From contig NC_086097.1 of NCBI RefSeq assembly GCF_963921235.1, positions 152,212,001-152,276,000 on the forward strand: 64,000 nucleotides of DNA, in the 5' to 3' direction. This DNA comes from Mobula hypostoma (taxonomy: Eukaryota). Every line of letters begins with the position of its first letter. Within the stretch, counting starts at the first letter, position 1. The notes below the pieces were generated by a model. The model ran no database searches and was not told the DNA's origin. It worked only from the letters and a program-made list of their open reading frames with translations. The position numbers were made by a program, and so were the translations under genes. Shown here one piece after another: positions 1 through 64,000 of the stretch.

Positions 1-500
1 CAATCAATTCCTTGATCTTTCTGACATTGAATGCAAGGTTGCTGTTACAACACCTCCCAAACAGCTGATTTGTCTCACCTCTGTACACTTCCTCATCATC
101 ATCTGAAATTCTGCCAACAATAGTTGAGTCATCAGCACATTTACAGATTGCATTTGAGTTCTGTGTAACCACACATTTGTGGGTGTAGAGAGAGTAGAGC
201 AGTGGGCTAAGCATGCATCCTTGTGGTGAGCCAGTGTTGACTGTCAGCGTGGAGGACTTGTTATTTTGGATCCACATTGTCTGTAGTCTCATGATGACAA
301 AGTTAAGGATCCACTTGCATGTACAGAGGCCAGGTTTTGGAGCTTGTCGCTCAGTACTGAGGGTATGATTGCTTTTGAACATGAGCTTTATTCAACATTC
401 AGTAGGAATTTCAATTGTTCAGGTGATGCAAGGCTGAGTGCAGAGCCAGTGAGATTGCATCCGCTGTTGCCCTATTGAAGTGATTAGGCAAATTGCATTC
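1..500 (-). mobile_element. Rex1/Babar-clade LINE RT fragment (decayed)
   Basis: Minus strand resembles the RT C-terminal region (..NNLAFNVRKIKELI..) and matches the copies at 20.2-21.4 kb and 35.4-36.9 kb. Confidence 0.55.
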
Positions 501-559
501 TAATCTAATCTAATGTATTTTTTCCTGATCTCAGAATTGGATTCAAAGATCTTAACCTC

Positions 560-1122
560 TGCATCTGTACAAAGATTTGGTTAGGCTGCACTTGGAATAT
601 TGTGTGAAAGTCCAGTGCCCTGTTAAAGGAAGGATATGGAGGGTTTAGAAAAGCTGCAGAATGCATGATGTTAGCTGAATTGGATAGAAAGAGCTACTGT
701 CTAAGAGAAGGTTGGTCAAACTTGGGTTGTCTTCACTTGAGCATTGAAGGATAGAAGTTTATAAGACTACAAGAGGCATAGATCAGGTAGACAGAATCTA
801 TTTGCCAGGATAGAAGTGTGATATACTAGAGGACATGCAAGGTGGGGGGGGGGGGGAAATGTTTAAAGGAGATGTATGGGGCAAGGTTTTAACACAGGGG
901 GTGGTAGGTGCCTGAAATAGGCTTATGTGGTGGGGGGGATGGTAGAATCTTATATGGAGGTGGCATTTAAGAGACAGTTAAGTAGGCACATAAATATTCA
1001 AGTAATGGAGAGCTATGGATTATGTGTAGCAAGAAGAATTTGTTTAATTTGGCATGATGTTCGATACCGATATTGTTGGATGGAGAGCCTGCTCCTGTGT
1101 GGTACCGTGCTCTGTTCTATCT
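560..1122 (+). mobile_element. CR1 (HER1-like) LINE 3' end fragment
   Basis: Decayed LHLEYCV..RKDMEGLEKLQ C-terminal motif, followed by the typical CR1 3' UTR ending in GTGCTCTGTTCTAT. Confidence 0.65.
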
Positions 1123-1139
1123 GATATCCCTGGAGTACT

Positions 1140-2690
1140 TTAAAGCTATGCTGACAGATGCCATACCAAACTTAATTACTCAAAGTTTCATACATTTCCA
1201 TTGTACCTCTTTACAATGATGTTCCTTTCTACCTTTGTGCCTGATTCTCTATAGTTATTGGAAAGTTTTATCATCTTATATCAAAAAGAAAATTACAAAA
1301 TATTTTCAACTCCTCTGGCATCATATTATTTATTATTAACTTCCTATTCATTTTCAAAGAGACCAAAATTTTCATTAGCACTTTGTTAATTTTTCCCACA
1401 ATTAAAAGCTCCTATTGTACTCATGTATATTTCTTATAGCAATCCTTAGCTGGAAGTTAAAGTTTTCCTCATCATTTTATCTAATAACTAATCTTTACAA
1501 TAATGTATTTTTTCTTTCAATTTAAAACATACTTACTTTTCTGAGTTAGCTATGAATGGATCACCTTCCAAGGAATCTTCATTTCACAGTAAAAAATATT
1601 CTTTGTTGAGAATTATGAAATATATGTCACTGCTCATCTGCCATTTTAACACTTCCCTGGACATTTTTCTGTCCGGATAAGTTGACCTTGCCTGTATTTC
1701 TTGCCTTCAACTGAGTTTCAGATGTTAGTCTGAAATCTAAAATTTGTACTGTGACCATGTGAAATTCCATGATTGTACAATAAATTCTTCCTAGAATGCA
1801 CTTTACCATAGGCCCATGGGTCTCCCTAAGTCAGAGTGCTCTTGGACTACCTTTACCAAAAGACGGCACCATCACCTTCTCATAGGCAGTTAGGGACAGC
1901 AGTTTTACGAGAGTGCCTACATGCTGGAAACCGAATAGAAAACAACTAATTCTCTCATTACACTTGACTAGATACAAAATTGCTTGGCTGCATAACACCA
2001 TATTCTAATTCCTAACCACACTCTAAGAGCTTATCCATCAAGTAACATGATCAATGGAAAAATAAAGTTGACATGATCATTACGGTGCCTCTCTTACAAA
2101 CCTCATTATTCCATGATTTGCACTTGGTCCTACTGTATTTTTACTGTTAGTGCCCGATGGACGATCTCCAACATTGATTTCTTTAACTTCCTGTTTCACC
2201 GTCCATATCTTATGCTACATCTTAGTCTTCCTAATGAAGTTTTTTCTCACCATATTTCTTAACCTTTATTAACAGAGTTAGACCACCTCTTTTATATCTT
2301 TCTACTTTTCTTTCCAAAGTGTTAACTATCCTTGCATATTCAGTTTCCAGCTTTGGCCATCTTGCAACCTTTCTTTGCAATGGCTTCTAAATCCAACCCA
2401 TTTATATACTTTTGTGCCACCAATTCATCTATTGTTTAACATATTCTTGATGCATTCACATATGGAGCCTATGATTTTGTCATTTTATCATTTTTCCCCA
2501 TCATGACTTCATTTGTAAAGGCACCATTTTAGTACCTATTCACTGATGTGTATTTCCTTTTCCATCTTTTCAAATATCTCCACATCAAAGCTCTCTCACT
2601 ATTAATTTGTTAAAACCTTTTCTAACAGCCTAGTTATTCAATTTGGTAACACGGTAAATCTAAACCTAACAATTTAACCGTGCTTCTTTA
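1140..2690 (-). mobile_element. Heavily decayed CR1 ORF2 5' half
   Basis: Minus-strand remnant of the APE start (YVNASR near 2450) and a decayed ORF1/ORF2 junction near 2610. Confidence 0.4.
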
Positions 2691-4319
2691 TCCATTGATG
2701 TTGGTAGACTTGCTGAGTATTCTCAGCATGTTCAATTCTATGTGAAAATAAGGTTGATCTCATTTTAATTCATAAAACTTTTATTCTGAAAGCACACCAA
2801 CATAGCAGCAACATTCCATAACTTTTTTTTGTGAGATAGTATGAACATTGAACTGTTGTGTTAGGCCAAAGCTGGGTTCGCTAATGACAGTCTCCATAGC
2901 AAAGGGTTTAATAACATTCTTTGATTAGATACACACATGAAGAATGATGTGCCGCCAGACAGAGAAGCCAGTCATTTCTGGAAGTGAATGGGAAGAGCAT
3001 AAAAGAAAATTAATAAAATATTGGAAAATAAATCAAATCAGAGTACAGTACTTGATTCATGATCATTGCAAGTCACTGATCAGTTCTCACCTTAAATACC
3101 CTGTTTGATTGTGGATATTTGCTCTAATGTAAGGAAATCATTAATGTTCTAAAAGTGGGGCAGATATTGGACCTAAGGATCTCACTGAAAATCATAAGAG
3201 GAAATGGAATGAGATTGCCTTGTTTATAATAGAAAATTTAAAGGTCTGGTCTGTATGTATGTATAAAGGTATAAATAATACAGAAGATGAAGAACAATTA
3301 TGAAATCATTAATAAATTAAATGAATGGCAAGCGCAGATTTGATTTCAGGAAAACTGAAAAGTGATCATTTCAAAATAGAAACATCATTTCTTAAAGAAA
3401 AGAATAAATTTTTAATTGAAATTATTCTGTCTCATCATGATAAAAAGGCTTATTCTCATAGGTAGTTAACATGGTTTTACAGGCAATGATTAACAATCAA
3501 TTTTCTGGGAAACACCATTTTTATGTCGAGAGTTTCAGACCGCCTTGACATACTGAACACTGCCTCTCATTGTACAGCAGCTAAATACTGAAACCATATG
3601 TTGATTTCAAACTGTGAACAATGACATGAAAGATCACTGAATGTAAAATGAAATCAAAAAAAGGATACTTCAAGACACAAGGAAATGCATGACAAAGGTA
3701 AAGTTAAACTTTTTCCAAGTCCTGATTCACTTCATGTGTTTTTGCAGTGTTATCCTTTTTATATCTACATATTTTCAGAAAACTCTACTAATATCATATT
3801 ATACTCCACTACAATGCACATTTACAATTTGAAGTGAGATGTAGATCATTTGTTTTGGTACTATACAACCTGTAGTAAATGCATCTCTTATGCCTGCCAT
3901 TACATTATAGCCCAGTCTAAAATCTGCAGTAAATCTGATGAATTACACAGCGCACAATAAATAACCATGAAATTTAAAACCAAATGCATAAATCTGTCAG
4001 GTTGTGTAATACATTTTACTCATAAGTCTTCCTCCAGCACCGATGATATTGATACATATATATCTACCTGAATTGCAGTCATTCCCTATCGGTTTAAGTG
4101 CTCTACGCTAAGTGTTATGCAAATGTGACCTTCAAGATTGAGTTAGGTTCAAAGAAAGTCAGGTACTGTTTGCCATCCTAGTACGGTCTGCAAAAATTCA
4201 TTTCCATGTTGTTGATAGACTGATGCAAAAACAAAACAAAATGGCACATACTCCTTTCACAGTCATGGGTCCAAATCTTAACTCTTGGAAATGTGTTATA
4301 TTTGTGTCAGACATTAAAA

Positions 4320-4740
4320 TACAAGTAATCTTGAACAACATGTTAAAAGCTGGAGGAACTCAATAGGTGAGGTACCATCTATAGCAGGAAATGGACAGTG
4401 GACATTTTAGGTTGAGACTCTTCATCTGGACTGAAAGGTGCTGGCAAAATAGCCAGTATGAAAGATGGAGGAAAGCGGTGGAGCAAGAGCATGCAGGTGA
4501 TAGGTAATTAAAAATGAGGTGGCAGTGACAGGCAGATGTGGGGAGGGGGAGATAGTGTTAGAAGCTGGAAGGCGATAGTTAGACGTGAGATAAGGTTGAT
4601 GATAAAATCCGATAAGAGAGGCAGGTGCAGCATGGAATAAATGGAGAGAGTTGTGGGAGGAATGAGACAGGGTGATGGTGGCTAGGTAGTTCAGGAGAGA
4701 AAGAGAACAGGAATCTAACCTGCCATACCTTGCCTTGTCA
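4320..4740 (-). mobile_element. Old Penelope-like pseudo-LTR fragment with a degenerate hammerhead
   Basis: Minus 4433-4396 reads CAGTC-CAGATGA-AGAGTCTCAACCT-AAAA-TGTC-CACTG, a decayed version of the hammerhead in the younger PLE copies. Confidence 0.5.
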
Positions 4741-4989
4741 GATAAGTTGTGGGCCCCCAATCAACTACAAGAAGTGAATTGGCCAATTAGGAAATTTTCT
4801 ATCATCTTAGCATTCATTTCATTTTTACAACAGATGACTAGCAGCTAAAATCAAGGAAGAGAGGGGGTAAGTCCTCCAAGTTTATGTTTCTAAAGCATTG
4901 AATGTGAACTAAGGGGAAAGGGGTTATACGGACAATTGGCTATTGCTCCTGACTCAACAGTTAATCTGAGAAATCAGTGACAAAAAGAC

Positions 4990-6650
4990 TGTAAGACATG
5001 GGAGCCAAATTAGGCCATTCAGCCCATCGAGTCTGCTCTGCCGTTCCATCATGGCTTATCTCGGATCCTGCTCGTCCCCATACACCTGCCTTCTCACCCT
5101 ATTCTTTGATGCCTCGACCGATCAGGAAACAATCAACTTCCATCTTAAGTATACCCATAGACTTGGCCTTCACTGCAGTCTGTAGCAGAGCATTTCACAG
5201 ATTTACTATTCTCTGGCTAAAAAAGTCTCTCCTTAGCTCTGTTCTAAAAGATCACCCCTCAGTTTTAAGGCTATGCCCTTTAGTTCTGGATACCCCCACC
5301 ATAGGAACCATCCTCCCCACATCCACCCTATCTTGTCCTTTTAGGATTCAGTAGGTTTCAATGACATCCCCCCCTGCATTTTTCTAAATTCCAGTGAGTA
5401 CAGGCCCAAAGCTGCCAAACACTCCTCATATGTTAACCTGTTCATTCCCAGAATCATCCTCGTGAACCTCCTCTGGACTCTATCCAATGACAACATATCC
5501 TTTCTGAAATATGGGGCCCAAAGCTGTAGTGCGCCTGACTTTCCTCTTATAAAGGCTTAGCATTATCTCCTTGCTGTTATAATATTCCCCTTAAAATAAA
5601 TATCAAAATTGCATTTGCCTTCTTTACCACAGACTCAACCTGTAAATTAACCTACTGGGAGTCTTGCACGAGGACTCCTAAATCCCTCTGCACCTCTGAT
5701 GTTTGAATTTTCTCCCCATTTAGATAATAGTCCACAGTATTGTTCTTTTTACCAAAATGAATTATCATACATTACCCAACACTGCAACACTGCTATTCCA
5801 TCTGCTACTTTTTTGTCCATTCTTCCTACTTGTTTAAGTGCTGCTGTAATCGCATTACTTCCTCAGCACTACCTATCCCTCCACTTGTCTTCATATCATC
5901 CTCAAACTTTGCTACAAAGTCACCAATTCCATTATCTAAATCATTGGCAAACAATGTGAAAAGTTGCAGTCCCAATACTGACCTTTGAGGAACACTGGCA
6001 GCCAACAAGAAAAGGCCCCTTTTATTCCCTCCTGCTGCCTCCTGCTTGTCAGTCATTTAACTATCCATGCCACTATCTTTCCTGTAATTCCATAAGATTT
6101 TATCTTGTTAAGCAGCTTCATGTGTGGCACCTTATCAGGCACCTTCCGAAATCCAAATAAATGGCATCCATTCCCTCTGCTTTGTCCACCAAGCTTGTTA
6201 CTTCCTTGAAGAACTCTAACATATTTGTCAGGCAAGATTTCCCTTGGCGGAAACCATGCTGACCTTGACTTATTTTATCATTGGTCTCCAAGTACCTCTA
6301 AAACTCATCCTTAATAATAGACTCCAAACTTTCCCAACTACTAAGGTTAGGCTAACTGGTCTATAATTTCTTTTCTTTTGCCTTCCTCCCTTTTTAAAGA
6401 GTGACACTTGACATTTGCAATTTTCCAGTCCTCTGGACCCATGCCAGAATCAAGATCATGACCAATGCATCCATTAGATCTTCAGCGACCTCTCTCTGGA
6501 CTCTAGGATGTAGTCCATCTGGCCCAGGTGACTTATCTGCTTTAAGACCTTGCAGTTTGCCTCACACTTTTTCATTTCTAATAGCAATGCCACTCGTTCC
6601 TGCTCCCTGACACTCATGGACCTCTGGCCCACTGCTAGTGTCTTGCAATC
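4990..6650 (-). mobile_element. CR1 LINE, 5'-truncated (RT + 3' UTR)
   Basis: Fragments DKVPHMKLL, VPQRSVLG, VAKFEDD. 3' tail near 4990. Confidence 0.85.
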
Positions 6651-6789
6651 CCAACTCCTGATTTGTAATCATGGTAATTAAATTACTGGATTTACAGCAA
6701 CAATTCTTGATGTTTGATTTTCATGCTCCCTGGATGAGCCGGGGAATTTGAACTCAAGTATTTCAATAAACTCACTCTAAATTAAATTG

Positions 6790-6890
6790 TTTATTTCCAT
6801 TCATAGATGCTGTCTGATTTGCTGAGTTCCTACAGAATTCTATGTCTGTAACTCAAGATTTCTGACATCCATAGAATCTCTTGTGTTTAT
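6790..6890 (+). mobile_element. Penelope-like pseudo-LTR 3' tail fragment
   Basis: ATAGATGCTG..TTGCTGAGTTCC..AGAATCTCTTGTGTTT resembles the PLE tails at 15005-15090 and 28435-28520. Confidence 0.5.
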
Positions 6891-7476
6891 TAAATTCACG
6901 TTTTGTTTTTTTTTTAAAAAGCTCCTCTCATCAATAATAACTAAGATGTTAGGGATCATTCTGGATTTATGACATTATGGATAGCATTATTATGGATTAA
7001 CTATAATGAGAACCAGTCTTCAGGAAATAAAACCTACATCAATTTATCTTCCAGCAGATACTTTGTGGCTAATGAAACCAGTCTGTGTCTGGGACATTTT
7101 GATTCTGCCTCATTGAAACTACACAGGGTAAGAGAATAGATGAATGCTTCTGCTATTAGTAGATTATTAAAGGTGTATTCCTGCCACTTAATACACTGTA
7201 GGAGACAGGTCTCTTTTGTCACTTAGCCATCGGGTCAGCTGTATATCCACGGAGCTATCCTTTAACACCGTTACAAAAGTAGGTGTTCATAGCAATTGAA
7301 TCTAGTTTATTGTATCTTTTGTTGAAGAAAGATTTAAGGGGTCAGAAGAGAGAGATTCTTTTGGAATCTCCTGTACTCTTTCTCTCTCCTGGAAATTTAC
7401 TGTGCAAATAAAGACTTACATTTCCCATCTACAGCTTCTGTGGGGTTCAGTTTTAGTTCAGTCTTAATACATAATA

Positions 7477-8287
7477 CAGTGGATTCTGTTTAATTGGGCC
7501 ATTGGTAAACAGGACAGTTGCTTATTTGGGACCACTCTTAAAGAGCAAAAACTAATCAAGGAAATAGCTGTATTCCCTTAGTTATTTGGGCACTATGCTG
7601 CTTAATTGGGGCAGGTGACTGTTGCCGAACAGTTTCAAACTGGCATCAGTTGCGTGCACTTGTGTGGCAGTTAGACTCTGGTCTTGGAGCAAAACATTTT
7701 TAAATGGCACCAGTTGCATGCACTTGTATTGAAAAAGCAGTGATTTTTGTCACTGATAGTTTGGAAGAAGTAAGCAGTAAGACAATTCAAAACTGTTTTG
7801 CCCGCTGTGGTTTCACATATTCAGGCTTGGAGATGCAGAAACAGCCAGGAGTGAAAATGAAATGATTTCACTACTTCAACAAACTAGGATCTACAAAGAG
7901 CTTGAAGATAATGACAACCATCTTGAATGTTACAATGAAAATGAAGATTTGGAGGATGAAATCATCTATAGCATTTTTGAAGGCAGTCCATTATCTACAC
8001 TCAGTTTCTGTTCATTTACAGTCAATCAAAAGAATATGGCACCATACAGATACTCTGGATAAATTCCTTCATCCATAACAATTAGGAATGAATACACAGC
8101 TTTATAATATTGTAGTAGTATTGATAATGTTCCAACTTGTTCTGTAGTTCATTTAAATACATATTTTTTTACTCAGTTAAACAGTAGTTTGTCTTTATTA
8201 TACCTTTTTAACTATTTCCATGAAACTTTGGCTAATTGGGCCAAAATATACTGGTCCCAATGTACCCCAATTAAGTGCAATGCACTG
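7477..8287 (+). mobile_element. Tigger/pogo-like non-autonomous DNA transposon
   Basis: Imperfect TIRs CAGTGGATTCTGTTTAATTGGG / CCCAATTAAGTGCAATGCACTG with TA on both flanks. Internal transposase C-terminal remnant EVSSKTIQNCFARCGF near 7770-7815. Confidence 0.8.
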
Positions 8288-8399
8288 TATTTGGTTTTAG
8301 CTGTAGCTGGTCGCTTATTAAAAAAAGAATTGATGTTAGAATGATGCTCAATATTAAAGTGACTAACCTACAACTTGCCAGCCTATTGTAAAATCATAT

Positions 8400-9150
8400 A
8401 GCTCAACGGTTCAGTGGTTCCATTTAGTATCAGAGAATGTATACAATATACAAGCTGAAGATCTTACTTTTCACAGAAATGCATGAAGCAGAAGAAAACC
8501 CCGAAGATTGAATGACAGAAAAACACTGGAACCCCAAATCACCCCTCCCTTTCTCCCCTCCCCCACCTGCCTCAGCAAAATCTCCCCCCACCACCCACCA
8601 TGCAAACAATAGCAAAATCCCCAAAGGGATCACGATGTAGAGTCCATCAAAAAAAAAACACAGTCCATCCTAACACTTCGACATGCCACAGGCTCGCTCT
8701 CTCTCGAATGAGGGAGAGAGAGGTATCATCCCGCCACAGTGAGAGGGGAGGCTAATAGCTCGCTGCTTCGATGTTACAGTCTGCAGCATTGCTTCGTGTC
8801 GAGGCTCTCTGACTCGAGAATCAGCAGTAAACTCTCTCTCACTGTCAAGAGAGAGAGCGTGATTGTTTGAGTGCAGAGGCCTCCAACAGCTGCACCCGCT
8901 GTCTTGATGTTCAAACCTCCTGCAACTCTACAGCTGGTAACACCGGCGAGGATTTGGGTCATCCACAGGGCCGCACAAGGCAGCACCCTGTGGGTGCACG
9001 TCTTCCAGGCCGCTCCTGGAGATATTGCAAATGCTAGGCTGCTCGGCAAGCTCCAAGAGCAGGAACCCACCACAGGGAAGACTGCAGTTGGAGTGCAGCT
9101 GTAGATCACAGACTCTGACTATGGGCAGGCAAAAAGGCAGGATGCATACC
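8400..9150 (-). mobile_element. Non-autonomous retroposon with a Rex-type 3' tail (unclassified)
   Basis: The tail region at 8400-8480 and the body resemble the element at 46247-47220. Confidence 0.35.
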
Positions 9151-9509
9151 TGTTCTAGATTATATTTTCTGACATAACCCAAGCATTTGCTTCGGGGAAT
9201 TATTACTTGGGCCTGTATGATTATAAAAGGTGTGTGAATCATGTTTTTGCATCGGTATATGCACACTCTGGAGATGAAGCCTTGTCATATGTGGTTAACT
9301 GATATCTTTCAGTGAAGAAATTACACAACCTTTCACAGTCTATACACCTACCATTGTGGATGATTCTTAACTGCTTCCTCTGCTCACGACCAGTTAAATT
9401 TGGACAATAAAAAGTCACATTAGGCATGATGTTCACAAAATGTGAAAATGAAAAATAATTCTATCTGATAACTCTTCTAACCACCATTCAATCCTCAACC
9501 ATCATTCAA

Positions 9510-10320
9510 TTCTCAATCAACATCTGCTTTCATTGATCAATGCCAGGCCCCCAAATCACAAGTAATTCCATTTGAACCTTTCTCTGCCATCTAATTGCTC
9601 ATCTTTCCTCACAAAGGGCACCCATACTGTGGAAGAAAAACTACCCTTGACATCACTCCTAAATTTCCATCCATCACACTAAATTAATGTCCTCTGCTAT
9701 TGACCACTGCCATGCTGGGAACAAGGTGCTGGCTGTCCAATCCCTCTAGGCCTCCCATAATCATAAGCATCTCTATCAAGATGTCTCTCATTCTTCTGTG
9801 TTGTAGCCTCACAGTTCACCCATTCCATTCTTCACAATCCCATTATGCCCACAATCTCTTCAGTCATCAACAAAAAAAACCCTCTCTATCTGAAAATCTA
9901 GGCCCTAGCATCTTACAGCACAGAAGACCATGCAGGCCTTTATGCTTATGTCTATTCCTTAAGTTACCTTGTGCTAATTCCTCAAAATTCACCTATTCTG
10001 CAACTATTTCCTTTTTAGCAATTTATGCAATTCTCTTTTGAAAGTAACAGCTGAATCTTTTCTGGATCCCCTCTCAAACTATGCATTCCACACAATTACA
10101 TCTTGTTATATAAAATAAATCTTCATTCACCGCTCCTATGATGCTTTTGCAATTATGCTAAATTTGCATCAATGGTCAAAGCAATTTCTTCATAGCTACT
10201 CTGTAAGTGCCTCTAATGATTTTGGAGAGTGCTTTTAAATCTCATTCGGGAGATCTTTGCTCCAGTGAGAATATTCCCAGCTCCCCTCATCTCTTCCCAG
10301 AAATGAAGTCTTGATGCAGT
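9510..10320 (-). mobile_element. Decayed CR1 3' fragments
   Basis: Similar to the reverse complement of the CR1 RT C-terminus/3' UTR seen elsewhere in the window. Confidence 0.45.
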
Positions 10321-12081
10321 GTTGTACTGCCTAACAGTGAATTGCAAAGCTGTGGCAAACCTTTATTGTATTTTTTCTTCAATGACTCAGAAATTCAATA
10401 GTATTTTGCACCATTTCTGCATTGACACAATGTAACTTAATAAAGAACAAAATTAAAATAAATCCATGATCAGAAAAATATTTTCTTACAATTTAGCATG
10501 AGTATGAAATGATTTATGAATGGAGTATTAAGTATAAGACAAATGGAAATTGTCAAGCTGATTGTGTCAGAAAATTTAAGGGAATATTCTTGAAACTATC
10601 AGTCTTGACTCATTGGCAGCAATTTTCCCTTGGTGCCTGATGGTTTATACTTTTCTCCAGAGGCTTATATGCACAATTTGACAACAGTTCAGTATACCAC
10701 TGTTGGAATTGTTGCATTGTTGATGAATTTCTGATGAATTACGGATACACTTGCCTGTCAAGTGCACTGAAAATTCCCCACATAACCACTTGATCAACAT
10801 CACAAAGTTCTATGGTGTCCTGGTCCATATTAATCTTACTTCTGCTTGTATGTTACTGTTTGAATGCAAATAGCCTACATTACCAGAATGTGACATATTT
10901 CTTTTGTTCTGAATACTTTTCAGATGTGCTGACGTTGTGAAAGCTGCATGGATAAAATTTATAACATCAAAGGTATATAAATGCAATTTCAATTTGCTTT
11001 TTAAAAGTATTAGGTGGAAGATTTGATACTGAGCTATATGGAGTGATATTCTCTTGGTCTTGGACAATAGTCATATGGGTTTGTGTCATATTTACCTTTG
11101 TAAAACATTCGATGAATGACAATTTAACTTTTCTGGAACCCTTAGCATGTGAGGTCTGTACGTCTGTTAGCCAGTACTGCTTGCTGAGTGTCTGTACAGG
11201 GTAAATACTATTAGTAACTAGATGTCTGTTGGTCACTTTGAGAGCTAATTTGACGGATTCTTCCTTTGTGTCTGGCTACATTCGGGCTTATCGCATATAT
11301 GTAATATTAATATTCTTTTGTGTGTCCAAGGAATGTTGTGTCCAAAACACGGGTGGACTAATGGATGATGAGTGATCATTACAATGTCTAATTGATTTAT
11401 GAGGTATGCTGAACACTATGTTGATGGACAAAAGATGTTTAAAAAAACAGGCTGTGTTGAGACAAAAGAACAAAGAGTTGGTCTCCATGTGTCTCTGCCT
11501 TGTGAGGCTTGTAAAGATATTGGACTGCCTTTCCCTGGTTTTGTTGGACTTCATTCGAGGGCTGGAAATTGCAGTTCAGGCCCAGGACTCAGGGGTGGTT
11601 TCCTGAGTGAGTCAGAATTCAAAATTCCACTGACAACGGCAACAATCATGTTGTTACTAAGAATCGTGAGCCCTGAAATCTTAGTGGAAATGTTTTTGAC
11701 TTGCTAAGTAGTATATTGTAGGGTTTATTTGTGCTTTCTATTTTATGACAATAGATTAAGTTTAAGTTACTTTGTTATGCTTGTACGCTTAATAACATCT
11801 CCTGGGCACTCAACTAGTTTGTGTCTGATCAACCCAATTCATTACTGTACAGGGCTCTAGAAACTTTTGGCTTTGAAATTCCTTTTTATCCATCCAGTTA
11901 TCAAAACCAGAGTGGTCAATGGAACCTGCCTTTAACCAATTAATTTCCATGACATAAGTAAATAAACAACGTACTTTGATCAAAATGGAGCAAAATATAA
12001 ATAACGTAACTTAACAAGATACATTTGTTAAAATGGGCAAGATCAAATCAGTGGCAAGATAACATCTGTGCTTTCAACTAT

Positions 12082-13502
12082 TCAAGTTCAAGTTTATTAT
12101 TTGAATGTACATATACTGCCTACAACCAAATGAAACAATGTTCTTTTAGACCATGATGCACCCACACGACATATATCACACACAGTATATAAACCAAAAT
12201 ATTATACTATAAATAAGTTAATAAAATATGCTTCGAAATACATATAGTGAAGCTCAGCACAGGTAAACAGTAAACAGTTTACTGTCCTAGTGACAAGACC
12301 TCGGTGATGGCAGGGTATTCATTAGTCTCACAGCCTGACGGAAGAAGCTGTTACCCAGTTTGACAATCCTAGTCCTGATACATCTGTACCTCAGTCCTGA
12401 CAGTAGTGGATCAAAGAGATTGTGGTAGGGATCCTCAACATTATTTTGTCTACAATTCTCCCGGTAAGTGTCACAAATAGGGGGGAGGGAGACCCTGATG
12501 ATCCTATGGTGATTTTAACTGTCCTGAGGGTTTTATGGTCAGATGCCTTGCAGCGTCCATAGTACACAATGATGCAGCCAGACAGGACACTCTCAATGGG
12601 ACCCTGTAGAAAGTTTTTAGAAGTGAGGTGTGGAGCCTTGCACATCTCAGTCTCCTCAGAAAGTGTAGACACTGCTGTAGCCTTCTTGACTCATGAGGAA
12701 GTATGGGTCCAGGTTAGATCATCCGTTATGTGAACAAAAAGGAACTTTGTGTTCTTTACTCTCTCTACAGAAGAGCCATTGCTGTACAATGGAGAGTGGT
12801 CGACATGAGTCTTCCTGAATTCCACAGTTGTCTCCAGTGTCTTGTCCATGTTGAGACTCACGTTGTTGTTCTCACACCATTTGACAAGCCTCTCCACCTC
12901 CTCTCTGTGTGTTGACTCTCCATTGTTGCTGATGAGGCCAACCACTGAAGTATCATCAGCGACCGTAATGATTTGGTTTTAGCTGGATCTGGCAGTGCGG
13001 TCATGACTCAGCAGCAGAATAAGCACACAATCCTGGGGTCACCAGTTCTCAACAAGAAGTAGCTTGAGACCTTGTTGCCAAGTTGAACTCATCCAAGATC
13101 TAGTTACAGAGAGGGGTACTGAATCCAAACCAGGAGAGTTTATTCACCAGCCTGAGGGATAATCATGTTCAAATCCGAGCCGAAATCGATGAACAATGTC
13201 CTGGAGTATGAGGTATCGTTTTCTCAGTAGGATAGGATGGAGTAGGTAGCTGAGGCTATGGCATCATTGGTGGGCAGTTTTGGAGTGGTAGATGAACTGA
13301 AAAGGGTCAAATATAGCTGGAAGGTGGGATTTTATGCCATCCATTACCAGCTGCTCAAAGCACTTTACGGTCGTTGAAGCCAGTGCCACTGGACAGTAAT
13401 TGTTTAGGCCAGTGACCATGGCTCTCTTGGACATGGGAATGACTGTGGCTGCCTTGAAGCTTACAAAACCATGGACTATTTCAGAGATATTGAAGATGTC
13501 CA
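12082..13502 (-). mobile_element. Rex1/Babar-clade LINE, 5'-truncated, decayed
   Basis: ORF fragments NNYCPVALASTTVKCFEQL, DPFQF, LVKWCENNNVSLNMDKT, IESVLSGCIIVYYG. TTCAAG-repeat tail near 12082. Confidence 0.8.
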
Positions 13503-14029
13503 TTTATTTAGCAATTTATCTTTATTGCATTATTCACTTTAAAATTAAGATTAAACGAAGCCACCTGTTTCTTATAAAGTAAATAAAATAATTCAGAGTA
13601 ATACCAGCGCCAGCAGTTGAATGAACAGTTTGAAGGAACGGTCCCTCTTTGCATCTCAATTGACTAAGCTAATGTGTTATTGTAGATTCTATAATTGTAC
13701 AGAAGATTATTTAGTACCAGGCTTTGACTTATATCAAATCTTTCTTAAGGATTATTAATATTAATTTGCTGAAAAGTATAGCAACCTTCACAGTATACAG
13801 TACATCTCTGAGTAATTTAGATCCAAGGTGTCCCAGCTTGATTTGAAAGAACAACATAGATAAATTAAATCAATATCCAGTCAGCTCAGATGCAGAACAT
13901 ACATAGTATGAGTGCAGGAACAGGAATTGCCTCAGGTTCAGTCTACTTAGAAAAAATAACTTCCAGCTGCGTAGAATTCTATATGTTGTTTTCATGAGCT
14001 ATCAAAGAATAGGGGGAGGGAGTCAGTAT

Positions 14030-14590
14030 GAATTTGTACAAAAACAAGTAAATGCTGGCAGCACACTGCAGGTCAGGTCAGCAACATCAAAAAAAGATAT
14101 GATGGAGACAGAAAATGGGAGCATGGAATGGAGCGTTTTTTTTGAAAGAAAGGTGTGAAGAGGTGTAGTCACAAAAGCCATGGGAGTCAGTTGGTTTATA
14201 ATGGATATTGGCAGGTAACCCATTCCCTGAGATGGAGATACAGTCATCTAGAAAGAGAAAGAAAGTGTCAAATATGGGCCATGTGAATGTGAGAGCAGAA
14301 TGGAAAATGACAGCAACAAGAATTTAATATTTGATTTTATTACATGAGGCCGTAAGTATAATGGATAAAATTCTGAGGGAGAGGGCCTGAATAGTACTGA
14401 AACAAGTACCGTTAATAAGAGATGGTAATACTTGGACCATTTTGAGTTCCCATGGAATCACATTGACTTGGAGAAAGCACGTAGGATGAGTGTGTAACAT
14501 AAAAACAAAGTCAGCCCGGTGAAGTGGAATTGGAGTTACACGGTGATGACTGGAAAGCTGCATTTATTCCCACTCCCAGTCCCTGTCTGT
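14030..14590 (-). mobile_element. Penelope-like RT fragment (old)
   Basis: Minus 14150-14320 translates to FHSALTFTW..FLDDCISISGNGLPANIHYKPTDSH..DYTSSH, the PLE RT C-terminal motif. Confidence 0.65.
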
Positions 14591-14908
14591 TCTGAAGCAG
14601 CGTGACTGATATTATTTACAAAGTCTCTAGCTGAGCACTTGAATGGCTTACACATAAAAGGTTATGAGCCAAGTGCTAGGATATAGGAATTAGTGCAGAT
14701 GGGTGCTGAATGGATTGACATGGATGTGGTAGGTCCCACCTTGGTCCCAGTGTAACTCTGTTTTATTTGGCTGTATTCATGGGTATTCACATGGTTGAAT
14801 GATAATTCAGCTAGACATCAGTCCCACCCCATTCAAAATTCTCCAGCATGGCTTGCAACCACTAGAAAAGAGAAGAATGAAAAGGAAGAGATTTAGCTAG
14901 AAGATGAA

Positions 14909-15850
14909 GCAACACGCACAAAATGTTAGAGGAACTCAGTTGGCCAGGCAGCGTCTATAGTCCTGATGAAGGTTCTCTGCCTGAAAGGTAGACTATACTC
15001 TTTTCCATAGATGCTGCCTGGCCTGCTGAGTTCCTCTACATTTTGTATGTGTTGCTTGGAGTTCCAGCATCTGCAGATTTTCTCTCATCTATGACTAGCT
15101 AAAAGGTGATAGATGGGAAAGGTAACGGGTTGGAGAGGAAGCAATCTGACAGGGGAGGAGAAAGGGAAGAAAGAGGAGCACCGGGGGAGGTGATAGGCAG
15201 GTGAGGAGAAAAGTTAAGAGGCTAGAGTGGGGAATAGAAGAAGATGGAAGATGGAGGAAAAGAAAAATTACCGGAAGGAGAAATCGATGTTCATGCCATC
15301 AGGTTGGAGGCTACTTAGACGGAATATGAGGTGTTGCTGCTCCTCCCTGAGAGTGGTGCCATCATGGCAAAAGAGGAGGTCATGGACCAAAATGTAAGAA
15401 TGGGAATGAGGATAGCAATTATAATGGTTGGCCACCAGGAAATTCCGCTTTTGGCAGATGGAGCGGAGTGGTTGACCAATATACGTCAGTTCTCAGCAAG
15501 GTCTCATTGGGAGCACCGGACACAATAGGCGACGCCAACAGATCTGTAGGTGAAGTCTTGCCTCATCTGGAAAGCCTGCTTGGGACCCTAAATGGAGGTA
15601 AGGGAGGAGGCAAATGGGCAGGTGTAGCCTTTCTGATGCTTGCAGGGATAGGTGTCAGAAAAGAGATTGGTGGAAAGGGACAAATGGGCAAGGAATTCAT
15701 GGAGGGAAGTAATCTGTGCAGAAAGCGGAGAGTGGGAAGGTAGATGTATTTGGTTGTAGGATCCCTGCTAAGGTGACGAGTAGATGAGGTGACTGTGGAT
15801 GTCCACGAAATGGAGGAGATGTGGGTGAGGGTCTTATTAGTGTAGATTAA
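14909..15850. mobile_element. Penelope-like element cluster: inverted pseudo-LTR pair plus minus-strand GIY-YIG remnant
   Basis: 14909-14960 is the inverted copy of 15005-15056. Minus 15270-15420 gives LREEQQHLIFRLSSLQPDGMNIDFS. Confidence 0.75.
14956..14997 (+). ncRNA. Minimal type I hammerhead ribozyme motif (helix III mutated)
   Basis: TATAGTC-CTGATGA-AGGTTCTCTGCCT-GAAA-GG-TA-GACTATA: 7-bp helix I, both core boxes intact. Confidence 0.65.
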
Positions 15851-16139
15851 AAAGTCAGCACTATATTTTCAGACCAAAATGGTGACAAACTTAAAGAGGA
15901 ATTTGGAAATGATGGTGAACCACAACGCATGCTCCTTTATCATTGATAGACATGTGTGGCTTGGTAATGCTTCTGATATTGATTGGGATAGTGCTGCACT
16001 GCAAATAGTTGCTATTTCATTATCCAGTTAATCTACAGCTTGTTGAATCTGTGAGATGACAGGAAAGGAGCTACTTATCACACCCAAAAGTAAGAATTTT
16101 ATGGCCTTTGTTTGTTGTAATTGCTCACTTCTTTGGTCA

Positions 16140-16540
16140 TCTAAAAATAGAACAGTACAGCACAGGAACAAGCCCTTCAGACGACCATGTCAACGCCAAT
16201 AATGGTATCTATATAATTAATCCTATCTCCTACACATAGTTTGTAACTCTCCGTTCCCTGACTGTTCATGTGTCTGTCTAAATGTCTCTGAAATATTATT
16301 ATCATCTCCCCTGGTAACACGTTCCAGGCACCTACAAGGTTCTATGTAAAAATAAACTAGTCTCACAAATCCCTCTTACTTTTGAACCTACTGTATGCCC
16401 TCTAGTAGTTAACATTTCCACCCCAGGGAAAGGACTCTGCCTATCTATCCTAATCATGCCAATCATAATTTCATAGACTTCTATTAGGTTGCCTCTCAGC
16501 CGCTGACACTTTAGAGAAAATAATGCAGTTTTAGTTATTC
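16140..16540 (-). mobile_element. CR1 3' end fragment
   Basis: RLRGNLIEVYEIM..TRGH motif and a tail at ATAGAACAGTACAGCACAGG. Confidence 0.75.
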
Positions 16541-16548
16541 TCTTCCTA

Positions 16549-19500
16549 GACCATAAGACCATAAGACATAGGAGCAGATTTAGGCCATCTGGCCCACCGA
16601 GTCTTCTCCGCCATTCAATCACACTGATACTTTTTTTTAATCTCCTCCTCAACCCCAGTTCCTGGCTTTCTCCCCATAACTTCTGATGGCATGTCCAAAC
16701 AAGAACTTATCAATCTCTACCTTAGTACACCCAATGACCTGGCCTCCACAGCTGCATGTGACAACACATTCCACAAATTCACCAGCCTTTGGCTAAAGAA
16801 ATTTCTCCACATCTCTGTTTTGAAAGGGCGTCCCTCTATCCTGAGGCTGTGCCCTTTTGTCTTAGACTCTCCCACCATGGGAAACATCTTTTCCACATCT
16901 ACTCTGTCGAGGCCTTTCAACATTCGAAAGGTTTCAATGAGATCCCCCCTCATCCTTCTGAATTCCAGCAAGTACAGACCCAAAGCCATCAAACATTCCT
17001 CATATGATAAGCGTTTCATTCCCAGAATCATCCTTGTGAACCTCCTCTGTACCTTCTCCAATGCCAACTTATCTTTTCTGAGATGAGGGGCCCAAAACTG
17101 TTCACAATACTCAAGTTGAGGTATCACCAGTGCCTTATAATTTAGAACGGAGTTGAGGAAAAACTTTTTCACACAGAGGGTTGTGGTTGTGGATCTGTGG
17201 AATGCTCTGCCTCAGAAGGCAGTGGAGGCCAATTCTCAGAATTCTTTCAAGAAAGAGTTAGACAGAGCTCTTAAAGATAGCGGAGTGAAGGGATATGGGG
17301 AGAAGGCAGGAAAAGGGTACTGATTGTGGATGATCAGCCATGATCACAGTGAATGGTGGTGCTGGCTCAAAGGGCTGAATGACCTACTCCTGCACCTATT
17401 GTCTATTATCTATTGCCTATAAAGCCTCAGAATCATATCCTTGCTCTTGTATTCTGGAAATGAATGCTAACATGGCATTTGCCTTCCTTACCACTAATTC
17501 CACCTGCAAGCTAACCTTCAGAGTGTTCTGCACAAGGACTCCCAAGCCCCTCTGCATCTCAGATTCCTGGATTTTCTCCCCATTTAGAAAATAGTCCGCA
17601 CATTGATTTCTACTACCAAAGTGCAGGACCATGTCTTTTCCAACATTGTATTTCAATTGCCACTTTTTTTGCCCATTTTCCTACTCTGCCTATGTTCTTC
17701 TGCATCCTGCCTATTTCCTCAACACTACTTGCCCCTCCACCAATCTTTGTATCATCTGCAAACTTGGCAACAAAGCCATCTATTCCATCATCTAAATCAT
17801 TTATATACTGCATAAAAAAGAGTGGTCCCAACATTGACAGCTGTGGAACGCCACTAGTCACTGGCAGCCAACTAGAAAAGGATCCTTTTATTCCTACTCA
17901 CTGCCTCCTACCAATCAGCCAATGCTCTAACCATGTTCGTAACTTTCTTGTAATACCATGGGCTCTTAACTTGGTAAGCAGCTTCATGTGCGGCACCTTG
18001 TCATAGGTCTTCTGAATGTCCAAATATACGTCATCTACTACATGGGCTTTATCTATCCTACTTGTAATCTCATCAAAGAATTCTGACAGGTTCATCAGAC
18101 AGGATTTTCCCTGAAAGAAACCATGCTGACTTTGTACTATCTTGTCCTGTATCACCAAATACTCCATCACCTCATTCTTAAAAATTGACTCTAACATCCT
18201 CCCAACCACTGAGGTCAGGCTAACTGGTCTATAATTTCCTTTCTGCTGTCCTCATCCTTTCTTAAAGAGTGGAGTGACATTTACAATCTTCTAGTCCTCT
18301 GTCACTATGCCAGAATCCAATGATTTTTGAAAGATCATTTCTAATGCCACTACAATCTCTAACACTACCTCTTTCAGAATCCTACGGTGCAGTTCCTCTG
18401 GTCCGGGTGACTTATGTACCTTTAGGTCTTTCAACTTTTTGTAACAGTAACTGCACCCACTCCTCTTCCTTCACACAGGCATACTGTTAATGTCTTCCAC
18501 AGTGAGGACTGACACAAAATACTCATTTAGTTCATCAGCCATCTACTTATCCCTCGTAATTATTTCTCCTGCCTCAATTCTAGTGGCCCTATATCCACTC
18601 TCATTCCTTTTATTTTTACCATATTTGAAAAAACTTTTACTATCCACGTTGATATTATTTGCTAGCTTACTTTCATATTTCATCTTTTCCTCTCTAATAA
18701 TTTTTTTAGTTGCTCTCTGTAGGTTTTTAAAAACTTCCCAATCCTCTATCTTCCTATTAATTTTTGCTTTGCTTATGTCCTTTCTTTTGCTTTTACAATA
18801 GCTTTGACTTCCCTCGTCAGCCATGGTTGTGCTTCTTTACCATTTGAGTATTTCTTCATTTTTGGAATACACATGTTCTGCACCTTCCTCATTTTCCCCA
18901 GAAACGTATTCCATTGCTACTCTGCTGACATCCCCGCCAGCAGCTCCTTCCAATTTACTTTGGCCAATTCCTTTCTCATACCACTGTAATTTCCTTTACT
19001 CCACTGAAATACTGCTACATCAGACTTTACTTTCTCCCTATCAAATTTCAAGTTGAACACAATCATTTTGTGATCACTAGTTCCTAAGTGTTCTTTTACC
19101 TTAAGCTCCCTAATTGCCTCCAGTTCATACATAACGCCCAATCTAGTATAGCTGATCCCCTTGTAGGGTCAACGACAAACTGCTCTAAAAAGCTATCTCT
19201 TAGGCATTCAACAAACTCACTCTCTTAAGATGCATTACCAACCTGATTTTCCCAATCAACCTGCATGTTAAAATCTCCCATGACTGCCATAACATCACCC
19301 TTTTGACTCGCCTTTTCTATTTCCTGTTGTAACCTGCGGTCCACCTCCCTGCCACTGTTGGGAGACCTGTACATAACTGCCATCAGAGTCCTTTTACCCT
19401 TGCAGTTTCTTAACTCAGCCCCCAAGGATTCAACATCTTCTGATCCTATGTCACATCTTTCTACTGATTTGATGCCATTCTTTATCAGTAGAGCCACATC

Positions 19501-19830
19501 ACCCCACCTGCCTATCTTCCTATCTCTCTGATATAACGTGTAACCTTAGACATTCAGCTCCCAACTCCAACCATCCTTCATCCACAATTCAGTGATGGCC
19601 ACAACATCATACCTGGCAAACTGCAATAGTGCAACAAGATCATCCACCTTATTTCTTATACTACGCGCATTTAGATACAACACCTTGAGTACCTTGCTAT
19701 CCTTTCTGATTCTGCGTCCCTAATGATCTGGTACTCAGCCTGTTGGCTGAAACCAAGTCCCATCAGCTGCCAATTTCCTGACAATCTGACTGCATGCGAT
19801 CTTTACTTTTTTTACCATCCGTCCTATATC
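16549..19830 (-). mobile_element. CR1 LINE, near-complete ORF2 pseudogene (APE + RT)
   Basis: YLNARSI near 19670, MGDFNM, QHGF, YDKVPH, KFADDTK, QLEYCEQFW. (GACCATAA)n tail at 16549. Confidence 0.9.
17141..17417 (+). mobile_element. CR1 3' fragment nested antisense in the previous CR1
   Basis: Opposite-orientation 3' UTR with a (CTATTGT)-like tail, flanked by TATAA (17136-17140 / 17418-17422). The host sequence resumes seamlessly. Confidence 0.8.
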
Positions 19831-20235
19831 TAACACTCTCCAATCCAGGATATCCAGGCTGTTGAAACCTTTCTGTGTCCTTTCCAAAACCTCCAAGATT
19901 CATTCCTGTAATGTCATCATTCCTAGAATGGTACATTTACTCCAAATGTGGCTCAGTTAAGGTTTCATACAACTGAAATGACTGCTTGACCTTCAGACTC
20001 AATAGCTCTGACAGATGAAAGCAAGCATGTCATAACGCTTCCTTACTGCCTCATTGAATAGTATCGCCAATTTTAGGAAGCTATGGAGTTGCATCTCAAG
20101 ATCCCTCCGTACATCAATGCTCTGGAAAGTCCTGCTATTTGCCGTATCCTCTTGTATTGAACCTTCTAAAATGAACCATCTCACACTTGTCTGGATTAAA
20201 TCCTATTTGTCATTTCTCCAGCCAGATTTCCAATG
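19830..20235 (-). mobile_element. Decayed CR1 RT C-terminal fragment
   Basis: ORF remnant RDLEMQLHSFLKLA..YDMLAFI. Confidence 0.55.
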
Positions 20236-21375
20236 AATCAGAATTAGGTTTAATATCACTGGCATGCTGCATGAAGTGAAATTTGTTGTTCTGTGGCAGT
20301 GGTATAATGCAATGCATTGTAATAAAAGCTATAAATTACAGTAAGAATTATATATAAAAAATAAATTAAATAAGTAGTACTAAAAGAGAGGAAAATACTG
20401 AGATAGTGATCATGGGATCATTCCCCATTCAGAAATCTGACGTTGGAGGGGAAGAAGCTGTTCCTGAAATGTTGAGTGTATGTCTTCAGGCTCTCATACC
20501 TCTTCCTTGATGGTAGCAATGAGAGGAGGCGATGCCCTGGTTGATGGGAGTCCTTATTGATGGACACCACCTTTTTGAGACATCACCTTTTGAAGATGTC
20601 CTTCATACTGGGGAGACTAGTGTCCGTTATGGAGATGGCTGAGTTTACAACATTCTGCAGCCTTTTGTGATCCTGTGCACTGGCCTCTCTATTGTAGACA
20701 GTGAGAATCCTCACCATGGTACAATTGTAGAAATATGCGAATGTTGCTGCTGTCATACCCATTCTCCTCAAACTCCTAATGAAATATAGCTGCTGTCGTG
20801 TCTTCCTTATAACTGCATCAATATGATGGACCCAGGATAGATCCTTGGAAATGTTGAGACACCTACAAACTTGAAACTGCTCACTCTTTCCACTGCCGAT
20901 CCCTTGATGAAGACTGGAGTGTGTTCTTTTGAATTCCTCTTCATGAATCTATAATCAGTTCTTTGGTCTTACTGGTGTTGAGTGCAATGTTGTTGCTGTT
21001 GACACCACTCAACCAGCTGATCCATCTTGCTGTACACCTCCTCATCATCATCTGAAACTCTCAGCATTCGTTGTATCATCTGTAACTTTATAGAAGGCAC
21101 TTGAGCTGCACCTAGCCGTATAGTCATGGGCATAGAGTGAGTAGAGCAGTGGCCTAAGCAGGCATCCTGGAGGTGCACCATCATTAATTGTCAGCAAGGA
21201 GGAGATGTAATTTCTGATCCGCACATACTGTGATAAAGGAGGCCAAGAATCTGCACATAGTTCACTGAGGGAGTCGAGGATCCATTTGCAGAGGGAGATG
21301 CAGAAGCCCAGGTTTTTGATTTTTGATTTGAACTGAGGGTATAATTATGCTAAATGCTGAGCTGTAGTCAATAAA
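20236..21375 (-). mobile_element. Rex1/Babar-clade LINE fragment
   Basis: QLVEWCQ.., FYNCTMVRILT, QDHKRLQNVVNSA. Tail AATCAGAATTAGGTTTAATATCACTGGC is shared with the copy at 35381. Confidence 0.75.
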
Positions 21376-21428
21376 TCTGATGCAGGTGGGTCAAAGGGAC
21401 CTTCTCTCATTATTAAGAAAGGAAATTC

Positions 21429-21683
21429 TGTGGTGGCTCGCCCACGCAACAAACAAACTGGCTCCAGCAGTCGCCGGCGAACCTGCAGTCAGCGGCAACC
21501 GAGAGGAATTTGAGTGCGCGGCAGACCTTGGCCCGGAGGCCGACGTCACTTCCGCCCCATAGAGAGCGGGGGTTGCTGGGAGCGGGTACATAAGCACGCG
21601 CGGATTCAAACAGAAAATGGTTCAACGCAACCCTGCTCGATTCAGTGTCTTCTTTTCACTTGTAGCGTATCAGCGCGCCTACA
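21429..21683 (+). repeat. 5' LTR of the CsRn1-like element
   Basis: TGTGG...CTACA, direct repeat of 25245-25498. Confidence 0.92.
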
Positions 21684-21684
21684 T

Positions 21685-21697
21685 TGGTGACCCCGAC
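21685..21697 (+). promoter_or_regulatory. Primer-binding site, tRNA-Trp
   Basis: TGGTGACCCCGAC, complementary to the 3' end of vertebrate tRNA-Trp (same start as the avian sarcoma-leukosis virus PBS). Confidence 0.85.
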
Positions 21698-21699
21698 TG

Positions 21700-22330
21700 T
21701 CCAAATGGGATTTGGACCAAAGATGATCGACTCTTCACCTGTTCACGCAGTTTCGCTAAAACTGCCAACTCTCTGGATGCTGCGACCACGCGTGTGGTTT
21801 GACCAAGTAGAAGCCCAGTTCTAGATTCGGCAGATATCTTCGGATTCCACACATTACTATTACGTGGTGAGCTCCCTTGACCAGGAGACAGCCGCACGGG
21901 TTGTTGATTTCATACAGTCACCCCCCGAAGAAGGCAAATATGCAGCGTTCAAAGCGCTGCTCATAGAGACCTTTGGCCTCTCCTGCTGTGAATGGGCCGT
22001 GCGGTTACTGCATATGGATGGCCTGGGCGACCGCGCACCATCAGCCCTGATGAGCGACATGCTAACACTGGCAGACGGCCATAAGCCTTGCCTGCTGTTT
22101 GAACAGATTTTCTTGGAGCAAATGCCAGAAGACATCCACCTCCTGCTAGCAGATGAAGACTTCAGAGACCCGCACGGATATGCTTTGGCGCGCCAAACAG
22201 ATTGGCGGAACCACCATCAGAATTAGTGCTGTGGCACGGCCGAAAGCCCAGCCCTCCCGCACCCCAGCAGTGGAGCACCGCCGTGATAGCCTCCTCTACA
22301 TTTGGGACAAGCTCTCCAGGTGAAGATTCC
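21700..22330 (+). pseudogene. gag: Gypsy gag remnant
   Basis: VVSSLDQETAARVVDFIQSPP..KYAAFKALLIETFGLS..LGDRAPSALM..IFLEQMP. Frameshifted; no zinc-finger region found. Confidence 0.75.
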
Positions 22331-25230
22331 TGGTGGACACGGGGGCGGAAATCAGTGTTGTACACCCCTCGAGCCACGATACCCGAACTAGAAGAACAGG
22401 ACCAGAACTTACGGCAGCCAACAGCAGCATCATCCGCACCTATGGCACAAGAACCATCCCCTTGCAGTTCGGTTCCAGCCACTTTACATGGACATTTACG
22501 CTGGCCGCAGTGTCACAGCCATTGCGAGGTGCAGACTTCCTCCGTCTGCACTGCCTGCTCGTGGATTTGAAGGGACGACGATTGGTCGATGATTGGTCCC
22601 TCGGTGAGGCCAGGTTACCGGCCCCGCACCTGGACTCCATCACTTATTCCGACAACGAGTTCGCCAGAGTGCTATCAGAGTTCCCATCTATCATCATGCC
22701 GCAGTTTTCTTCAACAAACCCCAAGCACGGCATGATGCACCACATCCCCACACAGGGACCTCCCCTTCATGCCCGGGCCCGCAGGCTACCACCCGACAAG
22801 CTCCGCCTCGCGAAGGAGGAATTCAAGATGGAGGAGATGGGGATTGTGCAGCGTTCCGACAGCCCATGGGCCTCCCCACTTCATATGGTGCCCAAGTCCA
22901 CTGGAGGGTGGAGACCGTGTGGCAACTATCGGAGGCCGAACGATGCCACCACATCCGATCGCTATCCGGTACCACACATCCAGGACTTTATGGCCAACCT
23001 GCACGGGGCGCGCATCTTTTCGAAGATTGACCTGGTCCGAAGGTATCATCAGATCCCAGTCCACCTGGATGATGTACCCAAGACGGCCCTCATTACCCCC
23101 TTTGGCCTGTTCGAGTTCCTCAGGATGCCATTTGGGCTCAAAAACACAGTGCAGACTTTCCAGCGCTTGATGGACGCAGTAGGGCGAGGTCTGGACTTTC
23201 TGTTCATCTGCCTGGATGACATACTTATCGCCAGCCTCTCCCGCCAGGAACATCTAGCACATCTACACCTGCTCTGCCGCCGCCTAAGCGACTATGGCCT
23301 GGCTATCAACCCCGCCAAGTGCCAGTTCAGCCTATCCGCCACCGATTTCTTGGGACACCGGATCGACCGCCATGGAGCTGTTCCTCTGCTGGCCAAAGTT
23401 GAGGCCATCCACCAATTTGCCAGGCCCAACACCGTTAAAGGCCTGCAGGAACTTGTTGGGATGGTTAACTTTTATCACCATTTCCTACCCTCGGCAGCCC
23501 GGATCATGCGGCCCCTTTTTGGCTTGATGTCCGGCAAGGTCAAAGAGGTCACATGGACAGAGGAGGCGACGGCAGCTTTCGAACAAGCCAAGAACACGCT
23601 AGCAAATGCCACACTCCTAGTCCACCCCAGGTCGACGTCCCAACTGCCCTCACTGTGGATGCCTCCGATGCGGCAGAGTACAGCGCTCTTGACAGGGAGC
23701 TGCTGGCCATGTACCTTGCCATCTGGCACTTCAGGTATTTCCTGGAGGGGAGAGAGTTCACGGTCTGCACAGACCACAAGCTCCTCACTTTCGCATTTGC
23801 CAAAATGTCGGACCTGTGGTCAAGCCGCCAACAACGCCATCTGTCGTACATCTCGGAGTTTACCACCATGATCAAGCTCTTCTCCGGGAAGAACAACATA
23901 GTGGCAGACGCGCTGTCCTGACCCTCCGTCCAATCAGTGTACTCTCTGTCTCCGGGGGTGGATTATGCGACGTTAGCTGAGGCGCAACAGCTGAGGCGCA
24001 ACAGCTGGACGGAGAGATGCCGGCGTACTGAACCACAGTCTCAGGACTCCGCCTCGAAGACATACCCATTGGGCCCAAAGGTAAGTGGCTCCTTTGCGAT
24101 GTGTCCACCAGGCAACCTCGGCCCATTATCCCGACTGCTTGGAGGCGCCGCGTTTTTGACACCTTGCACGGTTTAGCCCACCCTTCCATCAGGGCGACCA
24201 TCCGGCTGATCGCAGACAGGTTTGTGTGGCACGGCCTATGCAAGCAGGTCGAGCACTGGGCCAGGACATGCACGCACCGTCAAACATCCAAAATCCAGAG
24301 GCACGTGAGGGCCCCACTGCAACCCTTCCAGCCGACACATAGGTTTGAACGTCCACGTAGACATCATCGGCCCGCTGCCGGTTTCGAGAGGAGCGAGATA
24401 TCTGTTCACCATGGTGGACAGGTTCACGAGGCGGCCGGAAGCTGTCCCACTCGCTGACACGGCCGCGGAGACATGCGCCAGAGCCCTGATTACCACCTGG
24501 GTGGCACGATTCGGACTCCCAGCCCACGTCACTTCAGACAGAGGTGTACAGTTCACATCAGCTTTGTGGTCTGCACTGGCACAACTCCTCGGAACCCAGC
24601 TCCACCGGGCGACTGCTTACCACCCGCAGTCTAACGGCCTGGTGGAATGTTTCCACAGGCACTTGAAGTCGTCCCTGATGGCACGCCTCTGAGGGCCAGA
24701 CTAGGTGGACGAACTCCCCTGGGTGCTGCTTGATATCCACACGGCACCCAAGGAGGACCTGGCCGCATCATCGGCCGAACTGGTTCACGGTGCCCGCTCA
24801 CAGTTCCCGGTGAGTTTGTGCCAGCACCCCGTGGCCCGGAGGACACATCTGCTGGGGTCCTAACTAAACTCCAGGAGCGGCTTGGAACACTTGCTCCAGT
24901 CCCGACATCCTACCACGGAACAACATCCTCTTTCGTGCCCAGGGACCTACAATAGAACAAGTATGTTTTCATTCGCCAAGGCGCGCACAGACCACCCCTG
25001 CAGCGACCATACGAGGGACCCTACAAGGTGGTGCGCCATAATGGAGCGACCTGCGTTCTCGACATCGGTGGTCGGGACGAGACTTTTAGCATTGACTGTC
25101 TCAAACCGGTGCATCTGGATCTTGAACGCCCGGTTGCGGTACCACCCCGACGACGTCGAGGCCGACCACCTAAAAGAACTGAGAATGTGCAGGCTGTGGA
25201 CTCTGCACCTCCTATCGCCGGATCTGGAGG
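22330..25230 (+). pseudogene. pol: Gypsy pol (PR-RT-RH-IN), disrupted
   Basis: PR FLVDTGAEISV; RT RMPFGLKN and CLDD (YLDD mutated); RH VDASD..DRELLA..TDHK with an internal deletion; IN HGLAHP, VHVDIIGPLP, TSDRG, NGLVE. Confidence 0.9.
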
Positions 25231-25244
25231 GGGGGAGTGGGTCA

Positions 25245-25498
25245 TGTGGCAGCTCGCCCACGCTTCAAGCAATCCGGCTCCAGCAGTCGCTGGCGAACCC
25301 GCAGTCAGCGGCAACCGAGAGGAATCTGAGTGCAGGGCAGACCTCGGCCCGGAGGCCGACGTCGCTTCCGCTCGCAAAGAGCGGGGGTTGCTGGGAGGAG
25401 GCACTTAAGCACGTGCGGAGTCAAACAGAAAACGGTTCAACCTGACACTGCTCGAATCAGTGTCTTGTTTTCACTCGTAGTGTATCAGCATGACTACA
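25245..25498 (+). repeat. 3' LTR of the CsRn1-like element
   Basis: TGTGG...CTACA, downstream of the PPT. Confidence 0.92.
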
Positions 25499-28400
25499 AT
25501 TCAATAATTTTCATAGAACATAGAACATAGAATAGTACAGCACAGTACAGGCCCTTCGGCCCACAATGTTGTGCCGACCCTCAAATCCTGCCTCCCATAT
25601 AAGCCCCCACCTTAGATTCCTCCATATACCTGTCTAGTAGTCTCTTAAACTTCACTAGTGTATCTGCCTCCACCACTGACTCAGGCAGTGCATTCCACGC
25701 ACCAACCACTCTCTGAGTAAAAAACCTTCCTCTAATATCTCCCTTGAACTTCCCACCCCTTACCTTAAAGCCATGTCCTCTTGTATTGAGCAGTGGTGCC
25801 CTGGGGAAGAGGCACTGTCTATCCAGTCTATCTATTTCTCTTATTATCCTGTACGTCTCTGTCATGTCTCCTCTCATCCTCCTTCTCTCCAGAGAGTAAA
25901 GCCCTAGCTCCCTTAATCTCTGATCTTAATCCATACTCTCTAAACCAGGCAGCATCCTGGTAAATCTCCTCTGTACCCATTCCAATGCTTCCACATCCTT
26001 CCTATAGTGAGGCGACCGGAAATGGACACAGCACTCCAACTCTGGAGGCCGAACCAGAGTTTTATAGAGCTGCATCATTACATCGCCACTCTTAAACTCT
26101 ATCCCTCGACTTATGAAAGCTAACACCACATAAGCTTTCTTAACTACCCTATCCACCTGTGAGGCAACTTTCAGGGATCTGTGGACATGTATCCCGAGAT
26201 CCCTCTGCTCCTCCACACTACCAAGTATCCTGCCATTTACTTTGTACTCTTCCTTGGAGTCTGTCCTTCCAAAGTGTACCACCTCACACTTCTCCGGGTT
26301 GAACTCCATCTGCCAATTCTCAGCCCACTTCTGCATCCTATCAACGTCTCTCTGCAATCTTTGACAATTGTCTACACTACTTACAAAACCACCAACCTTT
26401 GTGTCATCTGCAAACTTGCCAACCCACCCTTCTACCCCCACATCCAGGTCGTTAATAAAAATCACAATAAGTAGAGGTCCCAGAACAGATCCTTGTGGGA
26501 CACCACTAGTCACAATCCTCCAATCTGAATGTACTCCCTCCACCACCACCCTCTGCCTTCTGCAGGCAAGCCAATTCTGAATCCACCTGGCCAAACTTCC
26601 CTGGATCCCATGCCTTCTGACTTTCTGAATAAGCCTACCGTGTGGAACCTTGTCAAATGCCTTACTAAAATCCATATAAATCACATCCACAGCACTACCC
26701 TCTTCTATATGCCTAGTCACCTCCTCAAAGAACTCTATCAGGCTTGTTAGACATGATCTGCCCTTCACAAAGCCATACTGACCGTCCCTGATCAGACCAT
26801 GATTCTCCAAATGCCCATAGATCCTATCTCTAATAATCTTTTCCAACATCTTTCCCACAACAGACGTAAGGCTCACTGGTCTATAATTACCCGGACTATC
26901 GCTACTGCCTTTTTTGAACAAGGGGACATTTGCCTCCCTCCAATCCTCTGGTACCATTCCCGTGGACAACGAGGACATAAAGATCCTAGCCAGAGGCTCA
27001 GCAATCTCTTCCCTCGCCTCGTGGAGCAGCCTGGGGAATATTCCATCAGGCCCCGGGGACTTATCCGTCCTAATGTATTTTAACAACTCCAACACCTCCT
27101 CTCCCTTAATATCAACATGCTCCAGAACATCAACCTCACTCATATTGTCCTCATCATCATCGTTCCCTCTCATTGGTGAATACCGAAGAGAAGTATTCAT
27201 TGAGGACCTCGCTCACTTCCACAGCCTCCAGGCACATCTTCCCACCTTTATCTCTAATCGGTCCTACCTTCACTCCTGTCATCGTTTTGTTCTTCACATA
27301 ATTGAAGAATGCCTTGGGGTTTTCCTTCATCCTACTCGCCAAGGCCTTCTCATGCATCCTTCTTGCTCTTCTCAGCCCCTTCTTAAGCTCCTTTCTTGCT
27401 TCCCTATATTCCTCAATAGACCCATCTGATCCTTGCTTCCTAAACCTCATGTATGCTGCCTTCTTCCACCTGACTAGATTTTCCACCTCACTTGTCACCC
27501 ATGGTTCCTTCACCCTACCATTCTTTACCTTCCTCACCGGGACAAATTTATCCCTAACATTCTGCAAGAGGTCTCTAAACAGCGACCACATGTCCATAGT
27601 ACATTTCCCTGCAAAAACATCATCCCAATTCACACCTTCAAGTTCTAGACTTATAGCCTCATAATTTGCCCTTCCCCAATTAAAAATTTTCCTGTCCTCT
27701 CTGTTTCTATCCTTTTCCATGATAATGCTAAAGGCAAGGGAGTGGTGGTCACTGTCCCCCAGATGCTCACCCACTGAGAGATCTGTGACCTGACCCGGTT
27801 CATTTCCTAGTAGTAGATCTAGTATGGCATTTCCCCCAGTCGGCCTGTCCACATACTGTGACAGGAATCCATCCTGGACACACTTAACAAACTCTGCCCC
27901 ATCTAAACCATTGGAACTAATCAGGTGACAATCAATATTAGGGAAGTTAAAGTCACCCATGATAACAACCCTGTTATTTTTTCACCTTTCCAAAATCTGC
28001 CTCCCAATCTGCTCCTCTGTATCTCTGCTGCTACCAGGGGGGCCTATAGAAGACTCTCAATAGAGTAACTGCTCCCTTCCTGTTCCTGACTTCCACCCAT
28101 ACCGACTCAAAAGCGGATCCTGCTACATTACCCACCCTTTCTGTAGCTGCAATAGTATCCCTGACCAGTAATGCCACCCCTCCTCCCCTCCCCCCCATCC
28201 CTTTTAAAGCACTGAAATCCAGGAATATTGAGAATCCATTCCTGCCATGGTGCCAGCCAAGTCTCTGTAATGGCCACTACATCATAATTCCATGTATGTA
28301 TCCAAGCTCTCAGTTCATCACCTTTGTTCCTGATGCTTCTTGCATTGAGGTATGCACATTTCAGCCCTTCTACATTACTGTCTTTACACTGTTTATTCTG

Positions 28401-28529
28401 CTTCTCTTTCCTCAAAGCCTCTCTATATGTTAGACACAAGGAATTCTGCAGATGCTGGAAATTCAAGCAACACACATCAAAGTTGCTGGTGAACACAGCA
28501 GGCCAGGTAGCATCTATAGGAAGAGGTAC

Positions 28530-28565
28530 AGTCGATGTTTCAGGCCAAGACCCTTCATCAGGACT
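28530..28565 (-). ncRNA. Minimal type I hammerhead ribozyme motif (best preserved copy)
   Basis: Minus strand AGTC-CTGATGA-AGGGTCTTGGCCT-GAAA-CA-TC-GACT: helix I AGUC/GACU, both core boxes, NUH triplet AUC. Confidence 0.75.
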
Positions 28566-28999
28566 AACCGAAAGAAGAGCTAGTAGGAGACTCGAAAGAG
28601 GGAGGGGGTGATCCAAAATGATAGGAGGAGGGGGAGGGATGGAACCAAGAACTGGACAGTTGATTGGCAAATGGGATATGAGAGGATCGTGGGACAGGAG
28701 GCCCAGGGAGAAAGAAAAGGGGGAGGGGGGGAAAAACCCAGAGGATGGGCAAGGGGTATAGTGTAAGGGACAGAGGGAGAAAAAAGGAGAGAGAAGAAAA
28801 GAATGTGTGTATATAAATAAATAATGGATGGTGTACGAGGGGGAGGTGGGAGATCCTGTCCCATGATCCTCTCATATCCCTTTTGCCAATCAACTGTCCC
28901 GCTCTTGGTTCCATCCCTCCCCCTCCTGTCTCTCCTATCATTTTGGATCTGCCCCTCCCCCTCCCACTTTCAAATCTCTTACTAGCTCTTCTTTCAGTT

Positions 29000-29030
29000 A
29001 GTCCTGACGAAGGGTCTCGGCCCAAAACGT
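29000..29030 (+). ncRNA. Hammerhead motif, degenerate and truncated near the cleavage site
   Basis: AGTC-CTGACGA-AGGGTCTCGGCCC-AAAA-CGT; GAAA changed to AAAA, consistent with CpG decay. Confidence 0.6.
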
Positions 29031-29110
29031 GGGCCTATATGTTAGATCTGGCTTTACTCCATGCACTTCTTTCACTGCTCTATCGCTCTGGGTCCCATCC
29101 CCCTTGCAAA

Positions 29111-29120
29111 TTAGTTTAAA
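29111..29120 (-). promoter_or_regulatory. Candidate -1 frameshift slippery site at the CR1 ORF1/ORF2 junction
   Basis: GGT TTA AAC TAA in the ORF1 frame; ORF2 is in the -1 frame. Confidence 0.55.
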
Positions 29121-29244
29121 CCCTCCTGAACCATGCTAGCAAACTTACCTGCAAGGATATTGCTCCCCCTCGAGTTCAGGTGCAACCCATCCAATCTGTA
29201 CAGGTCCTACCTTCCCCAGAAGAGATCCCAATGGTCCAATGATT

Positions 29245-29392
29245 TCTGTTTACAAGCATGTATATAATTTTCAATTTACGTGAACATACATGCGTGCCAC
29301 ATTAAAGTAAAAATGAAGTTAGACACGTTTATCCCAGTCAGCCCTTGTTTTTCTTTATGTTAGTTTTACGTTTTTGAGTTACAAAACATGAC
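29245..29392 (+). repeat. LTR fragment related to the Mag-like LTR at 59810-60061
   Basis: Shares TTAAAGTAAA..AAGTTAGAC..GTTACAAAACAT with 59970-60060. Confidence 0.45.
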
Positions 29393-29559
29393 AATTACCT
29401 CAGACTGTCAAAGTGCGAGGTAAAGATCTCATGGAACACCCCAGCCAGTTGACCAGCACCAATCTTTAGTACTCAACCAGCTACTCCATCTGAACTGGAT
29501 GCTTTCTGTGGGATTACACTCTTGAGGGATCCCATTTCAAAATTTATTCTCCCTTAAGA

Positions 29560-29740
29560 CTCAACTAAAACACCTGTAAACACCAGGAGAAATTTACACA
29601 GGCCAATTAATCTACATCTTGGACATCTTTGGGACTGTGACAAGGGGAGCATAAAGGCTCTACACTGGATTTCATAATCAAATACAGGTATCTGGTGCTC
29701 TGGGACAATGATTCAACTCGCTGCATGACCGTACCATCCT
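29560..29740 (-). mobile_element. Decayed HE1/V-SINE-like element
   Basis: The reverse complement contains ATTAATTGGCCTGTGTAAATT and a tRNA-like head remnant. Confidence 0.45.
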
Positions 29741-31449
29741 AAAATCACAGCTACTCTGACTATGGCCTGTAGCAATATCCAGTGGCGCTTCACAGCCCCC
29801 CCCCCCCGCCCGCTTATATCAAAAATCTATCTATCATTCTATTAACTTGAGTATTTGACTTCAATGATCTTTTGAGAAAGAGAATTGCGAAGACTTGTGC
29901 TCTTACAAGGGAAAACTGTTTGAGGCAATTACCTTGCATGAAACTCAAGTGTGTCCTGCATCAAACATTGATAGACAGAACTCATTTCTAATCTGACCTT
30001 CAGTGATGGGGGTGGGAGGAAATATTCACTTGCTTCTGTTTTAAACTAGCAACACCTTTTTTTATGGTGATCTCTAGTTCTAAATACATTGGAATTGGGA
30101 GCAACATTCAATTCAGATGACATTGTTGGCTTAATGTTGAATTTAACGATCACCTGCTTGTCGGTTCACAGCTGATATTGGTGGACAATGCTCAGACCAA
30201 AATAAATCTAGACTGCAATTCTCATATCACTGCTACTTGATTTCATCACTGATTCTTGCTTTTCAGCGGAATGCTGCCTGACATCATTCCATCTATCAGT
30301 TTTTACTAAAAACAATGAGCATGTTTGAATAATGAAAAAGACCATGAAATGTATTTCTGTTGATAATGAAGTGTATGAATCACAGGTTTAAAGAGTAACC
30401 GGAGGGCGTGTGTCAAAATCTGAATAATGCAGGTGTGGATGCTTACTAAAAGGCTATGAGCTCAGATCTGACCAGGGAGAAGCAAATGGAGGCCTTTCCC
30501 CATCAACAAAGGTCAAATTTGAATTGAGTTCTGTCTATCAACGTCTGGTGTTCGGCACACATGAGTTTCCTGTAAGTTAATTGCCTAGCATTTGACACCT
30601 AATTTAGTTTGAATAGGCCAAGGCAGAGAATGGAAATGTCAAACAACAGCAGTGTGCTCATTCTTCTGAGATTCGAGCATTGCTAGATTGATGGAGAACT
30701 TTAATAGGCATCCTAGCACTGCCTTTAATATGTGCCATGTATGACAAAAGGACATTTAGAACCATTATATCACAAAACTTGTCAAGCAGAAGCTGCTTTT
30801 AAAATAAACTTTTGGCCACGGTTCTCACTGATATACTCAAAATGCCAAAAGCTGCTACCCAGGCCATTTCTATTTTGGCACTGGCAGCCAAAGTACAATG
30901 TCTTCATCTCTGCTTGGTCATATTAAAATCCCAGCAGTACAACTGGCCATACATCGACTAACTTACATTGCAGGCAACTCTTCAAAAGTTGTATCTCTGT
31001 AATTAGTATTATAAACACAAGCGAGATTCTGGTCTGTTAACTCTTCTGTATCAATTAAAACTTCCTCATGGACATTGAAGATTTTGGAATTATAGTTACA
31101 GCTGTAATGTAGACAATACAGCAGTAAATTTACCCACAGGAAACCTATGCCAACAACAATGAAATGAATGAATTTTTGATGGGGTAAAAATTAGCATTGC
31201 AAATATTGTTCACACACCAGAGAGGATTCATTAGTACCGTGTTTACACGATTAAAATCTTTTAATTCTTCTCTTTTTTATTGGTTGCAGGCCATGCTGGA
31301 AAATTTTGAATGGGGTGGGAATGGTGTCTAGTTCAAGTTCAAGTTTAATTATTGTTCAGCCATGTGAATACCTATGATTACAGAGAAATGAACAGCATTC
31401 CTCAAGGTGCTAAACTCTGTACCAACAGCTGTACGCAGCACAAGGCACA

Positions 31450-31980
31450 CAGACATCCCACCCTGCAAAAACTCATTTCAGGGAGGTAGCACGATCAATT
31501 TGCAGGAGACTGCTGGAAGTTCCAGGAGAGGTGGGATGTCTGCAACAGAGTAGCTCCTTAGCAACTAGCCAGATAGCTTAAATAACTTTAAACTGGGTTA
31601 ATGAACGAATGACACCTGTTAAACTCACCTCAATATGTCTTTTACAGTCTTAACCCACCATGGGCAATAGAAAAGTCACTGTTGCAAACAGTGCAGTGAG
31701 CAACACTGTCATTATTTTGACCCCTATTAGGCAGGGGTACACTTTAGTGTAGTCTGGGGTGACGTACGTTTTATATTTTCTTTTTTTGGAACACTCTCCC
31801 ATGGCACGATCTCTCTCTCTCTCTCTCGCTCTCTCTCGCTCTCTCTCTCTCTCTCTCTTGCTCTCTCTCGCTCTCAAAAAAAATTGATTTCTGGGATATT
31901 GTACATAATTTGCAGGCATCAGGGAGCCACGATTAATATGCGGGAGACTCCCGGAACTTCCAGGAGAGGTGGGATGTCTG
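31450..31980. mobile_element. Non-autonomous DNA transposon (hAT-like CAG..CTG termini)
   Basis: TIR CAGACATCCCACC / GGTGGGATGTCTG, apparent 6-bp TSD GGCACA (31444-31449 / 31981-31986). A related copy lies at 42976-44284. Confidence 0.75.
31810..31875. repeat. (CT)n/(CTCG) microsatellite inside the MITE
   Basis: Read directly from the sequence. Confidence 0.9.
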
Positions 31981-32608
31981 GGCACATATAGCATGTGTAA
32001 GATAGCAGTAAACATACAGTCACATCAAAAAGATATAATAAGCTCAAGTTCCTGAATCCATGGATGTTGTTGCAAGACCAAGCCTGCAGCATTCTGCGGA
32101 CGAATGCGATCCAGCTTGCTTTCTGCCAATCAAACACTGGAGGGCAGCACCAATGGAGGAGGTCAGCCCCCAATCTAGTATGGACGCCATGCCACACCAC
32201 ATCCAGCATCACCTCTCCTAGGCGACTGTAACAGGCGACACTGCTGCGTGAAGCATAGTCCATGCTACAACCGAGGCCACGCAGTTCGCGTGCCATTGGT
32301 CTTGTCAACAAAGCAGTGAAGCGGACTTGCAGTATTCTACATTACCAATGTCCTACAGGGTCTTGTGATAACAAGAAAAATGTGTGCTCATTTTGAACTG
32401 ATTGTCCAGAGGATACTATGTCAGTTCCCAATTAACAGTTGAAAGGTCCAAACTGCACAGTGAGCCCAAATATAAGGCTGACAAATACCCAACTGGTCAA
32501 TTAATTATGCAAACACGAGGAAATCTGCAGATACTGGAATTTCAAGCAACACACATCAAAGTTGCTGGTGAACGCAACAGGCCAGGCAGCATCTCTAAGA
32601 AGAGGTAC

Positions 32609-32644
32609 AGTCAACCTTTTGGGCCGAGACCCTTCATCAGGACT
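32609..32644 (-). ncRNA. Degenerate hammerhead motif
   Basis: Minus AGTC-CTGATGA-AGGGTCTCGGCCC-AAAA-GG-TT-GACT. Confidence 0.55.
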
Positions 32645-33617
32645 AACTGAAAGAAGAGCTACTATCTCGCCCATTTCACGCACATCTGCTTTCACCCCAT
32701 CCTCCCACCACTCCACTAGGAATAGGGTTCCCCTTGTCCTCACCTACCATCCCACCAGCCTCCGGGTCCAACATATAATTCTCCGTAACTTCCGCCACCT
32801 CCAACGGGATCCCACTACTAAGCACATCTTTCCCTCCCCTCTCCACTTTCCGCAAGGATCGCTCCCTACGCGACTCCCTTGTCCATTCGTCCCCCCCATC
32901 CCTCCCCACTGATCTCCCTCCTGGCCCTTATCCTTGTAAGCGGAACAAGTGCTACACATGCCCTTACACTTCCTCCCTTACTACCATTCAGGGCCCCAGA
33001 CAGTCCTTCCAGGTGAGGTGACACTTCACCTGTGAGTCAGCTGGGGTGATATACTGCGTCCGGTTCTCCTGATTCAGCTTTCTATATATTGGTGAGACCC
33101 AAAGCAGACTGGGAGACCATTTCACTGAACACCTACAGAGAAAGCAAGATCTCCCAGTGGACACACATTTTAATTCCATGTCCCATTCCGACATGTCTAT
33201 CCACGGCCTCCTCTACTGTAAAGGTGAAGCCACACTCAGGTTGGAGGAACAACACCTTATATTCTGCCTGGGTAGCTTCCAAGCTGATGGCATGAACATT
33301 GACTTCTCTAACTTCCGCTAATGCCCCACCTCCCCCTCGTACCCCATCCATTATTTATTTATATACACACACTCTTTCTCTCTTTCTCCTTTTTCCCCCT
33401 CTGTCCCTCTCACTATACTCCATGTCCATCCTCTGGGCTTCCCTCCTCCCACTTTCTTTCTCCCTAGGCCTCCCGTCCTATGATCCTCTCATATCTCTTT
33501 TGCCAATCAACTGTCCAGCTCTCGACTCCATCCCTCCTCCTCCTGTCTTCTCCTATCACTTCTGATCTCCCCCTCTCCCTCCCACTTTCAAATCTCTTAC
33601 TATCTCTTCTTTCAGTT

Positions 33618-33652
33618 AGTCCTGATGAAGGGTTTCGGCCCAAACGTCAACT
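33618..33652 (+). ncRNA. Degenerate hammerhead motif
   Basis: AGTC-CTGATGA-AGGGTTTCGGCCC-AAA-CG-TC-AACT. Confidence 0.55.
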
Positions 33653-33719
33653 GTACCTCTTCCTACAGATGCTGCCTGGCCTGCTGCGTTCACCAGCAAC
33701 TTTTATGTGGTCAATTAAT

Positions 33720-35340
33720 GTGTGTCCCTGAAAATGGATATTCACCTCCCCCCAGAAGTTATGTTTTATTGTTTTACAACATTGAATCACAGTGGATTTA
33801 ATTAGTTGCTTTTTACACTGATCAACAGAAAAAGAGTCTTTAGTGTCAAAGTGAAAAACAAATCTCTACAAAGTGATTTAAATTAATTACAAATATAAAA
33901 CACAAAATAATTGGTTGCATAAGTATTCACCATTCCAAGTCAGTATTTAGTAGATGCTCTTTTGGCAACAATTACAGCCTTGAGCCTATGTGGATGGGTC
34001 TCTATCAGCTTTGCATATCTGGATGCTCCAAATTTTCGCTATTATTTTTTTACAAAACTGCTCAAGCTTTGTCAGATGGCATGGGGATCGTGAGTGAACA
34101 CTCCTTTTCAAGTCCAGCCACCAATTTTCAATTGGATTGAGGTCTGTACTCTGACTTGGCTACTCCAGGACATTAACTTTGTTGTTTTTAAGCCATTCCT
34201 GTGTAGTTTTGGCTTTATTCTTGGGGTCATTGTCTTGCTGGAAAACAAATCTTTTTCTAAATCACAGACTATGTCAAGTTTTCCTCCAGGATTTTCCTGT
34301 ATTTTGTTGTATTCATTTTACATTTTACCCTCTACCTTCACAGGCCTTCCAGGATCTGCTGCAGTGAAGCATCCCACAGCATAAGGCAGCTACCACTATG
34401 CTTCACGTTAGGGATGGTGTGCTTTTGATAATGTACCATCTTTCATTTATGCTAAACATAGCATTGAGTCTGATGGCCAAAAAGATCAATTTTGGTTTAA
34501 TCCGACCATAGAACCTTCTTCCAGCTGACTTCAGAGTCTCCCAGATGCCGCCTGGGAAACTCTAGCTGAGATCTCATGTGAGTTGCTTTCAACTTTTTGC
34601 CACTCTCCCATAAAACTGTGACTGGTGAAGCACCTGGGCAACAGCTCTATGCACAGCCAACCCGCCCCCATCTCAGCCACTGAAGCTGTAACTCCTCCAG
34701 AGATGTCATAGATCACCTGGTAGTCTCCCTCACTAGTCCCCTTCTTGCACGGTCACTCAGCTTTTGAGGATGGCCTGCTCGAGGCAAATTTACAGTTGTG
34801 CCATATTCTTTCCATTTTTTGATGATTGACTTAACTGTACTCAAAGGGATATTCAGTGACTCTTTTTGTATCCATCTCCTGACTTGTGCTTTTCAATATC
34901 CTTTTCGTAGAGTTGCTTGGAGTGCTCTTTTGTCTTCACGGTGCAGTTTTTGCCAGGATACTGACTCATCAGCAGTTGGGCCTTCCAGATTCCGGTGTTT
35001 GAGCTGTTTTGTAATGAAAAATGGGGGAAAATTACAGCATCTAGATGTGCAAAGCTAATAGAGACCCATTCACACAGACTCAAAGCTGTAATTACTGTCA
35101 AAGGTGCATCCACTGAACACAGACTTGAGGGGGAGAATACTTATACAATCAATTATTTTGTGTTTTATATTTGTAATTTATTTAGATCACTTTGTAGCGA
35201 TCTGTTTTCACTATGACATGAACGAGTTTTTTCTGTTGATCAGTGTCAAAATAAAACAAATTAAATCCACTGTGATTCAATGTTGTAAAACAATAAAACA
35301 TGCAAACTTCCAAAGGGGTGAATATTTTTCATTAGCATTG
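33720..35340 (-). mobile_element. Tc1-family (IR/DR type) DNA transposon, decayed transposase
   Basis: ~210-bp TIRs (33720-33931 / 35130-35340). Minus strand HSKQL..EKHKSGDGYKK, MLWGCF, FQQDNDPK, DLNPIEN. Confidence 0.88.
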
Positions 35341-35380
35341 TATACACAGCCCATTATTTTCAATCTTTAGAGCTTAACCC

Positions 35381-36868
35381 AGAATCAAATCAGGTTTAAT
35401 ATCACTGGCATATGTTATGAAATTTGCTTTACGGCAGCAGTACAATGCAATACATGATAATTTAAAAAACTCTGAATTGCAATAAGTAGTAAATATAAAA
35501 AATACATTTAAAAAGTAGCGCAAAGAGAGAAAAACACAGTGAGCTACTGTTTATGAATTCATTGTCCATAAACTGTTCCTGAAATGTTGAAACTGTGTCC
35601 TCAGACTCCTTTACCTCTACTTGATAGTAGCAATGAGAGGAGGGTACGTCTTTGGATGGGGGTCCTTAAAGATGGATGCCACCTTTTTGAAGCATCGCCT
35701 TTTGAAAGTAGCCTTGATGCTGGGGAGGCTAGAGCACATGATGGAGCTGGCTGAGTGTATAACGTTCTGCAGCATTTTCCATCCTGTGCAGAGGCACCTC
35801 CATACCAGATGGCAATGCAACCTGTTAGAATGGTCTCCATGGTACATCCATAGAAATTTGAGACCGTCTTTGGTGACATATCGAGTCTCGTCAAACTCCT
35901 TATGAAATACAGTCATGCCATCTTTGAAATTGCATCAGTATGTTGGGTTAAGATAGTTCTTCAGAGATGTTGACACCCAGAAACGAAACTGCTCATCAAT
36001 TCCACTTCTGATCCCTCGATGAGGAGGAGTGTGTGTTCCCCTGATCTCACATTCTTGAAGTCCACATCAATTCCTTGGACTTACTGACATTGAGTGCAAG
36101 TTGCTTGTTGCAACACCAGCTGATCTATCTTGCTTCTGTAATCCTCCTCTTCACCTTCTGAAATTCTGCCAACCATAGTTGTGGCACTAAGAAATCTGTA
36201 GATCATGTTTTTAGCACTGGGCGATAGTCATTCACCCTGCTCTTGGACACTGATATGATTGTTGCCTTTTTAAAGCAGATGGGAACCACCACTGCAGCAG
36301 TGAATGATTGAAGATGTCCTTGAACACACCCGCCAGTTGGTTGGCACAGGTTTCCAGAGCTCTACCAGGTACACCATCAGGACCTGAAGCCTTGTGAGTG
36401 TTCACCCTCTTGAAAGGCATTCTTACGTCAACCTCTGAGACAGAGATCACCAGGTCCCCCGATATTGCAGGGATTTGCACAGGTGTAGTTTTGTTCTCTG
36501 TTTCAGAGCGTGCATAAAAAACATTGAGCTCATCTTGACTTGAATCATTGCAGCCATTCATGATATAAGGTTTCACTCTGTAGGAAGTAATGGCCTGCAA
36601 GCCCTGCCAGAGCTGACGTGTCTAACCTCAATTGGAATTGTTTATTTCTCTCTTAAAATAGCCTTCCATTGTTTTCACCTGAACTTCTTGTATAGTTCTA
36701 GATCACTGGTCTTGAATGCCACTGATCTAGAGCTCAGCAGACTATGAATCTCTTGGTTCATTGATGGCTTTTGATTTGGGTATGTCCGGTTTGTTCTCAA
36801 AGGCACACACTCATCCACAAAGGTCTTGAAATCGGTGACAACTGTGGTATATTCATTCAGATTCAAAG
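35381..36868 (-). mobile_element. Rex1/Babar-clade LINE fragments
   Basis: YPNQKP, KASGPDGVPGRALETCANQLAGVFKDIFN, FYGCTMETILTGCIAIWYG. Confidence 0.8.
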
Positions 36869-37074
36869 ATTTTTCTCATTCTAAAGTGTAACCCTGTCTT
36901 AGTTGAGATAATAATAGGAGGGGGACAAGCTAGACAAAGGAATAAAGGTTCCCATACCTCACTGACGGTCAGTGAAAGTGCTTGGCTTTAACATCAAGCG
37001 TTAGTGGAGGGATTGTAAATGGGACATTGCAGTCAACTCTGGCACACCACTGTCGAGTAATGTCTGACGTGATA

Positions 37075-37330
37075 AGAACGTGCTGCTGCACATCTCCAGC
37101 GATCTGGGTGCTGTCTTGACCTCGAGTCCTGTCTACATGAAATGTTCCAGTTAACATACGTTCCCACAGAAGCTTCCATTTCCTCCCTCCTCTCAAACAA
37201 GTACTAGAAGATTAATTGGCTGCTGTAAATTGCTCCTGATATAGGTGGGTGGCATGAGAATCAGGCAAAATTGTTGGCCTGTGAAAGAGGATAGTTTGCA
37301 CAAACAGAAACAAAGGTTACATGGTGATAT
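37075..37330 (+). mobile_element. Decayed HE1/V-SINE-like element
   Basis: CTCCAGCGATCTGGG..GACCTC head and ATTAATTGGCTGCTGTAAATTGCTCC core. Confidence 0.45.
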
Positions 37331-37782
37331 AGGGCAGAAACAGGCTTTTCTGCCTGCCACATAAATGCTGAACATTAACCCATCCACACAATCCCGTTGA
37401 CCTGTATTCAGATACTAGCCTTGCTGATTGAAATGTTCATCTATAAGCTTCTTAAATGTTGTGTAACCTGGACCACCTCCTCAGACAACAGATCCTAACC
37501 ACTGTCTATGTGAAAGATTCTCTCTCTATACCTGCTTTTCACTGTAAACAAATATCCTCTTGTCTGTGGGGAAAAGATTCGTATTATCTAACATCAATCT
37601 TCCTCATATTTGTGTATAGCTCTATCAGGTCATTCCTCATCCTTCTCCACACCAGAGAAAACAAATCCAGCCTATCCTTATATCTAAAATGTTCCAGTCC
37701 AGGTACCATTTGGATCAAGATGGTTCTATTGATACACAGCGACATTTTGCGGGTAGCAAGCAAAACTATCAATTATTCCACT

Positions 37783-38643
37783 TGTTACGTACCCCGTAAC
37801 TGGGTTGCCAAACCAGCAGAAATGGATCACTCAGTTGGAGTCTGGAGTACTAGAACTAAGAAAGTTTTATTAAAGAAACAAGCAACACAGTAATCGAAAG
37901 GATAATAAATGCAACAGTTCAGCGATGATAAACACACATGTGCACAGAAGTAAGATAACAGCATCAATCAAGCTCTATCGTTGTCTAGGGGTAAAAGACC
38001 AATTTCAAAATGACTCAAAGTTCAGTCCAGTTAGTAGTTCAGTTCGCAGTAATCATTGCCATGGCGATGGACAACGTGGGGGAAGAGAGAGATAGAACAG
38101 GAACAACTGATCATTCAGAACACTGCTTCACTCACAGACCAGCGAGATGGCTCACAAACAGCTTTTGGGCGGGTCCTTGGTGATGTCACCTGAGGTCACC
38201 GACTGTGACTCCTCCTCCAGATGCGGTCAATCCTCTGCAGTGAACCCGGCACCCAGGCAAGGGCGGACACACACCGGGTTCCCGCTGATCGTACCTTTCC
38301 ACCCTGATCGTTGTCCGATACTTCTCACCCACTCGTGAGAAGCGCACCGCTTCCAGGGTCTCGTTACCTCGGGTGGCGTGTGTGCCTGTCTTAGCGAACC
38401 TGTCCCTTTTTATCCCCCTGCTGGGGTATCGCCTGTCCGTCACTTCAAACAGTTCAGGGTTCAAAGGGGGGAGCCGCTCCAGACAGCTCTTCCTCCCACA
38501 TCCCTTCATTACACATCTCCAGACGCTGCTCCATTGTTCCTTATCTCTCCTTCCCCTGAGGGCAGGTGGCAGACCAACTGCTGATGTCACTGATGCTAGC
38601 CCAGGCCAGCAAACATCTTAATTTTATGTGTATTCTCGTAACA
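37783..38643 (-). repeat. 3' LTR of the Gmr1-like element
   Basis: Near-identical to 41741-42602. Minus-strand TATA-like GATAAAAAG near 38410 and AATAAA near 37868. Confidence 0.95.
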
Positions 38644-38923
38644 CTTCCCCCCTTTAAGGATTTTTACCGAGAGGTAAAAATTACAAACATGACTACATTA
38701 TTTGATACATACACAATATACATCTTTATCAACCATTTGGCTAACACAGCGAGTTTGAAGCTGTCAACACCTTGACAGACAGTCATCACATTTTCTGTTC
38801 CTTTTACACGTGTTATTAATAATCCCTTAGACCAGGCTCCAACTCAGCAAACTTCATAGTGGCCAAAAACACTGATGAATTGCGACCAATGTAACCTCTC
38901 ATTTGGTTTTGTCCCGGACCACA

Positions 38924-40291
38924 CTAACAAGGGTCGTCCCATTCCGACTCAGTTTTCTCTCGCAAGGGCTTAGTAGGAGGGGGACGGGTATTGACCGCAG
39001 AGTTATTGCAAAACTTCCTGCAGTACCCCATCATCTCCAAAAGCCTTCTGAGGGCCCTCTTGTCTGTCGGGGTTGGGAGGTCAGCGATAGCCTGCACTGT
39101 AGCTTGCATCGCTGCCAGCTGCCCCTGTGTCACTACAATTTCCAGGTAAGTGACCCTCGTGTGGCCGAATTCATTTTTTTCAAGGTTCACTATCAAGCTG
39201 GCTTCAGACAGCCGTATTAAATTGCCAATACACACCTCTGTGGTCATCAGCTCTTTAGTCACTGAATTACTCAATATATATGAGTGTTCTTTACTGGGCT
39301 GCCCTATTGTAACAGACATAACCCAACGTCCCAGTTCTTTGCATTTCCTCGGGACAATCAAACACATAGGTGCGAGTCGTTTAATTACTCCTTCTAAAGA
39401 TTCGCTTTGTTCGGGGATTAAGGGAGAGACCTTATCAGTAGACCTGGCCAAAACAATAGCCTTCTCCCATCTGACCGATCCCATCCTAATCTTTTCAAAA
39501 TGGTTCTTTTCTCTTATCAGGGGGCCCCTAGCTTCATTGATTTCCACGCTAACACCGACTAGGTTTGTTAGCATATCAAAAGCCGGTGACCGTCTCAGTT
39601 CGCGTCGGTCATGATCAATAACATTTTTCCCCCTGGGCAGCCGGTAAATCTCTTTCATGATTCCACCAACTGTTTCCTCCAGCACCGCAAAATGTCCACC
39701 GGGGGGTACCTCGTGGGCCATGTTAAAAACCTCATCCCCATAACTCTTTTGCACCACCCCCCACTCCTCATCTGCGGATGCTGTACTTGATTTCCCTTTC
39801 TTCCTTAGCACCTCCTCATCCGCACAATAGCTTGTCAAGGCTGTGTCAGAGAGAGCGGTCTCGGCAAAAACCATCAGCCCCTCGTCTCGCTCCTGCGTCT
39901 GCACAAATTCTTTCCTGGCTACTGCTACGTCCGTCCCAGCTCCCTCACTACCTCTTATCTCACTACACCCTGTCTCATACAAGGTTGGCAGAAATGTTTC
40001 AGCCAAATTCACCATCGCGGGCGGGGCCTCCATGCTGGCAGGCTGACCCGTCAATCTCACGACTGGGAACACGATTCCTCCGGCGATGTCATTATCGAGC
40101 AAGACTTCCACGTCTTTCATCGGTAATTCGGGCCTCACCCCGATCGTGAATAGTCCAGAGACCAGGTTGCTCTGTAAATGTATCCGGTGCAAAGGGACTG
40201 ACTCTGTCCCTTCCCCAACACCTTTGACCTCTACCTCCCCAGTCTGGGTCTCTGAGCTAAACTCTACTACACTCTTCAGTCTTAGTGACTG
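38924..40291 (-). pseudogene. pol: Compacted pol remnant (PR C-term, IN HHCC start, RT thumb)
   Basis: MAHEVPPGGHF (IN), then LIVNLEKNEFGHTRVTYL..QAIADLPTPTDKRALRRLL..GYCRKF (RT). Same frame as gag. Confidence 0.75.
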
Positions 40292-41641
40292 TCACGCTCC
40301 CGTGTCTCTCCAGATCCGCACTGGAACTGGTTTTAACCCCTCCTTCACTGACACCAGTCCGGCCGAGATAAACCTCTCGCGCCCTTCCTGGACTTTTTCA
40401 GACCTGTCCTTCCCTAGCGGTTCGCTTAACAGCTCGATACAGCCATTCAAAATTTCCGCTTTTCCTTTCCCCGTCTCCTTCCTTGGGGCAAAGCACCTGG
40501 ACGCAAAGTGTCCGACTTTCCCACAATTATAACAGACGACCCCAGGAGACTTCCTACCAGACTGCTCCCGGTCTACCTTATCCTTTTCACTAGTCCCCGG
40601 CTTACTTTCTGACTTTTCCGGCGGACTCTCCCCTCCGTCCTGACTACCCTTCTGGTAGCCTTTACTCGGGGCAAACTTCATTTTATGCGTCAACGCATAC
40701 TCATCCGCTAACTTAGCAGTTGCGGCTAACGTGGCTGCCTCTTTCTCATCGAGGTAGGGTCTCATACCCTCAGGGACACAACCTTTAAACTGCTCAATCA
40801 GAATCAGCTGCAGCAGTCTGTCGTAATCCCCCTCTACCCCTTTCGAGGCGCACCAACGCTCACAATATGTTTGCATCTCACGAGCAAACTCCAAATACGT
40901 GCGGTCCCACTGCTTCCTCGCATTCCGGAACCTCTGCCGGTATGCCTCCGGGACCAACTCATAAATCCTGAGGATGGCCTCCTTCACCACCTCATACTTC
41001 TGGGCATCTTCCGCGGATAAAGCGGAGTAAGCTTGTTGGGCCTTCCCTTTCAGTACACTCTGAAGTAACACAGCCCACTTATCCCTCGGCCATTCCTGAC
41101 TTATAGCCACCTTTTCGAAGTGGAGAAAGTACCGATCCACGTCGGTATCGTCAAAAGGGGGAACCAGCCTTACCTCCTGGGTCGCCCGGAACCCTCCACC
41201 TTGGTTCGGCACGAGCCCCTGCTCGGCCCTTATCTTTAACTTCTCCAGCTCAAATTCTCTTTCCCTCTGTTTCTCCTCTCTCTCCAACTGTCTGTCCCTC
41301 TCTTGCCTTTCTACCTCTTTCTCTCTCTCCCGCCTTTCTAACTCTCTCTCTTCGTGTTCTAACTGCCGTACCCGGAACTCGTGCTCGAGTCTCAGTTTTT
41401 CAAGCTGTACCTGTACCGCGTCTCCAGCAGGTTTTTCAATAGACACCATCCCCAGCTCACCTTGGGGAAACACACCTTTAGATACATAGTGCTCTACAAT
41501 AGCTCTGTGTATCTCCTCTCTCCTCATTGTCGACTTCACCTTAGCAAGATTCACCCGTTTGGCCACAGCTATCAATTCCGATTTCCTGGCATCCTCTAAT
41601 GCCTCCAAGGTCGGCGCCTTTATAAATTCCTCAACCTCCAT
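40292..41641 (-). CDS. gag: Gag of the Gmr1-like element (coiled coil, SCAN-like capsid CTD, CCHC knuckle) running into protease DTG
   Basis: 449-aa open frame: VPEAYRQRFR..QLILIEQF, CYNCGKVGHFASRC, IWRDTGA*. Confidence 0.88.
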   Translation of the reverse strand: MEVEEFIKAPTLEALEDARKSELIAVAKRVNLAKVKSTMRREEIHRAIVEHYVSKGVFPQGELGMVSIEKPAGDAVQVQLEKLRLEHEFRVRQLEHEERELERREREKEVERQERDRQLEREEKQREREFELEKLKIRAEQGLVPNQGGGFRATQEVRLVPPFDDTDVDRYFLHFEKVAISQEWPRDKWAVLLQSVLKGKAQQAYSALSAEDAQKYEVVKEAILRIYELVPEAYRQRFRNARKQWDRTYLEFAREMQTYCERWCASKGVEGDYDRLLQLILIEQFKGCVPEGMRPYLDEKEAATLAATAKLADEYALTHKMKFAPSKGYQKGSQDGGESPPEKSESKPGTSEKDKVDREQSGRKSPGVVCYNCGKVGHFASRCFAPRKETGKGKAEILNGCIELLSEPLGKDRSEKVQEGRERFISAGLVSVKEGLKPVPVRIWRDTGA

Positions 41642-41717
41642 TTCTGCTGTTTGTCTTTTCTTTCTTTCGGGAATTTTAACCCAATCAATTTACTCCGTCC
41701 CAAATTTAGCGTTCAAA

Positions 41718-41736
41718 ATCCCGGACGAGAACCCCA
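41718..41736 (-). promoter_or_regulatory. Primer-binding site, tRNA-Pro-like
   Basis: Minus TGGGGTTCTCGTCCGGGAT versus canonical TGGGGGCTCGTCCGGGAT. Confidence 0.8.
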
Positions 41737-41740
41737 CTTA

Positions 41741-42602
41741 TGTTACGTACCCCGTAACTGGGTTGCCAAACCAGCAGAAATGGATCACTCAGTTGGAGTC
41801 TGGAGTACTAGAACTAAGAAAGTTTTATTAAAGAAACAAGCAACACAGTAATCGAAAGGATAATAAATGCAACAGTTCAGTGATGATAAACACACATGTG
41901 CACAGAAGTAAGATAACAGCATCAATCAAGCTCTATCGTTGTCTAGGGGTAAAAGACCAATTTCAAAATGACTCAAAGTTCAGTCCAGTTAGTAGTTCAG
42001 TTCGCAGTAATCGTTGCCATGGCGATGGACAAGGTGGGGGAAGAGAGACAGAGAGAACAGGAACAACTGATCATTCAGAACACTGCTTCACTCACAGACC
42101 AGCGAGATGGCTCACAAACAGCTTTTGGGCGGGTCCTTGGTGATGTCACCTGAGGTCACCGACTGTGACCCCTCCTCCAGATGCGGTCGATCCTCTGCAG
42201 TGAACCCGGCACCCAGGCAAGGGCGGACACACACCGGGTTCCCGCTGATCGTACCTTTCCACCCTGATCGTTGTCTGGTACTTCTCACCCACTCGTGAGA
42301 GGCGTACCGCTTCCAGGGTCTCGTTACCTCGGGTGGCGTGTGTCCTGCCTTAGCGAACCGGTGCCTTTTTATCCCCCTGCTGGGGTATCGCCTGTCCGTC
42401 ACTTCAAACAGTTCAAGGTTCAAAGAGGGGAGCCGCTCCAGACAGCTCTTCCTCCCACATCCCTTCATTACACATCTCCAGACGCTGCTCCATTGTTCCT
42501 TATCTCTCCTTCCCCTGAGGGCAGGTGGCAGACCAACTGCTGATGTCACTGATGCTAACCCAGGCCAGCAAACATCTTAATTTTATGTGTATTCTCGTAA
42601 CA
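41741..42602 (-). repeat. 5' LTR of the Gmr1-like element
   Basis: Adjacent to the PBS; direct repeat of 37783-38643. Confidence 0.95.
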
Positions 42603-42975
42603 CACTAAATATACTTTCTCTGGACTTCAGTCACTGTAATCTGCAGTCTGTAATTTCCCTTTGAGAGCTATGCTTTTGAACTGTCTGAACGATCTGATTT
42701 TTTTGCAATATCCTGAAGGATTCAGCAAAGCGGACTCTCAAGAAATCAGGGACAGACGTGGTGGCCATTGCTGGAGCGGACTTTGGGCTGATTGAAGAAA
42801 CGGGGCCTGGATCAAAGGATGAAAAAGAAACTGATGTTTAGCTGATTTAAGCACTGAGCTAGATTAAAAAGATTAAAGCATCAAGCTGAGGGCGAAAGAT
42901 GAACCGACGTTTAGCTCACTATTCCATGAGGCTCTACTTGCCTCAGCACTGACCTGACTCTACAGCTGTGGCCTG

Positions 42976-44284
42976 CAAACATCCCACCCTGCAAAAACTC
43001 ATTTCAGGGAGGTAGCACCCCGCCCCCCGCCACGTCGACCTCCAAGGGTGTATGTAATACTTTGTTTAGTGATTTGTCTAATCTGTAAACCAAGTTGGGT
43101 ATATGCAGAAAATGTGACATTAAAATATGTACTTATATATTATATCATGCTTATTCTATTACAACTTTAAACAAGTCTACAGGGAGTTTGGCCTCATCAC
43201 GTAGGACATCAATAGTGTAGCTCCTTAGCAGCCACCCAGCTAGTTTAAATAACGTTAGTTATGCTAATGAACGAATGACACCTGTTAAACTCACCTCAAC
43301 GTGTCTTTTACATTTTAACCCACCATGGGCAACAGAAAAGTCACTGTTGCAAACAGTGCAGCGAGCAACACTGTCATTATTTTTAAGGTCGACTGTAAAG
43401 CCCGCCCACAGTGAAAACTAATAGTTCTACTTAGCAGGGGTCTCCAACATTTTTTTGCACTGTGGACCGGTTTAATATTGACAATATTCTTGCGGACCGG
43501 CCAACCAGGGGCGGGGGTGTTAATCACAGTCGGAATATAAGTGATAAGTCAACTATAAGTCAGTTATAAGTGGCTAATACACTTAATTTCGTTTCTAAAA
43601 GGATTAATCTAACAAACTTAATATTATACACACAGTGCATAATTTCCTTGTATGAACATATAAAATCATTGCAACACACCAATATCGCTGAAGCAGTGGG
43701 AGCCCTGGGCTTGTTTCCCTGCAACAAGATGGTCCCATTGAAGGGTGATGGGAGACAGTGATACTCGAAGGGGGTTCCTTATGTCCAGTCAATTCTGCAA
43801 TTTTTTTCCATTGCATTCATTGCAGAAAACTCCGCTTCTCAGAGATATGTTGGAAATGGAAGCAACGTTTTCAGTGCTTTGTGACCATCTCAGGATATTC
43901 AGTCTCGACTTTGATCCAGAAAGCTGGCCAAGATGTTATGTCAAACATACTTTTCAGCCCACCGTCATTCGCAAGCTCGAGGACTTGATCTTCTTCCCGC
44001 GCTGACATGGATGACGCGTGCATAATGACCTCGTGTGCGTTCAAATTTAACAGTGGGCGTGACAGGGAATGAGAAAAGGTGCAGCTAACTCATATCGTTT
44101 CCTCGTGGCCCGGTGGTTGGGGACCACGCTTAGCACGAAGAGACACCAATCTGGATGCTCGCTCTCCCTCTCCCTCTCAAAAAAAAATCGATTTCCAGGA
44201 TATTGTATATAATTTCTGGACGTCAGGGAGCCACTATCGATATGTGGGAGACTCCCGGAACTTCCGTGAGAGATGAGATGTCTG
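42976..44284. mobile_element. Second copy of the CAGACATCCC-terminus MITE family
   Basis: Shares termini and internal blocks with 31450-31980. No clear TSD. Confidence 0.75.
43435..44128. mobile_element. hAT (Charlie-like) non-autonomous element nested in the MITE
   Basis: TIR CAGGGGTCTCCAAC / GTTGGGGACCAC, subterminal GGACCGG motifs, CTTAG on both flanks. Confidence 0.65.
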
Positions 44285-44435
44285 TGTCACCTCAGTACTG
44301 AACTGGCTCTACAGCTGTGGCCTGCAGCCATCGGGCTCTTGTGTCACCATGGTACTGAACCGACTCTACAGCTATGGCCTGCAACCATTGGGCTGTTATG
44401 TCACCTGAGCACTGAACTGCCTCCATGGCTGTAGA
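44285..44435 (+). repeat. 57-bp tandem repeat (~2.6 copies; partial copy at 42940-42975)
   Basis: TGTCACC units start at 44285, 44342 and 44399, within a retroposon whose tail ends AATAAATGTACTGTGAACTTTGAAC near 44666. Confidence 0.75.
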
Positions 44436-46246
44436 CTCATTTTTGGGGACTCTGCAGCTCATGTTCTGCATATTATTTGTTTACTTTTTATTGTTTGCAC
44501 AACTTCATCTTTTTATGCACACTGGGTGTTTAACGGTCTTTGTTGTGTCGGATTTTTTCAGGATTCTATTGTGTTACTTTGTCTTGCGGCTGCCTGCAAG
44601 AAGATGAATCTCAAGGATGTATATGGTGCACAGACTTTGATAATAAATGTACTGTGAACTTTGAACATTTGTATTGTCTCCAGCACAATCCCATTCTTTT
44701 CATAAATAGGGTCCAGAAATAGGAAAACTCGATAATGGAAATGATCTCTTCTCCCTCCCCCCTCCCCACGAAGATCAGGGATTAACTCAATGGACATTAA
44801 CCCTTTCTGTGTTGTATGAAATATTTGAAATGTGTTCATGGAAAGATCTTCCAGCTGCAAGTGTAGAGACACTTCAATCTCAGGGGATTGGCCTGTTATC
44901 TTATAATATTCTTACAGCTTGTAACTTACCTTAGTGAAATATCTTTTTGAGTAAGAGAGGGAGAAATGATCAAGAGAAGGAGCGAGTGTGCCTAGTACTT
45001 CAACTACAGTATATTCCAGAATAACATTAGATAAAGGAGGAAATATTATTTTGTTTTAGTGTGTGGAAGGCTAACAGTAGGTGGGAGACTTTGAAGTGGC
45101 ACTCATCAGAGGTATAAAACCATACATGGTTGGATGTAAAACTATACCTGGTACCTGGTTAAACTTCTTACTCCCTACAACTGGAAGATGAAGTGATCAT
45201 ATTGACCATAGTTCTTCATCGCAGCAAGTCTTGTAAAATAATTCAAGCGAAGATGGAAGCAAGGAAGAAGTGGAATAAAATGATTCAAGGAAACACACAG
45301 AAAGAAAGAAAGAAAGAGAGAAAGTAGAGTATTTTATTCTACAATTACAGAAATAGTAGATAAAAAGGAGGAAGCATTAAAAAGACAGAAAATTGAAGAG
45401 GGGAGAGTGAGGACCATAGAAAGATGTTTGATTGTCTTTTTCTCTCTTGTTAATGAACAATATGATGTGAGGCTGTCTCAGCTTCAATACTGCAAAGACA
45501 ATGCTGGATGTATGCTCATTTCACATGGAATTACAAAACATCATTTAAATGCTGTTCATGATTTCTTCACACAAGATGGTATTTTGGTTATCTGTAACCT
45601 ATTGGAAATAAATCACTATCACAAAATGGCTCTTTAATGGACAATAAGCCATAAACTGTCCTAATGAAATTTCAAATTGCTGATGTTTTGAATGCATCCT
45701 AACCATTAAATTAGCCTGTTGAGACATAATTTCAAAGTATGAAAGCAATTAATTGTTGTCCTGCACGAGAAACTCCTCTGAACAAAGGATAGGCAGAATG
45801 AGAAAGGACAGTGAGTAGCTCTGCTAATGAAGGATGAGATCATTGACATGATGAAAAAGAAACTTGGCTCAGAAGATCTAGAAATGGAATAAATTTGAGC
45901 AGAAATAAGAAAGAGCCAAGTGAAGAAGTCTCTGGAGGAAGTAATCTACAGACCTCCTATGACGCTCTCTGTGACGCAAAGAGTTACGTCAAGTAATAAC
46001 AGGCCTGCTGATAGGATACTGGAGTAATCGTGAGTGACTTGAATTGAACAAATTAAATTAGTGGGGAAAATTAGCCACGGTCCTTGCACTTTATTTGTAC
46101 ACTATATATTGGAGGTATGATTAGTAAGTTTGCAGATAACATCATTGATGATACTGAGGAAGCTAGTCTTAGTTTATAAAATGTATTGAACCAGTTTCTT
46201 AGTTGAAACATCAGATCTGATCATACATAATGAGATGAAATGGTCA

Positions 46247-47220
46247 TTTCAAAGGTTCAAAGGTTCATTTACTAACAAAGTATTCAACTTGAAATTCTTA
46301 TTCTCTGGGTAGTGATGAAACCAAGAAAAAAAAAGGCAGAATGATCATCCACCACAAATCCCCCTCCCCACAAAAGAAAACAAACAAAAACAGAGCAACA
46401 CACATCAAAGTTGCTGGTGAATGCAGCAGACCTGGCAGAGCATGATCATCAACCACCAAATTCCTCTTCTCGCACAAAACAAAATGGGACAGGGACATTG
46501 ACCTCCAAATCTCTCCTCCCACACAAAAAAAAACAAATAAAATGGAACAAGTACATTGATTCCCAAATCCCTCTCCCTGCACAAATAAAAGAGGAGGGAT
46601 CAGGCAAAAAACACAGAATACAAAAAAACCATAATACTGAAAAAGTCTAAAGTCTAAGTCCACATCCAAACTGCAGATAACCTGGGCATCATTTTCTGGG
46701 CCCAGCAACAGACCTTTCTCTCTCTGTAGCAGAGTGGCAAGAAGACAGGCAGTCAGTGCTCAGCCTCTACACTTGCCTCGATGCTTCAATCTCCCTCATT
46801 GTTATAACTGATGAGCAATGCAAGTGAAATGGAGTTGAACAACAGCTTGTCCCATTGTCTTCTCGCCACAAAGTTTGCACGTGCTGCCTGTCTCCTCGAA
46901 TCCTCTCAGAGACTGCTGAGCATTGAGGTACCCAAACAATCTCCAAGCATTCGCATTTGCCTTGATGACGAGCTTTGCCTCACAGCTATCTGCCATGAGG
47001 TTTGCGCATCCTGCCTCTGCCGCCTGGAATCCTCTCAGAGATTGTAGAGTGCTGGAACACCCAAACGATCTCCAAACAGCAAAACACAGGATCCAACAGT
47101 TCCAGAATCACATCCAAGACAAAAAACAACTGTAAAAGGCATAAAAGTAGTGAAATACATGCTTTCCTGTTCTATCCAGATGTCGTCGATTGAAGGAGCA
47201 TTATACACAGGCGCCATCTT
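46247..47220 (-). mobile_element. Non-autonomous retroposon with AAGATGGCG 5' end and Rex-type (TTTGAACC)n tail; contains a ~45-bp PLE scrap
   Basis: Minus start AAGATGGCGCC at 47220, tail TTCAAAGGTTCAAAGGTTC near 46248, PLE piece at 46394-46438. Confidence 0.45.
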
Positions 47221-50200
47221 AAGACCATAATATCTAGGAACAGAAGTAGGCCATTCGGCGCATCATGTCTGCTCCGCCATTCAATCATGGGCTGATCCAA
47301 TTCTTCCAGTCATCCCCACTCCCCTGCCTTCTCCCCATTCCCTTTGATGCCTTGGCTAATCAAAAACCTATCTATCTCTGCCTTCAAGGCACCCAGTAAC
47401 TTGGTCTCCACAGCTGCTCATGGCAACAAATTCCACAGACTTACCACACTCTGACAGAAGTAATTTCTCTGCATCTCTGTTTTAAATGGACATCCTTCAA
47501 TCCTGAAGTCATGCCCTCTTGCCCCACCATGGGAAATAACTTTGCTATATCTAATTTGTTCAGGCCTTTTAACATTTGGAATGTTTCTCTTGAATTCAGA
47601 GAATACAGCCCAAGAGCTGCCAGATGTTCCTCATACGGCAAACATTTCAGTCCTGGAATCATTCTTGTGAATCTTCTTTGAACCCTCTCCCATGTCAGTA
47701 TATCCTTTCAGAAATAAGGAGCCCAAAACTATACACAATACTCTAAGTGTGACCTCACAAGTGCCTTATACAGCCTCAACATCACATCCATGCTCTTATA
47801 TTCTATACCCCTAGAAAGGATTGCCAAAATTGCATTTGCTTTCTTCACCACCGACTCAACCTACGTGTTAACCTTTAGGGTATCCTGCACAAGGACTCCC
47901 AAGTCCATTTGCATCTCTGCATTTTGAATTCTCTCCCCATTTAGATAATAGTCTGCCCGTTTATTTCTTCCACCAAAGTGCATGACCATACATTTTCCAA
48001 CATTGTATATCATTTGCTACTTCTTTGCCCATTCCCTTAAACTATCTAAGTCTCTCTGCAAGCTCTCTGTTTTCTCAACACCTCCTCCACCTATCTTTGT
48101 ATGATCGACAAATTTAGCCACAAATCCTTTCATCCCATAGTCCAAATTATTTACATACATTGTAAAAATCAGCGATCCCAACACGGACCCATGTGGAACG
48201 CCACTGGTAACTGGCAGCCAGCCAGAATAGGATTCCTCTATTTCCACTCTCTGTTTTCTGCCAATCAGTCAATGTTCCACCCATGCTAGTAACTCCCCTG
48301 TAATTCCATAGGATCTTTCCTTGCTAAGCAGCATCACGTCCGGCATCTTGTCAAAGGCCTTCTGAAAATCCAAGTACACTATATCCACTGCATCTCCTTT
48401 GTCTACCCTTTTTGTAATTTCCTCAACAAATTGCAGTATGTTAGTCAGGCAGGATATTCCTTTCAGGAAACCATGCTGGCATGTCCCATCTTGTCATGTG
48501 CCTCCAGGTACTTCATAACCTCATCCCTAGCAATTGATTTCAACAACTTCCCAACTACCGATGTCAGGCTAACAGGTCTATAGTTTCCTTTCTGCTGCCT
48601 CCCACACTTCTTACATAGCGCAGTAACATTTGCAATTTTCCAGTCCTCCGGTACTATGCAAAAATCTATCGATTCTTGAAAGATCATTGTTAATGCCTCC
48701 ACAATCTCTCCAGCTACTTCCTTCAGAACCCGAGGGTGCATTCCATCAGGTCCAGAAGATTTATCCACTCTCAGACCATTAAGCTTCCTGAGTAACTTCT
48801 CAGTCATAATTTTCACTGCACATACTTCACTTGCCTGACACTCTTGAATGTCTGGTATACTGCAGCTGTCTTCCACTGTGAAGACTGATGCAAAATACGC
48901 ATTCAGTTCCTCTGCCATCTCTGTGTCTCAAATTACAACATCTCCAGCATCATTTTCTATTGGTCCTATATCTACCCTCAACTCTCTTTTACCCTTTATA
49001 TACTTAAATAAGCTTTTAGTATCTTCTTTGATATTAGTCGCCAGCTTCCTTTCATAATTCATCTTTTTCTTCCTAATGACCTTCTTAGTTTCCTTCTGCA
49101 AGTTTTTAGAAGCTTCCTAATCTTCTATCTTCCCACTAGCTTTGGTTTCTTTGTATGCCCTCTCTTTTGCTTTTACTTTGGCTCTGATTTCACTTGTCGG
49201 CCACGGTAGTGTCCTTCTTCCATTTGAAAATTTCTTCTTATTTGGAATATATCTGTCTTGTACTTCCTTCATTTTCCGCAGAAACTCCAGCTATTGCTGC
49301 TCTGCTGTCCTTCCACCTAGTGTCTCTTTCCAGTCAACCTTGGCCAGTTCCCCTCATGTGCCATTGTAATTTCCTTGATTCCACTGAAATACCGACACAT
49401 TGGAATTTATTTTCTCCTTCTCAAATTTCAAAGTGAACTCGATCATATTGTGATCACTGTTCCCTAAGTGTTCCTTAACCTTAAGCTCTCTCATCACCTC
49501 CGGATCATTGCACAACATCCAATCCAGCACAGCTGATCCCCTAGTGGGCTCAACAACAAGCTGTTCTAAAAAGCCATCTCTTAGACATTCTACAAATTCT
49601 CTCCTTTGAAGTCCGGTACTAGCCAGGTTTTCCCAATCCACTTTCATGTTAAAATCCCAATGATTATCATGATATTGCCCTTCTGACACGCCTTTTCTAT
49701 CTCCTGCTGTAATTTGTAATCCACATCGCAGTTGCTGTTTGGAGGCCTGAATACAACTGCCATTAGGGTCCTTTCACTCTTGTCATTTCTTAACTCTACC
49801 TATAGACACTCTACACCTTCCAATCCTATGTCATCCCTTTCTAATGATTTAATATTGTTTCTTATACACAAGGCCACACCACCCCCTCTGCCTACTAACC
49901 TATCTTTCCGATACACCATATATCCTTGGATGTTCAGCTCCCAATGGCAGCCATCCTTTAGCCAAGTTTTAGAGATGGCCACAACGTCATACTTGCCAAT
50001 CTGTAGCTGAATTTCAAGATCGTCCATTTTATTTCTTATGCTGCTTGCATTCAAATATAACATTTTCAGTCCAGTATTTGTTGCTTTCTGTTTTAACTGC
50101 ACCCTCTATTGCCCTGTAACTTATCCCACTGGCTGTGATTATGCCTCATCTCCTGCCTATCCTTTCTATAATCTCTGTTGCATGCTATCTTTGATTTATT

Positions 50201-50253
50201 TTTGTTTTCCCCTTCCTCAGCCCTATCATTCTGGTTCCCATCACTCTGCCAAA

Positions 50254-50263
50254 TTAGTTTAAA
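50254..50263 (-). promoter_or_regulatory. Candidate -1 frameshift slippery site at the CR1 ORF1/ORF2 junction
   Basis: GGT TTA AAC TAA. Confidence 0.5.
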
Positions 50264-51188
50264 CCCTTCCAAACAGCTCTATTAAACCTGCCTGCTAGGA
50301 TATTGGACCCCTTTAGTTCAGATGTAACCCATCCTTTTTGTACAGGTCGTACCCCCACCAGAAGAGGCTCCAATGATCCAGGAACCCGAAGCCCTGCCCC
50401 GTACACCAGTCTCTCAGCCACGCATTAAAATGCCTGATCATGCTATTCTTGTGCTCTTTAGCACGTGGCACAGGCAGCAATCCTGAGATTATTACCCTGG
50501 AGGTCCTGCTTTTCAGCTTCCTGCCCAATTCCCTGAATTCTCTCTTTCGGACCTCCTCCCTTATTCTACCTATGTCATTGGTACCAACATGTACCAAGAC
50601 TTCTGGCTGTTCACCCTCTCCCTTCAGAATACTCTGCACCCTATCCGAGACACCCTGTACCCTGGCACCTGGGAGGCAACACACCATGTGGGTATCTCTA
50701 TCAGGCTGACAGAACCTCCTGTCTATTCCCCTCACTATGGAACCCCCTATGACTACGGCATTCCTCATCCTCTTCTCTCCCTTCTGCACCATGGAACCGA
50801 GCTCAGTGTCAGAGTTCCGATCGCCATGGTCATCCTCTGTCAGGAAACCCCCCTCAACAGCATCTAAAATGAGATAACAATTACTGAGGGTGATGGCCAC
50901 AGGGGTGCTCTCTACTATCTGAGCTCTTCGCTTCCCTTCCTTGACAATCACCCACTTATCCAACTCCTGCAGCCTCAGGGTGACTAACTCCTTGTCGCCC
51001 CTATCTATCTCCTTAACACTTTCCCTAATAAGCTGTAGGTCATCAAGCCCCATCTCCAGATCCCTAACACTGTCTCTCAGGAGCTGCATCTCAGTGCACC
51101 TGACGCAGATATGGCCATCTGGGAGACTCGAAGAATTCCAGGATTCCCACATCTGACACCCAGAGCAAAATACTAACCCTACAGACGT
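50254..51188 (-). pseudogene. CR1 ORF1p: CxxC..CxxC zinc finger, coiled coil, SGNH esterase-like domain
   Basis: CSGC..ICVRC, VVIGGSIV, CLPGA, HVGTND, DGLH. The likely start at 51188 is ACG instead of ATG, and a 1-nt lesion near the end gives a premature stop. Confidence 0.85.
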
Positions 51189-51393
51189 TCTCTATTCCTC
51201 AAAAAAAAGTCCACTTACCTCGCTGAAGCCCGAATGAGCCAAAGCCCTACCACTCTGCCTCAGACCACTCCGTCGATGACCACTCCTTTTACGACTGCTT
51301 TGCTTGGCAGTTGCTCCCTTTTACGCCCGAACCTTCCCTGCTCTCCAACTTATGATTGATGCTCTGGTTATAGCCAAGTTCCCACAAAGCTTT

Positions 51394-54323
51394 CCATAAA
51401 ACCATAGAAACTACAGCACAGAAACAGGCCTTTTGGCCCTTCTTGGCTGTGCCAAACCATTTTCTGCCTAGTCCCACTGACCTACATACGGACCATATCC
51501 CCCCATACACCTCCCATCCATGTATCTGTCCAATTTATTCTTAAATGTTAAAAAAGAACCCGCATTTACTTCCTCGTCTGGCAGCTCATTCCATACTCCC
51601 ACCACTCTCTGTGTGAAGAAGCCCCCTTTAATGTTCCCTTTAAACTTTCCCCCCCCTCACCCTTAACCCATGTCCTCTGGTTTTTCTCTCCCCTTGCCTC
51701 AGTGGAAAAAGCCTGCTTGCATTCACTCTATCTATACCCATCATAATTTTATATACCTCTATCAAACCTCCCCTCATTTTTCTACGCTCCAGGGAATAAA
51801 GTCCTAACTTATTCAACCTTTCTCTGTAACTGAGTTTCTCAAGTCCCGGAAACATCCTTGTAAACCTTCTCTGCACTCTTTCAACCTTATTTATATCCTT
51901 CCTGTAATTTGGTGACCAAAACTGAACACAATACTCCAGATTCGGCCTCACCAATGCCTTATACAACCTCATCATAACATTCCAGCTCTTATACCCAATA
52001 CTTCGGTTAATAAAGGCCAATGTACCAAAAGCTCTCTTTATGACCCTATCTACCTGTGACGCCACTTTTAGGGAATTTTGTATCTGTATTCCCAGATCCC
52101 TCTGTTCCACTGCACTCCTCAGTGCCTTACCATTAACCCTGTATGTTCTACCTTGGTTTGTCCTTCCAACATGCAATACCTCACACTTGTCTGCATTAAA
52201 CTCCATCTGCCATTTTTCAGCCCATTTTTCCAGCTGGTCCAAGTCCCTCTGCAGGCTCTGAAAACCTTCCTCGCTGTCTACTACACCTCCAATCTTTGTA
52301 TCATCAGCAAATTTGCTGATCCAATTTACCACATTATCATCCAGATCATTGATATAGATGACAAATAACAATGGACCCAGCACTGATCCCTGTGGCACAC
52401 CACTAGTCACAGGCCTCCACTCGGAGAAGCAATTCTCTACTACCACTCTTTGGCTTCTTCCATTGAGCCAATGTCTGATCCAATTTACCACCTCTCCATG
52501 TATACCTAGCGACTGAATTTTCCTAACTAACCTCCCATGCTGGACCTTGTCAAAGGCCATGTAGTCCATGTAGAAAATATCCACTGCCTTCCCTTCATCC
52601 ACTTTCCTGGTAACCTCCTCGAAAAACTCCAATAGATTGGTCAAACATGACCTGCCACGCACAAAGCCATGTTGACTCTCCCTAATAAGTACCTGTCTAT
52701 CCAAATGTTTGTAGATTCCGTCTCTTAGTACTCCCTCCAATAACTTACCTACTACCGACGTTAAATTTACCGGCCTATAATTTCCCGGATTACTTTTCGA
52801 TCCTTTTTCAAACAACGAAACAACATGAGCCACTCTCCAATCCTCCGGCACCTCACCTGTAGACAGCGACATTTTAAATATTTTTGCCAGGGCCCCTGTA
52901 ATTTCAACACCAGTCTCCTTCAAGGTCCGAGGGAACACCCTGTCAGGTCTCGGGGATTTATCCACTTTAATTTTCCTCAAGACAGCAAGGACCTCCTCCT
53001 TTTCGATCTGTACAGTTTCCATGATCTCACTACTTGTTTCCCCTAATTCCATAGACTTCATGCCAGTTTCCTTAGTAAATACAGACACAAAAAAACTATT
53101 TAAGATCTCCCTCATTTCCTTTGGTTCCGCACATAGGCGACCACTCTGATCTTCAAGAGGACCAATTTTATCCCTTACAATCCTTTTGCTCTTAATATAC
53201 CTGTAAAAGCTCTTTGGATTATCCTTCACTTTGCCAATGCAACCTCATGTCTTCTTTTAGCACTCCTGATTTCTTTCTTAAGTATTTTCTTGCACTTCTT
53301 ATACTCCTCAAGCACCTTATTTACTCCCTGCTTCCTATATATGTCATACAACTCCCTCTTCTTCTTTATCAGAGTTGCAATATCCCTTGAGAACCAAGGT
53401 TCCTTATTCCTATTCACTTTGCCTTTAATCCTGACAGGAGCATACAAATTCTGCACTCTCAAAATTTCTCCTTTGAAGGCTTCCCACCTACTAATCACAT
53501 CCTTGCCTGAGAACAACCTGCTCCAATCCATGCTTTTTAGATCCTTTCTCATTTCTTCAAATTTGGCCTTCTTCCAGTTAAGAACCTCAACCCTAGGACC
53601 AGATCTATCCTTGTCCATGATCAAGTTGAAACTAATGGTATTATGATCACTGGAACCAAAGTGCTCCCCTACACAGACTTCCGTCACTTGTCCTAACTCG
53701 TTTCCTAACAGGAGATCCAATATTGCATCCCCTCTAGTTGGTCCCTCTATATATTGATCTAGAAAACTTTCCTGAACACATTTTACAAACTCTAAACCAT
53801 CTAGACCCCTAACAGTATGGGAGTCCCAATCAATATATGGAAAATTAAAATCCCCTACCACCACAACTTTATGTTTCCTGCAGTTGCCTGCTATCTCTCT
53901 GCAGATTTGCTCTTCCAAGTCTCGTTGACTATTGGGTGGTCTGTAATACAATCCCACTAATGTGGCCATACCTTTCCTGTTTCTCAGCTCCACCCATAAG
54001 GACTCAGTGGACATGCCCTCTAATCTGTCCTGCCTGAGCACTGCTGTAATATTTTCCCTAACAAGCAATGCTACTCCCCCATCTTTCATTCCTCTGCCTC
54101 GATCACATCTGAAACATCGGAACCCTGGAATATTAAGCTGACAGTCCTGCCCCTCCTGTAGCCAAGTTTCACTAATTGCTATAATGTCATAATTCCACGT
54201 GTCAATGCACGCCCTCAACTCATCCGCCTTCCCCGCAATACTCCTAGCATTGAAATATATACACCTCAGAAGATTTTTACCACCACTCACAACCTTTCTA
54301 TCAGCGGATTTGCTTGAACTTTC
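51394..54323 (-). mobile_element. Young CR1 LINE, near-intact ORF2 (one frameshift near 53228)
   Basis: 354-aa APE ORF (YFNARSI, ISETW, GDFN, SDH) and 529-aa RT ORF (QHGF, GVPQGSVLGP, KFADDTK). Tail at 51394. Confidence 0.95.
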
Positions 54324-54979
54324 TTTCCTCTTTTAAACTTCGCTCTTGGACCTGTGCACCACCTCCTCTCTCGTAGCTCTCCAACTCATGATTGGTGCTC
54401 CGGTTATCTTGACTGGAAGTTGATTCCATTTATTATGTTGTAAAGGGTTTTATTGAGAAAAGTAGACTGTCATGAAAAAATTTCATATAAGTTTGAGACT
54501 AAAATCAGTGGTAGTGAATTGCCAGTGGCAGGGAAGTATTAGGAACAAAAAAGTCCTGAAGGACAGGATTATTCCACACTTGGAAATAAAGGTAGAAATT
54601 GATTAGACATTTTGTGATCCAGTCTGACAAGTTTGATTTAATCTTTTGATAATGGCAGTGAGGTTGGTCTGGCAATTGTCTTGCCTGAGACTGCAAGAAG
54701 TTGCAAAGAGTTGTGATCACAACCCAATTCATCATGTAAATTAGTCTACTTTCTATTGATTCCATCTACCACTTCATCAGGAAACGAGCTAAAACAATAA
54801 AAGACCTCTTCCACCATAGGGCAGAAGATATAAAACGCTGCGAGCATGTACCATCAGACTCAAGGACAGCTCTCATCCTGCTATTATCCGATTCTAGAAT
54901 GATTCTCCGTGAGCTGAAAGATGGAGTCTTAATCTTCTAAACTAATCTGCTGTGCTCTTTGCACTTTATTTGCATATAT

Positions 54980-57130
54980 AGGTATGATTAGTAAGTTTGC
55001 AGATAGCAGCATTAAATACAAGAGTAAGATTGCCTTACACTACAAGATGATATTGATTAATTGGTAAGATGGACAGAGCAATAGCAGATGGAAATATAAT
55101 TCCGATAAATGTGGGGTGATGTGCTTTAGAAAAACTAATCAGAGTAGGTTATGTACCAGAAATGCAAGGTTCTAGGGAGTACTGAAAGGTCAAAAAAATC
55201 TTGATGTACAAGTGCAAGGATCTTTGAAGACAGTGGTAGATAAGATGGTGAAGAATATAATATGAAATCCTTTCCTTCTTTAGCTTGAAGCATAGAATAT
55301 AAAAACAATGAAATTATAGTACAATTTTTTAACATTTTAGTTAGGCCACAGTTGGAGTTCTGGTCACCATGCTTTTACAAAGATATGATTGCAACAGGGA
55401 GGGTGCAGGGAAGATTTAGCAGGGTGTTGCCTGGTTTGCTGGAGATGCTCAGTGGGTCAAGCAGTACTGTGGGAGGAAAGAAATTATCGATCTATAAAAC
55501 CAATGGGAATCTCTGTAAAACCTTAGTAAGATTACATTTGGGGTGTTATGTTCAGTTTTGGTCAACTCAATATAGGAAGGATGGGAAAGCTTTAGGGAGG
55601 TTGCATTGGAGATTTACCAGGTTGCTGCCTGGATTAGAGAGTATCTTATGAGGAAAGTTTGAACAAGCTAGAGTTTCTCTCCGTGGAGTGAAGGAGGATG
55701 AATAGTGACTTAATGGAGGAGTATTATATGATAAGAGCACAAGATCAAGTGGACAAACAGTGCTCTTTTTTCCAGCGCCGTAGTGGCTAAAATACTAGAG
55801 CATAATTTTAAGGTGAATGGATGGGGAGATGTCAGAGTTATGTTTTTTATACAAAAAGTGATGGGGGTGTGGAATGCTATGCAGTGGTAGTAGTAGAGGC
55901 AGATACATTAGGGACATTAAAGAGACTCTTAGATAACCACATGGAAGAAAGAAAACTAGAGGGCTACATGGGAGGGAAGGGCTAGATTGATCTTGGAGGA
56001 GGATAAAAGGCTGGCACAGCATTGAGGGCTGAAGTACCTATATTGTTCTATCTTCTATCACGGTTACAATGAGGGACTGGATAGTTTGGGTTTGCTTTAA
56101 TTTGAGTGGAGGAAGCTGAGTGGGTATCCAACTGAAGTATATAAAGTCATGAGGGCATAAATAGGGTAGATAGGAGGAAAACTTTCCTCATAATGGACAT
56201 ATCTAAAAACAAAGAGTGCAGGTTTAGAATAATGGAGTACACCTGAAGATAATTTTTCTTCACCCAGTAGCTGAAAAATGGTAAGTATTGACCGAGAAGA
56301 TTGCAGAGGCATATCCTTATAAGGTGATGGACTAAGTGCTGGCAAATGGCAAAGGTATAAATAGGCACTTAATGGTTGGCACTATTGTGACAGGTGGTAG
56401 GAACTAATTGTAAAGGTACAAAGGGATTGGCAATTGGTAGAATTACTTCCTAATTCTCAACAAATGTATGTTCCATTGAGAACTGAAGATTCTACAAGGA
56501 GGATAAATCTTTGTGCTAAGGAAGTTAAGGATGGTATCGATTGAAAGGAAAGGCATACATACTTGCAAGGATTCGTAATATGTAGAAGATTGGAACATTT
56601 TAGAAATCAACAAAAGGTGACCCAAAAAATGTAAAGATACAGAAAGTAGGATATGAATGTAAGATACTAAGAGATTTTGAAAAATCCTTGATTTTGGATA
56701 GATCTCAATGGATTGTAAAAATTCAAATTTAATGTAGAAACTAGAAACCAGAATTAGTTACGTTGACATCTGTCATTGGGAAATGCTAGAATTCCTGGCT
56801 GAATAGAAGAGAGAAAAAACTCACACACATGTTGAGGAAGTCTGGATAAAGGTGTACAAGTGGATGTAATATATCTGGAAACTCAGAAGACACTGATCAG
56901 GTATCACATAAAAAGTTACTACACAAGATAAGATCTTGTGGGGATAACCTATTGTCATAGGTAGTTAACTGCATGTCCGACCCAAAACACAGTTGTGATA
57001 AAGGGGCCTATTGATAAACTATGGCAGCTGGGACCGCAAGTATTTCCAATCTATATTAATAACACAGATGATAGGATTAAGCATACATTAGCAGACTATG
57101 CTGGTAATACACCTACAGGTGAGAAACCAA
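54980..57130 (+). mobile_element. Stack of decayed CR1 fragments
   Basis: Repeated LEFWSP/YVQFWS..YRKD motifs and two 3' UTR remnants. Confidence 0.6.
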
Positions 57131-57256
57131 GCCATCACAAGTATGCAGAAAGTGATTGGCCTCCATTGGTCAGGGTCAACCATGGATGTTGTGTTCTAGC
57201 TGTCCAGGTATGCAAGCCTGGACAATACAATATGGAGAGCTAGCTGTTGCCCATGT

Positions 57257-59169
57257 TATAGTCATAATCATAGTAATACTTTATTTATCCTGAGGGAAAT
57301 TGGTTTTCTTTACAGTTGCACCATAAATAATTAAATAGTAATATGTAAATTATGCCAGGAAATAAGTCCAGGACCAGCCTATTGACTCAGGGTGTCTGAC
57401 CCTCCAAGGGAGGAGTTGTAAAGTTTGATGGCCACAGGCAGGAATGACTTCCTATGATGCTCAGTGTTGCATCTCGGTGGAATGAGTCTCTGGCTGAATG
57501 TACTCCTGTGCCCACCCAGTACATTATGTAGTGGATGGGACACATTGTCCAAGATGGCTTGCAACTTGGACAGTATCCTCTTTTCAGACACCACCATCAG
57601 AGAATCCAGTTCCATCCCCGCAACATCACTGGCCTTACGAATGAGTTTGTTGATTCTGTTGGTGTCTGCTACCCTCAGCCTGCTGCCCCAGCACACAACA
57701 GCAAACATGATCGCACTGGCCACCACAGACTCGTAGAACATCCTCAGCATCGTCCGACAGATGTTAAAGGACCTCAGTCTCCTCAGGAAATAGAGATGGC
57801 TCTGACCCTTCTTGTAGACAGCCTCAGTGTTCTTTGACCAGTCCAGTTTATTGTCAATTCGTATCCCCAGGTATTTGTAATCCTCCACCATGTCCACACT
57901 GACCCTCTGGATGGAAACAGGGGTCACCAGTGCCTTAGCTCTCCTCAGGTCTACCACCAGCTTTTTCTCATTAAGCTGCAGATAATTCTGCTCACACCAT
58001 GTGACAAAGTTTCCTACTGTAGCCCTGTACTCAGCCTCATCTCCCTTGCTGATGCATTCAACTATGGCAGAGTCATAGGAAAACTTCTGAAGATGACAAG
58101 ACTGTGCAGTAGTTGAAGTCAGAGGTGTAAATGGTGAATAGAATGGGAGACAAGACAGTCCCCTGTGGAGCCCCAGTGCTGCTGATCACTCTGTCGGACA
58201 CACAGTGTTGCAAGCACATGTACTGTGGTCTGCCAGTCAGGTAATCAAGAATCCATGACACCAGGAAAGCATCCACCTGCATCACTGTCAACTTCTCCCC
58301 CAGCAGAGCAGGGCAGATGGTGTTGAACGCACTGGAGAAGTCAAAAACCATGACCCTCACAGTGCTCGCTGGCTTGTCCAGGTGGGTGTAGACACGGTTC
58401 AGCAGTTAGATGATGGCATCCTCAACTCCTAGTCGGGGCTGGTAGGCAAACTGGAGGGGATCTAAGTGTGGCCTGACCATAGGCTGGAGCAGCTCCAGAA
58501 CAAGTCTCTCCAGGGTCTTCATGATGTGAGAGGTCAATGCCACCGGTCTGTAGTCATTGAGGCCCCTAAGGCGAGGCGTCGTCAGCACAGGGACGAGGCA
58601 GGACGTCTTCCACAGCACAGAAACCCTCTAGAGCCTCAGACTCAGGTTGAAGACATGGCAAAGTACTCCACATAGCTGAGGTGCACAGGCTTTGAGCACC
58701 CTGTTACTGACACCATCCAGTCCTGCAGCCTTGCTTCGGTTGAGATGTTTCGGCTGTCTTCTCACCTGTTAAGCTGTGAAGCCCACCGTGGTAGTTTCGT
58801 GTGGGGAAGGGGTATAGTCATGAGAGCAGGGTGGGGGACTGTGAGGAGGGGTAGGAGGGGCGAGTGGAATATGTGTTGGTTCGGAGCCGACAACAGATGA
58901 CTCATGTGGGGGATGGGTAAGGGTCACAATGTCAAATCTGTTAAAGGACAGGTTAAGTTCATTGGCCCTGTCCACACTGCCTTCAGCTTCTCTGTTGCTA
59001 GTTTGCCGGAACCCAGTGATGGTCCTCATCCCACTCCAGACCTCTCTCATGTTGTTCTGCTGGAGTTTCCACTCAAGCTTCCTCCTCTACCTGTCTTTAG
59101 CCTCCCTGATCCTAGCTTTCAGGTCCCTCTGTATTGCCCTCAGCTCCTCCCTATTTCCATCTCTAAACC
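57257..59169 (-). mobile_element. Rex1/Babar-clade LINE, 5'-truncated, relatively young
   Basis: DYRPVALTSHIMKTLERL, DPLQFAYQ, FDFSSAFNTI, GAPQGTVLSP, YKYLG..WSKNTEAVYKKGQSHLYFLRRL. Confidence 0.9.
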
Positions 59170-59809
59170 TGTAGCAAGCAACCTCTCTCCATGCATCTGA
59201 TTAACCAAGAGGAACTCAGAGACCGATACAGTTTGGCACCAGCAGCATTGCAGTAGTTGCCAGTCAGCATTTAACTGAATGTAGGACTCCCTTGGGGATT
59301 CCAGCTCCAGATACTTCCCAAAGCCTTCCCTATGAGTGGGAATTGCTATAAGGCAACAGAGGTTTGAGATCAGAGTTTTCCTTCTTCTCGATGAGCTACC
59401 AACCATGGCTGACAAGCCCCAGCTGCCCAAAGTGACTGGTTATAAGGTGCCAGTAACCCACCTTTGCCCCTGCTTCCTGCAGTAGAAATGGTTCCACTAG
59501 GCTTAATAGCTGAGCAACACATGAAGGCCAGGAGCTGGACTTGGTTGTCAGAGGCTATATGCAGAAAATATGTAAAGGGATATAGGTAGGGTAACTGATT
59601 GGACAAACAATTGGCAGTTAAAGAGTGATGAGGGGGAATCAGAGGTTATCTATTATGCTAGGATGAGCAATTAAACAGAAATTTTTTCAGTGGAAAGTAC
59701 ATAAATCTTTGATAGAGAAGGAACAAGAAAAGCATGTGGAAATTGTTCTGCAGGTACACAAGAAACTGAAAATGCACATTAAAAGCTGACATTTATTACA
59801 AAGAGATTA

Positions 59810-62375
59810 CGTTGTTTATTTAATATTTAAGTAATCTTGTGTGTGTATGTGTATGTATGTATATATATATTGATTAAGCCTTCCTGCTTATTTAAATAAT
59901 TATGGGTTATATGTAAAAAAAACATTAAGTGCATATTCTATCATGCAGCCACATGATACAGGGGCATCTCACTTAAAGTAAACTCAAAGTTAGACCTGCA
60001 TTTCAGATTCCAGTTTCTTCTTTTGAATTAGATTAATGTTTTGAAGTTACAAAACATAATATTCACAATGAGGTATTTTTTTAAATGAACCTGAGACGAC
60101 TACTGACCTGTTCAAGCACAGCAAGATAGTTGAACTAAAAAAGGCAAAGCTAGGAATGGCAAGATAAAAAAAAAAGCAGCAGGGTGTAGCCTAGTATGTG
60201 CATAGATGTTGAGTTTTAATAAAAATTCATAAAACAGAAGAATTGATGGGTTCATAAAGAGAAAGGAAGGATTCACTGGTTCATAAAGAATGAATACTGG
60301 GAGATGATAATTATTTTAAAAAATGGCTGCATCAGAAAGATTGAGGAGCTTGATTACACAATGGGTAATTGGCTCATGTATACTGAGCTACTGGAACAGA
60401 ATTTTGAAGCAAATGAAATAGCCAATGAAAAATGAGTATCAATTTGGCTGAGTTCATTGGGTTTAAAGACATACAGTTTGCTTTGAAATTTGACTGTTCC
60501 AACCAATCTATCAGAAATTAGCTTTGCTAATATTGTAAAGTAATGCAGGAACACTTAGAACCAAAGCCATTGTTGATTGCAAAACACTTTAAGTTCCATA
60601 AGTGAAACTAAAAGAGAAGGGGAATCCATTTCAGCAATTATGGCTGAATTGAAGTGATTGTCTAAGCATTGTCATGGGTAATGGGCTTAATGATGCACTA
60701 AGTAACCATTTAGTTTGCAGAATCTTATAAGAAAGCATTCAAAAACAGCTCAACACTGAAGCACAGTTTACATTCAAAAGAGCAGTTGAAATTGTCATTT
60801 CAATGGGAACTGCAGACAGAGGTACAATTGAGTTGCATTCAGGAATGAAAAAGAGCGTGAATTGCAGCATCTAAACAGAAACCACCCTGGTCAAACAAAT
60901 TTGTGTTAACAATTATGGCAGGGGCTCACATACACAAAGCAAATGCAGATTTAAAGGTGAAACTTGCAGAAAATGCAACAAAGTGGGACAAACACATCGA
61001 GAATCTCAGGCAGTGAAAAATAAATGGTCTGCACAGGAACAGAAATAAACTAAAATGTCAAGTTCCAGTTTCAGGATGAGCACTAATTTGCATGCTGTTG
61101 ATGTAAAATCTGATAATGATGAGAGTGACACAGGACTGAGTACTCTTGAGATTCACAGCGTGAAAATTAACAATAGATAAGCAATATAGCTTATGCCAGA
61201 AGCGAATGGCAAATTAATTAAGATGGAATTGGACATTGGTTTAGTTGTTTCAGTCATACCACATAATGAGTTTGAGAGGCATTTCAAAGATGATAAACTA
61301 AAGCCAGCAGATATCCAACAAAAAACTTATACTGGTGAAAGGACAACTCCTGTGGGAATGACATTCTTGTAACTGTGAAATACAACAACCAGTAAGCCAC
61401 ATTGAGCTTGTATGTGGTAAAAATAGAAAGACCAGCACTCTGGGTGCGTGATTCACTGAGACATCTACAAGTTGATTGGAGATCCATCTACAATTTGCAT
61501 GCCACATTCCTTGCAATGAAAGCGAATTAAGAGAGATACTAGATGATGCCACAACTGACCCCATGCCGAACACCATGACAGTTGCCCAATAGAGGATAAA
61601 CAGGTGTTGGTTCCATCCACTATGCCTCTGGTTGGAAAGTATGTTGGACCAAGGAAGGACCAAGCTGCTCAGATGAAGCGTGAAAGTGATGAAAGCAGTT
61701 GTCAGACTGCAACAGTTTTGTAGACAGCATATCTGGGAAAGCTGCTGATAAGTTAATCAGGCAATTACTTGTGAAATGTGGCTTGCTTTTAAGCTGAAAG
61801 AGAGCTCAAGAAGCTTCTGGAAAGTTGCACGCATTCAGCTTTTGTGAGTATAAAGAACCAGAATCCAGTCTGCATGCATTAAGGTTATTGTGTGAACTCC
61901 ATGGGAGGCAAAAAGCTGCTAGTAAAACTAAATGCAAAGACCACAAAGCCCAGCTGGATGAACGCAAGGCCAAACAGAAAGAAGTCAATGGAGATGCAAA
62001 AACAGAAGATGTTGTGGATCAGGAAACCAAGAGGAGAGATTAGATCATAAAGGGAACAATAGAAGGATTAAGAAGAGAATGCTCCAATGAACTGAATGCA
62101 CCTTCCCAAGATCAAGATGCAGAAACTAGAAGAATAAAAGGAGAAGAAAGGCATCTGGAGCTGTTAGATCCACTTCCTGTAGTCTCGGAGTCAACTACTA
62201 CAACCACGGAGGAGGCCCCAGAACCCGAGATTACTTCACAGTCACAAGGCTCACCTGCCAAGCAGAGTGATCTCCCTTGTCAGGAAAGACATTATTCCAC
62301 ACGACTAGGAAATTCTCCACAGCAATTACATTTTTAGGCCTGAATATGTCCATTTTAAATTTATTTTGCTGAGAA
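59810..62375 (+). mobile_element. Decayed Mag-like Ty3/Gypsy element (LTR, gag, PR, pol tail) carrying a host mRNA fragment
   Basis: gag from 60323 (NWLMYTE..FEANEIANEK), paired Cys/His knuckle remnant near 60905-61010, PR MELDIGLVVSVI at 61223, pol C-tail ERHYSTRLGNSPQQL near 62285-62335. Confidence 0.75.
61604..62150 (+). pseudogene. RBM25: Processed RBM25 (RNA-binding motif protein 25) fragment, RRM region
   Basis: Translates across lesions to VLVP..LVGK..RKD..ISGKAADKLIRQLLVKCG..S*KRAQEASGKLHAFSFCEYKEPES..ALRLL..KAQLDE.KAK..DQETKRRD*IIKG.IE..RE.SNELNAPSQD, collinear with the vertebrate RBM25 N-terminus as I recall it; no introns. Confidence 0.88.
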
Positions 62376-64000
62376 TCACCTGAACTCAAAAGGTACTAAT
62401 ATCCTGGCGGGATTGTTTAATATAGCTGTTAGGGAGGGTTTAAACTAAGTTGGCAGGGGGAAGGAAACCAGGGTGTTAGGGTCGAGGAAGAGGAAAATAG
62501 AAATAAGTCAAAAATACTATGCAGCAAAGATGGCAAGAAGGACAGGCCGGTGAATATACAGGATAATTTGCTGCAAAATAGGAATATAGCAAAATCGGCA
62601 ACAGATACTGATCTAAATGTACTGTACTTAAATGCACGCAGCATTAGAAATAAAGTGGATGACCTTGCTGCACAGCTACAGGTTAAAAGATATGACATTG
62701 TGGCCATCAGTGAGTCATGGCTAAATGATGGATGTGATTGGGAGCTGAATATCCAAGGATACACAGTGTAGAGGAAAGATAGGGAGGTAGGTAAAGGGGG
62801 TGGCGTGGCCCTGATGGTAAGTAACAATATCAAATCAATAGAAAGAAGGGACATAGGATCAGAAGAGGTAGAATCCTTATGGGTCGAATTAAGAAATGGC
62901 AAGAGTGAAAAGATACTAATAGCAGTTATATACAGGCCTCCAAACCACAGCCAGGATGTGGACTACAACTTGCAGCTGGACATAGAAAAAGCGTGTCAGA
63001 AGGAAAATGTCAAGATAATTATGGGGGATTTTAATATGCAAGTGGATTGGGAAAGTCAGGAAGGTTATAGATCTCAGGAGAGGGAGTTTGTAGAATGCCT
63101 ACAGGATGGCTTTTTAGAGCAGCTTGTCCAGAAGCCCACCAGTGGACCGGCTGTTTTGGATTGGGTGTTGTGTAACGAACCTGAAGCGATTAGGGAGCTG
63201 GAGGTAAAGGAACCCCTTGGAAGTAGTGATCATAATATGATTGAGTTCAGTTTCAAATTTGAAAAGGAGAAGCCGGTATCAGGTGTATCGATATTTCAGT
63301 GGAACAGGGGAAATTAGTGGTACGAGAGGGGAACTGGCCCAAATCGATTGGAAAAGTAAGCTAAATGGAGGGACGGCAGAGCAGAATTGGATGAAATTCC
63401 TACAAGAAATAAGGAAAATGCAGGAAAAATATATTCCAAGAAAAAAGAAAATCATGAATGGAAAAATGGCACAAATGTGGCTAACGAGAGAGGTTATGGC
63501 AAAAAGAAAAGGAACGGCGTACAAGGAAGCAAAAATTAGTGGGAAAAATGAGGACTGGAAGACTTTTAAAAACTTACAGAAGGAAACTAAGAAAGTCATT
63601 AGGAAAGAAAAGATGAATTATGAAAGGAAGTTGGTGATTAACATAAAAAAGGATATTAAGAGCTTTTTTTAAATATATGAAGAGTAAAAGAGTAACAAGG
63701 GTAGATATGGGACCGATTTAAAATGATGCTGGAGAAATTATAATGGATAACAAAGAGATGGCGGAGGAACTGAATGAGTATTTTGCATCAGTCTTCACAG
63801 TGGAAGACATGAGCAATATACCTGATAGCCAGAGGTATCAGGGAGTAGAATTAGGTGCAGTCAAGATTACTAGAGAGAAAGTGCTTGGGAAACTAAGTGG
63901 ACAAAGAATAGATAAGTCTCCCGGTCCGGATGAGGTGCACCCAAGGGTTCTGAAGGAGGTGGCTTTGGAGATTGTGGAAGCATCGGAAATGATCTTCCAG
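62376..64000 (+). mobile_element. CR1 LINE (ORF1 3' end, APE, linker); continues beyond the window
   Basis: HLNSKGTNILAG..REGLN*, LYLNARSI, ISESW, GDFNM, SDH, DKSPGPD. Confidence 0.92.
62439..62448 (+). promoter_or_regulatory. Candidate -1 frameshift slippery site at the CR1 ORF1/ORF2 junction
   Basis: GGT TTA AAC TAA; the -1 frame is open and AUG-free up to LYLNARS. Confidence 0.55.

Follow-up and report, generated by a model that had tools for sequence, protein, structure and literature searches.

A Gypsy element family that seems to carry a piece of spliced RBM25 mRNA in place of reverse transcriptase, RNase H and integrase

A captured fragment of the conserved splicing-factor gene RBM25 seems to have given rise to a major non-autonomous Gypsy family common to several species. 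Capture of host mRNA by an LTR element is a known mechanism; what is rarely met is amplification of this scale and age. The copy described here lies in a window of 64 kb (the whole stretch of DNA analysed), which consists mostly of LINEs and LTR elements, and the protein queries taken from the window matched vertebrate proteins. The preliminary description of this DNA had treated the locus as a capture event in its own right, in which reverse transcriptase (RT) switched to a co-packaged cellular mRNA. What stands of that claim is the spliced RBM25 piece, which replaces RT, RNase H (RH) and integrase (IN) in sense orientation and without LINE hallmarks; what does not stand is the identity of locus and event. 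The two junctions of the locus recur in at least three organisms across a very large family, of which the copy seen here is one decayed descendant. The features are as follows.

59811-60061, plus strand: probable 5' LTR with a short microsatellite inside, limits approximate, assigned from its position upstream of gag only
60325-61554, plus strand: decayed gag, protease and linker of a K02A2.6-type Ty3/Gypsy polyprotein, from tblastn of P0006-P0015 and the linker sequence of relatives
61555-61603, plus strand: 49-nt spacer common to other family copies, ending in CAG before the RBM25 similarity, from contig cover and the lack of a significant pol or RBM25 match
61604-62150, plus strand: intronless internal RBM25 coding piece (pre-RRM linker, RRM and following helical block), from HMMER, tblastn and the exon edges crossed
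62138-62151, plus strand: purine-rich 3' junction zone, a candidate microhomology about two codons before a vertebrate exon edge, from three-frame reading and single-exon ORFs
62149-62337, plus strand: C-terminal polyprotein tail of the element, ending in the terminal motif of its relatives, from tblastn and alignment to these
62338-62376, plus strand: beginning of the element's 3' untranslated part, interrupted by the CR1 insertion, from loose ends of X1 contigs
62377-64000, plus strand: CR1-type LINE, a later insertion that runs off the window, from blastn matches to LINEs elsewhere in the window and from ORFs

The host element was identified from its gag-protease part. In tblastn, residues 3-396 of the full-length relatives P0007 and P0008 mapped to 60325-61506 with 39-61% identity, those of P0007 being spread over three frame blocks from 60325 to 61500. 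When 60665-61369 served as the query (X at stops), 15 proteins among 427 candidates matched, headed by fish K02A2.6-like polyproteins at 45-48% identity. The parent family encodes a single polyprotein in the order Gag-PR-RT-RH-IN: Pfam detected protease, RVT_1, RNase H and integrase in P0007, and RT, RNase H and integrase in both P0007 and P0008. The window copy has gag, protease, linker and C-terminal motif in common with the fish polyproteins P0007, P0008 and P0010 (45-48% identity over the gag-protease query) but lacks the RT, RNase H and integrase that these retain, and is thus non-autonomous. By tblastn, no residue of the relatives' RT, RNase H or integrase mapped to 61506-62400 above noise. 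Residues ~418 to ~1242 of P0007 (RVT_1, RNase H and rve) are gone from the window copy, which amounts to ~820 residues (~2.5 kb) lost between linker and tail.

Downstream of the host piece, 62149-62334 aligned to the C-terminal end of six of the seven relatives tested and elsewhere in the seventh; the alignment (62 residues) exceeded all 300 shuffles for three of the seven. The relatives' terminal motif recurs in the window at ~62290-62334. A word-indexed protein search with the tail, a weak blank, returned none among 24 candidates. The RBM25 piece has replaced element sequence rather than interrupted it. In these respects the preliminary description was borne out: it had placed gag and protease up to ~61557, where tblastn and linker comparison now give 60325-61554, had noted the absence of RT, RH and IN, and had seen the pol C-terminal tail resume after the host piece. 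Its reservation that the two flanks might belong to different elements is answered by the same relatives, which match both gag-protease and tail, and by the similar contig depth over protease and tail. Of the 170 proteins that tblastn matched to the region, not one joins RBM25 to gag-protease or to the tail.

The outer limits of the element are less sharply drawn. Its start probably lies near 59811, and the limits 59811-60061 follow what we take to be a resemblance to the LTRs of such elements. Within the window, this presumed LTR has no second copy apart from a 44-nt, 80% match (E 0.002) at 29348-29389 to its 3' end (60015-60057), which may be what remains of another LTR of this family. On the other side, 67 X1 contigs have loose ends behind 62345 and continue unlike the window. 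The LINE inserted there is presumably a CR1, a name we give it from its ORF sequence; the polypurine tract and 3' LTR, if kept, would lie beyond the window end. DNA motif scans of metagenome, viral and prokaryote collections gave no match, nor did Rfam, and a bacterial promoter scan, irrelevant to a eukaryotic host, stayed at chance level.

The cargo was assigned to RBM25 by several searches. HMMER returned 240 matches at E<=0.001 among 1.84 billion representatives (best 8e-37); of ten looked up, four had the RBM25 name in their cluster and the rest were unnamed or 'hypothetical'. By tblastn, residues 53-181 of Bos mutus RNA-binding protein 25 (P0026) mapped to 61604-61992 with 46% and 66% identity (E 7e-30), and residues 52-203 of P0021 to 61717-62151 with 56% identity (E 4e-44). 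Similarity spans the pre-RRM linker and the post-RRM block, which carries the assignment beyond a generic RRM; other RRM proteins (PDB) scored only E 1e-8 to 0.3. P0023 and P0026 possess RRM plus PWI domains (Pfam). The same tool, run on five window pieces, gave a sub-threshold RRM_1 match (16.8 bits, cutoff 20.7) and a chance YmzC match only, and a word-indexed protein search, again a weak blank, found none among 179 candidates. The piece lies in sense orientation and is truncated at both ends, stopping ~600 codons ahead of the RBM25 stop; neither the C-terminal part of P0023 or P0026 nor any other RBM25 part matched anywhere in the window at E<0.01.

Intron loss was judged from exon edges of other vertebrates, for which single-exon ORFs and a cattle gene model served as guides in place of the organism's own RBM25. 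Among the 63 short matches used (each at most 165 residues), 20 start at the AFGFCEY block without upstream sequence, most of them leaving similarity after the KKxxNG motif, and 19 consist of the next block only, stopping at KK[ED][ED] before V. Such matches look like single exons read from genomic contigs. Exactly this second block is omitted by the cattle gene model. The edges fall at 61831 and 61993, and the RBM25 piece crosses both with no DNA between, ending about two codons before a third. Three short matches that start at a KCG motif point to a possible additional edge close to 61774. Derivation from a spliced mRNA is supported on this reading of vertebrate intron positions, and a single-exon origin is rejected because both edges are crossed. 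The intronless, same-sense RBM25 coding piece of ~550 bp reported earlier at 61604-62150 is upheld by the P0026 and P0021 matches together with the two crossed edges, as is its distinction from a non-RBM25 segment or a lone exon. A related-locus scan yielded five loci, distant at 29-50% identity, which do not help with intron positions in vertebrates.

We propose, with a probability of about three in four, that the piece was acquired by a double template switch onto co-packaged mRNA, followed by trans-mobilisation. The capture would have taken place in an ancestor of three or more related organisms, where a virus-like particle would have enclosed spliced RBM25 mRNA along with Gypsy RNA. RT, proceeding in minus-strand order, would have left the element template ~60 codons before the C-terminal end, copied ~550 nt of the mRNA and rejoined the element just after the protease linker, so that the ~2.5 kb of RT-RH-IN were replaced. 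The chimera would have kept both element ends and could have drawn RT and integrase in trans from intact relatives, a presumed route to an abundance that is itself observed. The copy in the window then decayed without constraint and received the CR1 LINE, as its DNA shows.

The locus combines the marks of an LTR-mediated retrocopy: it is intronless across exon edges, is flanked by a single element whose internal ORFs are replaced, and has neither poly(A) nor target-site duplication (TSD) beside its 3' truncation. At the 3' junction, the purine run can be read in one frame as RBM25-type KEKK and in another leads on into the frame of the tail, which makes a microhomology plausible at this site. 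The run at 62138-62151 also resembles a polypurine tract, and one may speculate that it favoured a switch or internal priming.

Weighing against the double switch are the spacer, for which it gives no explanation, and the position of the RBM25 similarity, whose ends fall on or close to exon edges (the 5' one presumably); splicing would account for this too. A route modelled on read-through capture of retroviral oncogenes would take both into account. An element in or near RBM25 would have produced a hybrid transcript, the 5' junction arising by deletion and splicing onto an RBM25 acceptor and the 3' junction by template switch, with the spacer derived from an intron or a lineage-specific exon and amplification following. 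The similarity does start abruptly after CAG at P0026 residue 53, which we take to be an exon start in mammals. The spacer, in turn, matches neither pol nor the N-terminus of bony-vertebrate RBM25: all 18 tests were not significant (best 19 of 300 shuffles), and its derivation from pol or from an upstream RBM25 exon of bony vertebrates was accordingly set aside. It is purine-rich, unlike a splice acceptor tract. Against splice-assisted capture, the spacer could represent an upstream exon that has diverged in this lineage, which would place the switch point inside the spacer, and template switches near exon-exon junctions also occur among the retrocopies in the accessible text of Tan et al. 2016 (PMC5131818). 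We regard this route as unlikely.

Less probable still is a LINE-made RBM25 retrocopy (or DNA-level cDNA recombination) into a Gypsy element, with later deletion of pol, the 3' end of the retrocopy and its poly(A), and subsequent amplification. The window is rich in LINEs, and a 2026 survey, in the part of the preprint available, links non-mammalian retrocopies to CR1/Tx1, with SUDS3 among the top parents in cartilaginous fishes (10.64898/2026.06.26.734816). Such an origin needs two events, and the piece ends ~600 codons short of the RBM25 stop, lies in sense and has replaced element sequence. The hallmarks of a processed pseudogene (3' poly(A), TSD and an intact mRNA 3' end) are missing from it. 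Because 61501-62400 contains no A-run of 6 or more and the longest word common to the two junction zones is 5 nt, there is neither poly(A) nor TSD around the RBM25 piece, in agreement with the preliminary description. An AATAAA at 62133 was dismissed as a poly(A) hallmark; it falls inside the coding run and is not followed by an A-tail.

The chimera is present in many copies. Contigs were compared with 61200-62375 at 80% likeness in runs X1 (organism A), X5 (organism B), X9 (organism C) and X21; part of the stretch is contained in 20 runs from nine studies, and the counts exclude X10-X20 (shares <0.1). Matching contigs numbered 10854 in X1, 10317 in X5 and 8646 in X9 and covered all 30 bins. 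In the RBM25 piece, the window copy is contradicted by 124, 123 and 113 differing contigs at 61643, and by 125, 123 and 114 at 62094 (X1, X5 and X9, respectively; 128 is the highest count attainable). On the same scale most of the piece's listed sites have ~75-125 differing contigs, with 14-57 next to the copy's indels. The spacer sites 61558 and 61560 have 72-85 in each of the three runs.

Depth and junction-spanning contigs tell how much of the family is chimeric. The RBM25/protease depth ratio in X1, X5 and X9 is 0.52-0.62 for peaks and 0.26-0.41 for medians, and the depth at 61558 relative to 61533, that is, the share continuing across the 5' junction into the spacer, is 0.56-0.66. Roughly a third to two thirds of the family's sequence is chimera. 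The preliminary description had suggested a search for more copies with the same junctions, and diverged contigs do bridge both junctions in three organisms. Over the 5' junction these include X9 record 29 (65 differences) and X21 record 12 (28 differences), over the 3' junction X5 record 24 (33 differences). Both sides are also linked by listed joints in each of the four runs; among the contigs listed, none spans the whole chimera. In X1, 6078 of the 10854 contigs are less than 90% alike, and the copies are mostly below 90%. From the many differing contigs in the RBM25 piece, the depth ratio and the diverged contigs over both junctions, we conclude that the chimera is a large non-autonomous family. 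The same two junctions occur in at least three organisms, in copies presumably dispersed and each with unique flanks.

Peak depth is 1925 and 1670 times the depth of the locus's own contig. Contig depth is no copy number, being inflated by overlap and deflated by divergence, and the chimera copies probably number hundreds to about two thousand. A contig of organism B covers the 5' junction with no substitution and 8 gap letters and is probably the orthologous insertion. Together with an X1 contig that spans this junction without a difference (X1 is possibly the source sample), it led us to reject an assembly artefact. That the depth reflects duplication, tandem or segmental, of a single chimeric locus, or many free RBM25 pseudogenes, instead of transposition is very improbable. 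In favour of this reading, depth does not tell where copies lie, and the whole element is spanned by none of the listed contigs; against it, only one chimera copy lies within the 64-kb window, depth at the 5' junction agrees with the RBM25/protease ratio, and the copies are mostly <90% alike.

Run X21, whose label RNA is a guess, has an RBM25/protease peak ratio of 1.8 as against 0.5-0.6 in the other runs, and host mRNA would explain its deeper RBM25 part. It contains diverged contigs over both junctions, and some chimera copies may be transcribed; the contigs show neither strand nor level.

The window copy itself is decayed, as had been described: the gag-protease-linker block (60325-61554) has 12 stops spread over four frame blocks, and the RBM25 piece 2 stops and about 4 frame breaks. 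It differs from the other copies at 175 of 1176 places in X1, 172 in X5 and 164 in X9 (~15%), mostly by transitions. We inspected the 25 RBM25-piece differences that were best supported among 237 rows over the whole stretch, which is not a random sample; at these the other letter makes up a median 94% of depth. Twenty of the 25 alter the encoded residue; for 16 of them the other copies have a vertebrate RBM25 residue where the window copy does not. Other copies also differ in length where the window copy changes frame, the spacer included. The breaks are thus mostly private decay. By this comparison of residues, the cargo of the spreading copies is nearer RBM25 than that of the window copy. 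The latter decayed after insertion, without constraint, and makes no protein today.

Whether the cargo was more than a passenger is a separate matter. A putative Gag-protease-RBM25(RRM) fusion of the master copies, or its RNA, might have aided splicing avoidance, export, packaging or escape from silencing; we consider this doubtful. An abundance about equal to that of the autonomous parent would follow if the cargo had helped the element, and the idea keeps some room because other copies are nearer RBM25 (16 of 20) and differ in length at the frame breaks. Capture shortly before a burst would explain the same facts without selection.

If the cargo did help, the Gypsy elements of this lineage would take up host regulators again and again, in the manner of oncogene-carrying retroviruses, and many counted 'retrocopies' in such genomes would be transposon families. 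In acutely transforming retroviruses, replication genes are replaced by spliced host coding sequence and propagation depends on a helper. The chimera resembles them in replacement and helper dependence; it differs in having no env and no infection, in germ-line spread and in a cargo protein that is putative.

Among retrotransposons, the closest counterparts are the LTR-mediated retrocopies that Tan et al. 2016 (PMC5131818) report, in the text accessible, from fly, mosquito, zebrafish, chicken and mammals. As in the chimera, a partial intronless host piece, truncated 5' and 3', replaces internal ORFs between element sequence on both sides, lacks poly(A) and TSD, and can undergo secondary retroposition as a non-autonomous element. 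That text gives microsimilarity, the hallmark of the double-switch model, at 25 of 29 fly junctions and de novo junction inserts of 2-26 bp, shorter than the chimera's 49-nt spacer. Nine fly retrocopies occupied 18 insertion sites there, with secondary copies in two fly cases; these retrocopies are young and at one or few sites, whereas the chimera shows >100 variants at single sites in three organisms and makes up a large share of its parent family. Maize Bs1, as summarised in the same text (via PMC5131818), is likewise an LTR element with spliced host exons, all copies sharing the switch points. A Zea genome contains 1-5 copies of it, its exons come from three parental genes, and it is reported to make a functional hybrid protein; the chimera has one identified parent and hundreds or more copies, and the copy in the window is dead.

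RBM25 is absent from nine of the ten supplementary files of Tan et al. 2016 (PMC5131818), and from the main text of the genome and retrocopy papers searched, whose supplements may list it. We found no description of an RBM25-carrying element in the literature, although subscription papers, repeat libraries and supplements may contain one. Hundreds of independently decaying copies can date the capture and test for selection on the cargo during spread. Families of this kind would inflate counts of retrocopies and of 'RBM25-like genes' and be credited to LINEs.

Several other elements share the window. On the minus strand, 37783-42603 is a young LTR element with terminal repeats 97-99% identical. 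Its gag, an open frame of 465 aa, carries SCAN and zinc-knuckle domains (Pfam); a second open frame, of 455 aa, has weak RT likeness only (~30% over 80 aa) and no Pfam match. The whole resembles a non-autonomous SCAN-gag element with a pol that degenerated but stayed open. Another Gypsy element at 21429-25371 is GC-rich (0.56), lies between 127-nt direct repeats 89% alike (candidate LTR parts) and retains remains of RT, RNase H and integrase at 22324-24683. Directly upstream of the chimera, 57379-59100 on the minus strand holds decayed LINE RT frames, which we take to resemble Rex1/Babar. Short direct and inverted repeats, 72-95% alike, cluster at 28434-35301 with partners at 14806-15405 and are probably nested SINE or LINE 5' parts.

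Follow-up and report, generated by a model that had tools for sequence, protein, structure and literature searches.

A slippery heptamer conserved at the ORF1-ORF2 junction of vertebrate CR1 LINEs suggests programmed -1 frameshifting

The heptamer U_UUA_AAC is placed among the most shift-prone on mammalian ribosomes in the sections available to us of a 2016 review (PMC5009743). At the coronavirus ORF1a/1b junction the site is followed by a pseudoknot, a 0-frame stop lies close (five codons on in SARS-CoV-2) and the polymerase is encoded in the -1 frame; according to the accessible part of one study, a nearby 0-frame stop raises SARS-CoV-2 frameshifting (PMC8168617). The PRRSV nsp2 -2/-1 site has an unstructured two-patch C motif after a 10-nt spacer, which binds PCBP and nsp1beta and drives frameshifting, as described in the part of the report that we could consult (PMC4937337). 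How LINEs translate ORF2 is called an open question in the available portions of reviews. The Dictyostelium elements TRE5-A and TRE3-A are APE-type LINEs said to need a -1 frameshift for ORF2 in the figure legend of a review (PMC5911963), so frameshifting as such has a precedent among LINEs; these elements belong to another clade, carry another ORF1 and are not from vertebrates. SART1 and mammalian L1 also express ORF2 from a bicistronic LINE RNA. Going by the excerpts at hand, they use reinitiation or unconventional initiation and make a separate ORF2 protein, whereas CR1 has a -1 overlap at a frozen heptamer and mostly no AUG in the genome studied here, one CR1 subfamily having the SART1-type UAAUG.

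CR1 is the dominant retrotransposon in most vertebrates, as stated in the excerpts of the literature available to us. Vertebrate CR1 subgroup 7, with a type IVB ORF1, combines an SGNH esterase ORF1, an APE endonuclease and a reverse transcriptase, as we find here, and the accessible sections of the two papers that describe it make no mention of a frameshift at the junction (PMC4120745, PMC13343379). There is likewise no statement on CR1 frameshifting in the available text of PMC5009743, PMC11835228 (first 300,000 characters), PMC3894237, PMC4255032, PMC4316615 or PMC3905857. Judged by titles and the starts of abstracts, the papers listed in our searches include none on CR1 frameshifting; the classic CR1 literature (Haas 1997 and 2001, Kajikawa 1997, Kapitonov and Jurka 2003, Kojima 2005), Repbase entries or supplements may carry an earlier remark on the overlap.

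The window, a stretch of 64,000 nucleotides from Mobula hypostoma, contains a CR1 junction with the coronavirus heptamer in the same phase and with the endonuclease in the -1 frame. The features of this junction, and two further CR1 junctions in the window, are as follows.

62377..62448, + strand: end of a CR1 ORF1, truncated at the 5' side, with the last 23 codons and the stop; C-terminal end of an SGNH esterase, closing in Leu-Asn-stop
62439..62445, + strand: slippery heptamer U_UUA_AAC in X_XXY_YYZ phase with ORF1, based on the sequence and on silent-site conservation
62446..62448, + strand: ORF1 stop codon TAA, adjoining the heptamer
62456..62464, + strand: G-rich block GGGGG-AA-GG, beginning 10 nt past the heptamer; candidate stimulator with no predicted fold
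62439..62630, + strand: -1 frame linker of 64 codons, charged, with no Met and no stop, up to endonuclease motif I
62631..63317, + strand: ORF2 APE endonuclease domain, with the motif I Asn at 62631
50254..50265, - strand: second CR1 junction with the same heptamer and stop; linker frameshifted, most of ORF1 upstream at 50313-51191
29111..29122, - strand: third CR1 junction, of another subfamily; a ~600-base insertion interrupts the linker

The stretch 62377-62448 (+) translates as HLNSKGTNILAGLFNIAVREGLN* and closes with GAG GGT TTA AAC TAA (62434-62448); similarity between this copy and a sister copy begins at 62377. An earlier note on this DNA had placed T TTA AAC in slippery phase directly before the ORF1 stop and had read the -1 frame into the endonuclease without a stop or a Met. 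The sequence confirms both, the -1 frame running FKLSWQGEG...YLNARS. Tandem slippage would produce Gly-Leu-Asn followed by Leu-Ser-Trp-Gln, with the F and K codons not decoded. The ORF2 of the window copy and that of the sister copy match Pfam PF03372 and PF14529. The window ORF2 has a premature TAG at 62769-62771 (codon 111) and its first in-frame ATG at 62814, and continues in decayed form past 63317 toward the window end. Because only the last 23 ORF1 codons are kept and a TAG falls at ORF2 codon 111, this copy is dead, and the question of the slip site therefore concerns the family and not this copy.

The 12-mer GGTTTAAACTAA occurs three times in the window, at 62437-62448 (+), 50254-50265 (-) and 29111-29122 (-), where the earlier note had also seen it. 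Shuffled windows contain it 0.48 times on average (up to one mismatch), and three occurrences are reached in 1 of 100 shuffles. Both other junction copies are broken, one by the linker frameshift and one by the insertion. The longer ORF1 of the copy at 50265 matches Pfam PF13472 (SGNH esterase). The reverse transcriptase domain PF00078 is found only on another LINE copy in the window, at 51643-53244. That copy (51640-54332, -) has long open endonuclease and reverse transcriptase frames, with the frame start within the linker, and no ORF1 junction was seen upstream of it. The domains of a CR1 with an esterase ORF1 are thus present: SGNH esterase in ORF1, APE endonuclease and reverse transcriptase in ORF2, the last on that other copy. 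The junction belongs to an esterase-type CR1 LINE, and is assigned to CR1 over L2 from the domain layout, likeness to turtle and bird proteins and background knowledge.

The sequence GGGTTTAAACTAA has 10,919 matches in the own genome against 185 for the reversed control, and TTTAAACTAR-N7-GGGG-N3-GG, which spans the heptamer, the stop and the G block, has 22,511 against 9 for its control; these counts are evidence of a large family, not of selection. As a motif-independent anchor we used the upstream HLN..G.NIL codons (12,651 matches) and analysed 90 of the first 100 listed. The exact heptamer is present in 70 of these 90 loci and the best match falls at one offset in 80, while the two preceding bases vary. 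Two more diverged subfamilies were added through a protein search (30 loci each), together with 57 metagenome-contig loci, those reaching the junction being mostly bird-like by their likeness to named bird proteins. Copies were found by ORF1 protein similarity with the last four residues of the query removed. The 208 sequences examined gave 169 with a match at the ORF1 end and 152 that were kept; 135 could be registered on an in-frame stop (TAA in 85, TAG in 47, TGA in 3), and 17 had no in-frame stop and were left out. We compared 23 lineages: eight own-genome groups, represented by their commonest codon, and 15 single copies from other vertebrates.

The exact heptamer occurs in 94 of the 135 stop-registered copies. 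Across the lineages, Leu is encoded by TTA in 22/22 and Asn by AAC in 19/19, and a T comes before the Leu codon in 22/23; the one departure (L125) had been registered on a stop further upstream and does have the heptamer. At 12 control columns with a conserved amino acid, one codon is kept in 39-81% of lineages. ORF1-wide, TTA makes up 0.12 of Leu codons, AAC 0.37 of Asn codons and T 0.26 of third positions. The amino acid before the Leu varies (A, G, T, S, D, H, C). The last ORF1 codon is not Asn in three single copies, which we read as decay. In a tree the lineages are related, the bird-like ones closely, so TTA in 22/22 does not represent 22 independent trials, and the result is a comparison with controls and not a probability. 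Within these limits, the heptamer is kept at synonymous positions beyond the control codons, without variation across the deep lineages, as expected if the earlier idea of a slip site is right.

Two possible counter-examples were considered and rejected. Junctions with a first base other than T give 1,010 matches, a number not directly comparable with 22,511 since the pattern is differently bounded; the 100 listed come from many different subfamilies and have the look of decay. The sequence C CTG AAT TAA has 79 matches, and 0 of the 20 loci examined have an ORF1 end or an endonuclease frame there, so these loci are an unrelated repeat.

The Leu-Asn end is widespread among ORF1 proteins. A first search found 91 homologues, with 65 ending in LN or IN (one IN), and a profile search found 94 new ones, with 82 ending in LN. 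Named sources of these homologues include sharks, rays, turtles, frogs, lizards, a snake, an alligator, birds and bony fish, and rays, skates and sharks supply the nearest named ORF1 proteins. The residue before the Leu is K, E, Q, M or W, which have no codon ending in U, in 1/65 and 2/82 of these proteins; one place earlier such residues occur in 30/65, and the background is 20%. This bias fits a fixed U, with DNA behind it for the 23 lineages only. Scans of viral and prokaryote contigs found no relative. Two proteins labelled as SGNH hydrolases of Pseudomonas aeruginosa and Klebsiella pneumoniae (P0021, P0147) are CR1 ORF1-like with an LN end, and are probably vertebrate contamination of bacterial assemblies.

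In a set of 110 junctions with motif I in reach, selected on the heptamer and so informative on frame only, the motif lies in the -1 frame in 87, and that frame is open in 68. The open junctions have 18 different linker lengths (35-110 codons); of the two remaining frames, one is open over the same stretch in a single junction of the 68 and the other in none. Among the 23 out-of-frame copies, three are open in their own frame. In most lineages the -1 frame is shut 1-8 codons upstream of the site, without an ATG, and ORF2 therefore cannot start well before the heptamer. The exceptions are one own-genome lineage and several bird-like copies, open for 17-50 codons upstream.

For the window subfamily we took the 30 loci nearest to the window copy, which are 29 distinct copies with the window's own included. 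Motif I is at codon 65 in 26/30 loci, a Met precedes it in 1/26, and the first ORF2 Met is codon 126 in 21/30. The Pfam PF03372 match starts at residue 65, so a start at that first AUG would lose ~60 residues of the domain. The lost residues presumably include catalytic ones, as we take those of motifs I and II to be. Searches of PDB sequences gave no match.

Some subfamilies appear to be mosaics of different ORF1 and ORF2 parts. In one, linker residues 24-86 match residues 6-68 of the UAAUG-bearing subfamily (51/63) and the ORF1 ends are 65% alike; the linker is in the -1 frame, and six of seven open copies have no Met. We read this as a probable ORF1 swap, in an inferred direction, that came with a slip site of its own and for which the AUG was not required. 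Mosaic linkers are also seen in L056 against L210, L052 against L001 and L303 against L039, where one ORF2 start is joined to several kinds of ORF1 end and keeps the -1 frame in each case. For L056, the likeness sets in at the G block of its partner, which suggests an ORF1 swap by recombination at that point. As a point against a fused product, we found among 20 longer hits no active family with esterase, endonuclease and reverse transcriptase in one frame, those examined being gene models. One ray gene model (P0032) continues from ORF1 without a break into the FKL linker and motif I of the endonuclease, and is probably a single copy with a one-base indel.

We predict that the conserved U_UUA_AAC is a programmed -1 frameshift site that gives an ORF1-ORF2 fusion, and consider this likely; the fusion proposed in the earlier note is supported by these sequence-level tests. 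A fraction of ribosomes would slip back one base on the heptamer that adjoins the ORF1 stop, as the Leu and Asn tRNAs move in tandem from UUA AAC to UUU AAA. The adjacent stop and the G block may impose a pause, most likely through a bound protein and not a fold. Shifted ribosomes would resume at CUA, pass the linker and go on through the endonuclease and reverse transcriptase. The product would be an ORF1-linker-endonuclease-reverse transcriptase fusion in the manner of Gag-Pol, made at a low fixed ratio to the ORF1 product, and the charged linker may serve as a flexible tether. To our knowledge CR1, unlike coronaviruses, has no protease to process the fusion, and we know of no LINE protease that would free ORF2, which speaks against a fusion.

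A slippery heptamer without a stimulator may give little shifting. In CR1 a G run starts 10 nt past the heptamer and is followed by a second G patch, both conserved across lineages, so that the G-rich block noted earlier as common to the copies is borne out well beyond the window. The -1 codon that closes at the first G stands for any of five amino acids (Gln, Lys, Leu, Arg, Met), and still its last base is G in 22/22 lineages. The following -1 codon is GGG in 20/22 lineages and the second Gly is GGG in 15/16, while GGG accounts for 0.23 of Gly codons in the endonuclease and 0.49 of those elsewhere in the linker. The block is weaker in the window subfamily, with A at the first position in 28/30 loci. 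The earlier impression that no strong structure lies downstream also stands: the folds have a mean z of -0.3 for 45 nt (23 copies) and +0.1 for 80 nt (22 copies), no helix common to the 23 folded natural copies is visible by eye, and there is no conserved stem-loop or pseudoknot in single-strand folds of at most 80 nt by a program that does not model pseudoknots. Rfam has no match at the junction at E up to 1. We rejected a G-quadruplex as the general stimulator because a two-tier pattern occurs in only 8/23 copies; quadruplex stimulation was known only from synthetic constructs according to the consulted sections of the 2016 review (PMC5009743).

The PRRSV site is alike in its two patches, lack of structure and spacer, the 10 nt found in CR1 falling within 9-11 nt. 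CR1 differs in being G-rich and not C-rich, in having another heptamer and in that its stimulator-binding protein is only putative. We treat the parallel as a lead, drawn by analogy. With coronaviruses the difference is that CR1 has no predicted pseudoknot and that its stop adjoins the heptamer.

Termination-reinitiation would account for ORF2 in another way. Ribosomes that terminate at the end of ORF1 would begin anew in the -1 frame, at an AUG or near-cognate codon a few nucleotides further, so that ORF2 becomes a protein of its own; the heptamer and G block would be coupling signals. Reinitiation is documented for SART1 and favoured for L1 in the available parts of PMC3894237, PMC10275272 and PMC5009743. 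In CR1, an in-frame AUG lies 2, 5 or 8 nt past the stop in 9/22 lineages (own-genome 1/8, others 8/14), two of the nine with a UAAUG stop-start. The UAAUG is fixed in one own-genome subfamily, with Met at codon 4 in 16/16 in-frame copies. Most lineages that lack a nearby AUG have a near-cognate codon there, and an open linker is equally expected. Given these AUGs at 2-8 nt, the earlier description of ORF2 as AUG-less is too wide for the family; it holds for the window subfamily, where no AUG precedes motif I in 25/26 loci. Reinitiation does not readily fit this subfamily, in which the 20 nt past the stop contain no AUG or near-cognate codon in frame. Nor is a start codon conserved in position or identity, and the AUG is missing in 7/8 own-genome lineages. 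A TURBS-like UGGGA was rejected, being fixed only downstream of the stop, in 5/23 copies, and scattered at varying places or absent upstream; the downstream structure that SART1 needs is absent. Reinitiation also leaves unexplained why exactly a slippery heptamer is frozen at its silent sites. Since the nearby AUGs occur in 9/22 lineages, reinitiation, alone or beside frameshifting, keeps some probability, but we consider it unlikely. Lineages with a nearby AUG may use both routes. One own-genome subfamily (L208-L237) has the heptamer with an overlapping UAAUG, and its -1 frame is also open for ~50 codons upstream; it is a natural test case for frameshifting against reinitiation.

A slip at or after termination seems quite improbable to us. 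While the stop occupies the A site, the Asn tRNA would slip -1 on A_AAC, either before release, giving the same fusion with the stop as the pause, or after it, with ORF2 beginning at the CUA Leu without a Met. Post-termination sliding of ribosomes is known. The stop directly follows the heptamer in every lineage, the next -1 codon is CTA in 20/22 and there is no conserved fold, all of which would suit such a slip. The first U and the UUA are as fixed as the AAC, however, and tandem slippage needs both whereas slippage of a single tRNA needs them less.

It is very improbable that the motif has no translational role, as a DNA or RNA binding site, splice signal or protein constraint with ORF2 made from a spliced or internally started transcript: two gene-prediction models from a named bird (P0110, P0111) splice into the FKL frame and the Leu-Asn, at the close of the last esterase helix, could have a structural part, but selection on the protein cannot hold silent sites fixed, nothing would require a mere binding site to sit in codon phase at the very point where the -1 frame opens, TAA and TAG both occur, and there is no fixed splice acceptor because the dinucleotide before the heptamer varies (GG, AC, AG, GA, GC, CA, TG, TC). 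Contigs of four runs aligned to a sister copy have no GT..AG joint among the 15 listed of 83, and are uninformative on splicing or expression.

The signal is real and deeply conserved in the sequences compared; frameshifting at U_UUA_AAC would put an established mechanism to use in a new setting, with a candidate stimulator that is atypical. A frozen slippery site would explain how the ORF2 enzyme is produced where there is no usable start codon, and it offers a precise and cheap test of CR1 ORF2 translation. If the prediction is true, the CR1 enzyme is an esterase-endonuclease-reverse transcriptase fusion, and CR1 ORF annotation changes because AUG-based calls cut into the endonuclease. The design of CR1 retrotransposition assays would change as well, and ORF1 swaps between families must keep the frame. 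The G-rich block could represent a natural stimulator of a new type.

More tentatively, and as a proposal that we hold to be possible but doubtful, the trait may be ancient: CR1, the dominant LINE of non-mammalian vertebrates, would have made its fusion by -1 frameshifting since before the shark/bird split, using a structure-free signal composed of the heptamer, the adjacent stop and a G-rich protein-binding block after a 10-nt spacer. If so, the CR1 signal would be a cellular, G-rich counterpart of the protein-switched PRRSV frameshift, and could act as a retrotransposition switch controlled by the host or by ORF1p.

The window contains other repeats. The ~600-base insertion inside the linker of the third CR1 copy (~28430-29035) is SINE-like, and sequence similar to it flanks the CCTGAATTAAAA repeats. 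Broken ORFs at 21825-24700 (+) have protease, reverse transcriptase and integrase-like motifs in their translations and appear to be a Gypsy-type LTR element. At 38186-42576 (-), a gag-like ORF of 465 aa with a CCHC knuckle (40292-41689) is followed by another ORF (38924-40291), and the pair is flanked by near-identical, LTR-looking sequences at 38186-38617 and 42112-42576.
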